A DNA stretch of 64,000 bases from Gnetum montanum (lineage: Eukaryota; Plantae; Gnetophyta). The notes beneath the pieces are model-generated. The model was given only the letters and a program-made list of their open reading frames with translations. It was not told the origin of the DNA and made no database searches. The stretch is taken from the NCBI GenBank assembly GCA_015680685.1, contig MNCI01003349.1:126049-190048 (forward strand), read 5' to 3'. Positions 1 through 64,000 of this stretch are shown here, one piece after another (position 1 is the stretch's first letter; every line of letters begins with the position of its first letter). The position numbers and the translations under genes were made by a program.

Positions 1-367
1 AAAGTAAATTGCATTTAAAGTAAATTGCTAGAAAGTAAAGTTAAACTAATTCAAGTGCTACAATGAATTGAAGAAATATTGATTTTATTTCCATTCATGC
101 AAATGTATCTAGGTACATGTTGCACTCAAATAAAATTCCATACAATCACTTTAATCCATGCTATGGGCACTTAGAGGGGAAAATTTACTAACTCTTGCGA
201 GGAGAAACTACAAGAGTCTAGCTAAGCTATGACCAAAAGATACCATAAATGCAATGGATAGGCACATTTATATAGGGAATGGTTGTATCAGTGTTGATGC
301 ACCTGCATTAATGCATCCTTAGTTACATCGACAGGGATGTGTTAATAGGCATGCATCGATGCAGTCA
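1..367 (-). mobile_element. Partial LTR (window-truncated) related to the Athila-like LTRs at 8547-9347 and 24981-25907
   Basis: Collinear similarity to 9060-9347 (aaatgt..caggtaca..ctc[a/g]aataaa..gggcac..aaact..ctaag..tttatatag). Ends in ...gcagtCA at 367. Confidence 0.5.
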
Positions 368-1214
368 CCTTATTGAAATTTTATCAAATTTATTAGATAG
401 AAATAGTAGCTAAGAGATATTGAGCTTCTACATCTAGTTTATTAGATCTAATGTGGTGTAAATAAAATTACCTTTCTTCTTCTATATTAGCCAACATCTG
501 TGTTAAAACTTTTTGCTTGACTAGTTGGTGAATATGCTTAGGATTTTTCTACACATCTTCCTAAGAGATATTCCATTTTCTTAACCATTGTATTCCATAA
601 AAATACTAATCATAGTCTTGCAAATCCTCAAGAACTACTTTAGAGAATTTATCTTGTTTTAAGATATTTAAGCTATGATTGTATGTAATGAATTGGGACA
701 AGGCTTCTCTCATATCATTTTCCTGCTGTGATCTTTGACCATTCTTGCGAAGCTTCGTTTGCATACTACTTTGGCTTGAATTCATCCTACCTTGGCTATT
801 CTATAATCTTGGTGTATTATATTAGTTTTTCCCACATTAATATTTTTCCTAGTCTTGTGATTATATTGACTTCAGTTTTCTCTCCCTATCTCAATTTTGG
901 ATTTTTCTCCTTCGTTGTCTAATTACATTCTAAACTCATTAAGCCCTTTCTTGTTGTTCCTCATTGACTCTTGTGATTCAGGAGTGTCTTCTAGCTAGTT
1001 CTCAATTTTTTCTAGCTAAAAAAGATGTTCTAAATCCTTGCCTAACATCTTTCATGAATCCATGTACCTCTATCAAGATGTCTCACTCATGTACAAGACG
1101 TCTCCCCCAAGATGTCTTACCCTACTTCTAGATGTCTTCTCCAACCTAGAGACATCTTTCCTGAGATGTCTTAACATCAACCAAGACATCTCTTGATTCC
1201 CAAGACATCTTATC

Positions 1215-1522
1215 CTAGATGTCACGACATCTCACCCAAGACATCCCATTTGAGGTGCCATTACATCTCATTTAAGACATCCTATTCTAAATGTCACGAC
1301 ATCTTTACCCAAGACATCCCATCTAAGATGTCATGACATCTTGCAGTTGACATCTTTCTCAAGATGTCACAATATCTCACCGGAGACTTCTTCCCTAATA
1401 TGTCATGACATCTTACTTGAGACTTCTTCCCTGAGATGTCATGACATCTTACCCGAGACTTGTTCCTTGAGATGTCATGACATCTCACCTAAGACTTCTA
1501 GTCTGATATGTCATGACATCTC
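1215..1522. repeat. 36-bp tandem repeat array (~8-9 copies) built on the palindrome AGATGTCATGACATCT
   Basis: Unit GAGACTTCTTCCCTGAGATGTCATGACATCTTACCC repeats in register. This gives the 12-aa periodic ORFs 1341-1550 and 1294-1488. More decayed copies extend back to ~1020. Confidence 0.85.
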
Positions 1523-3176
1523 TTTAAGATTTTTTCTACAACCTTGTTAAATCCTCTTTATTGTTGGGTTGATTTTGTTATTCTTCAGCCTAGTTGGCAT
1601 CTTGGAATATGGTTGAGTTATGTAAGCTTTCTTGGATATGGATTTTGGTTCCTCATGATGCTAGGTTACCAAGTGATGGAATTTTTCCTATTAGTGTCAT
1701 GTGAATTATTGGTTTGGTATCCTTACGAGGATCTCTTATATTATTGAATCTCTTAATGAGATGAAATCTCTTGTTCATTGTTGCCTCCACTATCAATTTG
1801 ATTGCCATGTTTTGTTTTGTTTGGTTGTAAGATGTTGGAACTAGCATTGAGACTGTATGGCTAGTTGGAGATGGGCTCCCTGCAGATGATTTCATATTTG
1901 ACACACACTATAGAGTGCACTAATGTAGCTCTTGCTGCAGGCCCCATCTTGCAAAAGGGAATGATTCCATATCTCATTGGTCCTTTTGATTTAGTTGTGC
2001 CTCTAGAATATTAGATGTGATGTCTTGGGTGATGCCTCTAGCTTCAATACATTTGGCGAGGTGATGTTTTGGGTGACATTTCACATCATAGTTAAGACTA
2101 ATAATAAATCCATGCACATGGTAATTTGATATTTGATTTGGATACATGTTGGTTTTGGCTTTTAGCAAGTACACATGACAATGTAACATACATATTGCAC
2201 TGAGTGTGGTGCATGCTAGCCTCCTTATTTGTGATGATGATGGTTGGAGTAGGCCAATCTTATCTTTGGCATTGTATGATGGATGGATGTTATGGCTGTA
2301 TATTTATATATTTGTATGGATATTTTGAGTGGTTCACTTGTGTGTTTTATTAAGCTAACATATTTTGCATGTTAGCCATGCTCCTCCTAATCCCCATGAG
2401 ATCAGGAGTCCATTTAGTAATTAGAGACATTGCCAAGGTTTCTCACTTAGTTTTATATTGATAGGTAACCTATTTTATTTTTAGGTTGATCAAGTTTTGC
2501 GGAGGGAAATGAAACTCTTGGAGGACTATGATGAGGATATGAGCTTGTTGATATTATGTATAAGTTTAGAGCTTTAGCTTTTAAATTTGACATTCTAGCA
2601 TTGTATGAGACATTAATTCTCTTTTTTATTTATGGATTTATGCATCATGTATGTTTTGGACTCATGATAATATGGTATTCATATATATTATGGAATTTAG
2701 TTTCACAATTTATGTTATCCTATTCTTTTCTAGCAATTTTATTCTTGTACAATTTTATATTCATGTATTTCTTTCTTCTATTGTTAGTTTTCTCTTCTTT
2801 TCTCTTGGGGTTTATGGCTTCATGATAGGTTCCCTGTTCCTTTCGTTGCATAGTTCATTATTCGCATTCCTTTCCATGACTAGTCATTTTGTTAAGGGTT
2901 CTATCCAATGCAATGCTCTCCAACCTAAGGTATGGGAAGGAGAGTGTTACAATGATAGTATAAAAAATTTTTTATTGACCTTCCAAGCTCAGAGACCTAA
3001 ATCCTTACACATGTTTGTAAAAACATATAAATCCTTGAAACCTCCTACTATTTTTTCTTTGAAGCACTTCCTTCACATATGATTGTTCATGTAAATGAGA
3101 CCTAAATATTTAAAAGAATCTATTATTTGCACATTTGTACTTCCAACATGGAACTTATAACTCTTATTTATTGTAT

Positions 3177-4790
3177 CTTAATCATTAATTTGGTTTTATC
3201 TACATTCACTTAAAGTCTAGATGAACGATAATAATTTTCTAAAATTTGCAACATATTTTGTATACTTTCTTTAGTAGTGGAGATCAAGGCAGCATCATCT
3301 ACATATAAAAGAAGATTTACTACTTAGGATCCAATTTTGATAACATAACTATCTTGTCTGTTACATAATCATTCCTACATTTCATCAATAAAGATACCAA
3401 AGAGAGTTGGAGAAAGTCTACAACTTTGCTTAACTCTAATTTTGCTTTAGAATTGAAAAATTTTCTCTAAATTGCTATCTATAATTTCAATAGTCACTTC
3501 CTCATATAATCTTTGAGTTTCTATAATTAAATCTAAAGGGAAGTCAATATTATGCAAGCATAACCATAGTTTTGTGTGGATCATTGAATCATATGCTTTT
3601 GCAAAATTAATAAAATAAATAAAAATTTTTTATTAGGTATTTTTGCAAACTCCATGTAGTGTCTAAGAATAACTAAGTGATCAATAGTAGAGTGATTTTG
3701 TTTAAAGCCTACTTGATAACTTGCCCTGACTTGGCTACCTCTAGCCCAAGAACTATTTCTTTTTCCTAGCAAAGTGCCCAACAAGTTAGCAAAAGTATTA
3801 CTCACAATGATCATTCAATAACTGTTTGAGTTATTTTTATCGCCATTTTATATAACAAGATAGCTTTACTAGTTTTCTAATGCCAGTTTAATCCTTGTTC
3901 CATTACTAAATTTAATTTGTGCCAAAGTTTTCTATGAATATCAAATCTTGTCCACTTTAATAATTCTACATATAAACCATTTGAATCTACAACTTTGCTA
4001 GATGCTACCTTTTTAATAACCTTTATGACTTCTTCAAGAGTAAATTGGAGAGTGCTTGCTATACAATAGTAGTAGATTATCATCTTGTCATGTAAATAGC
4101 TTATTGTAAAATGAAAAAATATCTTAAAAAGAAAAATTAAATGATGAAGAGGCTTTATGATGAAAACATTGCCAACACTTTCTATGTTCCTTTTTAATGG
4201 TGTAAGAAAAATATTTGTGTTGTTCCTTGATAAATTTCCTTTTCTTAGTTCTAATCAAACATTTATATGCCTTAACTAAACTTTATTTATGAATTTTATT
4301 TGTATTCTTAATATATAGCCTAGCTTGCATGCAATCCTCATCAAACCAAGTCTTTTGAGCACCTTGTTGTGAATGCATAACTTACTTAGCTACTGTAAGA
4401 AAAATTTGTTCAAGATCCTTATGTCATCTTTCAAGAGTCCATTTGTTATGCATTGCATTTATATATTTTTTCTTGAATGTTGGGGTGAGTTTATATTGAC
4501 ATTTTTTTCTATTCTTATTTTTTCTGTATGAGAAAAAATTTGAGTTTGTAAAAAAAAAAAAAAAAAAAAAACTAAATCTTCTACAATTGTTAACTCTTTA
4601 ATAAAATCAATATCTTCATAAGAACATAAAAAGATCAATGTAAGAGTTACCTTGAGGTCCTATAAAAATAAATGATGAAGATTGAAGAAATATAGCAAGT
4701 CCATTGCAAATTAAAATATCAAAAATTTTTCTCCATTCTAATAGTGGTTGACCCATCTTATTAATAGTGCCATTTGTAAAATGTTAAGTC
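3177..4790 (-). pseudogene. Degenerate non-LTR retrotransposon (LINE) ORF2: endonuclease remnant plus reverse transcriptase
   Basis: Minus-strand motifs QVGFKQNHSTIDHLVILR (3581-3814 ORF), RVKQSCRLSPTLFGIFID, LLLYVDDAALI (~3285-3315) and VNVDKTKLM; endonuclease-like NKMGQPLLEW..ILICNGL near 4700-4765. Many stops and frameshifts. Confidence 0.85.
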
Positions 4791-6404
4791 TAGTTCTGAT
4801 CTTCAATAATGTCTAAACTCCTAACATTTTATTTGGGCCTATTTTTGTATGGAGTTAAATAAATAGGTTTATTTATTTAATTTTATGCCTAGTTTATTGT
4901 GATAGTGTTAACATGTTTACCTTTTTGTTTCACATGTTTAATATGAGTTTTGTTATAATTTTATTTATGGTATTTTAAGGGGGGGTGTTGAAACCTAAAA
5001 TAATTATAATATAGGTATATCTAAAGATCTGTAACTTGGCATTGTCCACCAGAATTGAACCTATCATTTGAAGTTTTCAAACTAAGATTCTTATCACTAG
5101 GCTTACACCTCATTATTATTTACATTATTTTAGTTACATGGTTAGTGGTTATAGCATATTTTGCTTATTTGATTATATAGTATGCTTTGTTTCTTTTGGT
5201 AGTTAGTGAGTTTTTATGTATGTATTAATTTTATGTTAGGATAGTTAGATGTTAGTATTTAGTTTTTATTTTTGTTTCTTAATTTAGCTTCCTTTTTTTC
5301 TTATTTTTGTGGGTTATTAAGTTGGAATTTTCTAGACTAGGTTAAGTGAATCTAGAACCTTGTCTTTTATCTTTCTAGGGTTTTTCTTTTTTTACCTTAT
5401 TTAGTTTTGGAAAAATTCTTGGTTGAAATATAAAGCCTATTACCTATTAAATTTGATCATATAATATAGTTTTGCATATATTTAAAATCCAAAGCGAAAG
5501 CTCTAGTTGAGGCTACAATCATAGCAGTTAGATAGTAGTTCATGTGTTATTTTTGTTTTCATATGCGGTATGCATGTTGTATGTTCATCTACATCAAGTT
5601 AATTATAGCAATAACAAGGTGAGTTATTTTGGCCCCTTTCTTGTTTTCTAACTGATTCTTCTAGATGCTGAGAGAGATCTTGCTCTTGCTACATTAGCAA
5701 TGTTTTCTTATACTTTTAGACTTGGGTTTCCCTAGGTATTTTTTAGAGATTTGTATTTTATAGCTTGTAGTAGATTCATTTGGATTTGTAGGTGTCTATG
5801 ATAGAATTAGAGTTTTTATTTTAATGAATTTGTAATAATAGAATATGGATTTTATTTCTTATTAGGGAGATAGTTCTTCTATGAATAATTCTTGTATTTA
5901 AGTAAAGATTGTTTTTATGATGATTTGATTTTTTAGCAAATAATGAATTTCTACCTTTTTCATTAATATTGACATTTCTTTTATCATTAAAGATGATTTA
6001 CAGTTTTGTACGTAGCTTACATCATTTATTTGTTCGAGATGTTGGATTCCTTTGTTTGATGGCAATAGATTTTTTCAGTTTTGGTGCTTACTTGTAGATT
6101 TGGCTATCTCCTTTTAATTTCATAGTTTTCATTTTGTTTCAAGGGTTTATGGGTACTCGCCATTGGTTCTAATGAAACGCAGTTTTACGTTGCATCTTCA
6201 CAGTAGCCAATTTGTCCACCGAATGGCCAACATAGTCATTTGGTAGCAGCAGCAGCAAGTGCGTAGCTTCCCCCAACATTTTTTAGCATTCAAGGACATC
6301 GTGACTATCACCACGATCATTAGTAGACATCATGACTTTTTTGTACAGATCGTGATATCCATAACAACCTATTTTAAGTCAGGACATGCTTCACAAGATG
6401 AAGC

Positions 6405-7577
6405 TCAAAGTTGTGACATCCTTGGGTTACCTTGGGGATAAGGTAACTGACGGGGTGCTTGCCATTTGTTAAGTCTTGGGTTGAGTGCATACACCCCAGA
6501 CTCTTGTAGATGTGAGATTATTGGGCAACATCTCTTAGGATGGTCATATTGGCATATCTCACATCCACCGTCATTGTCTATATCTGAGTCCACAACCTCT
6601 TCAGTGATAGCCATTTTACCCTTACCTTTGTTATGTGCATTGACCACTTCTCTCTTCTTCTTTTTATCATAGTCAGTACTTCACTCCTTAGACTCCTCTA
6701 TGATTTTTAGAATGATTTCAAATCTACTATCTAAGGAGTCCCACATTTGATCTACCTTAGCCAACACCTCTGTTGTTAATTTCTAAAGCGGCAAGGTTTT
6801 CCTACTCACCAACTCTTCGAGTGGTGACTCATCCTCCTCCTCACAGAATCTCACCCTCTTTCGGAGGGAAGGATTGCAGTTATACTCTTCTGTGCTTTCT
6901 CTCTTGCATAGCTCTCCTTCTTCCTTAGCTACTTGCTCCAAAAATCTATGGATATGATGGGAGCTAAGCTCAGATAATCTCCCTTGGGCATATGTTCCAA
7001 GGGTTCTCCTAGTTTCATGCCTAAGTCCATCTACGAGATGGCGTAGTTGATCCTGCTGTGAGTAACCATGGCCTAGGCAATGATGTAATAGTGTATAATA
7101 ATGGCCCATGCCAGCATCCAAGGATTTATGAGACCCCTGCTTCCATCCTTGGATTTGTTTTCACAGGTTGGACACTCGGGAGTACGTTTGATACTTAACG
7201 TTAAATAGTTCTGGCATCGTACTCCACCTCCTAATGGTTTCTGGTTCTAAGGACCGATACCAGCTTTCTGCTTTCTTTATGAGTGTCCTTGGAAATAACT
7301 TTAATTTTTTCCACTCATTTTCAATATTCTGCAAGGCATAGGCATCATGAAATGCCTGTAAGTGGTTCTGCGGATCAGCGTTGTATCCCCCCTCAAATCG
7401 TGGGATATTATTCATGTCTAGTCTCTTGATCCGGATATCTTTTTGATGCCTTGTAGGTATTCTAACAGCCTCCGTGATGTCTAACATGTTTTGGGTTGCA
7501 AGTAGGGGTTCTTTCTTTGTCATTTCTCTCATAGCATCTATGATGTCTATGCAGTTCCCTACTCTCCCTTCTTCCAT
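6405..7577 (-). pseudogene. gag: Retrotransposon Gag with Athila-type zinc knuckle
   Basis: IPRFEGGYNADPQNHLQAF..KLKLFPRTLIKKAESWYRSLEPETIRRWSTMPELF (Retrotrans_gag-like) and CEICQYDHPKRCCP (CX2CX3HX4C). Three ORFs (7161-7577, 6783-7121, 6405-6647) lie in one frame, separated by stops. Confidence 0.85.
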
Positions 7578-8527
7578 GCCTTGGTTCTTTCAAGTGCCCT
7601 CATCCTCACTCTTGACTCTCTCGTTGAGGTTTCTCACTATCTTTACCCTTATCCTCACAGTTAGGTTCTTTGTGACTACGTCCTGATGTTGAAGGAGAGG
7701 GTGAATGTGATGATGAAGGCGAAGAAGAAGGAGAACCATCACCATGACGATGTTCTCTACCTTCTCTTCTGTGGTCCTAGCCCTAATCGTGATGATGATC
7801 AGAATGCTCACCCTTGTCATGTGTTTATGTTCCCTAGTTGAACACTTGGTGTTCATGGGGATCAGAACCAAGGTTGTGAATCATGGAGCATAGGTTTTGA
7901 TACACCGCCTCCTAACCATCATTAGGAGGGGGAACATTGTTTTGTGGAGAACCTATAAAAACAGGTTCACCACCCTCAATTTCATTTAAGATGGGTGAAG
8001 CATTACGGGGGCCTTTGCCCTTCAATGATATGTGGTAATTCTCTTACTGTGAGTCCCATTGACATTGCGCTTTTGTGGGATGGTAGTCCCTTGTGTTGTA
8101 ATCACATGCAATGTACTCAACGTATAATTGCAACATGCCTATTCGTGCGAGGGCACGAAGGAGCATGTTGGTGGCAGCTCTGTCTGGAGGCAACACTATG
8201 TTACCCTCCAAGTCTCTCCAACGTAGTTGTTCATCTTGATGGAAGAAAAAGGTAAAGTTAGGTATATATTCATCATGATGAATATATACCACACTGAATT
8301 GTTGAGGAACTGGTGGATTTTGGTTATGTGTGTTGTGCCGCCGATTGTCTCTAGTGTTATTTCTAGGCAGCGAAGTGCTTTTGTTTGAAGACGAAGACAT
8401 TTTATTCTTGTTCAGTGTGCTATTTACCATTATGTTATTTTTCTCTTGATTAACCCTAAGGATTCATTTAAGCTTTCCAATGATGTAAATGATTTCGTAT
8501 GTTCTACGTAGCGCACAAACAACTAAG

Positions 8528-8545
8528 TCCCTGGCAACGGTGCCA
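8528..8545 (-). promoter_or_regulatory. Primer-binding site complementary to tRNA-Asp
   Basis: Minus strand TGGCACCGTTGCCAGGGA is a 16/18 match to the Athila PBS TGGCGCCGTTGCCGGGGA, 1 nt from the LTR end. Confidence 0.9.
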
Positions 8546-8546
8546 A

Positions 8547-9347
8547 TGATGAGTGGCGAGGTACCCCTACACTCAACCATAAGAATATGAGCGTTACATG
8601 CCTGATTCAGTTAAACTCCAAGGACCAAGTGCTTATGCGCCTTATGGAACACTTAAGGTTAATCAATCATTGTCTTCCCAGATTTACTTGTATTGTCACG
8701 GTTGTATGGTTAAGTAAGTCTGAGGTATATAATTTTTATGTCTTTTATCTTTTTATCGCCTATGCTAAGAGGAGAAAGGGTGAAGAGACTAAGTAACTAA
8801 CTTTCACTAACTAAGCTCTAATTGTCCTAGCATCAGTATTCGTTCCCTCTTGCCGTACAAACCTTGAACTAGTGCAACACTATTGGGATTACCAAACTCT
8901 ATTCGTTACTGGGTTACCAAGTGTAGCACACATGCTCGAAATGGTTGTACTGAATGCACTTAACTAGGAGAGTTAAGGGTTGAGAGAGATTAATTATCTA
9001 GAAAGCATTTAAGCATTAACAATAATTAAATCATATTTAGCTTAGTCCATGCACTGCAAGGTTTATTAGAAAGTTTGTCTTTATTTCTGTACACAAATGT
9101 GTGCTCAGGTACAATTTGCTCGAATAAAGATCCGTTCACTTTGAGACTCCTATTGCGGGCACATGGAAATTATTCTATCTATGGAATGGTAAAACTGCCA
9201 GATTTTAGCTAAGGGTCTAGATCTAGATGATCTTACAAGGAAAAGCCGCCTCTTATTTATAGAGAAGGTGATGGGCTGCAATATCGTGTACGTGATATCG
9301 TAGGGGCTGACGCGATATCGCGGTCCATGCGATATCGCGTCCCATCA
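8547..9347 (-). repeat. 5' LTR (801 bp) of the Athila-like element
   Basis: TGATG...CATCA termini; homologous to the solo LTR at 24981-25907. Confidence 0.9.
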
Positions 9348-12070
9348 ATTGTGACATAGTTGGAGATGATATCTTTCATAGTTTTCAAGAAGATATTTAA
9401 AATTTTCTCTTAGTACAAATATTAATAAAGGTATCATTTGTCTTCATCCTAAGAATGGATATCTTCAACATATTGATAATTGGAGGCCTATTACTCTATT
9501 TAATAATACTTATAAAATCTTAGCTAAATGCATAACTTGATGAATTCAAAAGATTATTAAAGAAATCATCTAACATGACTAGAATGGTTTTTAGAGGCAG
9601 AAATATCTTAAATAATATTATTGTAGATTGAAAAGGAATGTAGTGGGCTTCTTGCCACATCTCCATTTTCAATTAATGTTGTTCTATAACAAAGATGATG
9701 TCTCTTCATAATAAGCATTATAATTATTATAATAGGATCCAAAAGGCCATGTTGTAATTAAGACCTAAAAGGGTACATGTAATAATGGCCATGTCTCTTA
9801 AGGTGACCTTTGAGGATTTGAATTAAGTTATTTATACTTAGAAATTAGAAGCTGTATTGGTATGGAGTTGCAGAGCTTGTAAAGATGTGTAACAAGTGCT
9901 AGGTGAAATGAGATAGAAAGGTGATTGACCATCCCTTCTAGTTGGTTACAAGTCTAACCATGGTACAATGTAAGATTAACTTTAAGGGATAGATGCAGAA
10001 GGAAGATAACCCCAACGTATCCTCAAATAATTATCGAGATACATTATTTTCACACTAATAAAGCATTCTTTTCATTTTCATTATGCATTTTCCCTATCAT
10101 TTTCTTTATGCATAATATCAAATGTTATGAATATTTGATTTTTACAAAAATATTTGGGAATTGGATGTTACATTTAGTATCAAAGTAAATCACAACCCAA
10201 GGACCAATCAAAATCAAAGGTTGACTATAATCCAATGATGTATCATGGAGCTATGAACCACTACTAGATGCACCTTAAGTCAAGACCACACATCTACAAG
10301 ACAACCATTAGTGCACATCATGTTTAAGATGGATGTCACTAGCCAATAAGATTCTTTCATAGTAGCTCTCATGCATATTAGTGACTAGAGATCTGATTAC
10401 TGCTCAACAAGGTACATTGCCTATAGGAGACATTGGTAAGAGAAGGATACACTAGTGTAGGTCCCTCTTACCCATCTTGTAGTATTATTATAATGTTAAT
10501 TAATTAATGTGATTGTTAAGTTTTTCCCTAATACTAGTAACCATGGCCTAAGTCTTAGGACTTTATCTCTTTTAGAACTTATCATCCACCTCTACCTATA
10601 ATCTATGCATAGGTAATTTTAAGGAATTTAACCTAGCCATAAGATTATCTTATCTCAATTTTACTAGTAAGTGTTAGTACTAAGAATTTCATAGGGAAAC
10701 TAATACTTAATGGGTAATGTTGTTTTTGATTCTTAGTGCCTTGCTAGGGTATAACCATAATGCAAGATGATAGGCCTACATCACATTTGTAAAGTTGTAA
10801 GGGTATACATGTTACATTTTACCCTAGAGTCACTGTATCATTATAATCAAGCTTAAGTCATCAAGAAGTTCACATGTCATCCATATATTAGCTTAGTAAT
10901 GTTAATTCAAAAAAAGGCCATTTTGATCTTTTCAAATCATAAAACTACAACTTATTTCTTGGACCTTGAAATTATATTCAACACATAGTACTTGTTGAAA
11001 TGATTCCATCAGTAAAAATTTCATCTCAATTGGACTTATGATTTGGGCAATATCACTATTGAAAGTTTCTCATAATGCAAGCATAGAATCTAGAATCTTC
11101 ATTTAGCCAAATCAAACTTTTACCCATAATCTAACAAATCCACCACGTTAACCACCTACATAGGATTTATTAAAATAATGTTAACAAGTTAAAACATAAT
11201 CTTTAAATTTTTGCTTAGACGACATCAACCCACCTAGCATCATGATGCTCTTGCAATAGGCCTTGTAGCTCATACAGGGTCAAGTAGACCTACATTGAGT
11301 CATGCAAGCTTGTTAAGGGTTGTTCTGGACCATTAAAGGTCACACTAGGACTTTTGCATACCATCATCATCCTTCTCAGCATTGTTGTCCTCCTTTACAT
11401 TTTCCTCACCATTATTAACCATCCACCTTTGTGCTCTACCATTGTTGCCTACTATTACTTGGTTTACTTGCTATCGTTGGCCACATAATAGGTGTAGTAT
11501 AGTGTACATGAAAGCCTTGCTACTACATGTCCTTCTTCTTGCCACTGCTACGATGGATCACATCCTTTATTTGCAGCACTATTACCATGGAATCCACCCC
11601 TTTCTTCACTACTATTTTCATCATGATTTCTACCTTTCTTATCACCATTTCCATCATCTTTCTTGCTATCATCTGTGTCATCCAACATGTCATTACCATG
11701 ATCGACACCACTACCACGATTAATGCCATTGCTATTGTAGCCTTTAAAAAAATGTTAGAAATTTCGAGTCTATGGTTTCTATGAGCATTAGTAGCACCAT
11801 TGGATACTGCCTTCTCTAGTGACCATCAACACCTACAAATACTACATTTTTCAACAATATTAGAAACTAAAAATTTCTTCATCAATTGGTGAAAAATTTG
11901 AAATTTTTCATCAATTGACAGAAAATTGCACAAAATGTCAAATAAAGAAAAAATTTTAGATTTAATGTTTTAGTGCAGAAAAAGAAAGAAAAATTCATAT
12001 AATAAAATATAATAAATTTAATCAAATAGTTAGATTAATGGATTAGAAAAGACAAAGAAAAAAATTCTAT

Positions 12071-12124
12071 AATTAACCATGCTTGCTCTAGAGTAGTATT
12101 GGTATGGGTGACCACTTGGAAAAC
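12071..12124 (+). promoter_or_regulatory. 5S rRNA-derived segment (box A-IE-box C internal control region) inside element A
   Basis: Ungapped 40/54 match to plant 5S AGTTAAGCGTGCTTGGGCGAGAGTAGTACTAGGATGGGTGACCTCCTGGGAAGT. Confidence 0.8.
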
Positions 12125-12890
12125 TCTTAGGAAGTCTCAAGTTTTATGCATAAACGTTTTAACTTTGAAAGTCATCATTTTTGATTTTAGAATTCTTCTT
12201 CAGTAAATGAAGGATAATTTCCAATAGATTTTGATCTTTTGGATGTAATGACAAAGTTAGACCTATGTTGTAGAGCTCTAAGAATTAGTTTTTAATCTTT
12301 GTCCCAACACTATGCCTCAAGACCCTCGGATGCTTAATTTGGCATAACTTAGGCATACAATGTCCATTTGTAGCATATAAATAGTCATTTAAAGTATTTT
12401 TCAGCATTTTAAACTTAATGGTAAGGTTAGATTAATCATTTGAGTAAATAATTTGAAAAAATCTTACATTATGTCTTAATAGGTCATAACTTAGACTGAC
12501 TAACCATTCCTAATGATTTAATTGTTGGAACTATTAAATCTAACATCTTTGGTTATCTTGGATCTTAAGTTGAGGTGGTTAACCTCTATAGATAGATAGA
12601 GATCTCCAACCCCTAGTTTGTTGTTAGTTACACTATTAGAGTAAATGTTTTAGGAGAGGTAAAAAGATCATTAAGAGTCTAGGTAAAGTAGCCGATGTTA
12701 ATGACCTAAAAAATCAATTAGTTAAAGAATTATTTGTTGAACTAGAATGGTTAAGAATATGTATGCCAATTCAGCCTACAACTAGATCATGCAGTAGACA
12801 TCAATCATCACATAGAATCATAATCTTGTTTTGACTAGGTATATGATACTCACAAGGAAAAATGACATAAAAAAGAATCCAAGGACAAGA

Positions 12891-13980
12891 ATGAAAGTGA
12901 GAACATATAATGTGCTTGTACAATTCCTAAAATGTGAAAAGATAACATTCACTTGCTCTACCTTGGACCTTAGACTTGCATGGGTACATATACCCATGCA
13001 TCTTAGAAGAATTACAAGATTTAAATGCTCATGTATTATGCCATGAAAATTCTTATATCAATACCAACCCCATTTGAAAAATGTTGGATATGAAGGTATT
13101 TACAAGTAAAAATAAAAATAAAAATTCTTGTGAAGTTCTTCTTTTGAGTCATATGGATTATTCTATTGGAGGAATCACAACATGGATAATTGCATGATCT
13201 TTTACATGGAAGCCAAGTTTGAATTAGTAGAAAGATTTAAATGAAGATTAGAGGATATAATTTTCAAAATTTTGGAACTTCAAGAGATGGAAAAGAAAGA
13301 ATGACCAAGATTCTAGAAAGCTAGATAGCCTTGGCATTAGTATTTAAAATGCAGTCATTATGAAGATGTGTATGTATCATCAACACACATTTAATTGCTA
13401 AATCAACATTTCCAGATATTAGACTTTTTCAAGTGGCCTACTTGATGAACCAAATAGAGAAAATTTTGAAAAATAAGTTATTCCTAACCCATACCGATCT
13501 TAATCCAATGCGATTCATCCTTTGTGGAGACTTTAATGTGAAAGTTAGAAGTAGCATTTATCAATTCTTAAAATATGAGCATGCAAAAGAATCATTGGAA
13601 GAGGAACCCAATTTGAACAAGATGTTCCCATTAATTCAACATTTAATTCCATTAACTAGTGTATATTTTACTTACTTTGAATCTTTAATAGACAAGTCAA
13701 ATCTTGAACTTTAAGAACAGATGATGTTGATGAATAATATTCACCAAGAATTATAATTTATCAACTATGCTACCAACACTATTAAAGAAGATTCAACATC
13801 ATTGTTCATGAGGATTCTAACTATATTTGGTATGATGCTCGATTCTTCCAAGTTACCAAGCTGTTAGAGTTAATTCTTAAGGAAGAAATTGAGAAGGAAG
13901 ATCAAGCCCTATCATCCCAAACAATGCCATCTGTCATATATCCCTTATGATGGAACTACAACTACTTCTATTAATTCATG
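12891..13980 (+). pseudogene. CCR4-like: Intronless CCR4-like deadenylase (EEP superfamily), disrupted; copy A
   Basis: MKVRTYNVL, DNCMIFYMEAKFELV, INTHL, FILCGDFN, IQHLIPLTSVY, NYA, ALSSQTMPS-(D)H-IPL. Stops and frameshifts present. Confidence 0.9.
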
Positions 13981-16968
13981 AGGTTAATCAAGATCAAGGG
14001 GATTCTTAACCTTGCCTTTATTCATAATTTTCCTATATGTATAAAATGTAAGTAAAATATCTTAGGATAATACAATTTGGAAAAAGGGATTTACTCTACC
14101 TTCACTTGGATAACTAGATATGAGTTCCACTTTTTGTGATCTTGGTTAGGATTAGTGATTGGTGGTTAGTAGACCTTTCATTTACCTCTTGGCATTACTT
14201 ATAGAGAAAGGTAAGTATTGATAAAATAAGACTTAATTTCCACATATTCTTCACTAATATTATTTTTATACAATAAATAGGAGAACATTAGGATATTCAA
14301 ACTTTAGTGAAAAGAGAAATTAAAGTATTAAAGCACTGGAGTTGGAAAAAAGATTGTGAATGTGGACTTGTTCAAGGAAGAAAAAAACCTAAGCGGGGTA
14401 GATTATCATTTCTTTATTTCTAGATGGTGTTATTTTGTAATAATGATGATGTTTGTTAATGTCAAGTATTGTAATTGTTATAATAAGACTAGAAAGGACA
14501 AGTTGTAATTAAGACCTAAAAGGACATATTGTAATAATGGGCATGTCTCTTGAGGTGATCTTTGGAGCTTTAACCGAAGGTATTTATACCTAGGTAATAG
14601 AGGTCATATCAGCATGGATTTTTAGGGAAAATAAAGATGAGTAACAAGTATTAGGTAAAGTGGGAGAAGAAGGATTCAACATCCCTTTTGGGTAGTTACA
14701 AGTCTAACTATGCTCCAAGGGATTGATGCTAAAGGAAGATAACCCCAAGGAGTTCTTAGAGCATTACCTTGATACACTATTCTACATTACTAAAGCTTTC
14801 TTCTCATTTTCCTTATGCATGTTTCTTATCATTTTCTTTATACATAATGTTGAATGTTATAAATATTTAACAATTGTCATGATATCCAAGAAAGGGATGT
14901 CATACTTTTGATACTAACAAGAACATTGCTTTTATTAAGTTAGATTATACTAAATCTTATGACAAGATTGAATGAAATTTCATTATTTTTGATCTCTTTA
15001 AATTGGGATTTGATGATTATTTTATCTATCTTATCTATACTCTACTCATTGAAGCTAATTCTCTAGTACTAATTTTGGATTGAGTTCCTCCTCTTCTCTT
15101 CAATAGTCAATTTTGTCCTCTAGCTTTCTATATTTTTATTATTGCTATAGAATTTCATTCACATAATTTGCATTATAATCTATAAAGGAACATCAGTAAT
15201 GTAACATCCCTATTTCTAAATGATGCTACTTCATAACAAAGATGGTGCATCTTCATAACAAGTGTTATTGTTATCATAACAAGATTTGAAAGGGTAGTTG
15301 TACTTGAGACTTGAAAGGATGCATTATAATAATGGACATGTCTCTTGAGGTAACCTTTGGGGGTTTGACCCAAGAATTTATACCTAGGCTTAGAAGTCAT
15401 GCTAAGCATGGAGTGGTTTATCTTGGAATGGCAAGTCATGGGAGCTAGGTGAAGCGAGACAGGAAGTGGACTAGCCATCCCTTTTGGCTAATTATAGGCC
15501 TAACCGTGATGGTAGTGCTTGACTGCCTCTAAGGGATAGATATTGAAGGAAGAAAATCCTAAGGAACACTCTCAAATCATTATCTAGATACACTATTTGA
15601 TATCAATAAAACATTCTTTTCTTTCTTTTTTGCACATTCTCTGTTAGTTCCTTTATGCATAATACCAAATGTTACATATATTTGACATTTGGTATATAGT
15701 CTTCTTATGCGTAATGTCTAATATAATGTATATTTGACATTTGGCATGATATCTTGAGACAAGATGTCATAATTAGTATTAGAGAAAACCATGAGCCAAG
15801 GACCATTCAGAACCATGGGCCAACTAGAACATGAACTTGATGATGAACCATGAAGCCATGACATAGGAAAAATCATTGATCATCACCGAATGCACAACAT
15901 GTCCAAGATGATTTATGTAAGCTAGAAGATACCATACCATTTATTTCATGAATAATGGATTAGGAATCTACAAAAAGTGTAAATCCCACTAACCAACAAA
16001 ATTCATTCATGGATATCATTGATTGATGAAGATTTGACTATGCCTCATCAAGATTCATCAATGGAAAGGTATGTTGGTAAGACAAGGATACATTGGTACA
16101 AGTAACTCTTATCCATATTAATACGATAAATATTAATTAATTAAGTTCATTGTTAAGTTACTCCCAAAATGTTAGTAACCATGACCTAAATTGATCTTGT
16201 TTTGTTGAAACTCAGTATCCTAAGCAACTTAGAGTCATTTATATGTCATCATGTCTTCGATATATCAACCTTGTAAGGTCGTTTTGGTAGAATAAGCTAG
16301 TTTTGGATTTTTTAAAATCTTGAAATTTCAATTTTTTTTGAACCCTAAGATTATGTCCAATGCATATTGTTCCTTGAGATGCTTCCAATGGTACAAATTT
16401 TATCTTGATCGGACTTACAATTTGGGAGATATTCATGTTTAAATTTTCTCATTTAGTGTGCATTAAATAATACTAAATTATTATTAATTAATTAAAAATA
16501 ATTTTAAAAAAAACTTCAGAAAAAAAAGAGAAGGGAGGTTAGGGGTTCCAACCCAAGCCTCCTCCTTATCCAATTTTTATTTTAAATATATAAAAAAATT
16601 AAATTTGATCCTAGTAGCTAGGGTTACGACTGGTCATTGCTATCGATAGCAATAAGGCCTGTTGCATCATTGTGCAGCATGGGTTGATAGGCTCGGCTAT
16701 GCAATGTTTTTGCAAGGAAATGACTAGTGGTAGTGGAGCTTTTGCTACCCTACATGGCCTTCTGCATAGCCATCACCTTACCATAGCTATCTTTCCCTCA
16801 CCCTGCCATGATTGCCTAGTGCTACTCCTTCCTATCAAGTGCCACATGCATTTGTTGCCATCCAACACATGCCTTTCCATAGTTTCCATCCAATGCTCTA
16901 TTGCCACACTATCCTCCTACTTGCATTGTCCATTATTGGCATCGTCACTTTTGTTTGATGTCGTCATT

Positions 16969-17497
16969 CATAATGGTTTATTTTGGTGCTTCATGGGCAT
17001 TGACGGTGTCATCCATAATGACTTGTTCTAGCACTTCATGGGTACTAATAGCACCATCCATAATGGTCCATTTTGATGCTTCATGTGCATCAATTGCCTT
17101 GTTCGTAATGGCCCATTCTAGTGCTCTGCAGGCATCAACCGCCTTGTTCATAATGGTCCATTCTGGTGCTCCGCGGGCATCGACAATGTCATCCATAATG
17201 ATCCCTTTTGGTGCTGTGTAGGCACCGATGGTGTAGTCTATAGGAACCCATCTTGATGCTCCATTGGCACCAATGGTGCCATCCATAGTGGCCCATTCTA
17301 GCACTCCATGAACATTGATGATACTATTCATAATGGCCCATTCTAATGCTTTGTGGGCATCGATGGCGTTGTCCATAGTGGTTGATTTCAGCACACCACA
17401 GGCATTGATCGCACTGCTAGTAATGGCCAATTCCAGTTCCCTGCATGTATTGATGATGCCATCGATAATGGCTTATTTCTATGCCTTTTGGCATTGA
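16969..17497. repeat. 45-bp tandem repeat, 12 copies, inside element B
   Basis: Unit CATAATGGCCCATTCTAGTGCTCYGCAGGCATCRACNGCCTTGTT, with starts at 16969, 17014, 17059 ... 17464 in exact 45-nt register. Confidence 0.92.
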
Positions 17498-18172
17498 AAA
17501 CCCTAGAAATTGCATGCAACACTACCTTTTGTATGGTCTATGTTGGCCCTTACAAGGGTTGCATGGATCCTTGTGTGGATCATGTAGGCCTCATTTGGGC
17601 CATGTCAGCTCGAAGCTAGGCATGTAGGCCCCATTGGGGGGTTGTGCATTGCCCATTTTGGGCCATGCGGGTCCCTTTGAGGGCTATGTGGGTCCATGAA
17701 GGAGTCAAACCAACCTTGGGTAGGTTGTGCCAAATTTCTTTGTCTTTCACTCGTGTGCAACCACATTGACCCTCATGTGGGTCAAGAAGAAAATGCCGTT
17801 GCTGTTGTTGCATTGCCTTCCTCCTATGAAATGCACCTCTATTGCCACCATTGCCTAAGTAAGAGTATACCATTTCCTGAGCAGTGTATGTTATCATCGT
17901 CAAGAGAATGTCATCAATGCTAAGCACAAGCTACCACCATCGTGACCATTGCTATCACCCCTTGCCTCTACCAAGTAATGGGAAAATTTTCTATTAATAG
18001 ATGGAAAATTTGAACTTTTCTATTAATCAATGTAAAATTTGAAAGTTTCATCAACTAACAAGAAATTCAAATTTTGGTCTGTTAGAACGTTAGTTTAAAG
18101 TTAGAAACGTGGAAAATAAATTTTCAAAAAAGGAATTTGACATGTTGGTAGCATTGGAGATGAGAATCTAGT

Positions 18173-18226
18173 AATTAAGTGTGCTTGTTTTGGAGTAGTA
18201 TTGGGATGGATGACCTCTTGGGAAGT
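18173..18226 (+). promoter_or_regulatory. 5S rRNA-derived internal control region inside element B, followed by a T-run
   Basis: Ungapped 43/54 match to 5S nt ~50-103, followed by TTCTTTTTTT (Pol III terminator-like). Same position relative to CCR4 as in element A. Confidence 0.85.
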
Positions 18227-18928
18227 TTCTTTTTTTGTGCCAATGGTTTTGAACTCTAGAAGCCATAACTTTTAATTTTGGAAGTCTTTTTTGACAAAAA
18301 AGACTCATTTTCTATAGATTTCAACCTTCTAAACATAATGGTGAAGTCAGATCTATGTCATGGAACCCCAAAAATTAGTTTTCTCCCCTTGTTGTCTATA
18401 GTGCCTTAAAACCCTTAAAAGCTTAATTTTAACATAACTTGAGCATACGATGTCCTTTTTCAACATATGAATGGTCATTTCCAACATTTTTCACCCTTTT
18501 GAACTTAATGGTAAAGTTAGATTTATCATTTGGGTATTCAATAATTTGATGATATCATAAATTGTGCCTTATGAATTTAATCTTTTAGACCTTAAGATTT
18601 AGTGCTTAATGTTTGTAGATAGCCTTAAGATCCGTATGGCTTATCATTAGTACATTATTGGAGTCAATGTCTGAAGGGGTTAGAAAAGCCATTAATATTT
18701 TGATGATGTCATTAAATATTACTAAAATTAGATAATTTAGTAAATTATTAAATCATTTGATGTATCAGTTGATTAACAGAATAGTCTTCAATGATCAAGA
18801 AAATGTATATTAATTCACTTTGCAACAAAATCATATAGCAAAATAATAGAGAGACTCAAAATATTGTTTCAACAAGGTGTATGATACCCATGAAGAGAAA
18901 TGATCTAGAGGAAAATACAAGAATGAGA

Positions 18929-20013
18929 ATGAAAGTTGCAACATACAACGTGCTTGCAAGATCCCTTGTGAGTGAGAAAAAACATCCGATATGTCCACCA
19001 TGGGCCTTGGATTTACAACAATATTGATACCCATGCATTTTAGCAGAATTACAAGATTTGGATGTTGATGTTTTATGCCTAAAAGAAGCCTTTCCATGGG
19101 AATTTCTATACCAATTCTAGCCAAATTTGGAAAATATGGGGTTCAGAGGTATTTGTAAGCAAAAAGGTTCTCTTGGAAGTTCTTCTTTCAAACCATTTAG
19201 ATAAGCCTATTGCAAAAATGGTAACATGGATGATTGTGTGATATTTTATAAAGAAGATAAGTTTGAATTGGTACAAGGATTTTAATGGAGTTTAAAAAAT
19301 ATGATTTGTGAAATTCTAGAACTTCAAACCATGGAAAAGAAAGAACAATCATGATTTTGGAAAAATCACATAGCCTTGGCAGTAAATCTAAAAACCCATC
19401 TATCAAGAAGATGTGTATGTATAGTCAACACACATTTAATTGCCAAACCAACAGGTTCAGATGTTAGATTATGCCAAGGAGCATAGTTGATTAAGAAAAT
19501 AGAGGAAATTTTGAAGAATAAGTTATTCTTGAGCTATACTGATCCAATTCCATTTATTCTTTGTGGAGACTTCAATGCAAAAGTTGAAAGTGGTGTTTAT
19601 CAATTCTTAAAATATGGATGTGGAAAGGAATCTTTGGATGATCAACTTGATTTGAAGAAGAGGTTTCCATCAATTCAACATGCAATTCCATTGGCTAATG
19701 CATATTCTACTTATTTTGAATCTTCAATAGATAAATTAGATTCTAGAATTTAGAAACAAATGATGTTAATTGTTAGTACTCAACAAGAACCATAGTTTAC
19801 CAATTACTCTATTTTGATTAATGAAGATGGATCAACAAAATTATTTATTGAAACTTTAGATCATATTTCGTGTGACGTTTGATTTTTCCAAGTTGCCAAA
19901 TTACTAAAGTTAATTTCTAAAGAAGAAGTGGAGAAAAATCAAGATCAAGCTTTGCCATTTTGAATAAGACCATGTGATCATATACCACTTATGGTAGAAT
20001 TACAATTACTTCC
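18929..20013 (+). pseudogene. CCR4-like: Intronless CCR4-like deadenylase (EEP superfamily), disrupted; copy B
   Basis: MKVATYNVLA..CPPWALD..DVDVLCLKE..DDCVIFYKEDKFELV..VNTHL..DVRLCQ..IPFILCGDFN..HAIPLANAYS..EP*FTNY..FIETLDHI..ALP..PCDHIPLMVEL. Collinear with the plant CCR4a/b nuclease domain. Confidence 0.92.
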
Positions 20014-23000
20014 ATCAATTCATAAGGTTGATCAAGATCAGGAAGTATCTCACCCTTACTTTTATTTGATAAATCTTATTATTTTCATCATTGATTAATT
20101 TATATTTTAATTAGACAAGTAAAATATCTAAGGTAATAAAAATTAGGAATAAAGAATTTACCTTGTCTTCACTTGGATAACTAGATCTGAGTTGCACTTT
20201 ATGTGACACTGGTTAGGACTAGTGATTAGTGGTTGGTAGATCTCTAATTTAGCTCTTGCCAGTATCTTAGAAAATAAGGTAAATATCAAGAAAGTAATAT
20301 TTAATTTTCCATATATTTTTCTTACATGTGTCTTATTTGCAGAGTGAGCAAGAAACAACTTCAAGTCCAAAAGGAGAAATCAAATTATTGGAGCATAGGA
20401 GCATAACAGAAGTACTAGAGTTGGAAAAAGATAGTCAATGTGGACTCATTCAGGGATGAATGAAATTTAAGTGGGGTAGATTGTAATGTCCCCATTCCCA
20501 AATGATGCTACTGCATAACAAAGATGATGCCTCTTCATAACAAGTGCTATTGTTATTGTAACAAGACCCAAAATGGTAGTTGTAGTTGAGAGTTGAAAGG
20601 GTGTTTTGTAATAACATATGTGTCTCTTGAGGTAACCTTTGAGGGTTTGACCTAAATAATTTATTCCTAGGCTTAGAGGTTGTGCTTAGCATGGAGTGTT
20701 AGAGCTTGGAATGAAAAGTCATGAGAGTCAGGTGAAGTGGGGTAGGAAGTGGACTAGCCATCCCTTTTGGTCAGTTATAGGCCTAACCATGATGGTAGTG
20801 CTTGATTACCTCTAAGGGATAGATACCAAAAGGAAAAAAACATTAAGGAACACTGTTAGAGTATGATCCAAATACACTATTTGATATTAATAAGGTATTC
20901 TTTTCTTTCTTTTTCTACACATTCTCTATTACTTCCTTTACACATAATGTTGAATGTTACATGTATTTGATGTTTGGTTCATAGTCTTCTTACACATAAT
21001 GTCTAATATAATGTATATTTGATGTTTGCCATGACATCTGGGGATGGGATGTCGCAATTAAGGAAATTTCTATTAATGTTTAAGGTATGTAATTATCTAA
21101 CATGCAATTTGTAGATAATTCCTTTATTATAGTCAATAATTCTCTACGATATTTCAATACTCTTCTAGCTAGAGTGAAGGATTACTACATGTTGTCTAGC
21201 TTTCATATCAATTGATAAAAAAATAATAATTATTAATTGTAATGGCAATATTGATGAGTGAGTTACTTTCAAGCCTTGGACAATTCTATAAAGAAATTCT
21301 ATCTTCAAGATTTTAGAAATGTATTTTTCTTTTGAGCCAATATTACTAGTTCTGTTTTTCAACATGCTTGGAAATGAACATCTAGAATTTATAATAACTT
21401 TTAACCAAGCATTAATAAAGTCATTCTTTGTGATTAGCCTACTTTGTCTACTTCATTTCTATGCATTTGAAATTATCTTAGACCATTGTTTCTTTGCTCT
21501 ATTTGGAAGCTTTAGTATGTAGTTATTTTCTAGTAGTAAGAGCATAACTATGATCTCTCTTTAGGTCTCAAATATCAGATTTTGAAAGATGTCACTTTTT
21601 ACCTACAACTTCAAGCAAAAATGCCCTAGTGAAAGATGAATAATTAATTTTTTATATAGTATTAATTTCTTTTTGTTTTGGAGGCTCAAGGATGGGAAGC
21701 TTTTAGATTTAATTGCTATTTGTTATTTATCTTTGATTGATGTATTAGAAAGAGTTTTCTCTTTTCCTTTACAAGAAATCCTTTGGTAATAAGTGAAAAC
21801 TCACGAGGGTACTTTTGAAAGAGGGCAAGGCATAATTATTTTTCTACCCTAAAGGGAAGGTTTTTAGGATTTTGTGTAAGAATGAAAACCTAAGAAGACA
21901 TCACCTAAAGCATTGGGCTTTTTCTTTAGATTCTTTCTTTGATGATCTAATGTACTTTGATGTTTTTTAATATCATTATTCTTTTTTTTTAGATCTAATA
22001 GCTTTCTCTAATTCTTAGTAGGAAGAATGATCCAAATCCTAACAACATTTACATCACTTTAACATATATGATTAAGCTTAAAATAGAAAAAAAAAATCAA
22101 GGTAGAAATACATTACTTTGATGAAATACCAATTGTTGTAGGAAAGGAAAATATGATAGAAAATGATGACATAAATGTTTCCATCATATTATCCATGATG
22201 ATTGATCTTACGTCAAGAATATTTAAAGTTAGCTATAGCCCACTTTTAAGTTTTAGTCTTTGAGTTAATAGTATTCGTGTTAGATAAGAAAAAATTTATC
22301 TTATGATGTATCTATCCAAATTGATTAATACTTTTTGTAGTATTAATAAACAAATTCATAGAAGCTTCTATCTTCTATAGCTTTTTTTATTAACATTTGA
22401 TGATTCTCATGATTAAAATTAACTTTTTTGATCACATCCTCACCTTCATATTGTTTTTTCTATTTTCAAGAGATTTTATTTTATTTTCCTTGTATTATGT
22501 GATCACCTAATTCATGATCTTGGTTCATCAAATTAAGTAATATATTTTGTGTATATTCCCTAATTGATGTTTTGTACTGAATTCCTTCATGTTTTACGAT
22601 GTATGTAGGTATGTATGATGCTAGTTATGAGGATGTTCATGATAAAGATATGGACTAATTATTTTTAGGCTAGATTTATCATTAGATTTCTATTAGGTAA
22701 TTTGTCTTAAATTTAAGAAGTTATTGCAAGGTGTTAGATATTATTTATTATACTTGATGTTAAACTTAATAGTTAGTATTTGATGTATGTTGTTTAGTGC
22801 TCTTTGATTGATGCAGGTTGTTATTAACTTTCCAACATATTTATTTATAAATTAGCAAATACTAAGATGTTTTGTATGCTTCCATTATGTTTGGAAGTGA
22901 AAATGATTATAAATTAGGATTTTGAAATAGATAGCTTAGTAATTATTGTGAACTATTATATTGACAAAATATTATTCTTTGGAAAAGTTTATATGACATT

Positions 23001-24980
23001 TTTAACATGAGTAGTTGGCTTTCAAAGTTATCATTTTATGGTATTATATAGGTTAGGTTTTGTTGTAATGGACTTGTATCTTCTATTTAATGTTCTTATC
23101 TTTCTATCCCTTTGTAGTTTCTTCTAAGAAAGTATACTACTTTACTTATCTATTTCTTTTGGCATTTTCTAAATATTTTTATTAAGTTGCATTTTTAATT
23201 CTTGTTATTTTTGCATGTTACTGAAAGTAAGACATCATTTGCCTAAGCTTGATAAGTGGGGTTTTATACATTTGCACCTAGAAACATTAAAGATAATACA
23301 CCATAACTTAAAGAAAATTAGAAATAAATGTTGAAAAAGAAACTCCAATCAAATTTTGGACCTCATAGTTAAGCATACTAGATGAGCACACTAGAATATT
23401 CTTTCCACAAGCCAAAAACATTCAACATTCTTGAAACAAAAGGTGGTAACAAACATAATGCCTTATTCTAAATTTTTGATGCTTGCATAACATAGACTCT
23501 TTCTTTGATGATGTGATGTACTTTGAATTTTTTTAAATATTATTATTCATTTTTTGGAATTTGATACTCCATAATTTTTAGTTCAATATTGTAGTAGGAT
23601 TTTTAATTTTCTTAAGCTTATGAAAATATATTTCACATGGAAACTATTAGCCTTCTATTTCTTTGATTTATAATTTTATAAAGAATCATGATGAATGATT
23701 ATTTAAAGCCATATTTTATATTATGTAATTCATTATTTTCACTAGTATTTTACCTATGTTATGATGTCATTGAAAGTGATAGTGATAATCTCCATGAATG
23801 TATGATTGATGCTTTAGTTAGTCATTGAAGTAAATTGGTTAATGTCTCTAGGCAAAGAATTAATGATTCATATCTTTGCTATATATGTTTTAAGGCTTAT
23901 GTCATTGCATTTATTCTCAAATTGGGTGCCGCACTTAAAAGAAAAAATAAAAGTAGTAAGAGTCATTGAACTTAGTTGGTATGTTGATCAAATTTTAGAT
24001 TTGATTTTCAATTCTTATTTAACTAGACAACTACTTGATCTAATGCCTCATTAATTTCTGTTGATAAACTTAAGACTTGGATCTTCTTAACTAGGGATCT
24101 AGGATATGAGATGTCTAAGGATGAATGTTGGTAAAAATGTTGTTAGTACTCTAGGATTAGTTCTCTTTAATAGGATATTTTGGATAAGATAAACTTAACA
24201 TAAGGACTAAATTACATTAGAAAGAAAGTTTTCATGTTTATAGACCATGGTCTTTTGTAGTGTAGCTAATTGGCTGGTACTCATGGAATGATATGTGTGC
24301 ATACATAACATATCAAATGAAGGCTTAGCATGAGTTTGTGAACTTTACTAGATGTAAATTTTTTATTATTTGTGAATGATGTTCTTTGGTTGTGTATCTA
24401 AACACCATAAAACTCATAGATCTATTTAATTTTATTCTTAAAAAGGATTATTACTTGATGAGTGACAAGAGTTCCTAGTGCCCTACCATACAAGTCACAA
24501 GCATACATTCATGATTAGATTGTAAATTATCGATGGAACAATATGGACTATAACTAGTTAATATAAGAATTTTTGATCACTATATTCTTATTGGAGTTGG
24601 TGGCAATCAAAAGATATGGTTTAACTTGTAGTAAGGTATAAGATGTATTGATGTTATTTGGCTCTAATAACAATAGAGCATTGTAAGATGAATGGTGATT
24701 TTAACTAACTAAAAAATAATGAAAAGTAAATCAAATCTAGTCTAATGATGATACACAATCATTTTTATTCTTCTAGTCATATCATAGGCTTATAAAACTA
24801 TTACAAGGATTATTAAGTAAAACATAACTAGATGAACCAAATGATATTACTATTGCATTACCAAATAACTGTATTTAATGCTTAAGATTAGTTGTACTTA
24901 TTCAACAAAATACTAATATACATTCAAAATTTAAATGATAATTAAATTGAAAATGAAAAGTAAAATCTAAAATACAGATG

Positions 24981-25907
24981 TGATGAGTGGTGAGGTACCC
25001 CTACACTCAACCATACGAAACGAGCATCGCACGCGCGATCCAGTCAAACTTCGCAGATGGACTAGTTGTGACACCTAGATAGTTAGCCCTAGGTCACAGT
25101 TCGCTGTCTTCCCACTTGAACTAGTATTGCATTTGTCACATATGGTTTAGTCCGGATGAGGTGTATGATGTGTTTCCTAATCTATGCTACTCTTGAAGGT
25201 AGTGGAAAATAATATTAACTAATCTAAGCTAGGAGGAAAAGGGTAAGAAATTTTAATCTAGCCTAAGTGCAACAAGCAACCGATTCCTTGATCAACCGTA
25301 CACATCTTGGACCTCGTGCACGACTACCACTGGGACTACCAAGCATAGATCCTAGGTACGCCATTGGGATTACCAAGCATAGATCCCAAATACGCCACTG
25401 GGTTACCAAGCGTAGATCCTAGCTACACCACTGGGCTACCAAGCAGTCACACTTAAATGCTTGTAATCAAGTCGTACTTGTTTCGCATTCTAGGAGTTTA
25501 AGGGTGAGAGAGAGAAAATAGTAAATAACATTAAAGAAATAACAAATAAATAAATAACAAAGTGAATGCTGCAATGATGAAGTAATCTCGATCTTTATTG
25601 CCGGTCATATGCGTGTCCAAAAAATCTAAACTCGAATAAAGGCACCATACAATTACATTCACCACACTGCAGGCAGACACGGGAAAAAATCTAACTCTGG
25701 AGGGATCAAACTACCAGAGCTTCGCTACTCTAAAAATGGGATCCCCAAACAAGGGAGTGCCACGTCTTATTTATAGATATGGTGGCAGACTGCGATATCG
25801 GGTACGTGATATTGTAGGGAAGACGCGATATTGCGGGGGATGCGATATCGCGGCGGACGTGATATCGTGTACACGATATCACGGCCTATGCGAATCACGT
25901 CTCATCA
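24981..25907 (-). mobile_element. Solo LTR (927 bp) of the Athila-like family
   Basis: TGATG...CATCA termini, TSD AGATG/ATATG, homologous to 8547-9347. Contains ~3.5 copies of a 33-34-bp repeat (CCACTGGG.TACCAAGCATAGATCC) at ~25328-25445. Confidence 0.9.
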
Positions 25908-26772
25908 ATATGAAAAGTAAATTTATGTTATGTAAGATGTTATAATGATCATAAACAATCTTGATATTTATTACCGTCCATGAAGCATATCTAGATATAC
26001 TTCACTTGAATAAAGATATCATACAACTACCAAAGATCATACTGTAATTGCTTAAAACTAACTATAACTTTAAAAAAATAAAATGCAAGAGTTTATAAAC
26101 ATGACCAAGCCCAACTATATTGTATATATGACAAATTTTAGGTGGCTTATCATACTCCCTTAGCTGACAAAGAACTCATTGTTAAGTTAAAAAAAAGTGG
26201 GACAAAGTTGCTTATAAAATTATAGGATAGGACAAATAACAGAAACATCTAACATCTAAATATTTAATATTCATCAACTAACCAACTTTGAGTGTTTCAT
26301 GTTTGTTTAATTGAGTCAAAAAATATCATATCAAAACATAACTAGGATGTTTGACATTAATAAAAAAATGAAAAGAATTAATACAACATAATAACATTTT
26401 GAAAGATGCCAATGCAAGTTTTCATATGCTTAGAGATTGTGGTTCTTATTACATTGCTAGTTTCTAAGACTATTTTCCAAGTTTTAGTAGCTTCTTCATA
26501 TTGAAATATTTTAATAAAGCTCTTAGGTTCCTCTCATTTAGTCTTGACAAATTTTTTTCTTATGGTGCAAAATTCTTCTATTGATATATTTTTGTTTCCT
26601 TTAGCTAACCGGTTCATTTCTAGGTTAATCTTAATAAACTACTTTCTTAACTGTTTCATGGTCTTCTCTAGCTGATTCTTCTCTTTTTCTACATTTATCA
26701 ATCTTCTATCATTAGCAACAAGCTTCATGTTCTCCTTGTCTAGAGTAGTAATGACTTTAGGATGTGCATATG

Positions 26773-29411
26773 TGTAACTTTATGTTAAGTGTGTTTAGGC
26801 TAAAAAATATTACTTATGAAAAATATATAAAAATGCAAAAAAATAAAACACCGATTACTAAGAATAAATGAATGCTAAGAAAAAATTAACAAGAAAGTAG
26901 TAGGAATTCATAAATAGGCACATAGGGATAAGAGAAAAAATTGTAGAAAAATGTAAAAATATGATAAAATAGTGACAATACCCTCATGCATGCTAAACCT
27001 AACTTATTTACTTCTAAAAATTGAACATAACCTATTTGCCCAAGCCAAAAGTTAATAATGCAATAGTATGAAAAAAACAATAAAATCTAAACAAATCATC
27101 TACAATTGAAACTAAAAATTGCATTAAGATCCAATGAACCACATGAAATAATTATGAACATGCAATTATAGTTTTGTCTAATAGGCATTGGATATAAACT
27201 CTCATTAAACAAATAGAACCAACATATGAAAAACAAATTATAATGTAACTAACATCTAGAATAGAATGAGCTTGCACTAAAAAGAAGAAAAACATAATAT
27301 AAGTTCCATAATCAATATTGAATATACCATTATAGGTAAACATTATGACATAGTATCCAGCCTAAATTAAAATCCAAATCTTAATAAAGCATCTTAAAAA
27401 CATGAATTAATCATTAGAAACATCCTTTAAATCGTCTCATTCTAAGCTATAATAATCACCTAAGAATCACACAAACCATGGGAATTAGTTTGAGGACTAA
27501 GCAAGGTAAATAAAACCAACAAATACTCCTTTATAGATTTGGCTGGAGGCATTAGGTATCTAGATAGTCAAGCACATGGGTAGTTTCAACCAAAAGTTAG
27601 TAGACAAAAATATAAGCCAAACCAATGCATCAAATAACTAGAGATTTGAATAGATAACCAAACTAATTAAATAGAATCCACCACTACCAATTACCACAAT
27701 AAAAAATGAATAAATTAGTGCTTTTGTAATCCAAATTTTAGTAAATTAGTGAGTCTTTAAAACACATGGTAAATAATGTTTGGTGAGTCTAAAACCTAAA
27801 AAAAGGTGATTCTAAAACTAATATATTATGAAATGCATGAGTCTATAACCCATATGTTGTCAAATTAATGAGTCTAAAAATCATTTGTTAAATGCTTAGT
27901 AGGTCTAAAACCCATATATTTCTAAATTGATCAAACCAAATTGGTTACCAAATAGATTATACATCCAACCAACAATTCCCTATCTAATGAAAAGAAATAA
28001 AACCAAACATCCAATGGAGTCAATATTTTCAAATTAAAGGATTTGTAAGTCTAGATCTCACATTGAATATGAAGTTGATGAATCTAAAATTTATGTTTGC
28101 TAAATGTTTTGTGAGCCTAAATTTTATAGTTGTAAAATAAAAGATTGGTGAGCATAAATCATACATGTTTAAAAATATGTCAAAAGTCCAAAATATAGTC
28201 CTAAGTCAATAGGACAAGAAATATTACAAAACCTAAAGTTTTGATATGAATATAGATGAATGTTTCAAAAATATTAAAATTTGTTAAAAGGAAATTTCAC
28301 CTTCTCATGACCATTCTATGTTCCTACAACTGTTAAACCATCAACAGTTACCAATTATTACTTTCCAAGGNCAACTATTTGTGGATTTGTCTCAATTCTC
28401 ATATCTAAATATTTTAATATTATTTTCTACAATTTAGCTATTTTTATTTCTTTTATCATCAATGGAATGTTAGTTAATATTTTGACTAAGTTTGGTCACT
28501 TTTTGACTAATTTTGACCATGTCTTACTTTCATTTTGAGTTTCGTTGATAATTCAACTATAGAACTATGCTCTTAGGCCATTTTTCATATTTTTTACCTA
28601 AGATAACTCTAAATGACATCATCTTAGAAGGTAGAAATGATCAATATGTCAACACAGACTTCAAGACATCCTCTATCATTCATTGTAACCTATTTGTAAG
28701 GTCATGAAGAGGTCATGATGAACAAAAATCCATATCTTTGGATCCAATGTGAAAAATGAAGCAATATTTATAAAGATACCTAGCCAAAAAAAACATTTTT
28801 TTATTATTTTTAGAGCTTCTTGAATCCTTGGAAAGTAATAATTGGTAACTGTTGATGGTTTAACAGTTGTAGGAACATAGAATGGTCATGAGAAGGTGAA
28901 ATTTCCTTTTAACAAATTTTAATATTTTTGAAACATTCATCTATATTCATATCAAAACTTTAGGTTTTGTAATATTTCTTGTCCTATTGACTTAGGACTA
29001 TATTTTGGACTTTTGACATATTTTTAAACANACAAAAATATCAAAATATAATTTTTTCCAAACCTATGCAATGATGGCTAATACCTACTAACTTAAAACT
29101 CAAATAAAAGCACATGTACTAAATTAAAAGATAATCCATAAATATAAAAACTATTAGAGAGTAATAAAATATAAAAAATTATAAAAATACTATAACATGA
29201 AAAAATTTAAAACTTAAATAAGGAAAAAGATAATAATAAATCTTATAATATTTCAAAAGTAAAAAGGCCAATAAAAAGGACATAGCTCACAAATCTTAGT
29301 TAGTATAATAAAGGTGTAAGAAGGATACATCTATGTTAGCAAATAAAACATCAAAGGTTCAAACTACAAAAATATGAAGGGGTATGGAGTTTCTTAGATA
29401 GTGATGTTACA
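26773..29411 (-). repeat. Probable long 3' LTR of the Tekay-like element
   Basis: TGTAAC (26773) ... GTTACA (29411) termini, adjoining a purine tract and the chromodomain end on the minus strand. Left end uncertain; the span includes the assembly inversion. Confidence 0.45.
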
Positions 29412-30866
29412 CACTCTCTCCATGAAAATTATTTCTCATGGAAGTTCTTAGGGTGTGCTATATAAAGATCTTTCTCCACTTTCCATGTTGCTTCTTGTAC
29501 TTAATGTCTTTCCCAAATAGACTTAACATTAGAGTCACCTTACTCAACTTTCTCTCCTTCTTTTCAATAATCTTAATTGATTGTTCATGAAACTGACATT
29601 AGGTTAAAGCTCTATAGCTTGCAAATCTATCTTATGACTAGGATCTACAACATATTTCCTCAATATGAAAACATGAAATATGTCATGAATTAACTACAAC
29701 TATTAAAAAATATTTAGTTGATAGATAATATCACCAATTTTTCTCAAAATAAAAAAGAAACCAATGTAGTGAGGAGCTAACTTTCCTCTTCTACTAAATC
29801 TCATAATTTCTTTTAAATATGAAACTTTAAGAAAAATATGTTCATCAATGCTGAATTCTAATGGTCATCTTCTATTCTTGGAATACTTGAAATATTTTTC
29901 CTGTGCTACCTACAGTCTATTATTAACCATTTCAGTTTGTTCTTTAGCTTCATTAATGATGTCTAATGTAGTCTTCTCTTTGTCCTTGATGGAATTTTAG
30001 AAACTAGGTGTATGACAGGGTCTACCATACAACATTTCATAAGATGCTATTTTAAGCTAGCCTAATATTCATTATTGTAAGCAAATTCCACTAATGGAAG
30101 AATTTTATCTCATATATCTACATAGTATAAAGCACAACTTGAACCATATCTTCTAGAATCTATTTATCTAACCATCTATTTGTGAGTGATACATTTACCT
30201 GAGATTCAATGTTGAGCCCACACTCTTCTAAAATGATGATGAAAATATGGAAGTGAACTTAGAATCCTTTTCTAACATAATCTTATTTATAAATCCAAGC
30301 AATGTAACAATCTCTTATAAAAACATATGAGTAACCTCATCTACATTAGCTATTGTTTTGATGGCCAAGAAGTGAGAAGATTTGGTTAAAAGGTTTATGA
30401 TTACAAGAACAAAATCTTTCCAACTTCTAGTATAAGGAAAACTAGTGATAAAATACATGACAATGGTTTCTCATTTTCATAGTGGAATGGTGTGTGAATG
30501 AAGATAACCACTAGGTCTCTGATGCTTTACCTTCACCTATTGACATACCAAGCACTTAGCTAGATACTCATCCACATCTTTCTTCATACTAAACCACCAA
30601 TACCACCTCTTGATTCTTTGATACATCTTATCATTTCGTAGATGCATATGATACTTTCTTAAATGATCCTTATTAAGTAGCTTATATTTGACTATAGCTA
30701 GCACATATACCATATTATTAAATCTCAATGGACTAGAATTATCAACTAAGAATGTTGGATCTTTTGGAGAAAGGTGTACAATCTTCTTTTGATACCAAGA
30801 ATTTGAAGCTTGATAAAAAGCTATCTCATCCTTAAGACTAGGCATGATAGTAAGGCTATAGAGTTT
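29412..30866 (-). pseudogene. Ty3/gypsy chromovirus (Tekay-like) integrase plus chromodomain remnant
   Basis: H..DKMYQRIKRWYWWFSMKKDVDEYLAKCLVCQ*VKVKHQRPSGYL (zinc-binding), LTKSSHFL, HDIFHVFILRKY, and EATW (chromodomain). Confidence 0.88.
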
Positions 30867-33800
30867 TCCTAAGGATAAAAAATTTAGGAGGGTTGAATAA
30901 GTTCCTCAATTTGAACAATCAAGACACCAAAAAATGCACTCAAAATTACATGGTATCCTAACTTGGGCACGTCCACACTTAGAGGGTATAATCCTTACAT
31001 ACCCCTAAACTCTTTTCCTTCAAAAATGTGGTTTAAAGGGAATCACAACCTTCATAAAGTTTGAGCTTTGTACAAGGTGTTCTTTCATAGAAACTCACAC
31101 AAATCCACAAGGTTCCAACAAGCTCAAAATGTGATTTTAAGGATCCCACAACCTTTATAATGATGTCAACTCCACATAGAGTGTTTTCTTACTGGAAACA
31201 CACTCAACCCTACAAGGTCCCAATAAGCTCATTAGATGCCTTCTCATAAGAAGCACATCAATCCAACAAGGTTACAAAGAGAAAAAGAGATCAAAGAGAG
31301 AACGTAACTAAGCTTTATAAGTTCCTTGATTTAAAGTTCTCATAATACAACTTACAATTGATAGAGAATTGAAGGATTAATTATATTACAAGATATAGAC
31401 AATGATGGAATAATCAGATGAATAGTGCTTTCTCTTTAACAAGGATTTCATATTATTTTAAATCCTTTTTCTTTTCAAATAGCCTTCAAAATTCATGCAA
31501 TGGCTAGGAAATGACTAGTTAGGATGTCTTATTCAAGCTTGGTGAGACATCACCAAAAATTCATGTTGTAAATTATAACCTTCATTTTCCAAATTGAGGT
31601 AAGTTTTGATTGTAAATGTAAGATTTGTAGTCCATGAGCTACAATATTGCATGCATTAGCTTTTTTGGGGCTAAAAAATGCCTCAAAAGTTATTATTGCC
31701 TTACTTCCCAAGTAGAGCAAGATACCTCATTACTATATTTGGGCTTGGGAAGGTTGAAAATGCCTTGGGAAAGGCCAAAAGTAGCATTTTAATGGGTTTT
31801 CATAGGGGTATAGCTTGAACTACGCTCGAACTATCTACTCTTGGGTGTAGATGGAATAGATGGAATTTTTCATTTCCAACCTAGCATAGTCACCATCAAA
31901 ACCTAGCCTAGATGTGGCATTGGAATTGTTGGGATTTTCCATTTTGGAATTGGTGACATTGTCCATTTCCATTTCCATTTTCCTAGTAGTGCCAACATAG
32001 TCCTCACAAGTCTTTAGCAGTTGCAACATGGGTAGTGTAGACAACATTTTCCATGATTTTCAAAATTTTCCAACAACTTTAGCATAGTCCACCAAGGCTA
32101 GTAGAGTTGGGATGGTGTTAGCATAGTCACAAAAGTTCATTTACTATTTATAGTAAATGAATGGACTTTGGTGGATACGGTGTATACCAAACTTACTATA
32201 AATGGTAACCATGCTGAAAGTTGTAGCCATTGTAACATGCAAATTTATATCAATCTTTCAGCAATTAGGATAGTGATGTGCAAGCCTCAAAAGTAGCAAT
32301 TCCATACCTATAAAACCCAAACATAATCACCTTATTCCAGTTCTAGATTTTGAAGCATTTTCCATAGCCCAAAAAAGCAATTGAGCATTTTCAAAAGCCA
32401 AGAGCCTTTTTAAAACCTGAAACACATATGAAAACATAAAATTGGTAGCTATGCTAGGCATAGAAACTCCCACATAATACCATTCCACTAAGGGTGGAAC
32501 ACTAATCCATGACCATGATTTCTGATCCTAGTGGAAAGTAGTGTGGAGCTGCTAGAAACTAGAGCTGGGAAGTATTTGGATCATGGAGTTTTAAGTGCAG
32601 ACCATAGGCTCTAATGGACTATAAGCCCCTTCAAGAAACTTCTTGTGCACCTACCATAGAATTTGTACCTTTTGAACCCACCTCTTTATTTTCCAATTTT
32701 AATAAAGTCATAGTTCATTTTTGTGTAGATTTGATTTTACATTTTTTTTTTGTGTTAATTTTCCATTTCGGATTTGCAATTTCATTTCCACTTACATTTC
32801 CATTTTCATTTAAGTTTACATTTTCATTTCTGTTTATGTTTACATTTACATTTACATTGTCATTTTACACTTGTGTGAGTTTGTAGGTGATTTGCTAGAT
32901 CATCTAGGGTGCCTTGGATCTTGTTTTCAGAGGTCCTTGGGATTTGAGGCTAAAACTATTTTGATGCTTGGGATATTCCAGTTTCTATTCTAGAAACCAA
33001 ATTTCCCAAGTTGAATAGTTTTTTGGTGCTTGAAAATCCTTTTTCAAGTCTTTTTCCAACACCAAGTTTGCTACATTTCCAACTTTAAGAGCCAATTTCA
33101 TTATTCTGTTGGTTGTTTTTGCAATGAGTTGGGTGTTTTTTCTATATTTTCACAGCAAGTCATTAGATTCCTTGGAACTAGTGTACTTTAAATCTAAAAC
33201 ATTTTCCATTACAAAAGCCTTATCCCATTCCAAAAGCCCTTTTTCATTTCAAGACCCATTGCGGTTGTTGGAAAAACCTCTTTTTTTCCATTTTCACCAC
33301 TTAGCATAGTTGCTTGAAAATTTCCTAGTACACGGCATAGGACATGATCGTATACTATGTAGTATTTCATAGTAGTAGTTTTCCACTGTCTTTTCATTTT
33401 TGGTCAACTATGTTAGTGGATTATCCCACTTATTTTGTTTTTACTAAAAATAGTAAAAAGCCTAAAATCATCTTTTGACAATATCTATTAGCTGATCAAT
33501 TGTCCTTCTCCTTAACTTGAGAAATATGGCATTCAGCCAAGATGTAGTTCATGTCTATGAATTGAAAGATCCTACGATCATAGAATGAAGATAATCACTT
33601 AGACAAAGGGGTAAAAACTCAAATTTTTTAGTTATCAATGAGGAGTTCTACAACTTCCTCTATGCCAAGATACAAGTTGGACTCTTAACACCATGCTCTG
33701 AATCTGACACTAACCATTAGTTCAAAATTATACATTGGGATGGGAAAGAATACATGCCATATCCTTATGACCAAATATCCCTCAATGACTTTTATGCACA

Positions 33801-34322
33801 GATTCTTATACAACTCATAGAGGTTGATGAGTTAGTGAGGGAATTATCTCAAAGGATTGTCAAGAAGAGGGAGAGGAGCTTGAGGGTGAATAGGAGCTAG
33901 ACGCCTTCATTGGAAGTCTTTTCTAATCTTCAGCTCCCCAAACTCCTATCCATCCTACCATGTTTCAGTCTATACCCATCATCACCACACACCAAGCACA
34001 ATACATGATCCAATCCACCTCCTTGTTCTCATTGATACCCTTTGCCACATAGCCTTACTCTGTTCACCCAGTTCCAGTAATGTTTACCTCACCATATTCC
34101 TTTGTCATTCCAACGAGACCCTCACTGGAACCCCAAGAAACACAAGCCTCTCATACTCCTTTCGTCCCCTTTGTGCCTTAAGTTCTAGGATAAACATCCT
34201 TTTCCTTGTTTAGCCCACCTATGACCATTGTAACCTAGCCTCTCCCTTTGATACTGTAACCTATCATGAGGCCACAAGCTTATAAAATCCATCCTCAACC
34301 ATCAATACAAGCACCTTAGCCC

Positions 34323-36720
34323 ATGGGGATGCCCCAAGGCTTAGATAAAGCCTTCAAAATGATCCAAGACCTTAATGAAGAGCTGCAAAAACTCAAGGCC
34401 AATAGAACTCAGATGGTAAAGGTTTTAGATTTTTACCAAGATAATCTAATAAGTCCTATGGTGCCTCAAATAACCTTTTCCATAGGCTTTCCAATTACAA
34501 ACTTCACCAAATACAATGGTGAAGGGGATTCTAATGCACATCTAGTCACCCTATAGTCTAAGTGCCTCTTTTTGCAAGCTTGGCCTCACATGATACTATA
34601 GATTTTTTCCATGTCTCTCAAGGATAATGCTCTAGATTGGTATCGAAGCTTGCCTAGATGTTCCATCTCTACCCTTGAGGACTTGATTAATTAATTTGTT
34701 AATTACTTCAAATACAACTTGAAGATGGATGCCACATTGGATCTACTAATGAAGGTGAAGTAGGGGCCACTTAAATCGATCAAAAGATTCATTCAAAGGT
34801 GGAGCTTAACACTTAACGAGATTCCAAAGCCTATTACTAAAACTCAAATCTTGGCCATCTTATAGGAAGTAGTAAATGACTTTATCAAGTTAAAGCTTTA
34901 CTACCTAGAGCCTTGGGTACTAGGCTAAGCCTTCTCACAAACCAAGAACATTCAGGAGGTAGTTGAGGCTAGCAAAAACTTGGCCTACATGGCCTATACA
35001 AATTAGCATGCAAGGAGGGATATGAATAGAACCAAGCAGGAAAATACAACTGTGGTTGTAGTAACAAAAGGCTCAAAACAAGGAGAGAGATGGTGATCAC
35101 CATCATGCAACACATCCTAAGACTCATTGCAACCATCCACTTCCTATATCCCAAATCAACCAAGACCAAACTTTGGGCTGAAGGATAGGTCTAATTACAC
35201 TAGGTTTCCTATGAAGCCCTTTGAGCTTCTAGAATATTTGCTTAAATAAAACCATATAAAACATAAGAAACTATTAGGAGAAGCATGGAAGAATCATGAT
35301 CATCTTTGTGACATAGCTAGAGACCCAATGATATCTACTAAAGATGATCCTAAGCTACCAAAGTACTTCAAATTGGATAGGTATTGTCATTATCATCAAA
35401 TGGCTAGTCATGACATTGATTTTTGTCTAGCATTAAAGCATGGCCTCTAGAAGATGTTAGACCATAGAGGGTTGGTATTGAATGAGCCCAAATCTCTAAG
35501 AGCCAACAAGAACTTCTATACTATAGCCTCATTTACAGAAATCAAAGTCTAATTATCCTAGGAAATGGTTTGTCGTCAAAGTACCATCATAGGAATAAAA
35601 CACAAAGCCTAGAGAGCCCTTCATCATACAGGTACCACCCCCTCCAACCCCTAATAAGTCTTTCATCATACATGTCCCCCCTGTAGTGGCTTCAACATCA
35701 TAACGTAATCAATGAGTTGCTAATCCTCCAAAGCCTAGAAAACCATTTGTTATCTAGGTTCCTTCACCTTTAACAAGTAACCCTATAATAATCTATGATC
35801 AAAGCCCACATATAGTGGCCCATAACTTAAAGGTTAGCAAGAAATCATCATCAAAATAGTGACAAAACTAACCTATCATCAAAGCAACAACCAAGCCCAC
35901 TAAAGGTAACCAATGATAAAAGGCTTTGAACCAAGGTCCACACAAAGACTAGCTATCCTATGGACAAGGGACCCAATGCACATACATTGAAACCTAAGGC
36001 ACAAAACCTAGGGAGGTTGGAGGGAGTTATATTTACTAATGCTAAAACATCACATGCCAAGGAAAAAGGTTTACTTGTAATAATGGAGCAAGCCAAATGA
36101 TCATTGAAACAAAAGAACACATCACCAAAATTTTATGACCTAGTCATAACTTCTCTTGCACATAGGGATGCACTAGATCAAGTGTTAACCTCTATCCTTG
36201 TGAGTAGAGACATGCTCACTAGTAAAGAATCAATCCACTCTATCATTGAGCAACCTTCACTTAGAGAAAATGGGCATCAACCCATGCTTCACTTCTATGG
36301 TAGTGAAGTGAATATTAATTCTTGAAATGGAGAGGTGCTATCCACTTCTATCCTCATTACTATACATGTTGGAAGATACAAAGTTAATTATGTTCATGTA
36401 GATGATGGGGCAACAACTAACATGATATCATTTTCCATTGTTGAAAAAATAAATTGAATTAAGAATATCCAAGTAACCACTACCTCATCACTCAAGTCAT
36501 TTAATGGCTCATGAGTAGCAATACAAGGTTCCATCTGCTAGGATTTCATAGCCAAAGAATAGTTTTCCACATTTGCCAACTTCCTAGTGATTGAAGAGAG
36601 ACTTGGATTCTACATGATCCGAGGAAGGGCATGGTTAGCTAATCTTTGTGCGGTCTCATCCCCTATACATCAAGAGATTCACTTTGCCTATGATGGAGGG
36701 GAAATTGTTATTTGTGAAGA
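34323..36720 (+). pseudogene. gag-pro: Gag (with YCHYHQMASHDIDFC knuckle) and aspartic protease of element C
   Basis: FTKYNGEGDSNAHL, FSMSLKDNALDWYRSL, CX2HX4HX4C at ~35385, VHVDDGATTNM at ~36390, GRAWL..LCAVSSPIHQ. Confidence 0.85.
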
Positions 36721-37699
36721 TAATGTGTTACTACCTTTGGTTAATTATGTTAGCATTGACTGATGTTCAGAGGTGGAGTTCCAAGAAAACATTATTGACA
36801 CTCAAACTAGGACCACTAATAACAAAGATAATAATAATGTTAGCAACATCAAATCTATGATACGAAGTGACCAATGAAAGTGCATACAACTCACCATGAT
36901 TAACAAGAAAGGTGGTGAACATAAAATTGTATCAAAAGGATTCCTTGACCTCTCAAATGTCAAACAACAAGTTCATAGTAAACACCTTATTGCTTCTTTT
37001 GTTAATGATCATTTTTTTAATTTTTCAGCATTGTATCATGCTTCATGGTTGGATTTAGCCTTATATGCTCTTTCAAGAGCATCCCATCCTTTCTAGACAA
37101 GTATTGATCATGGCCCACTAGGCCTTAAACTAGCAAATATCTATAGCCTTTTTACAACTTAGTTTACATCCTTATAGCCTACAAAGTAATAGTTTATAAC
37201 CAAAAATATGAAAAATGATAGTTTTCAACCAACATTTATGAAGATTATAGTTTAGAACCAAAAGTACAAAACTGAAAGTTTAGAACCAAAAACATGGAAA
37301 TAAAAGTTTGGAACTAAGATTTTGGGTTTCCATGTTGAATTCCAAGCTTTAAACACAACCTAAGTCCATAAACCAAAATTCCAGAAAAATTGAATGACAA
37401 CATCAAAATTAAGAAAAATGACCATAGGAAATCATTGGTAAAAAATATTAAAAAACTTTTAATTCAATCCAAACCACTTCCAAAACCTTCTCAAAACTTC
37501 AAAAAATCCCTAGGAAGATAGGATGTTGATGGGAAAAATTTTCCAAAGTATCATTGTTATCCATCTACACTATACACCAATCTATGGAACCTTGATACCA
37601 AAAATAGTAACTAGGTGTTGAAATTAGTAGTCATTGGGCACTGGAATAGCATCAAACCTTGTCACAAATTGGATTTTTGATGACTAAACTAGGTAGAAG

Positions 37700-39450
37700 C
37701 ATGACTACACTAGCCTAGCATATTCAAGAATGTTATAGATTATTTGCAAATCATCTAGCCTCCAATTGACATCAAACACCCATGCCATCTTTCCAAACCC
37801 TAGCCAGAGCTCTTGACAAGCTTGAAACTTTGTCAAATTCACCAAATGAAGTCAAATACTAATAAAAACTATGATTACAATGGAGGGGGGATGTGACTAC
37901 ACTAGACCAATGTAGTCACAAGGATTACCATTGGGATTGATCATAAAAATAGTGAAGAACATCAAAGCTACCATGGCATAATCTCCACACCTCCTAGGAC
38001 TCTTAGTAATCATAAACTAAAAGTAGAAGCAAAAAATTCATCATTTGCCATCTTAAAATGCATTTCCCAAGGGTGACTATGCTAGGCTAGTGTAGTCAGT
38101 GATGGTGCCCAATGTAGTCCACCTACAAATCCAAAAACAAGTTATTTCCCAATCAAACCCACTTCCCAAGAGCCTCAAAACCTAGCAAAGCTAAAAACCA
38201 AGACAAAACTTTCCATTTTCCCTATTTTTGATATTTCCCAACCCCAACTATGCTAGAGATTGCATGACTATGCTAGGCCAATGTAGTCATTGATGGTGCC
38301 CAATGTAGTCAACCTAAAATTGACAAAAAATTACCATAAATAACTCCAACCCACTTTTAGCAAACCTTGAAACCCTGCTAGAGTCAATTTTGGCCATAAA
38401 ACCTAGGAGTTTCCATTATTTCAATCCCATAGATGCTGGAATTGGTATGACTATACTAGGCCAACGTAGTCATGAGTATAACCTAATGTAGTCCACTTAG
38501 AAAATGCCAAAATATGCTAGAAATAGCCAAGGTTAACTTCCAAAAATACCTAGAACCTTGCCAGAGCACCTTGAGATCTTGTAACCTTGGGAAATGAGCA
38601 AAAATCCATCATTTTCATCCCAAACCTCTCAACTATGCTAGGAATTACATACCTATGCTAGGCCAGCGTAGTCAAGTAGTATGTGGCCATTACAAGACCC
38701 AAGCAATCATCAAAATTAACAATTTTGATACTAAAACCCTAGTTAGAAACACTAGTGACCTTGGGAGTCCATAAGCATGGTCGATTGGGTAAGGAAACTT
38801 ACAAAAAATCATTTCCCATGCATGACTACATTGGGGAGGTCTATGACTGCCCAACTTAGCCATAGTAGGAACCCATTTTATGGCAACATTAATTACTAGT
38901 ATACCACTCAGAATGGTTCAAAACTAACTTAGAAAGCCTAGAACCCTATTCCACCCCATTCAATTGCAATTCCACTCTTTTTCAATCATGAAAATATCAA
39001 ATTTCCCATGACTATGTTGGCACCATGCATGACTATGCTCACCCAATGTAATAAAATGGGAAATGCAATAAAACCCACTTTCATTGTTCAAATTCAACCT
39101 CCAAACATCCAAGTCAGTTCTCCAATGATCCTACATTCACCTAGGAAGCTAGTAGAGTCCTAATCCCAACCCCGAAACCCCATGAATTCATTTTTTCTAT
39201 GTGACTATGCTGGGCCTACCATGACTACGTTGGTCCAATATAGTCACCAATGGAAGCACGATTTTCAAGCTTCTAGGAGGTGAAAATAGTGTAAAAACTT
39301 GCTAATCCTTGATACCCACCCCTTGTGCCAGTTGTCTAGATCATCAGGAGCCCGTAAGTGATCATACTGAGCATGGGAAACTACCCATCAATGTTGAATA
39401 TGCTAGGGAATGCATGACTATGCTAGCCTAGTGTAGTCACAAGAAAAAAT
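37700..39450. repeat. ~180-200-bp degenerate tandem array in the 3' region of element C
   Basis: Recurrent hairpin core TGACTATGCTAGGCCAATGTAGTCA at ~37701, 37893, 38074, 38263, 38447, 38650, 39220 and 39413. Confidence 0.75.
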
Positions 39451-42400
39451 GTCAATTTTGCCTTAAAAATAGCTCTAGAATGATCCCTCAAGTGCCCAAA
39501 CTCCTTTAGCAACCATGTAGCCTTATACCATGGTCTGCTAAGGCCTAAAACTAACAAAATCTAACCTTGTTTTACCAATATTGATCAATTTTTATCACAT
39601 GTATTTTGTTTTAATGGAATTGACCTTGTTTCATGATGTTTTGACTTGTTTTGGTCTTGTTATGCATTATTGACCATGATTACGATCAGTTGACCCTATT
39701 TAGTTTCATCATATCTTTAATTTCATCATATCCACATTATTTTCTTTAATATAGACTTTGTTAACCCTTGTTTAGCCTTTGATTGGTGTTAAGTGATGGG
39801 GTTTGACCATCTTTGACCATCATTTGACACCATGTAACACTGACTTGCCAAGGCCTTAAACTGGCAACATGGCTTGCTAAGGCATAAAATTGGCAAAATT
39901 GTAACCATAATTGGCCATATTTGATCTTATACTACCCTTGGTGACCTCTATTAACCATGTTTTGACCTATTTTGGGCATCAATTTAATTTTTTTCAATCC
40001 ACTTTGTCTTTATTATTAGAGTATTTTGCATTGTTTTAACATTATTCAACCATTATATCACACATGTGTTACTTGATGTGCTTATGTTGTCATGTAGGAA
40101 TGAGCTAGGAGAATGGTCTTAAAGCCTAAAATAAACCTCTCTCATGATGTTGTTAGATCAAAGTGACCTTACTTACCCAAATCTTAAGCTTGAAACCATT
40201 CTACTATACAACCATAACATCTTGAAGTGGCCTGATGACCATTGAGCTTGAAGTTAAATGCATCATGGAGGGTCCCTTAGTTGAAATTCTCATCTAGACC
40301 ATGCTGGTGGGAAGAAAGCACTCAAAACCAAGTTTCTCACTAGAAATTAAGCTTGCTCATGACATCATCAAACCCTTGTAATGCAACATTAAAGCCATTA
40401 CAGAGCCTTGATTACATCTAATGCTCACATGTTTGCTTGTAGTATTGTTTACCCTTGTTGATAGGCTACAATGAATGACTGATGTTGATGATTTTGATGG
40501 TCTACAACAAGCAAGCTTTCATGCTCTTTCTCTCTCTATTTGGCATAATGAATGAACTGCAAGATTTGTAACATCTAATGCACATTACATAGATCCCTTT
40601 ATGTTGTGACAATGGTGACCCATTGTGACTTGGTTTGCTGGTTATCTAGTATGGCCTTATGCATTGTATTGTAACAACATGACTTCTTTGTGTGGTTTTC
40701 TTGTTCTATTGGAGTTGTACTTGTAGGATGAAGCTTGAAATCATCATGGAGGTGAAACTTGCTATAGTAGTAAGTCATCATGTGACCTTGATGCACAAGA
40801 TTTGGTGAGTTTTTCTTGCCATATCAAGAGTGCTTGTCTCACATCATTATCATTACCATCCCTTGAGCCCAACCCCATAGCCTGATCATAACCTTCCTTA
40901 CCCTTGAGTAACAATGATGACCTTTGTTTGACACTTATGCATTATGGCCATTTAACATCTCCTTCTTCATGCTCCACCATCAAGTTTGTTGAATGTAATA
41001 CATCTCATTCAATTGGAAAACAAAATCAAAATTGGCCTTGGTAATAAAACCTAATGAAGGTTTTTCTCCAACAAAAAAAATTACCAAGAAGACGAATGAC
41101 TAATGAAGCATAAAAAGGCAAACCGATGGCTTCAAAAATGCAAAGGAAGAAGCCCAATGGCCAATGAAACCTTGGAACACAGTGTTGGTTTCTCAAACAC
41201 ATTGACGTGTGACTAACACTTCAAAAGATGAAGCACCAAGACCACATTGATTGATTAACATATCATTGCCATGAATGTAATGATGATGTCAACATTTTGA
41301 ATTCATTATTAGCCTCCATAACTATTTCCCTATAGCAAATGATTGACATTATCATAATCTTATTCCATCATCATGAAAATCACTCTTTAGATTGGTTTGA
41401 CACTATTTAATCAAGCTTTGAGAGGGAATGTTGGTGATGGATCTACAGTGGTGTTTTGTATTCTTTTTTAATGTCTTTTGGGTGAATCATCAAAACATCA
41501 ACAAAGAGGGACCAATGAAACACCACCAAAAATTCATGTTGTAAATTATAATCTTCATTTTTCAACTTGAGGCAAGTTCTTATTGTAAATGTAAGATTTG
41601 TAGTCCATGAGCTACAATCTTACATACCTTAGCTTTTTGGAGCTAAAGAATGCCTTAAAAGTTATTATTACCTCACTTCCCAAGTGGAAAAAAGTACCTC
41701 ATGACTATATTTGTGCTTGGGAAGGTCAAAAATTCCTTGGGAATGACCAAAGTTAGTATTTTCGTGGGTTTTCTTAGGGGTATAGCCTCAAATACGTTGG
41801 AAACATATATCCTAGGATGTAGATGGAATAGATGGAAATTTCCATTTCTAACCTAGCATAGTCATCACTAAAACCCAACATAGATTTAGTGTTGGAATAT
41901 TTGGGATTTTCCATTTTAGAATTGGTGACATTTTCCTTTTTCATTTCCATTTTCATTTTCATAGCAGTGGCCATTGTAGTCATCCTAAGTCTTTAGAAGT
42001 TTTAGCATGACTAGTGTAGATAGCATTTTTTATTAATTCTAGCATTTCCCATAATTTCTAGTAATTTCTAGCATTTTCCAAAGCCTTCACATTTTTCATG
42101 ATTTTCAACTTTTTCCAACAACTTTAGCATAGTCCACCAAGGCCAATGTAGTTAGGATGGTATCAATGTAGTCACAAAAGTCCATTTACTATTTATAGTA
42201 AATAGATGAACTTTCATGGCTATGATGTATTCCAAACTTACTATAACTGGTAACTACATTGAAAATTGTAGCCATTGTAACTTGCAAATTAACATCAATC
42301 TATATGTAATTAGGATAGTGATGTGTAGGCCCAAAAAATGGCAATTTCATACCTATATAATCCAAATGTAAATACCTTATTTTGGTTTCATATTTTAAAG

Positions 42401-43491
42401 CATTTTCCATAGCCCAAAAGAGCAATTGAGTAATTTCCATAGCCTAGAGCCTTTAACAATCTTAAACATCTTTGGCAGTAAAAAATGGTGGCTACGCTAT
42501 GTGTAGTAACTCCCATGTAACTCCCATGGAATAGCGATTTGTGACCATGATTACTGATCCTAGTGGAAACAGTGTAGAGTTGCTAGAAATGGAGCTAGGA
42601 ATTATCTAGATTGTGGAGTTTCAAGTGCAAACCATAGGCTCCAATAGACTTTGAGCCCCTTTAAGAAAGTTCTTGTGCACCTAGCACAAAATCTATACTT
42701 TTTGAACCCATCACTTTATTTTCCATTTTTAATAAAGTCATAGTTCATTATTATACATATATGATTTCATGATTCAATTTTTGTGTTTTTATCCATTCCA
42801 GATCTACAATTCCATTTTTACTTATGTTTCCATTTTCATTTAAGTTTACATTTTCAATTTTTTTATGTTTACATCACCATTTTATACTTTTTTAAGTCCT
42901 TGGATGATCAGCTAGACTGTCCAGGGTGCCTTGGATCCTGTTTCTGGAGGCCCTTGGAATCTAAGGCTAAATTTTTTTTGGTGCCTACGATATTATAGTT
43001 TTTGTTCTAGCAACTAAATTTTCTAGGTCCAACACTTGGAACGTTGCACTAAAAATTGGCAACTTATAGGTGGGACATCCCACTAGAAATTAGGACATCT
43101 CATCTAGGATGTTTCATTTGGGACATTACAGTCGCAATTGGGACATCTTGCTATTTTTATGGTACATCTAACTTGAACCTAAGCTTTCATCTTTAGGACA
43201 TCTACTGATCTTTTGGTATGTCTAGGTAGATACCAAAATGTCTTCGTTTGGCTTGTAGGCTTCATGCATCCTTCAAATCCTAGAGTCTTGATTGAGTATA
43301 TGGTGATGCAACTTTCATCTTAATCTTCTCAACTCTCTCTTGTCCCAATCTTGTATTTTACTATATCTAAATGCTTTAGTTATCTTTTTCTAATCTTTCA
43401 AAGTCTTAAAAGATACCAATAAACACATTTTTTACATTGTCCAATTTCTAAGGTTTTAACATACCAAAAGCTCAACAAGCTTGCCCTTTTT

Positions 43492-44063
43492 TGTGACATC
43501 CCATTCCTAGATGTGATGGAAAACATCAAATATATGTTATATTAGACATTATGCATAACAAGATAATATACCAAATGTAAAATATATGTAGCATTCAAGA
43601 TTATGTGTAAAGGAAATAAAACAAAAAATGAAAAAAGAAAAAAAGGAAAGAATGCTTTATTGATATGAAATAGAGTATCCAGATCATGTTCTACGAGTGT
43701 TCCTTAGGGTTTTCTTCCTTCGATATCTATCCCATTAGAGGCAATCTAGCACTGGCACGACAGTTAGGCCTACAACCTAGCTAGAAGGGATGGTTAGTCC
43801 TATCCTACTTCACCCAACACTTGTGACTCACCTTTACTGGCTCTGCCACTCGATGCTGGCATGACCTCTAAGCCCAAGTATAAATGCCTTAGGTCAAACT
43901 CCCAAAGGTTACCTTGAGAGACATGTCCATTATTACAATGCATCCTATCAGGTCTCAATTACAACAGACCCTTTCAGGTTTTTTTTATAATAATGATAAC
44001 ATTGTTATGAAGAGGCACCCTCTTCATTATGCAACAAAACCATTTTAGAATGAGGATGTTAAA
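43492..44063 (-). mobile_element. Solo LTR (572 bp) of the CCR4-carrying family (B subfamily)
   Basis: Reverse complement aligns end-to-end with 15200-15771; TGTGACATCCC...GGATGTTAAA termini. No matching TSD. Confidence 0.9.
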
Positions 44064-44564
44064 AGGGGGATTTATTTCTCCATAATATTCTACAAAATAA
44101 GATGAAGAATGGATAGAAAAAAAGGTCTTTAATACAAAGCTAGCAAGAGAACTAGGAGAAGGTTCAAGGAAATTACCTAATGTTGAAAATCAAGGCCTAA
44201 AAGTCTATATTGAGTTGTAGTTAGAAAATGATCAAAGTAGAAAGATATAAAAAAAGGTAATAATTACTATTTACTACACCTTTGAGATATGTTAGTTTTT
44301 CTCCTTTTCGTCGATAAATTACATTTGTATATATATTTACATTAGCATTTAGAAAATGTGATTTTTTGAAACTTCAATCCTTAAGTTTGAAGTGATTTTT
44401 TCTATAAAAAAGAAAGATTTAAGCTTTCAGTAGTTAGTCAATCTTGTATATGCCATCGTCCCAATGTTGGTAGGCATGGTTGTTAGTTATCCATGAGCCT
44501 TTCAAGAATTGTTAAGAGTATATCAACTTAGAACAAGAACAAGAGGCTAACGGGCACGGGCCAA

Positions 44565-44633
44565 GGGGGGTAGGTGGGTGGGTTTGCAGGGGGGAGGGTG
44601 GGGGATGTTGGGGGGTGGGATGTGGAAGGTGGG
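44565..44633 (+). other. G-quadruplex-prone G-rich tract
   Basis: Nine runs of three or more G with short loops (GGGGGGTAGGTGGGTGGG..GGGGGGAGGGTGGGGG..GGGGGGTGGG..GGG). Confidence 0.7.
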
Positions 44634-47600
44634 AGTATAACCTACCTTTGCCTAGTGTTGAGGGGTGGAACATTAACCATAATTAGCATGTGGGATATAA
44701 CTATTACTCCCTAGTGTTGTCCATTTACCCCCTCAACATTGCACCTCTTCTCTAGTATTACTCCAACATGGCCTAGAATTTCAACATCGCTTCAATTCCA
44801 GCATTGATTCTGCATGCTATCATTATTGTTGGAAGGCCTAGTGTGGATGGAAGAATCTAGTGAGGGTGAAATTTCACTTTACTATTTTTAGTAAACAAGA
44901 TGGCTTTGATGCAATAGGGGTATAACACTTACCATACATAGTAACCTTACTAGATTTGAACATCCACCATACTTGTATGTAGCAAAAATCTATCAGCAGG
45001 TAGGCATAAATTTGTAGCAAACTTTATGGCCTTAAAAACCAATAAAATCCAAGCACTAAGACCATGTAAAGGTTCCACACTTTTTCATTTTCAAGCATAT
45101 TTTATGCATTTGAGAGCTCTTGCAATCTTGCAAATATGTAGCTTCTCAGATCATCCTAGCATGAAACCCTTGTAACAATTATGACCTATTGTTACCCCCT
45201 TTGAGATTGTGTGAGCTTTGCATCAATGTTGAGCATATTTAGATTTTCAGATTTCTAGTGTTTCTCTTCTTGGCACTAGAAAAACCTCACACATCTCATC
45301 CCTCCCTATATCACCAACATTGTAGATCAAGTGTAGAGAGTAGCATAGTTTGATAGCACTAGAATTTGTAGAAACTCTAGATCATGGAGCTAATCATAAC
45401 AATTCAATGGACTCTGAATCCTCATCAAAGTGAAACCCCTCCTTTTCTTACCTCTTGGGCACACCTTGTACACATTGTCTAAACCTTATTTGTTTTATTT
45501 AAAATAATGTTTATAGTTTTTTTTTGTGCAAGTTAGATTCATTTATTTCATATTTAGTGCATTTATTTTTTTCAAAATTGTATTTGCATTTTTATTTTTC
45601 TACATCCCCTACTTTACATTTTCTAAGTCCTTGGTTGATTTGCCAAATCATCTAGGGTACCTTGGATCTTATTTTTTGTAGAGGCCCTTGGGATTTGTTG
45701 TTAAGGTTGCTACATTAAGATCTTTGATTTTCCAATGACCAAATTTTCTAGTCACAATAGTTTTCTGGCACTAGAAGGAGGTCCTCAGCTTAAATTCTAT
45801 ATTCAAGCCTATTACTTGTGTGCTAATGTTTCATATAACTTGAAATTTTTGAGATTTCTAAAATAATTTTTTTGCAAATTCGGTTCACTCTTTTTTGATT
45901 ATCAAAACCAACACCAAAATCCATCCTTCCTATCACCAAAACCTAGCGTTGAGGTTGTAGGTATGTTGGGTTTTCAAAGTTTTTGTAGTAGTTGTTGGGA
46001 ATTTAAAAGCAAGAGTTGGTTTTTGGTCAAAAATTTCATCTCTCTTGATACTAGAATTTTTCAGTGAGGCTAGCATTGGTGGTTTCACCATCCAAATCCT
46101 CATTTCCCTTTGCTGTAAAAATTTTCCAGTAAAGCCAACGTTAACAACTTGCCAAAGTATATTTTCCAAAAGCCAAAGTTTCCTTTCTATTTTTAGTAAC
46201 AATCATAAAATTTCCCAAAAGTAAACCCCTAGCACCAACATTAAATAGGAAGGTGTAAGAATTTTCATTTTACCCCCCCTTCTTTCCCTTTGCTACACCC
46301 AGCATAGATGCAACTAGGAAACCTAGCGTGGTTGGGGTTTGATACCCACCTTTTGCCTTATTAAGTAAAGGGATATATCCCCTTGTACAACCATTTACTA
46401 TTTATAGCCTATAATATGTTTCAACCATTTTCACCTTTTTTTTTTAGTTTTTTTGAAAATTCAAGTTGTTGAAATTTTTATTTCCTTTCATTAATTTACA
46501 ACTCTGTTAAGCCATTTTTAGCATTTTCATCATGTCATTTAGCCAGTTGACCATCCTACCCTTCAACTTCACTGATAACAGGTATGGCCAATAGGCTGTG
46601 AGGATCTATGACCCTAAGGAACCTACCATGATAGAGTGTAGGCAATCCCTTAGACTTAGGAGGTGAAGTCTTGAGTTCTTCGTCATAAATAAAGACCAGT
46701 ATAACTTCATTTGTGCTAAGATATAGGTTAGCATGCTTATTCCATGTATGGAAGCAAAATCCAAGAGGGAGTATGAGCTCATACATCACAATTGGAAGGA
46801 GTATATTCCTTCCCCATATGATTAAATATCCCTCACCAAAACTTATGCATGCATCCTATCTCAACTAATTAAGATAGATGAGGGAGAGGGCAAGGCTAGC
46901 TTGGATGAGTAGTAGGAGGATAAGGAGGATGAGTTAGGGGTGAAATCCAAACATGAGAATGTCCTAGATGGGCTTTTCCAATAAGCAACCCCAAAGCCAC
47001 AACACCTACTTCCATCCTTCTGGCTTCCTCCATGGGACAAATGTGCTAATCCTCCATCTCTTCTTACTAGATCATGTTTGGGTCCACACCAATCATAGCT
47101 ACACACCAAACATGATTGGTGCCACATCCCATAATGTTCCATTTCTCCATGCCATTTGGTATGAAACCTTAGTTAGTATGATCATCATTAGTGGTGGTTA
47201 GTACCACTAACCCTTTAATCACCTAGATGGAGCCTACTACAAGATCCCAAGTAATTTAGGGGTCATACACCCCTTTTTTTTTGTTTGTGCCTTAGATACC
47301 TGTATACACATCTTTTTCTTTATTTGGCCCACCAACCACCATGTTGACACAACGTCTCCCTCAGTGCCACAACTGATAGTGAGGCCACAAGCCTCCCAAT
47401 AAACATTGTAGTCCTTTGTGTAGACCCCATAATTGGTAGGGATATCCTAGGGCCTGGATCAAGCCTTCTAGATGATCCTAAACTATTAAAGAGGCTCAAG
47501 ACCTCTACTTTCCAAATTGTTAAAGTCATTGAATTCTAATAGGATGATTCCATTAGTCTTGTAGTCCCACTGTTATCTCTTTCCCTTAGTGTGCCTATTC

Positions 47601-50600
47601 CTCAGTTTACAAAGTATAATGGTGAGGGTGACCCAAACTCTCATCTCATAATCTTCCACTTAGAGTGCTTGCTGTTACAAGCATGGTTGCACATGATAAT
47701 GAGGATATTACCTATGTTCCTTATAGGGAAAGTGCTTTACTAGTACCGTGCCTTACTGAGAGGATCTATATCAGCTCTTGAAGATTTGGTCGTACAATTT
47801 GTTAACTACTTCAAGTACAACTTGAAGCCTAATACAACTCTTGACTAGCCAATGAAGGTCAAACAAGGACCTATTGAATCAATGCAAAAGTTTATCCAAT
47901 GATGGAATGATTTGCTTAATAAGATACCAAAACCTATAGTTGAGACGCACCTTTTGGCTATATTCAAGGGGGTGGTTAAGTATTTTATCAAGTTAAAGCT
48001 ATATTACCTTGACTTGAGGTCACTAAGTGAAGCCTTCTCCTAGATAAAAAACATAGAGAATGCTATGAAGGCTAGCCACGATCTTGCCTATGTGGCATAT
48101 AAGTATCAACACAGACAAAGTGACAAGAAGAGGGGTAAGCAGAACAATGTGGTGGTGGAAATGGTAGCTAAAGAGACTAAGACAACCAATTAGAGGCTAA
48201 GAAACAATCAACCAAAGGCCCTTTATAACAACTAAAACAAGGAACCCTAAACATCTTTGAGCAGAAGAATAGAACAAAATATAGTAGGTTGCCTTTGAAA
48301 TCATCTAAACTCTTAGATCAATTATTGAAGAGTGGGAGGATCCAATACAAGTAGATGACTAAAAATGCCCATCAGAGGCATGAAAGGCTATGTAAAATAG
48401 CTAAGGATTCCACTTGATCAACTAGAGATGATCCTTAGGTACCGAAGTATTTCATGCTTGACCACTTTTGCCACTATCAATTGCCTGGCCATGACACTAA
48501 ATTTTGCCTTCTGCTGAAGGATGCCCTACAAAAGATGATAGATAGGGTCGAGTTGGTTTTATATGCTTCTAACCATATCTAACCTTAGAACCAGTCAATG
48601 CATCTATACAATGATTCATTAAATGCTAACAAAAACTCATACATCATATCGACATTTAATGTTGATGACAATCAAAAGATTGTGAGGAGACCATTCATGA
48701 TTTAGGTACTCCTTGCAACAAAAGGGGCTCTTCAGCTTCCACTAGCTTAAGATCCCCTTTTGTTGTAAGGGTACCATTACCAATGCCTTCCAAGAAGTCT
48801 TTCATCAATAGGATGCCCCAACCTATTACCACTAAGTCCACCCCTATAACTGAACAATGGTCTTTCATGATGGCTAATGCCATAGCCTCTTCCTGTCAAA
48901 CAACTAACGGTAACCAAAAGACCTCAACCAAGCAAAGGAAGACGTCTAAGAAAGAGCCAAACAAGTATGACAAGTAGGCTAAGGCATGGAAGGAAGTAGG
49001 TTCATTGAAGCCCACTCCCATATCATCTATACCCATGACCTCTTCAACCTAGGCCACTTCAACAAGCAAATTATGGAAGGAACCTAAAGCCCAAGGAAGA
49101 GTGAAAGAGTAGAAGCCACAACAATAATAGCCAAAACATGAAGTGCACATTTTGGTGCACATGGAGGAAGTTAAGCACAACCAAGGTGATAAGCCTAAGG
49201 CCAACAACAAAAACTTCCTAAATGAAATGGAATAGGTTAAGTAGTTTCTAAAATAAAAAAATACAACCTTGAGCTTGTATGACCTAGTTATGACTTCTTC
49301 CACATATTTTGAAGCACTAGTTAAGATTTTGGTCTCCATCCCCATTAGTGAGGACATGATTGCTAGTAAAGAATCTATCCATGCAGTGATGGTGACTTCT
49401 TCATTGAGGGAGACAAAGTCAACATTGCTAGTGTTTCATGATAAAGAAATCAAAGCTAGATCCTAAAATGGTGAAGTGAACAAGGCTCCTCTATTTATTA
49501 TGATATGGTTAAGATAGTACATGCTACATCGGGTGCATGTAGATAATGGGGCTACGACGAATATCATTCCATGAACCATAGTTGACCTTTTAAGCTTGAT
49601 GGAATAGATAAAACATGCATCAACATCAGCCCTCAAGTCCTTTAATGGATCATGGGTTGCTGTTAAAGGGTATATCTCCTTACACTTTGTGGAAGGGGGG
49701 AAATTCCCCATAATGACTAATTTCTTGGTGGTACAGGAAATACTAAGATTCAACCTCATCTTGGGAAGACCTTGATTGACTCAACTACAAGCTGTATATT
49801 TACCTATCAACAAAGAAATTTACCTATCTTATGAAGGATGTGAAATTATCATTTATGGTGATAATGTAGTTCCCCTCATGGTTAATAACATCGATATAGA
49901 ACAAGGGCCTAAAGTGGAGTTTTCAAAAAAAGTCCAAGGATGGAGAGTACAAGCTTATACAAAATAGGCTATATATGTTCCTTAATCTCTCAAATATTAG
50001 AAAGCATTTGCACAAGTAATGTATACATCGGATTCTTCCATCCAATGCCCTTGTAACCTTGTAACCATATGTACTTATAGCCCATTAGCCTAGATTTCAT
50101 TTTGTTTGTTTATGACATTTTGTTTGCTTTATGTTAAACTTTCTTTTGCATATAGCATAGAAATTTACCTTCTATTTGCATTTTATTTGGCAAAGCCTTT
50201 TATTTATTTCTTTTAGCATGATATAAATATGAAAGCCTCATAAAACTTCAAAATCAAGAAGCCCATAAAAATTTTAAAACATAAAATAGAAAAAAATATG
50301 TTTTCCTTTGTGCAATGTGGGCCTACCATGGCCTAAAATTGGCAACAACATGGACCCACCATGGCCTAAAACTAGCAAATGAATGTAAGGGCCCATCATG
50401 GTCCTAAATTGGCATGAATGTACGACCCCCCTATGGCTTTAAATTGGCAATATGACCCATCATGACCTTAAACTAACAAATATCATATATTTCACCATGG
50501 CCTAAAATTAGCAAATGATATTACAACTTATGTGTATTTTAGCCTACAACTTTATTACCATTTTTAATAGTTATAGCCAAATTAGCCAATGCAGCCATAG

Positions 50601-50869
50601 ATAATTATAACATGAAACCATAAAGCCATGATAAAATGGTAACACTAGAACCATATATAGCCAAAATTGAATTCAAGAATTAAAATTTAGAGCATTTATA
50701 ATATAAATAGCCATGATCATACTATGTGGCAAAATGTTAAAATGTTTTAATTATAAACAATAACAACAAGTATAAAATTCTTACAACTAGAATCTTGGCT
50801 AACATTAGTTATCAACATCAGTAACAATAAAACATCTTGTATCCATTAACACAAGATAATTGAAAATGG

Positions 50870-53800
50870 GTAGTTGGGGATGCTAAGAGGCATCCAAAAA
50901 AGGAGGAGGTGGGTCATCCTAACCCTTGTCACTAGGGCTGTTGACATCTCCTAGTGCCTGAAACATAACAATATAAAACTATTTAGTAATCAACAACAAG
51001 CCTATAACTCAAACTTAAGCAAAACCAAAACAATGAAACTAAAATAAAAACACATCAAAACTATGGGAAATCAGGCTTGATGAATTCTAAGGGAAGATGT
51101 TGAAGACTAGTCTCTAAGTGATGGAGAATCTGGTCTTTTGTCATGTCGGCCTAGTCAACATCTCTAAAATTAATGTCCATGAGGATGTTTGTCTCATTCA
51201 CACTAGTGGGTGGCTCTCATGATACCGTAGCCATAGAAACCTCACCTACAACCATAGAGACTTGAGAAGTAGGAGATTTAGCCCTTATGAGAGTGCTTTC
51301 AAAGAGTTTGTAAATGCTCTCAGCTTGGATCCCCTTGATTAACAGCTCCATATTTCACCATTTACTTGTCTTCTCCTCAAGCCACTTGAGATATGCCCCC
51401 TAATCAACCTTGTGTAGTCTATTGTGATATTTTTGTATTTGGCCCCACTATAGGACCTAGGCACAATAGTCCTTCCAGTCCTTAGCTTTGTAAGATATGA
51501 GGTCCCTTTGCATCTGCTACTTTACTATCTCTTTGGCAAGGGTCACCTTGTTATGGATGGCATTCCAATAGCAAGCCCATGTGATCTCCTTGGTCTGTAA
51601 GTTCTTTAAGTTAGCCACTTGGGCTTCCACAAAGGCCTTACAATCTTGAAGATTCCTAATTGTCTCAGCTTGCCTCTTGTTCTCCTCCTTCAAGGCCACA
51701 ACTTGCTCTTATAGGTATTCATTGTACCTTTGGAATTTCAACGAAGTCATGGCACATGAAATTGCAAGATCAATGATAGTCTCATATAGCCTTCATGGTA
51801 CATTCTTAACCTTAGAAGGGAGTTTGAGTAAGGATTCAATCTTCATGTCCTAGCTAGGGTTCAACAAAACTGATGGCACTATAAACAATGTATAATAAAA
51901 AATATTACCATAAGCACAACTTGCAACTTAAATAGCAATAACATAAGAAAAAAAATTAAAACCAAATATGCCTCTAAAATGAAAATAAAATGACTAGGGT
52001 AAATAAAACATAGTGCTTATTGATCTCTGGAGGAACTTGTTGCAATTGGTCGATGATGTTCTTGGGAATTCTGTGCATAGACTCCATCTTGTCTAGGACC
52101 TCTATCCATGGTTTCATGTTAAATGTAGGGGTAGAGGATTATGCTTGTGGCTTAGGAACTATAAAAAGCATAATAATCATTGAGTGGTTAGAACAAAAAC
52201 CTAAGATCAAACCATAAATATAGTGAGTAGTTCTAGAAGGTACGTATACCTGGCTTCTCCTCCTCTACAATAATAATGAGGGGTTTCCTTGGCAATGATT
52301 CATTGAACAGGGGATCTAGGTCATCCAACACCATGTTGGCCAATCCTTCCTTCTCATGCTACTATAGGAGGGCCTCCTTTGCACATTTCTACTCCTCTGC
52401 TACTATCGTGGATTGGGCCGCCATGTCCTATTGCCTATCTACAAGAGCAATAAACTAAAAATGTAAGAATGATTTAGCAATGTTACAACCTTATAACCTT
52501 AGAAACTAAAACATAGAAAAACCTAGAATAAATAAATAGCCAAAGTTGGCAATGTACCTATGACTACATGATGAGTCTTGCCAAGCTTCAACTTGAGCCT
52601 CCTTTTGCACAGCTACTCAAATGTTGGTGCTGCTTCTTCTATGAGCTATTTCAACTTTGTCTTGGCTACCTTGTCAGCCTCTACATGCAACTCTCAGGTC
52701 CTTGCAATGTTAGCTTGCACTGTGTGAGGCCCCACCCTCATGCTATTAGGGGATGCACACCACCTACCACTAAATCCCTTGGTGGTAATGGATAGTGACT
52801 CCCCAACCTCCTCTAGTGGGTTTCGGGCTTGCATGGTTGGATAAATATGCATTATCCAAGGCTTGGAGAATTGGTTTAGGTCTTGGCACATCCATTGCCC
52901 ATTCCTTCGTATGCCACATAAAATGCATAATGCATGTGACATAATGTAGAGACATCCTCATGGAATTTTAGGTTCTCCTCTTGAAGTCTTATAGTTAAAG
53001 GAGTAACTTAGTTGAACTAGTTATCCTTTGTTAGGACCTTCTTAAAGGTCCATCACTGTGAAATGTCGATCATCTTCTTTTGTGACAACAGCTTAGGAAA
53101 CACATAGGTTCTGAACATGGGATAAGATTCCCTTACTTCAAGCTCTATGAAATCATCCAAGGTCAACTTGTGGCCACGAAGAGCACTTGACCACACCTCA
53201 ACCTCCTCACAATGGCTTTCCTCCTTTGTTAGTTGGGTGAAAACCTTCATCCCTCTAGAGGGAACACCAAAGAGATCATGAAAGGTAGCCTTGCTGATAG
53301 ACATGATGACTGGCATACCTCAAATTTTTGTGTTGAATTGTCTAGCTTCTCCATTAAAGGTGTTAATGATGTTCAATGTCTCTGCTCTAGGGATGGAAGG
53401 GATAGGTGCGATGAAAACATCAAGTAAGCTTGCACAAGCAATTTTTGCTTGGATGTTTCTAGGTGCCTGCTTCCTCAACCAACTTTATGTTGGTCCCATC
53501 TCACTAAATTTTAGGATGAAGATAACCTTAGGGTATTCTAAAACTAATAAGGTGATGTTAGAAGAGGTGGAAGGTCCTACAAGGTAACAACAATCACTAG
53601 TTAGCCTAGGCATTAACACATCATAGGCAACCTAAGTATGACAAAAATAAAAAATTAAAATAATTAAAAAATTGAATACCCAAATAGCCTAAAATCATTG
53701 TAGCCATAAAAACATTAGCATAACACAATAAACCATAGCCTTTCATACCTTTCTTCTTTTTGTACGATGAACTTCATATGGAGTTCCCAACTACGATGCT

Positions 53801-56000
53801 CTTCTCTAGGAGGTGTTTTGGTATCATCCACTAAATGTGAGCTATCTCATTTGTTAGACACCTCTTGAAGGGTAAAGCAAAGATGGTAGTGTATTTATCA
53901 AAGTCATTCTTTAATTGGTCAACCACTATTGTTATTATTATTGGGCCTTGGGTAAATACACTTATCACATATTGGGCCACCACCAAGGTTTGATCATTCT
54001 TAATCAAACCTTGATCATTGATCTAGTACTTGCAAGGTATCAATAAAATCGATAAGTTAGAGAAGAACAAGTAAAGAAAATAGGACCAAAACATAACAAG
54101 TCTAGAATAGCCATGCTTGCCTTGCCAAATGGTACACAGTACTAGGAGGATTCTAGAACAATGTATGGACTTGGTGTGCCACCATCAGAGTATTCTTAGC
54201 ATTGCACTAAGAATACTTTGATAGGATCTAGATTTGCAATAGATGGTTGATCCCTATGGTATCATGGTTGTCCAATACCTTCCCCTTTGTGCATGTCTTT
54301 GGATCATCAATTATAAATTTAGCAATCATGTAGGTGGATTGAGGTAGTAGGGTCTCTGCTATGATAGGGGCTGTATACTTGGATAAGTGTGATCACATCA
54401 TCATACTAAAATTTTTCATGATGTAGGAAAGGAATTCCCTTATCCCTAGCTGGAACCATAGAGAACCTTGCTCTAGCACCAAGTTAGTGAGAGGAGTGTT
54501 GGGCTTGGGATGCTTAATGCAACAAAGAATCCCCACTAGCTCCACTACCATCAAGATGGGATTGAGGATAGCCCTTCATAAAAACAAACACAAATTGTTA
54601 AAACTATATTCACAACACTTAGAACAAAACTATTACAACCAAGTAGTACAACAACTAGGCAACACTTAGAATTTCTTGGAAAATTTTGCTAAGTATCCTA
54701 GCTAGGGGTGAAACTAAGCCTCGTAAACACTCTAGTTTGTTAGCCAAAATTCCTTTATAAATTCAAAAAGCAATGTTATCATAGCCTTTAAAACCTTTAA
54801 AAATTAGATCCAAAACATTACAATGTTCAGCATGTCAACAAAACTTAGAACACATTAAAATAACATTTACAAAATAGCACTTAAAACCTAGAAGACACAA
54901 CCTTGAGAAATCAATCATAAAATTATCAAAAAAAATTTAAACATATGAAATCTATCCTAATCCCTTTATAACATATCTAGGCATCTCCAATGGTATGGAA
55001 CACTAAAAAATAAAAATCATACAATATGCCAATGTTGCTCATCTGCAAGGGGTAAATTGCTACAACCAAAACAATCCCTAATTCACCTAGCCTTATTAAA
55101 AAATTCATTAAAAATTCAGTTCAACTTTGATTTTAGTGATTTCACCACAATTAGAGTCCCAAAATCATGAAATTTATAGTAATAATCAGAAAAGACAAAA
55201 AATTTATAATCATTTTTACAGAAAAATGTGATGAAATTAACATAAACGTAGTTGTCATCAAAAGCCCCTTTTGTGCAAGTTTGGTAGCAAATTCACCAAA
55301 AATTCATTTTAGCTCCAAGAAAAGTGATTCAACCACCTTTTGAAAGATTAAATTGAAAGCTATGAATCCATATTTGAAAACAAATGCAAGACACCTATCG
55401 TTGTTTAAAAAAAAATTCATGAACTTTCATGAAATAACTAAAAATGGCGCAAACCCTAATCGTATAGCCTAGCCAAAACATTTGTAACTCATTCATTACA
55501 ACTCCAAATTAAATGAAATCATAATCAATAGAACCTAAAAAAAACATTAAAAACCAAAAACCTTATGATTTAGCAATCTCTAGCCATTTTATTGCAAAAA
55601 GGTACACAAGTATGCTTGATTTTTTACCAAAAATACTAAAAAACACTTAAAAATTGGTAAAACCTAATATAGAATTCCTATTAAAAGAAGCCTAAATGAC
55701 TGAATAACCTTAGTAATGCATATAAAAATAGAAAAATATGGGATGGGATTTTGTCAAAATTAATTTTTATCAAACACAATGGTCTAGATTTTAAAAAATG
55801 CTCCTATCCTAGATTAGAAAAACAACAAAAATGACCAAGAACACTACAAAAATGGCTAACAATAGCCTACCTTGGGGTCACAGTAGATGAACCTTGGATC
55901 ACAACAGGGCATGGTAGGTGGGAGATGTAGTGGGCTACTGTGTCTACATCTTCAATGATTGGGTTCTTGTTGCTTCCTCCTCTCTTGTTCATGATTCCAT
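50870..56000 (-). pseudogene. Decayed multi-exon antisense accessory gene inside element D
   Basis: Minus-strand coding-like blocks (51517-51699 coiled coil; 53053-53316 ISKATFHDLFGVPSRG) separated by ~100-nt U-rich GT-AG introns (52455-52557, 53633-53748). Confidence 0.55.
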
Positions 56001-56559
56001 AAGCAATGCTAAGAAGAACCTTGAAAATATGAAGAATATGGGTAGCACATTATCTTGGGGGGAGGTTTGAAGCAACCACACTAAAGATTGATAAGTTTTG
56101 GAGGTAAGGGGCCTCTACTAGAGCTCTAAGAAATGTGCTACAGGAAAGGAATGATAGTTGTGTTTGATTTTTAGCAAATTTACTAATAAAACTAGATCAA
56201 AACCTAGGCACCTTCTTGCATGCCCCTATTTCCAAAACCATGTGTTGAAACTCATGGTGCACTAGTAGTGCAAAGCGAAAAAATTCTAGCCAATGATGGG
56301 ATGGTGGAAGTTAGCATCAAGATTCAAAAATTTGAATTTCAAGGTGGGCCCCACTAGATTCCTCCCATGCAAAGTGTGTTCTAAGCCTAGAAACCTCCTC
56401 TATGCTGAGGTTTCAACCCCTTATAATCCATTAAAGCATGTTACAATCTTATTCCCCCCCCCCTCACCTATGCTAGGAAGCATGGATTCAACATGGGTTC
56501 TAGCCTTCTTTATCACATGACCTTACAACCTTTCCCCCTTTTCCATTTTTGGTAGTTGC

Positions 56560-59300
56560 AGTCAACATGGACAAATCCTAGAGCTTGGTAGAGGGTAAAA
56601 CCTCCATTCAACTTGCTACTTTGGATAACCATGCTGAGCTAGGCCTCATACATTGGGTCAGTGTTTCCCAAGGGGCTATAACATACATACACACTCTTTG
56701 GTGCTTACCAAGCCTTGATTTGAGACAAAGGTGGTTGCACATAGCTTGAAACCCTTAAAGCCACACCCAGCAGCTCTAAAACCCTATCATACCAAGTCGA
56801 AAGTGCCTAAAGCCTTGAGATATAATGAAGCAATGCTAAGGAGGGCTCCATCAACATTTCCCAACATGGATCTAGTGTGGATGGGTGGGGCATGACTTTT
56901 AAATACAAAAAGTCAACCATCTGTTTGCTATATTTTGACTCTAACACCCCTTCTAGCCCTTAGTAACCAAAATTTGATGAGAAACAAGTATAATTTTGCA
57001 TCATACACCTTTTCCACATTAGTGAACCCCCCATCCACACTTCCCAACATGTGTCTAGCATTGATGCCCAAGGAGTAAGCCATAAAAGATCTTTTTAGCC
57101 TCAAATGACCGTAAAATTCACTCTAGTAATCTTACTACTCCTCCAAAGTCTTTAGTAGTTGATAGTGGTCAAAACTTATGTCAATTTTAATAATTGAAAT
57201 CCTTCCCATGCTATTGAACCCTCCACCCATGTTGCCCAACATGGGTCTAGTGTGTATGCCCTAAGGATAAGCCATAAAATCCCTTTTGTGGTCTCAAATG
57301 ACCATAAATTCACTCTAGTAACTTTAATACCCCTCCATGATCTCCGGTAGTTAACAATGGTCAAAACTAGAGTTGATTTTCATACCTAAAACCTTATCCA
57401 CATTGGGGAACCATCCACCCACGTTGGCTAGTGTGGGTACCTTGGGGGTAAGACATAACACCTATTTTTTAACCAAAAATAGCTTTGAAATTTATCCTAG
57501 TGACCATATGACCATACCAAAGCCTCTTGAAGCCATCAAATGTAATAAAATATATAAAAAATAGCAAAACTCTAGCATCCTATTCCCATCCATGCTAAGG
57601 CCATGTTGTCTAGCATGGTTCAAGGGAGGGATGACTACAAAAAGAACCAATAAGCCCTTAGATCAGTTGATTTTGGTTCCAAATCTTCGTCATTGATCCC
57701 TACAACTTTGATAGCTTTGAAACCCTATAAAATCCAATAAAAATTGGCCAAAATCATGAACCCAATATGAGTTGTTCTAATAACAACCCCATCCATGCTT
57801 AGTAGCATTGCCCTACTGTGGATGATTGTGGTATGACCATAGACTTCCAAGATTGGCCTGAAAACTCACATGTACTGACTCCTTAATCTTCTTGAGGACT
57901 TTGGCAGCCATAACTAGTCAAAATCAAGTTCCATTTCATGATCACTCCCACTCCCATGCTGAGTAGCCCCCTTACCCATGCTAGCTAGCATGGGTCCAAC
58001 ATGGGTACCTTAAGGAAAGCCCATGGGATATCATAGATGAATCAAAGCAACTCAAATTGCACCATGTTCATCCTACAATCTTACCAACATTTCTAAAGGT
58101 CATGAAACTCAAGGAAACCAGTTAGAAGTTGTAAACCTGGATCATCCACACTGGGGTAAGGCTAGCGAGCATGGCCCAACATTGCTACAAGGGGGATGAC
58201 TTCCAGAACCATCTCAGAACCTTTAAAATTACCAAATTTTTATCCTAAATCCTAGCCATCAATATTGGAAATGCTAGAGGCACACATTCATGGTCAATTT
58301 GCTATCAAAACCTACCAAAACTTCATATCTTAGGGTATTCACACTAGGAAAGGCCTAAGACAATAGAAGCAATGTGGCTCTAGCATGGGGAAGTTACCTT
58401 ACCACTTTTGATAGAAAATTGACATCCCCAAAAGCTAAAAACCTATACCAGTGAAGCCCAAAACCTCATAGCCTTGAGTTGATGGGATTTTGACCTTAGG
58501 GAGGGATGATCATACCTTACCTTAAAAAACTTTCAAACCTAGCCAATTTTAAGTAAAAACCTTGGAAATCACTATTTGTGGCATTGGAAGCCTGAAAACT
58601 TAGTTGATCTACCTCCAAAGCCATTCCAAAATCAAAAAGCAAGAGTAACCCCACTAAGTCATGCTAGCCAGTGTGGCCTTAGCATGGGTAGAGTCTCCAA
58701 TATGATTTGACACTTAAAACTTCCTTAAAATAGTCTCAAAACTTGGCTAGGAAGCTCACAAATGCTAAACCCTAGCCTCTGCTATAGATTGATCCTATTA
58801 CAACCTAGATCTAGGCCATCCAAATTGAGCCCCCTTCCATCCATGTTGCCCAATGTGGCTTTGTTGTTGTTGGGGGGGGGGGGGGGGGGGGTGTGAATGT
58901 AACCTCAAGACCTACTCTTTCACCAATTTTAACCATAAAACTAACCAATTCTGATTGTTATGGCTTTGGGCTACCTTGGGAAGACCATGGAGCCCCAGTT
59001 TTAACCTTATAGAATCCAAAAAACCCAATTTCATTGGTATCCATGCTGGGGCTAAGCTAGCCAATGTTGCCCTAGTGTGGATGGCACTTCTAAGCCTCAA
59101 TGGGTGTTTGTAGAGGTTGAAATTGATACTAGAATTGATATATTTCCTTCCCTAGTACATTGTGCTAACCATGCCAGCCATTAGGAATTGACTCTACTCA
59201 AAATGATGTAGGAAGGTACCTAAACATCCCATCCATGCTGGGGGTCATCCCACCCATGTTGGCTAATGTGGGTCTAGGGTGGATACAAAAAAACCTTGCT
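56560..59300. repeat. ~190-bp degenerate tandem array in the 3' region of element D
   Basis: Recurrent CCCAACATGGGTCTAGTGTGGATG-like cores (~56862, 57043, 57234, 57990, 59260). Confidence 0.65.
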
Positions 59301-59799
59301 TTTTAGACTAAAAAGCCTCAAAATAGCCCCAATAGGTGTCCAAAATCATCTATCAACCTTATACCCTTAAACCATGGCTTGATAAGGCCTAAAATTGTCA
59401 AAATCGAACCCTTTTTTTTTTGAGAGAATGTTCGGGTTTGTATTACTAAAAGTTATGGTACACGAGTAAACAGTTACAATGGGGGGGACATCAGGGATGG
59501 CCCACTTTGAGGGGGGGNNNNNNNNNNNNNNNNNNNNNNNNNNNNNNNNNNNNNNNNNNNNNNNNNNNNNNNNNNNNNNNNNNNNNNNNNNNNNNNNNNN
59601 NNNNNNNNNNNNNNNNNNNNNNNNNNNNNNNNNNNNNNNNNNNNNNNNNNNNNNNNNNNNNNNNNNNNNNNNNNNNNNNNNNNNNNNNNNNTCCTCGGTG
59701 TCCATGAAGTTCGTGGCTTGTTGGATGCCTTGCATAGTAGCCTCTCTCCTGCTCCAGTCAGCCGATGAGTCCCCTGCATCAGGGTGAAATCTAGCGGAC

Positions 59800-61040
59800 G
59801 TGCGTCTGATGTGTCGTCTGAGCTCCCCTAGGAGCTCTCACAAATAATGTCCAAAATGCTATATGGGCAACGCCCCCCCTGAGCCACTGACGGGCACTGT
59901 GTACATGTGCTCGGTCAAGTTGTCGTTGCCGTTGCTCCTCCTCCTCCCTCAAGGTGCTCCTGCTCCTCCCGGGCCACCGCCTCCTAGGCCTGACGAGCCG
60001 CCTCTTCTTGGCGCAGCTCCTCCCTGATTCGGTCTTGGAGCTCATCAATGAGCTGGGCTCGCGAGGTTTCCATCATGAGTGTGTGCTGCCGGCTCAGTTG
60101 TTGTGCCTATTCACGAAGCTAGGCATCATGGTCAGCGTGCCACTGAGCCAGGGTCTCGGTCCACTTTGCCTCCGAAATTTGTTGCTCGGCCTCCCGAGCA
60201 GCAGCAATCGCCTGTTGCATTTCTGCCCCCAATTTGGGGGGGCACTGGGGGGTCAAGCGAGGGGGGGAGGGATTTCGACGAGAGCGGCTTCCCCAAGTGA
60301 GGTTCAAAGCAGTCTGCCGTTGCTGAGTGGCCGGGGTGGGGGAAATCGGGGTGGTGGGAGGGCATCAGCGAAGCGACCCCCAGGGGGGTAGAGGACGGGC
60401 CAGGAGCCCCTAGCCCCCCGCCCCCCACCACAAAGCCAAAATTAACCCCAAGTGGTGCCCACGTCGTTTATGGCGTAGGGCCTCAAGGAAGAACCGCGGC
60501 AGGTTAACCTGGGTGCCGTCCTTCAAGCACCTCAAGAAGGTGAAATGCAACCCTTGGAGCTTGGACACATTGCCCGACTGGACGAAAAAACGTTCCACCA
60601 AGGTGACGGCGCGAGCCCAGAGGCGCGGGAGAGAAGATCGAGGGACCTGGCGGCTCTACGTTCTCGAGGTTAGCCCCTCGAAAAAGGTCGTAGAGTTCTG
60701 GAGGTTGCGGGAGGTCGGTAGGATGACATCACCAACGGCCGGGACCCCCAAATAGTTGGCCAAGGCGGCTTCCGTGAGCCGAATTGCACGACCACGAAAG
60801 AAAGTTTGATCACCGTGCCAATTAGTAAAGAACGTGTTGTCAAGAAGGTCAGGGTCCTCGACTAGCCTCTACAGTAGGTCGGCCCAGCCGCACTGGCAGA
60901 CCATCTGCTAGAGTTCCGCGTCATTCTGGTAGACGGCGCAGTCAGGTTTATACGTCGGCGTCGCTTCCATGGTGTCCGTAAGCTCGCGCCACGCTCTGCA
61001 GGTTTGCAGGATAAGTCGCTGGGAGGGGGGGGGTTGCCGC
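59800..61040 (-). pseudogene. Extra reading frame in the LINE: putative plant transposon protein (Transposase_32/PF20167-like) domain plus coiled-coil tail
   Basis: One frame to ~59930, broken only by TAG/TGA stops, then an apparent frameshift: QCGWADLL*RLVEDPDLLDNTFFTNW..FRGRAIRLTEAALANYLGVPAVG..LRCLKDGTQVNLPRFFLEAL..HHLGLILAL, followed by a Q/E/R-rich coil. Confidence 0.7.
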
Positions 61041-64000
61041 CTATGCAAAGACCATGTAATTTTGCGCCTTCCAGGCGTGGCATAACAGCAACGCTGACCA
61101 GGAGTCACCATTAAATCTCCGCGGGGGGTGGGGGAGCATCCTGCATGCGTGCCAAGTGGCGATCATGCAAGGGCAGTCATAAATGAAGTGGGTGAACGTT
61201 TCGGAGCTAGTTCCACAGCGCGGACACGTGGTGTCGTGTGTGATGCCGCGCTGCTGTAGTATGGCATGTACGGGGAGCGCCACAGACTTTATCTGCCAGA
61301 GGAACATTTTGACTTTCTCAGGAAGCCGCCCGCGCCAGATCTCCTGCCAGCCATCCTCCAGGGGAAATTTTTGCGTCAGGATGACGTGCGGATCGAGGTG
61401 GATCCAGCCCAAGTGCAGCATTTCCCGCACGTGCCGATAGATGGTCTGCCAAGGGCGCGAAGCGTGCGATCCAGGCTGCCAAGGCGTGTATTTTTGACGG
61501 GCGATGCGAGCCCACTGGTTGCACTCTCTCAGCGCACGTGTCAGCCGGTGGACAAGCCGTTGTTGTCCCATTGTGCATTCATCTTCGAAAGTCGTGATCC
61601 CCAAGCCCCCCGCCTGACAAGGACAGGCGACGCGGTGCCAGTTTACAAGGCGAAGCTTGCTACCCCCTTTGTCCCCCCGCCAAATGAAGCCATGGATCAT
61701 GGCATTGATTTGGTGAATTATGGCCGAAGGGGGCACAGCGACCGCCGCCACAAAACGCGCAGTGGCCGTGAGGATCCCGGTAGCCACGAGGAGGCGACCC
61801 TTGTGGGTAAGAAAACGATTTGCCCAGTGGTGTATGCGCTTCTCGAGTTTGGACAGGAGGGGAGTCCAAGTATTGTTCCATCCCCATTGGAATAGTGGGA
61901 TACCAAGGTAGGTATCGGTGAGTTTGCCGGACTGAATGTTCAGGATTTGTGTAACTCGGTGCTGCACCTGCGGGTCCACATTGATGAAGTACGCCACCGA
62001 CTTTGTGCNNNNNNNNNNNNNNNNNNNNNNNNNNNNNNNNNNAAGCCACCCCCGCAATGTCCAGGCCCTCCACCCCCGAGGTACTGCAGTAAAATTGCAT
62101 GAGGTCCATGGCAATGATGAACAGTAAGGGGGACAGGGGGTCGCCTTGCCTCAGTCCACGACTAGGGGAGGAAAAGCCCACAATCGCCCACCCACGTCAA
62201 AGGAGAACCCTGCGGAGGACTGGATATGCAGACATAATTGGATAAAACCAGGGTCAAAGCCTTTCTTATGCATGATGTCATGTAAGGTGTCCCAACTAAG
62301 CGTATCGTATGCCTTAGCTATGTCTAGCTTGAGAAATAGACCAGGAAACCCCGTAGTACGGAGGGAATGAAGGACCTCTTGCATAAGAAGAACCTTATCC
62401 TGAAGGGTCCTACCATGAATGAAGCCTGCTTGATTGCGTCCAACCAACTTAGGCAAGAGGGGTCCCAGACGATTGACCAGGAGTTTGGAGAAGACACGAA
62501 TGAGAACATTGCACACACCAATGGGACGAAAGTGCTCTGGGCGGTGTGCATTCAATTGTTTTGGGATGTAGATGATGCGCGAGCAATTGAGTTCACGTCG
62601 TACCTATCGTCTGGCCAGCATGACGTTGAAAGCATCCAGAAGATTGGGCCCCACAACATCCAAGAAAGCTCTGAAGAACTCCAGTGACCAACCGTCCGGT
62701 CCAGGCGCTTTACCGCCCGACATGTTGTTGATGGTGTTAGTCAATTCTGTCACCGAGAAGGGGGCCAGAAGAAGTTGATTGTCCGCAGCAGTGAGCACCT
62801 TGGCCACATGGACGAAGATGGGCTGGGTGGGGTGCTTGGTCCAAATGCACCTCCAATAATGTGAGAGCTCGTTGGCGATTCCCTGTGGGTCTTCAACCAC
62901 CGCCACAGCCTGAGTATGGAGGCCACGGATGTGGGTTTCACCATGCGTCTTAGCCATGGCGAAGAAGAATTTCGTATGTCGGTCCCCCTCGCGGAGCCAT
63001 CTAATCCTGGATCGCTGCCGCCAATAGGTCTCCTCCTCGTGATCTAGACTTTGAAGTTGACGGAGAAGAAGCATCTCCTCCGAGTGCAGGTCCTCCCCAG
63101 TCTCTTGTCGCGCCTGGATGTGTCCGAGTCACTCCCGAACCATCTTGTGGCGAGTACGAAACGAAAACTTCTCCCCCACCGGGAGGGCCCGGATGGCCCA
63201 CTTGAGCCGAAGGAGAGCATCTTTGAGGAAGTTCCGAGGGTCCATCCGACCCAGCTGGTAATCGGCCCAGATGTCCTCCACCAGAGGGCGAAGCCACGGT
63301 TTGGTCAACCATGTGGTCTCGAACCGAAATGGGCATGGGGCTCGGTGTTGAGGTGGGCCAATGGACACGACTAGCGAGCGGTGGTCAGAAGAAGCCCACT
63401 CTTGCCCGGTCATGTTGACGGCGGTGTCGAGGAGGAGAGCAGAGCTAACGCAAACTCGATCAATGCGGGAGAGGACATGGTGCGTCCCTTTCCGTCAGTT
63501 GCTCCAGGTGAAACGACAGTTCGCAATGGACAGATTAACAAGAGAAGAGCGCTCAAGGAACTCCATGAAATCTAGCATGCCTAGAGGGGGGGGGGGGCGG
63601 CCCCCCCAGATTTCTCCCAAGGGTACAGACGCTGGTTGAAGTCACTAACAACCACCCAGGAGCCGTGATCAAGCACCAAGAAGGCCACCCGATTCAACTC
63701 GTGAAGCCGTGATTCCCAAGCCTATGCCCCATAGAAGTTGGTCAGCCAAAAACCATGGGCAGGGACGTGGACCGTGATGGTCTACGGGGAGGCATCCACC
63801 AGAGTGGTGGTGGGGCGTGCAAGAATGGCCAGGCCTCCGGCCCGGCCCTGGCTGGGGTGTAGGTAGGTGGTCCAGCCCGTCCACTGGAGGTGACCAGATT
63901 CCGCGGCCTGCAGCTTGGTTTCCTGGAGGCAGACCATATCACAATTCTCCTCTCTGACAATACGGCGTAGGGTATTTCGTTTATAGGGGGTACCCTACCC
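61041..64000 (-). pseudogene. LINE ORF2: APE endonuclease, reverse transcriptase and zf-RVT, with few lesions
   Basis: VCLQETK, SDFN, FTWSN, SRIDR, SSDH; KAPGPDG, FRPIGVCN, QAGFIHGR, LKLDIAKAYD, RGLRQGDPLSPLLF, YLGIPL, GGLG; CPRC..ET..HFIYDC; WKAQNYMVF. The catalytic YADD falls in an N gap. Confidence 0.95.

Follow-up and report, generated by a model that had tools for sequence, protein, structure and literature searches.

Two LTR elements and a solo LTR

The window (the whole 64-kb stretch of Gnetum montanum DNA that was analysed) contains two complete LTR elements, A and B, which are co-oriented neighbours 295 bp apart, and a solo LTR of the same family 22 kb away. A preliminary description of this DNA had claimed two complete elements, each with an LTR pair, a decayed Met-PBS, a PPT and its own TSD matching at 4/5 positions, as well as a further solo LTR. 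All of these features were re-found, at the following positions.

9653-14904, + strand: element A, complete LTR element
9648-9652, no strand: A TSD, left copy CTTCT (right copy CTTTT, 14905-14909; 4/5 match)
9653-10172, + strand: A 5' LTR, 520 bp, TG...CA ends, 73.6% identity with the A 3' LTR
10175-10186, + strand: A PBS, decayed initiator-Met type, 9/12 against TGGTATCAGAGC
14391-14403, + strand: A PPT, AAGCGGGGTAGAT, abutting the A 3' LTR
14404-14904, + strand: A 3' LTR, 501 bp, paired with the A 5' LTR
15200-21056, + strand: element B, complete LTR element
15195-15199, no strand: B TSD, left copy AGTAA (right copy ATTAA, 21057-21061; 4/5 match)
15200-15771, + strand: B 5' LTR, 572 bp, 82.3% identity with the B 3' LTR
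15774-15785, + strand: B PBS, decayed initiator-Met type, 9/12 against TGGTATCAGAGC
20469-20481, + strand: B PPT, AAGTGGGGTAGAT, abutting the B 3' LTR
20482-21056, + strand: B 3' LTR, 575 bp, paired with the B 5' LTR
43492-44063, - strand: solo LTR of the same family (the fifth LTR copy), B-like with the 52-bp insert, 77-79% identity with the B LTRs

The LTRs of both elements have TG...CA ends, and the LTR consensus ends form an inverted repeat, TGTAACATCCC...GGGATGTCACA. In both elements the PBS departs from the initiator-Met sequence by transitions only, and that of A starts two bases past the end of the 5' LTR. The K2P distance between paired LTRs is 0.34 for A and 0.21 for B. Since LTRs are closer within an element (74% and 82% identity) than across elements (67-71%), A and B represent two separate insertions. 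The suggestion that they carry different LTR subfamilies holds insofar as the LTRs of A and B do differ, but the difference is chiefly one 52-bp indel near the 3' end. The flanks of the solo LTR were checked for a matching TSD, and none was found.

Internal regions and the nuclease frame

The internal regions of A and B align as five collinear blocks around a variable middle. Three kinds of feature were recognized within them.

12026-12132, + strand: 5S-rRNA-derived block of A (Rfam RF00001, 22.9 bits, E 0.54; gathering score of 38 not reached)
12843-13970, + strand: CCR4-type EEP nuclease pseudogene of A, coding sequence divided among three frames; five frameshifting indels, ~11 stops
16962-17215, + strand: array of tandem repeats with a 45-bp unit, in B's variable middle (2.7-3.6 copies of period 45 by Tandem Repeats Finder)
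18125-18235 (limits approximate), + strand: 5S-rRNA-derived block of B, 75% identity with A 12026-12132
18881-20014, + strand: CCR4-type EEP nuclease pseudogene of B, in one frame, with 10 stops and no frameshift

When the internal regions were compared, no counterpart of the 45-bp array was found in A. The 5S-like block sits ~0.7 kb upstream of the CCR4 ORF; its box-C-like core is almost intact in A, and in B the block keeps the core of the 5S 3' half and has a T-run after it. Cassandra TRIMs (PMC7215508, bioRxiv 10.1101/2023.07.14.548913) are likewise non-autonomous LTR elements with a 5S-rRNA-derived segment, but in Cassandra the 5S segment, with its internal promoter, lies in the LTRs and the whole element is <1 kb, whereas A and B are ten times larger and protein-coding. 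Membership in Cassandra is ruled out by the internal position of the 5S-like block and by the size of 5.3-5.9 kb.

Consistent with the earlier claim that gag and pol motifs are missing, tblastx of A against B gave no frame-specific signal, Pfam searches of nine ORFs returned nothing, and gypsy PR/RT/RH/INT pieces used as tblastn queries found no matches, with the limit that strongly decayed remnants may lie below detection. An autonomous partner sharing the LTR ends and PBS was not found within the 64-kb window. The CCR4-type EEP nuclease is the sole recognisable coding cargo of both elements.

This cargo is an intronless frame of ~380 codons on the sense strand that lies 2.6-3 kb beyond the 5' LTR; no route for its expression was identified. 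The ATG at 18881 in B is conserved with that at 12843 in A, and the two frames are 72% identical in nucleotides and 59% in amino acids. Against CCR4 proteins, B 18857-20011 aligns in a single frame as a single HSP (tblastn E 4.6e-35, blastp 1.4e-43), and it keeps 36 of the 50 residues that are invariant across 18 reference CCR4s. For A, a 116-aa piece (13364-13711) matches yeast Ccr4 (E 2.6e-6) and ANGEL2 (E 1.2e-5) in PDB. Frame fragments match Pfam PF03372 below the cutoff (E 0.005-0.008). Both elements had been described as carrying an intronless EEP frame with the full CCR4 motifs. In B the catalytic series (N, E, D, N/H, D/N, D, D/H) is indeed complete, but A has lost three catalytic motifs to deletion and frameshifts. 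Both nuclease copies are dead pseudogenes.

In cellular CCR4, docking to CAF1 and CCR4-NOT is provided by an LRR module in fungi and animals and by a MYND-like zf-C6H2 in plants. When the N-terminal 240 aa of 11 CCR4s were used as tblastn queries, neither a MYND-like finger nor a middle domain was detected upstream of the nuclease domain. The linker motif that precedes the nuclease domain in plant CCR4a/b is present. So is the segment before EPxFTN that had been likened to plant CCR4a/b; it proved to be a Viridiplantae-specific insert, which non-plant CCR4s lack. The cargo has its EEP fold, catalytic motifs, linker and insert in common with plant CCR4a/b (carbon catabolite repressor protein 4 homolog 1/2), but differs from them in being ~28% identical, intronless, without zf-C6H2 or middle domain, and outside the canonical clade.

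Selection and ancestry of the nuclease

A frame under constraint is distinguished here from its control frames by the single comparison of two copies, A and B, on which all selection estimates rest. Of the codons that differ between A and B, 31% show synonymous changes when the true frame is read, compared with 15% for control frames (Fisher p 3e-5). For the same pair, dN/dS comes to 0.42-0.62 with the true frame and to 1.3-1.4 with control frames; the bootstrap 95% ranges (0.39-0.93 versus 0.84-2.2) just touch. dS is 0.5-0.67. Decay after insertion would by itself predict a dN of ~0.27, given LTR K2P values of 0.34 and 0.21, and the observed ~0.29 is little different. Judged from this substitution pattern, purifying selection acted on the ORF, and its catalytic residues remained intact, during the divergence of the A and B lineages; after insertion, A and B decayed neutrally. 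The synonymous excess and dN/dS bear out the earlier claim that the gene persisted as the family diversified, and purifying selection during divergence implies a working gene of the element, not a passenger.

The opposite view would be that a CCR4-like mRNA and a 5S fragment were gained by template switching into a non-autonomous LTR element that amplified by chance, and that the ORF was useless and broken before A and B split. In its favor, A and B are each badly degraded, the dN/dS ranges are broad, and a 5S fragment acquired along with the gene is in keeping with promiscuous template switching. Moreover, stops occur at the same codons in A and B at positions 305 and 319 (TAG against TAA), where ~0.3 coincidences are expected by chance, hinting that the frame was perhaps already broken in the common ancestor. 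However, roughly half of the stops present in one copy only go back to C-to-T or G-to-A transitions, which makes coincident stops at one codon plausible. The twofold enrichment of synonymous changes over control frames also extends past the two shared stops (33% versus 18%, p 0.048), and B keeps every catalytic motif despite ~72% divergence from other CCR4s. We therefore consider a neutral passenger unlikely.

The cargo is ~28% identical to streptophyte CCR4a/b, and no closer relative was found among 1.84 billion protein representatives (best match 44% identical, E 2e-7). Phylogenetic placement, a check that the preliminary description had proposed, put A and B outside canonical streptophyte CCR4a/b, beside a clade represented by P0053. 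They are sister to the P0053 group with UFBoot 90 and SH-aLRT 93, moderate support on a very long branch. The shared stem of A and B measures 3.17 substitutions per site, against terminal branches of 0.41 and 0.61. In AU tests, to which the same long-branch caveat applies, a position inside seed-plant CCR4a/b was rejected (dlnL 24.4, p 0.0002) and a position as sister to the canonical streptophyte clade was weakly rejected (p 0.033).

These results speak against a straightforward processed capture of CCR4a/b, as had been proposed, given the ~28% identity, the 3.2-substitution stem, the AU result (p 0.0002) and the lack of MYND and middle domains. A related scenario, in which a recent retrocopy of host CCR4a/b landed between LTRs and all divergence is post-insertion decay, would account for the intronless frame, the shared Viridiplantae-type insert and the upstream linker motif. 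It is nevertheless very improbable: the terminal branches, which bear the decay, are short against the stem, canonical streptophyte CCR4a/b are very uniform (branches 0.05-0.3), nesting among seed-plant CCR4a/b is rejected by the AU test, and MYND and middle domain are undetectable.

Nor do the data favor a host gene family with LTR-like flanks that grew through segmental or tandem duplications without any mobile element. The adjacency and common orientation of A and B would fit such an origin, but a separate 5-bp TSD (4/5 match) flanks each copy, PBS and PPT are in canonical places, LTR pairs are more alike within than between elements, and a solo LTR occurs at a distance of 22 kb, leaving duplication only a slim chance. 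Re-use of the EEP domain as an integration DNA endonuclease, like the APE type of LINEs, in a new semi-autonomous kind of element is hardly credible, since the EEP fold of LINE endonucleases and a faint Exo_endo_phos_2 Pfam match (E 0.16-0.2) stand against a clearly CCR4-type sequence, an element without RT, and the integrase signatures of 5-bp TSDs and TG..CA ends.

The nuclease as a probable gene of the element

The explanation we favor, and regard as probable, is that A and B belong to an ancient non-autonomous LTR family in which the nuclease was kept as a selected element gene. A and B would have been inserted independently and long ago; their family is of LARD size (5.3-5.9 kb), with an initiator-Met PBS and 5-bp TSDs. 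Because gag and pol are absent, the family would depend for copying and integration on proteins encoded by an autonomous partner. LARDs and TR-GAG elements (PMC4350172) likewise have LTRs, PBS, PPT and TSD, lack pol and exceed 4 kb, and their mobilisation in trans has also been inferred. LARDs are described as non-coding, and TR-GAG, like A and B, keeps one ORF; there it is gag, whereas here it is a cellular-type RNA nuclease (PMC4350172). The internal region would then combine two modules derived from cellular RNAs, the 5S-rRNA-like block and the ~380-codon sense ORF. The ORF product would be a stand-alone EEP nuclease domain of CCR4 type and would lack the MYND or LRR module by which CCR4 in cells is attached to CCR4-NOT.

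The gene itself may be an old retroelement accessory gene whose nearest kin form a retrotransposon-linked, multicopy CCR4 clade. The P0053 clade is unannotated; P0053 itself is intact, intronless and multicopy, and its cluster comprises full-length and truncated variants 0.2-8% apart. On metagenome contigs it is physically linked to a Ty3/gypsy element, and one decayed gypsy internal region has P0053 on both sides. Diverged copies of the RNase H of the P0053-linked element (81-85% identical) have been reported from contigs of 23,471 and 40,277 bp, and CCR4 fragments from contigs of these same sizes. In L002, a related metagenome element, a CCR4 ORF is antisense to gag-pol and outside the pol region. 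With the nearest relatives intronless, multicopy and retrotransposon-linked, the association of element and gene looks old.

The antisense ORF of L002 much resembles the extra and antisense ORFs of Tat/Retand/Ogre-type Ty3/gypsy elements, whose described accessory domains, TRP28 and Smc among them, do not include CCR4; the ORF of A and B differs from these in lying on the sense strand of elements that lack pol (PMC11963269). In orchids, Ty3/gypsy elements have gained an ALKB domain that is functional as an m6A RNA demethylase (PMC9289625), and DNMTs have been acquired by retrotransposons (PMC5890265). In those cases, too, a host-derived RNA or silencing enzyme was fixed and kept under selection, but within autonomous gag-pol elements, whereas the CCR4/EEP enzyme is the only gene of the non-autonomous A and B. 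Our literature search found no published description of LTR elements carrying a CCR4 nuclease.

Under the favored explanation, the protein would most likely be a 3'-5' poly(A)/RNA exonuclease whose target is either RNA of the element itself or RNAs that compete with it. It might shift RNA from translation to packaging in P-body-like sites; alternatively, it might hasten RNA decay and so leave less substrate for RDR6-dependent silencing. A broader reading, which we offer tentatively as possible, is that CCR4-type nucleases are old, recurrent accessory genes of plant LTR retroelements. In a Ty3/gypsy lineage the gene would be full-length (MYND plus EEP) and lie antisense, as in P0053 and L002; in a high-copy non-autonomous derivative, such as A and B, the nuclease part would occur alone, as the only gene. 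Having its own deadenylase would let the element control RNA tails, for packaging or for evasion of RNA silencing.

To our knowledge, new enzymatic genes are rarely fixed by plant retroelements. The few known cases, the ALKB m6A demethylase and DNMT, all suggest a contest over RNA fate and silencing. If a selected CCR4-type nuclease is indeed the only gene of a high-copy element, mRNA deadenylation and decay would be added to that contest, and, if the recurrent-accessory reading is true, the nuclease would be a TE-encoded RNA-decay effector. The intact, multicopy, gypsy-associated relative P0053 offers a source of natural open copies for biochemistry. The family would also be a case of a non-autonomous element paying for a gene of its own, which raises the question of what a parasite of a parasite gains from a deadenylase.

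Anatomy of the two elements

Direct-repeat and self-BLAST analyses of the window identified four related repeats of ~500-575 bp (9653-10172, 14404-14904, 15200-15771 and 20482-21056) and a fifth, minus-strand LTR copy at 43492-44063, all five sharing the inverted termini TGTAACATCCC...GGGATGTCACA. The first four form the LTR pairs of two elements, A (9653-14904) and B (15200-21056). The A pair is 73.6% identical (K2P 0.34) and the B pair 82.3% identical (K2P 0.21), whereas LTRs of A compared with those of B are more distant (67-71% identical, K2P 0.40-0.46). This indicates that A and B are two separate insertions, of which A is the older. In both, a 12-mer two bases 3' of the 5' LTR agrees at 9 of 12 positions with the initiator-Met PBS TGGTATCAGAGC, the mismatches being transitions only. 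The paired LTRs, decayed Met-PBS, purine tract and 4/5-matching TSD that the preliminary description assigned to each element were all found, and the anatomy of A and B is that of an LTR retrotransposon. The two LTR subfamilies proposed there are recovered as length classes (~510 and ~573 bp), although the distinction reduces mainly to a 52-bp indel near the 3' end. No recognisable TSD was found at the solo LTR (43492-44063). The gap between A and B is just 295 bp (14905-15199) and their orientation is equal, which may be coincidental, given a high-copy family, or may stem from a preference for inserting locally.

Features of elements A and B
TSD of A: CTTCT/CTTTT, 5 bp, 4/5 match
TSD of B: AGTAA/ATTAA, 5 bp, 4/5 match
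Purine tract of A, adjoining the 3' LTR: AAGCGGGGTAGAT
Purine tract of B, adjoining the 3' LTR: AAGTGGGGTAGAT
12026-12132, 5S-derived block of A: Rfam RF00001, 22.9 bits, E 0.54, under the gathering score
About 18125-18235, 5S-derived block of B: homologous to the A block, 5S 3'-half core kept, then a T-run
12843-13970, CCR4 gene of A: five frameshifting indels (1, 16, 1, 1 and 1 bp), ~11 stops
Coincident stops: B 19751-19753 / A 13712-13714; B 19793-19795 / A 13754-13756

The internal regions consist of five collinear blocks and a variable middle, which in B contains a 45-bp tandem array (16962-17215; about 3 copies, 64-80% matches) that is absent from A. Gag and pol are absent from both elements, in line with the lack of motifs noted in the preliminary description: tblastx of the A and B upstream regions gave only frame-independent similarity, nine ORFs had no Pfam match, and gypsy PR, RT, RH and INT pieces had no tblastn match in the window. 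A decayed 5S-rRNA-derived block lies ~0.7 kb upstream of the ORF in both elements; across the whole window, neither Rfam at gathering threshold nor a tRNA scan returned a match. Pol III could not transcribe a T-rich ORF of 1.2 kb, and the 5S-like block is most readily taken as a second cellular RNA that was captured.

A further LTR pair in the window (31543-33004 and 41516-43021) was considered as the autonomous partner and rejected, since it is without recognisable pol and its ends are unrelated. Its ~1.46-kb LTRs are old (78-83% identical) and lie ~10 kb apart, and no recognisable gag or pol was found in its internal region. The solo LTR of the CCR4-carrying family sits just past its right LTR. 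Elsewhere, positions 60001-64000 have a G+C content of 55-58%, compared with ~33% in the remaining window, and a homologue search at E<=1e-20 with a 357-aa minus-strand ORF there (61041-62114) came back empty.

State of the nuclease frame and selection before insertion

In B, a single frame (18857-20011) matches CCR4 proteins end to end (tblastn E 4.6e-35), and its read-through, with the stops masked as X, gives a blastp E of 1.4e-43; in the analysis of both copies, X was the only bridge across stops and, in A, frameshifts. This frame has 10 in-frame stops and no frameshifts. Its catalytic series is complete (N of YNVL, E of LCLxE, D of DxC, NTH, GDFN, D of TLDxI, and DH), and it keeps 36 of the 50 positions invariant in 18 reference CCR4s, to which its overall identity is only ~28%. 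The A gene has lost three motifs, so that, as regards the catalytic motifs, the full CCR4 series ascribed to both elements holds for B but not for A. Both copies are dead. Isolated pieces match Pfam PF03372 weakly (E 0.005-0.008, below cutoff); against the PDB, a 116-aa piece of A matches yeast Ccr4 (E 2.6e-6) and ANGEL2 (E 1.2e-5). Both copies retain an ATG 16 codons 5' of the nuclease domain (B 18881, A 12843). The MYND-like finger (Pfam zf-C6H2) and middle domain of plant CCR4a/b were searched for upstream of the nuclease in A and B and are absent, and the product would therefore be a free-standing nuclease domain of ~380 aa.

Selection on the gene was assessed from two copies only, A and B, which over its length are 72% identical in nucleotides (K2P 0.37) and 59% in amino acids. 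Pairwise dN/dS in the true frame is 0.42 (ML) to 0.62 (YN00), versus 1.26-1.49 in the two other frames or the reverse complement of the same alignment; the bootstrap 95% ranges are 0.39-0.93 for the true frame versus 0.84-1.79 and 0.93-2.16 for controls. A model-free count agrees, with synonymous changes making up 31% of differing codons in the true frame versus 15% in control frames (Fisher p 3e-5). The LTR divergences predict a post-insertion decay of ~0.27 substitutions/site, both copies summed. With dN at ~0.29, nearly all amino-acid change can be post-insertion decay, and the extra synonymous change (dS 0.5-0.67) was, as a rough inference, gathered before insertion.

Two stops, at codons 305 and 319 (TAG in B, TAA in A), coincide between the copies where ~0.3 coincidences are expected by chance, which would suit a frame already broken in the ancestor. 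However, the synonymous excess persists downstream of these codons (33% vs 18%, p 0.048, 80 codons), and about half of the private stops are C-to-T or G-to-A transitions. The shared stops are therefore read, on two copies, as convergent post-insertion hits. With the stops so read, the codon-level comparison of A and B shows a sense-strand nuclease ORF kept by selection, catalytic residues intact, until insertion; the earlier proposal that the gene persisted as the family diversified is thereby backed.

Origin of the cargo and a second retroelement link

Among 1.84 billion protein representatives, phmmer found 37 weak matches to the 116-aa A piece (best E 2e-7, identity at most 44%), of which the named ones are annotated as CCR4-NOT subunit 6; no member of the A/B family was found in these collections, and a metagenome scan with an 88-aa piece of B had no match. 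The best full-length match, P0004, was used as a bridge query. It recovered canonical plant CCR4a/b (PF03372 plus the zf-C6H2 finger) from angiosperms, Ginkgo, Araucaria, ferns, bryophytes and charophytes, together with a group of unannotated relatives, P0053-P0058 and P0004, recorded only in JGI, ENA and Logan assemblies. Contigs of these relatives include Ga0316212_1000432, Ga0228599_100008, Ga0224566_100031 and Ga0316216_1000368. An insert of ~20 residues before EPxFTN is common to A, B, canonical plant CCR4a/b and the P0053 group, and is missing in oomycete and other non-plant CCR4s. Together with the 5S type and the PBS, this insert points to a plant host for the elements.

In the ML tree, the sister of A+B (stem 3.17 substitutions/site) is the P0053 group (UFBoot 90, SH-aLRT 93), and A+B fall outside a very uniform canonical streptophyte clade (100/99). 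Joining A+B to that clade is weakly rejected by the AU test (dlnL 6.5, p 0.033). Because the groups were named after the tree was seen and the branch is long, the grouping of the cargo with P0053, apart from canonical streptophyte CCR4a/b, is indicative only, as are the AU results for both alternative placements. For the processed capture of a CCR4a/b gene proposed in the preliminary description, the intronless frame and plant-type insert speak in favour, whereas nesting within seed-plant CCR4a/b is rejected (AU p 0.0002, dlnL 24.4).

P0053 itself, 537 aa long, combines a MYND-like finger (Pfam zf-C6H2, E 0.0013) with an EEP domain (E 6e-22). Its gene is intronless on four metagenome contigs (L001-L004; 99.8-99.9% identical, ~35% GC), and on L002 a decayed Ty3/gypsy internal region lies on the opposite, minus strand.

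Features of contig L002 (1-10652)
6973-8586, plus strand: P0053 ORF, intact, sole ORF >120 aa in 10.6 kb
2902-3225, minus strand: RT, PF00078
2254-2568, minus strand: RNase H, PF17917
1887-2129, minus strand: integrase zinc finger
5245-5256: initiator-Met PBS, one mismatch, preceded by ...CA

The CCR4 ORF lies to the right of the gypsy internal region on L002, and an ORF copy lies to the left on L003 and L004; the repeat has sharp ends at 308|309 and 10216|10217. The simplest reading is that the element probably has ~5-kb LTRs holding the CCR4 ORF in antisense, although a tandem or circular 9.9-kb unit would account for the arrangement equally well. In the P0053 cluster, full-length variants 1-22 residues apart stand beside versions truncated at the N terminus, at the C terminus or by an internal start (2-8% diverged), as a family of many copies, some intact and some broken, would show. 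For contigs of 23,471 and 40,277 bp, diverged versions of the L002 RNase H (81-85% identical) are listed, as are P0053-clade CCR4 fragments, the contigs being matched by equal size alone. All homologues of this RNase H are JGI or ENA entries. L002 has no detectable similarity to the window DNA outside the ORF, and its element is therefore of a different family. A viral-contig scan with the P0053-group profile gave one irrelevant match (24%), and an ESM Atlas search with P0053 gave generic streptophyte CCR4 clusters only.

Precedents and possible roles of the nuclease

Full-text literature searches found no description of a CCR4-carrying LTR element, nor any paper in which 'non-autonomous LTR' and CCR4 occur together. 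As precedents, the closest are ALKB in orchid gypsy elements (PMC9289625), DNMTs within retrotransposons (PMC5890265), the antisense accessory ORFs of Retand, among which CCR4 is not listed (PMC11963269), and the 5S-bearing LTRs of Cassandra (PMC7215508). Cassandra carries 5S within the LTR, whereas the 5S-derived block of A and B is internal, outside the LTRs.

An element of the A/B type would be reverse-transcribed and integrated by the proteins of a partner; the 5-bp TSD and the TG..CA termini bear the mark of an integrase. Its nuclease, having no CCR4-NOT docking module, may have worked free of regulation, as a 3'-5' exonuclease on RNA or poly(A).

Particle assembly of yeast Ty elements depends on P-body and mRNA-decay factors, RDR6-dependent silencing in Arabidopsis is antagonised by cytoplasmic RNA decay, and a plant rhabdovirus reportedly recruits host CCR4 for replication. 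Against this background two roles are plausible, and we rank neither over the other: the nuclease may shift RNA from translation to packaging, or it may help evade silencing by lowering the supply of substrate.

What the first reader, a model, noticed from the sequence alone, without database searches (positions are those of the whole stretch)
59412..61111. L1 LINE carrying an LTR-retrotransposon-type accessory domain between ORF2 and the poly(A) tail
Seen: directly after zf-RVT, a ~370-400-codon frame runs toward the poly(A) tail (59412-59421), with the same high GC content as ORF2. To ~59930 it is broken only by TAG/TGA stops explicable by single C-to-T changes. Its N-half (GWADLL..PDLLDNTFFTNW..FRGRAIRLTEAALANYLGVPAVG..GTQVNLPRFF) resembles the 'putative plant transposon protein' domain (Transposase_32-like) known from accessory ORFs of Athila/SIRE/Tat LTR elements; the C-half is coiled coil. 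One base removed at ~61044 would join ORF2's WKAQNYMVF to HRRQPPPSQRLILQTCRAWREL, so the domain may be a C-terminal fusion in the position where many plant L1s carry RNase H. Inference: module exchange between LTR and non-LTR retrotransposons, giving an unusual LINE architecture.
Basis: partly seen in the sequence, partly recalled or inferred. Interest (0 to 1): 0.8.

Follow-up and report, generated by a model that had tools for sequence, protein, structure and literature searches.

The report
Plant LINE carrying a chaperone domain
A widespread plant jumping gene of the L1 type carries an extra stretch behind its copying enzyme: a domain likely related to accessory proteins of a different transposon class, a coiled coil, and a J-domain that would recruit the host's Hsp70 chaperone; a very distant L1 has the same layout.

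Summary
This is a decayed copy of a many-copy L1 family. Contigs from 4 of 4 DNA runs (four organisms) cover ORF2, the extension and the poly(A) end. The extension is coding and does not stop near 59930: it continues through frame breaks into a J-domain with HPD. A distant L1 (L001, about 30% identical in ORF2) has the same order, with the domain in frame behind zf-RVT and a J-domain above Pfam's cut-off. That argues strongly against a one-off chimera or mis-join. The domain matches gymnosperm multi-copy ORFs whose predicted fold resembles Transposase_32/ATHILA. Its direct Pfam hit is weak (E 0.048), and LTR origin and direction of transfer are untested. Fusion is likely ancestral, but in this family the frame switch lies in a G-run of variable length, and its best-supported variant is out of frame. 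A conserved Met could also start a separate ORF3. Inferred function: targeted Hsp70 recruitment, most likely against silencing. No paper describing this layout turned up in seven searches.

The parts
63617..63994 (-). ORF2 APE endonuclease (element continues past the window end; frame break near the G12 run at 63586-63597)
   Evidence: PF03372 E 2.8e-8
62229..62555 (-). ORF2 reverse transcriptase, N part (frame break near 62176, N gap 62009-62042 follow)
   Evidence: PF00078 E 1.1e-12; table 4
61152..61373 (-). zf-RVT zinc-binding region of ORF2
   Evidence: PF13966 E 3e-15
61021..61043 (-). Junction: TAG at 61043 that most other copies lack, then a 13-letter G-run (C-run on the coding strand) of variable length where the frame switches
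   Evidence: tables 3, 4, 7, 8
60971..61021 (-). 17 codons read best in the accessory frame, co-linear with the end of ORF2 in L001
   Evidence: codon score 8.5 against 1.3 and -4.1 bits
60413..60970 (-). Accessory domain of about 185 aa starting at a conserved Met; likely Transposase_32/ATHILA-ORF1/PMD-like fold
   Evidence: gymnosperm-only HMM iE 3.6e-16
60247..60412 (-). Pro/Gly-rich linker, frame uncertain
   Evidence: indels in other copies at 60246 and 60382; codon scores uninformative
59880..60246 (-). Coiled-coil-like stretch (61% E/Q/R/K/A), switching frame at about 59951
   Evidence: 47.4 bits in one frame, then 10.7 bits in the next; table 4. Coiled coil inferred from composition; no predictor was run
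59692..59875 (-). J-domain (DnaJ) with HPD, broken by a frame shift at 59824, running into the N gap
   Evidence: Pfam top hit PF00226 E 0.13; 0 of 2000 shuffles reach its score on a J-domain HMM; tables 4, 7
59518..59691 (.). Assembly gap of 174 N; not bridged by any contig shown
59422..59517 (-). 3' UTR with a 9-nt motif (59474-59482) and terminal TCTC shared with L001
59412..59421 (-). Poly(A) tail, family 3' end
   Evidence: 38 X1 contigs leave into unlike flanks here, median 230 nt, agreement 0.48 (table 7)

Best explanation
This is a decayed copy of a many-copy plant L1 LINE whose ORF2 is followed by an accessory module (a likely Transposase_32/ATHILA-type domain, a linker, a predicted coiled coil and a J-domain) that was likely fused to ORF2 in the lineage's ancestor and would recruit host Hsp70. 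Shown: the order of the parts, the coding signature, the spread through the family, and the same order in a distant L1 with the domain in frame behind zf-RVT. Inferred: a free-standing transposon accessory ORF was captured whole, start Met included, at the end of ORF2, and a J-domain was added behind its coiled coil. The domain would give targeting, the coiled coil oligomers, and the J-domain would load Hsp70 on the bound target, as the polyomavirus large T J-domain does (recalled). The most likely target is host silencing chromatin on new or old copies. My odds: architecture is a lineage feature 0.95; ancestral in-frame fusion 0.75; kinship to the PF20167 superfamily 0.8; J-domain worked with Hsp70 in active elements 0.8; anti-silencing or chromatin purpose 0.4.
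For:: 30 of 30 bins covered in 4 of 4 runs. X1 depth is 960-5093 in the extension bins, 811-7209 in the ORF2 bins and 185-387 in the two flank bins. L001 holds DUF4283 ORF1 (4.5e-21), EN, RT, zf-RVT (3.7e-9), then the domain in the same frame, and DnaJ (1.2e-8, 35.4 bits, cut-off 27.8, profile 2-63 of 63); window and L001 extensions align co-linearly from residue 2 to 219 (26%, E 3e-18), Met against Met; the gymnosperm homologues show a Met-Gly-rich start motif at the same point; the 17 codons before the Met read best in the accessory frame, as a fusion predicts. Taxus homologue P0007 has TM 0.78 over 188 residues to a cluster that is 97% PF20167, and 10 of the 10 best family-bearing feature hits share one family or clan. 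Literature: a J-domain protein with Hsp70 acts in plant TE silencing, and TE-borne PMD proteins are proposed counter-silencers (PMC8616336, passages). DNAJ proteins bind SUVH1 and MBD6 (PMC11694752, passages).
Against: The direct PF20167 score is far below cut-off (14 against 45 bits). L001's domain and 41 of 41 homologues scanned gave no PF20167 hit at E 1. The Atlas marks its structural rows as under the bar for naming a family, and its feature scores for PF20167/ATHILA are 0.88/0.85, leads only. In this family the best-supported G-run variant is 2 letters shorter, which is not in frame with the domain (3 contigs each in X1 and X5, depth 71 of 456 and 635 of 1078, none in X6). L001's J-domain lacks an intact HPD, and the window and L001 J pieces do not align by BLASTP, so they may be separate captures. 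Only one independent locus was found (1 of 210 pattern matches), and both copies are decayed: L001 has 4 stops between zf-RVT and the domain's end, and a frame change after the domain. Nothing here tests function.
Confidence: 0.55

Rival explanations
1. Same architecture, but the J-domain serves the element's own replication: tethered to ORF2p, it brings Hsp70 to fold or activate the RT-RNA complex, as hepadnaviral RT needs Hsp40/Hsp70 (recalled).
For: In-frame position behind zf-RVT in L001; codon signal across the junction. Chaperones are among human L1 RNP interactors (PMC3753637, passages).
Against: It does not explain the Transposase_32-like domain, whose homologues are free-standing proteins with basic, Ser-rich stretches. 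Most L1s do without a J-domain.
Confidence: 0.25
2. In this family the module is a separate ORF3 started at the Met at 60970 (reinitiation or a sub-genomic RNA), or is reached by a -1 slip on the C-run, not by an in-frame fusion. This is compatible with either function.
For: The Met has ACCATGG context and is conserved in L001 and the homologues. Run lengths read from shown rows are -2, -5 and +1, one out-of-frame class differing by steps of 3. That class includes 4 RNA reads of X14 (my reading of loose ends and gaps).
Against: An in-frame class also exists (-1: 5 X6 contigs by loose end, X5 piece 12). L001 is in frame. The codons before the Met look coding in the accessory frame. Homopolymer lengths in short contigs are unreliable, and only 24 of 189 loose-end rows and 24 of 2072 pieces were shown.
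Confidence: 0.35
3. The accessory domain did not come from an LTR element. It is a general plant mobile-element module, and the gymnosperm homologues may sit in LINEs or DNA transposons, or the L1 lineage was the donor.
For: No call shows the context of P0004-P0044. None carries a Pfam gag, RT or integrase hit.
Against: PF20167 and ATHILA ORF1 are reported from Athila LTR elements (PMC11728184, passages), and these are the nearest named clusters.
Confidence: 0.3
4. A one-off 3' transduction, nested insertion or assembly mis-join.
For: Short-read assembly with a 174-N gap that no shown contig bridges.
Against: Family-wide cover in four organisms, bridging contigs in 3 runs, and the same order without a gap in L001.
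Confidence: 0.03

Closest known systems
Plant L1-clade LINEs (DUF4283 ORF1; APE-RT-zf-RVT ORF2), including those with an added RNase H
   Same: EN, RT, zf-RVT, poly(A) end; ORF1 with DUF4283 in L001. Extra domain downstream of RT, as with RNH (PMC5203782, passages).
   Different: No RNase H hit. Instead there are about 450 or more further codons with an accessory domain, coiled coil and J-domain.
Additional ORFs of plant LTR retrotransposons: PF20167 Transposase_32, PF03078 ATHILA ORF1, PF10536 PMD
   Same: Likely the same fold through homologue P0007; domain plus coiled coil; 3' position in the element (PMC7264820, parts 1-2 of 3; PMC13547354, passages).
   Different: Here it lies in a non-LTR element, in frame with ORF2 in L001, and ends in a J-domain. 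Sequence score is below the family cut-off.
Plant chromatin J-domain proteins (SILENZIO; SDJ1/DNAJ1, SDJ2/DNAJ2)
   Same: J-domain linked to a non-chaperone targeting part; act at methylated TEs.
   Different: Host genes, not element-borne; no sequence kinship beyond the J-domain was tested.
LINEs with captured accessory enzymes (viral SF1 helicase in insect TRAS and Jockey elements)
   Same: Non-LTR elements that keep an extra domain with a proposed anti-silencing role (PMC6338049, part 1 of 4 and passages).
   Different: Different domain, clade and host.
Polyomavirus large T antigen J-domain; hepadnaviral RT activation by Hsp40/Hsp70 (both recalled, no call)
   Same: A selfish element using Hsp70 through a J-domain.
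   Different: Viruses; no homology implied.

Membership tests
L1-clade LINE | N-terminal APE endonuclease followed by RT in ORF2 | tested here: met
   PF03372 2.8e-8, PF00078 1.1e-12; L001 likewise
L1-clade LINE | zf-RVT/CCHC region after RT | tested here: met
   PF13966 3e-15, 3.7e-9 in L001
L1-clade LINE | Plant L1-type ORF1 (DUF4283) | tested here: inconclusive
   Outside the window; met in relative L001, E 4.5e-21
L1-clade LINE | Poly(A) 3' end at varied insertion sites | tested here: met
   A10 at 59412-59421; 38 contigs with unlike flanks
L1-clade LINE | Target-site duplication | tested here: inconclusive
   5' end lies beyond the window and no genome is held; none of 7 nt or more found in L001, whose 5' end is rearranged
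L1-clade LINE | RT tree placement in L1 clade | not tested
   No reference RT set was fetched
RNase H-bearing plant L1 | RNase H domain after zf-RVT | tested here: not met
   No RNase H/RVT_3 hit at E 1 in window or L001
PF20167 Transposase_32 | Score at Pfam gathering cut-off (45 bits) | tested here: not met
   14 bits, E 0.048; no hit for L001 or 41 of 41 homologues
PF20167 / ATHILA ORF1 / PMD superfamily | Shared fold | tested here: inconclusive
   Homologue P0007: TM 0.78 over 188 aa to a PF20167 cluster, 0.71 to a cluster with 14% PMD, both under the tool's naming bar. Own model pLDDT 60
LTR-retrotransposon additional ORF | Nearest homologues lie inside LTR elements | not testable with these tools
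   Plant genome context of P0004-P0044 could not be fetched
J-domain protein (PF00226) | Profile score at cut-off (27.8 bits) | tested here: inconclusive
   Met in L001 (35.4 bits); not in the window's frame-broken 48-aa piece (12.8 bits), which still beats 2000 of 2000 shuffles
J-domain protein (PF00226) | HPD motif between helices II and III | tested here: inconclusive
   Present in the window; not intact in the decayed L001 copy
J-domain protein (PF00226) | Stimulates Hsp70 ATPase | not testable with these tools
   Needs an assay

The most novel reading that the evidence does not exclude
An old, undescribed lineage of plant L1 elements encodes its own Hsp70 co-chaperone joined to an LTR-type accessory domain, and uses it as a targeted machine to take apart host silencing complexes. 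It would be a LINE counterpart to VANC-type anti-silencers and evidence of module trade between LTR and non-LTR elements, with fusion or separate expression set by a slippery C-run.
Probability: 0.3. Interest if true: 0.88.

Novelty: new variant of a known kind. Interest (0 to 1): 0.72.

Why it matters
L1 ORF2 is treated as a fixed EN-RT-zinc finger enzyme, with RNase H as the main plant add-on. A layout found in two L1s only about 30% alike, ending in a J-domain, points to a lineage-level innovation. J-domain and Hsp70 complexes take part in plant TE silencing, and the function of the Transposase_32/ATHILA/PMD domains is an open question. An element that ties such a domain to a J-domain offers a direct test: the HPD motif can be changed, and Hsp70 clients can be pulled down.

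Tried and rejected
Word-indexed homologue searches with the read-through frame (0 of 7995 candidates) and for fused long forms (0 of 7986) found nothing; both are weak negatives. No solved-structure match by sequence, Foldseek PDB or viral (0 at E 0.001), or VIA-align (best Z 2.8); the model is only pLDDT 60, so this says nothing on fold novelty. No relatives in viral contigs, prokaryote genomes or plasmids. Earlier findings: none. No RNA holder was listed. RNA run X14 gave 36 reads, all under 90% alike and in both orientations; they show related sequence in poly(A) RNA, not expression of this copy. A stretch at 53300-53590 looked like the same domain by eye and was rejected: no Pfam hit, no BLASTP, no HMM hit. 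No TSD was found in L001. Codon positions of the few RNA-subfamily differences shown (7 of 12 at third positions) are too few for a selection test. Paper searches for such an element listed none that describes it by title or abstract start; Repbase and most subscription journals are not covered. PMC3864347 was not held. Supplements were not read; the ORF2 domain tables of PMC5203782 could list rare domains. No complex prediction was run: a J-domain-Hsp70 pair would tend to pass by likeness to solved structures.
Full report
Verdict. The finding is real. It is a decayed copy of a many-copy plant L1 family whose ORF2 is followed by an accessory domain, a linker, a coiled-coil-like stretch and a J-domain. 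LTR origin and fusion in this family remain open.

Observation. The minus strand of 59412-64000 holds EN, RT and zf-RVT. Behind them a frame runs from 61045 with 8 internal stops to 59918. It has ORF2's GC by codon position (0.58/0.45/0.71 against 0.57/0.46/0.68). With ORF2-trained codon usage the domain 60970-60413 scores 46.6 bits; the other two frames score -45.6 and -30.3, and 0 of 2000 shuffles reach it. The top Pfam hit is Transposase_32, weakly: E 0.048, 14 bits, cut-off 45.

It is a family feature. No genome is held, so I used public runs. Of 21 runs listed, 8 hold part of the stretch; I laid 4 of these, one per organism label. All four cover 30 of 30 bins, with summed depth on the extension in the same range as on ORF2 and well above the flank (depth is not a copy number). 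At 59412, 38 X1 contigs leave into unlike flanks, as expected at a family's 3' end. On 60840-61200, 3 of the 24 pieces shown (of 2072) bridge 61044 with 31 or more letters on each side, one in each DNA run. No shown contig bridges the 174-N gap.

The missed part. In some contigs of all four runs a base is missing at 59951/2 and one is added at 59824 (table 4; 12 of 25 rows shown). Codon usage switches frame at the same places. The frames so indicated read more charged helix, then a J-domain with HPD. DnaJ is the top Pfam hit of the 48-aa piece (E 0.13). Against an HMM of three E. coli J-domains the X-bridged piece scores 13.5 bits, and the best of 2000 shuffles 4.8. Almost all of that comes from the HPD piece (12.8); the first helix adds little.

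An independent, distant L1. A metagenome scan gave 1 locus from 210 pattern matches. L001 is AT-rich (35-43% GC in the element) and 26-31% identical in ORF2 over the long alignments. It has DUF4283 ORF1, EN, RT and zf-RVT, then the accessory domain in the same frame. A charged linker of about 500 aa follows in the next frame, then a DnaJ domain above cut-off (E 1.2e-8). The two extensions align co-linearly over residues 2-219 (26%, E 3e-18). Both elements end in TCTC plus an A-run and share a 9-nt motif in the 3' UTR, seen once in L001 and five times in the 64-kb window. That supports linkage across the gap indirectly. Against: L001 is also decayed, its HPD is not intact, and the two J pieces do not align by BLASTP.

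What the domain is. A search of 1.84 billion representatives gave 4 hits: two Ginkgo proteins, one Taxus protein and the L001 fragment. A profile then gave 38 hits, all Taxus, which suggests a multi-copy element. An HMM of 23 gymnosperm rows alone finds the window domain at iE 3.6e-16 and L001 at 4.9e-7, and nothing else under iE 2 in either sequence. None of 41 homologues has a PF20167 hit. For Taxus P0007 the Atlas's nearest named clusters are PF20167 (features 0.88; TM 0.78 over 188 aa), ATHILA ORF-1 (0.85) and a cluster with some PMD (TM 0.71), all flagged as leads. My model (pLDDT 60) matches no solved or viral structure. PF20167 is reported in a sunflower Athila additional ORF and said to be related to ATHILA ORF1 (PMC11728184, passages). 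So the domain likely belongs to that superfamily without being a Pfam member. Whether its nearest relatives sit in LTR elements could not be checked.

Fusion or ORF3. The ORF2 TAG at 61043 is absent from 97/87/58% of depth in X1/X5/X6, and the frame switch lies in the G-run 61021-61033. For fusion: L001 is in frame, the 17 codons before the Met score best in the accessory frame, and some copies have a run one letter shorter (5 X6 contigs by loose end; X5 piece 12). Against: the only indel listed at 15% or more is two letters shorter (X1 71 of 456, X5 635 of 1078, X6 none). Loose ends and gaps imply -5 (4 X1 contigs, X5 piece 14), +1 (X5 piece 15) and -2 (X1 piece 7, 4 RNA reads of X14), all one out-of-frame class. 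A third class matches the window's own frame (-6 in 4 mixed X1 contigs; -3 in X6 piece 22). These lengths are my reading of shown rows only. The Met at 60970 has a strong context and aligns with a Met in L001 and the homologues. I put ancestral fusion at 0.75 and separate or slip-dependent expression in this family at 0.35.

How it likely works (inferred). A free-standing accessory ORF was captured whole behind ORF2, and a J-domain was added. A J-domain's known job is to load Hsp70 on a nearby client (established knowledge). The homologues carry basic, Ser-rich stretches, which I read as nuclear signals, and ATHILA-domain proteins are predicted to oligomerise by coiled coils (PMC13547354, passages). 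Plant silencing uses SILENZIO with Hsp70, and TE-borne PMD proteins are proposed counter-silencers (PMC8616336, passages). DNAJ proteins also bind SUVH1 and MBD6 (PMC11694752, passages). I therefore favour targeted remodelling of silencing complexes (0.4) over chaperoning of the element's own RT (0.25). None of this was tested.

Comparison and novelty. It has the L1 features that could be tested; TSD, ORF1 and tree placement were not settled in the window. It is not an RNase H-bearing L1 (PMC5203782, passages). LINEs with captured domains are known, such as SF1 helicase (PMC6338049, part 1 of 4 and passages). Additional ORFs are well known in LTR elements (PMC7264820, parts 1-2 of 3). Seven searches listed no paper that describes this layout by title or abstract start; Repbase, most subscription journals and supplements were not seen. 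A 2026 preprint on J-domain proteins with PICKLE (10.64898/2026.09.14.751395) was seen as a search listing only. Polyomavirus T antigen and hepadnaviral RT parallels are recalled. Rating: new variant of a known kind, interest 0.72.

Noticed in passing
window 53300-53590 (-): AT-rich decayed frame that resembles the hairpin motif of the accessory domain by eye; no Pfam, BLASTP or HMM support.
   Followed up: yes
window 6405-7589 (-): Retrotransposon gag remnant (PF03732, E 9e-4, below cut-off) with further decayed frames upstream to about 8460.
   Followed up: partly
window 30537-30905 (-): Integrase zinc-binding domain remnant (PF17921, E 4e-12).
   Followed up: partly
window 31662-33020 and 41634-43037: Direct repeats about 10 kb apart, 73-83% alike: a candidate old LTR pair.
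   Followed up: no
window 13132-15775, 19176-21060, also 9653-9921 and inverted at 43485-44064: Repeated segments, two with weak endonuclease/phosphatase-family fragments (PF03372, E 0.005-0.008).
   Followed up: partly
window 16967-17381: Nine 45-nt tandem units inside an open frame of 164 aa on the minus strand; no Pfam hit.
   Followed up: partly
window 28166-28370 and 28826-29030: Perfect 205-nt inverted repeat, each arm followed by a single N: likely an assembly artefact.
   Followed up: no
window 37700-39440 and 56800-59300: Arrays of diverged units of about 180-190 nt; the L1 tail abuts the second array.
   Followed up: no
L001 1-198 and 1948-2146: Near-perfect inverted copy of the ORF1-ORF2 boundary at the contig start: assembly artefact or 5' inversion.
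   Followed up: no
L001 6001-7500: The linker is about 500 aa and charged, against about 55 aa and Pro-rich in the window: the spacer changes freely while domain order stays.
   Followed up: partly
P0004 (Ginkgo protein; not a window locus): Appears to hold two tandem copies of the accessory domain.
   Followed up: no
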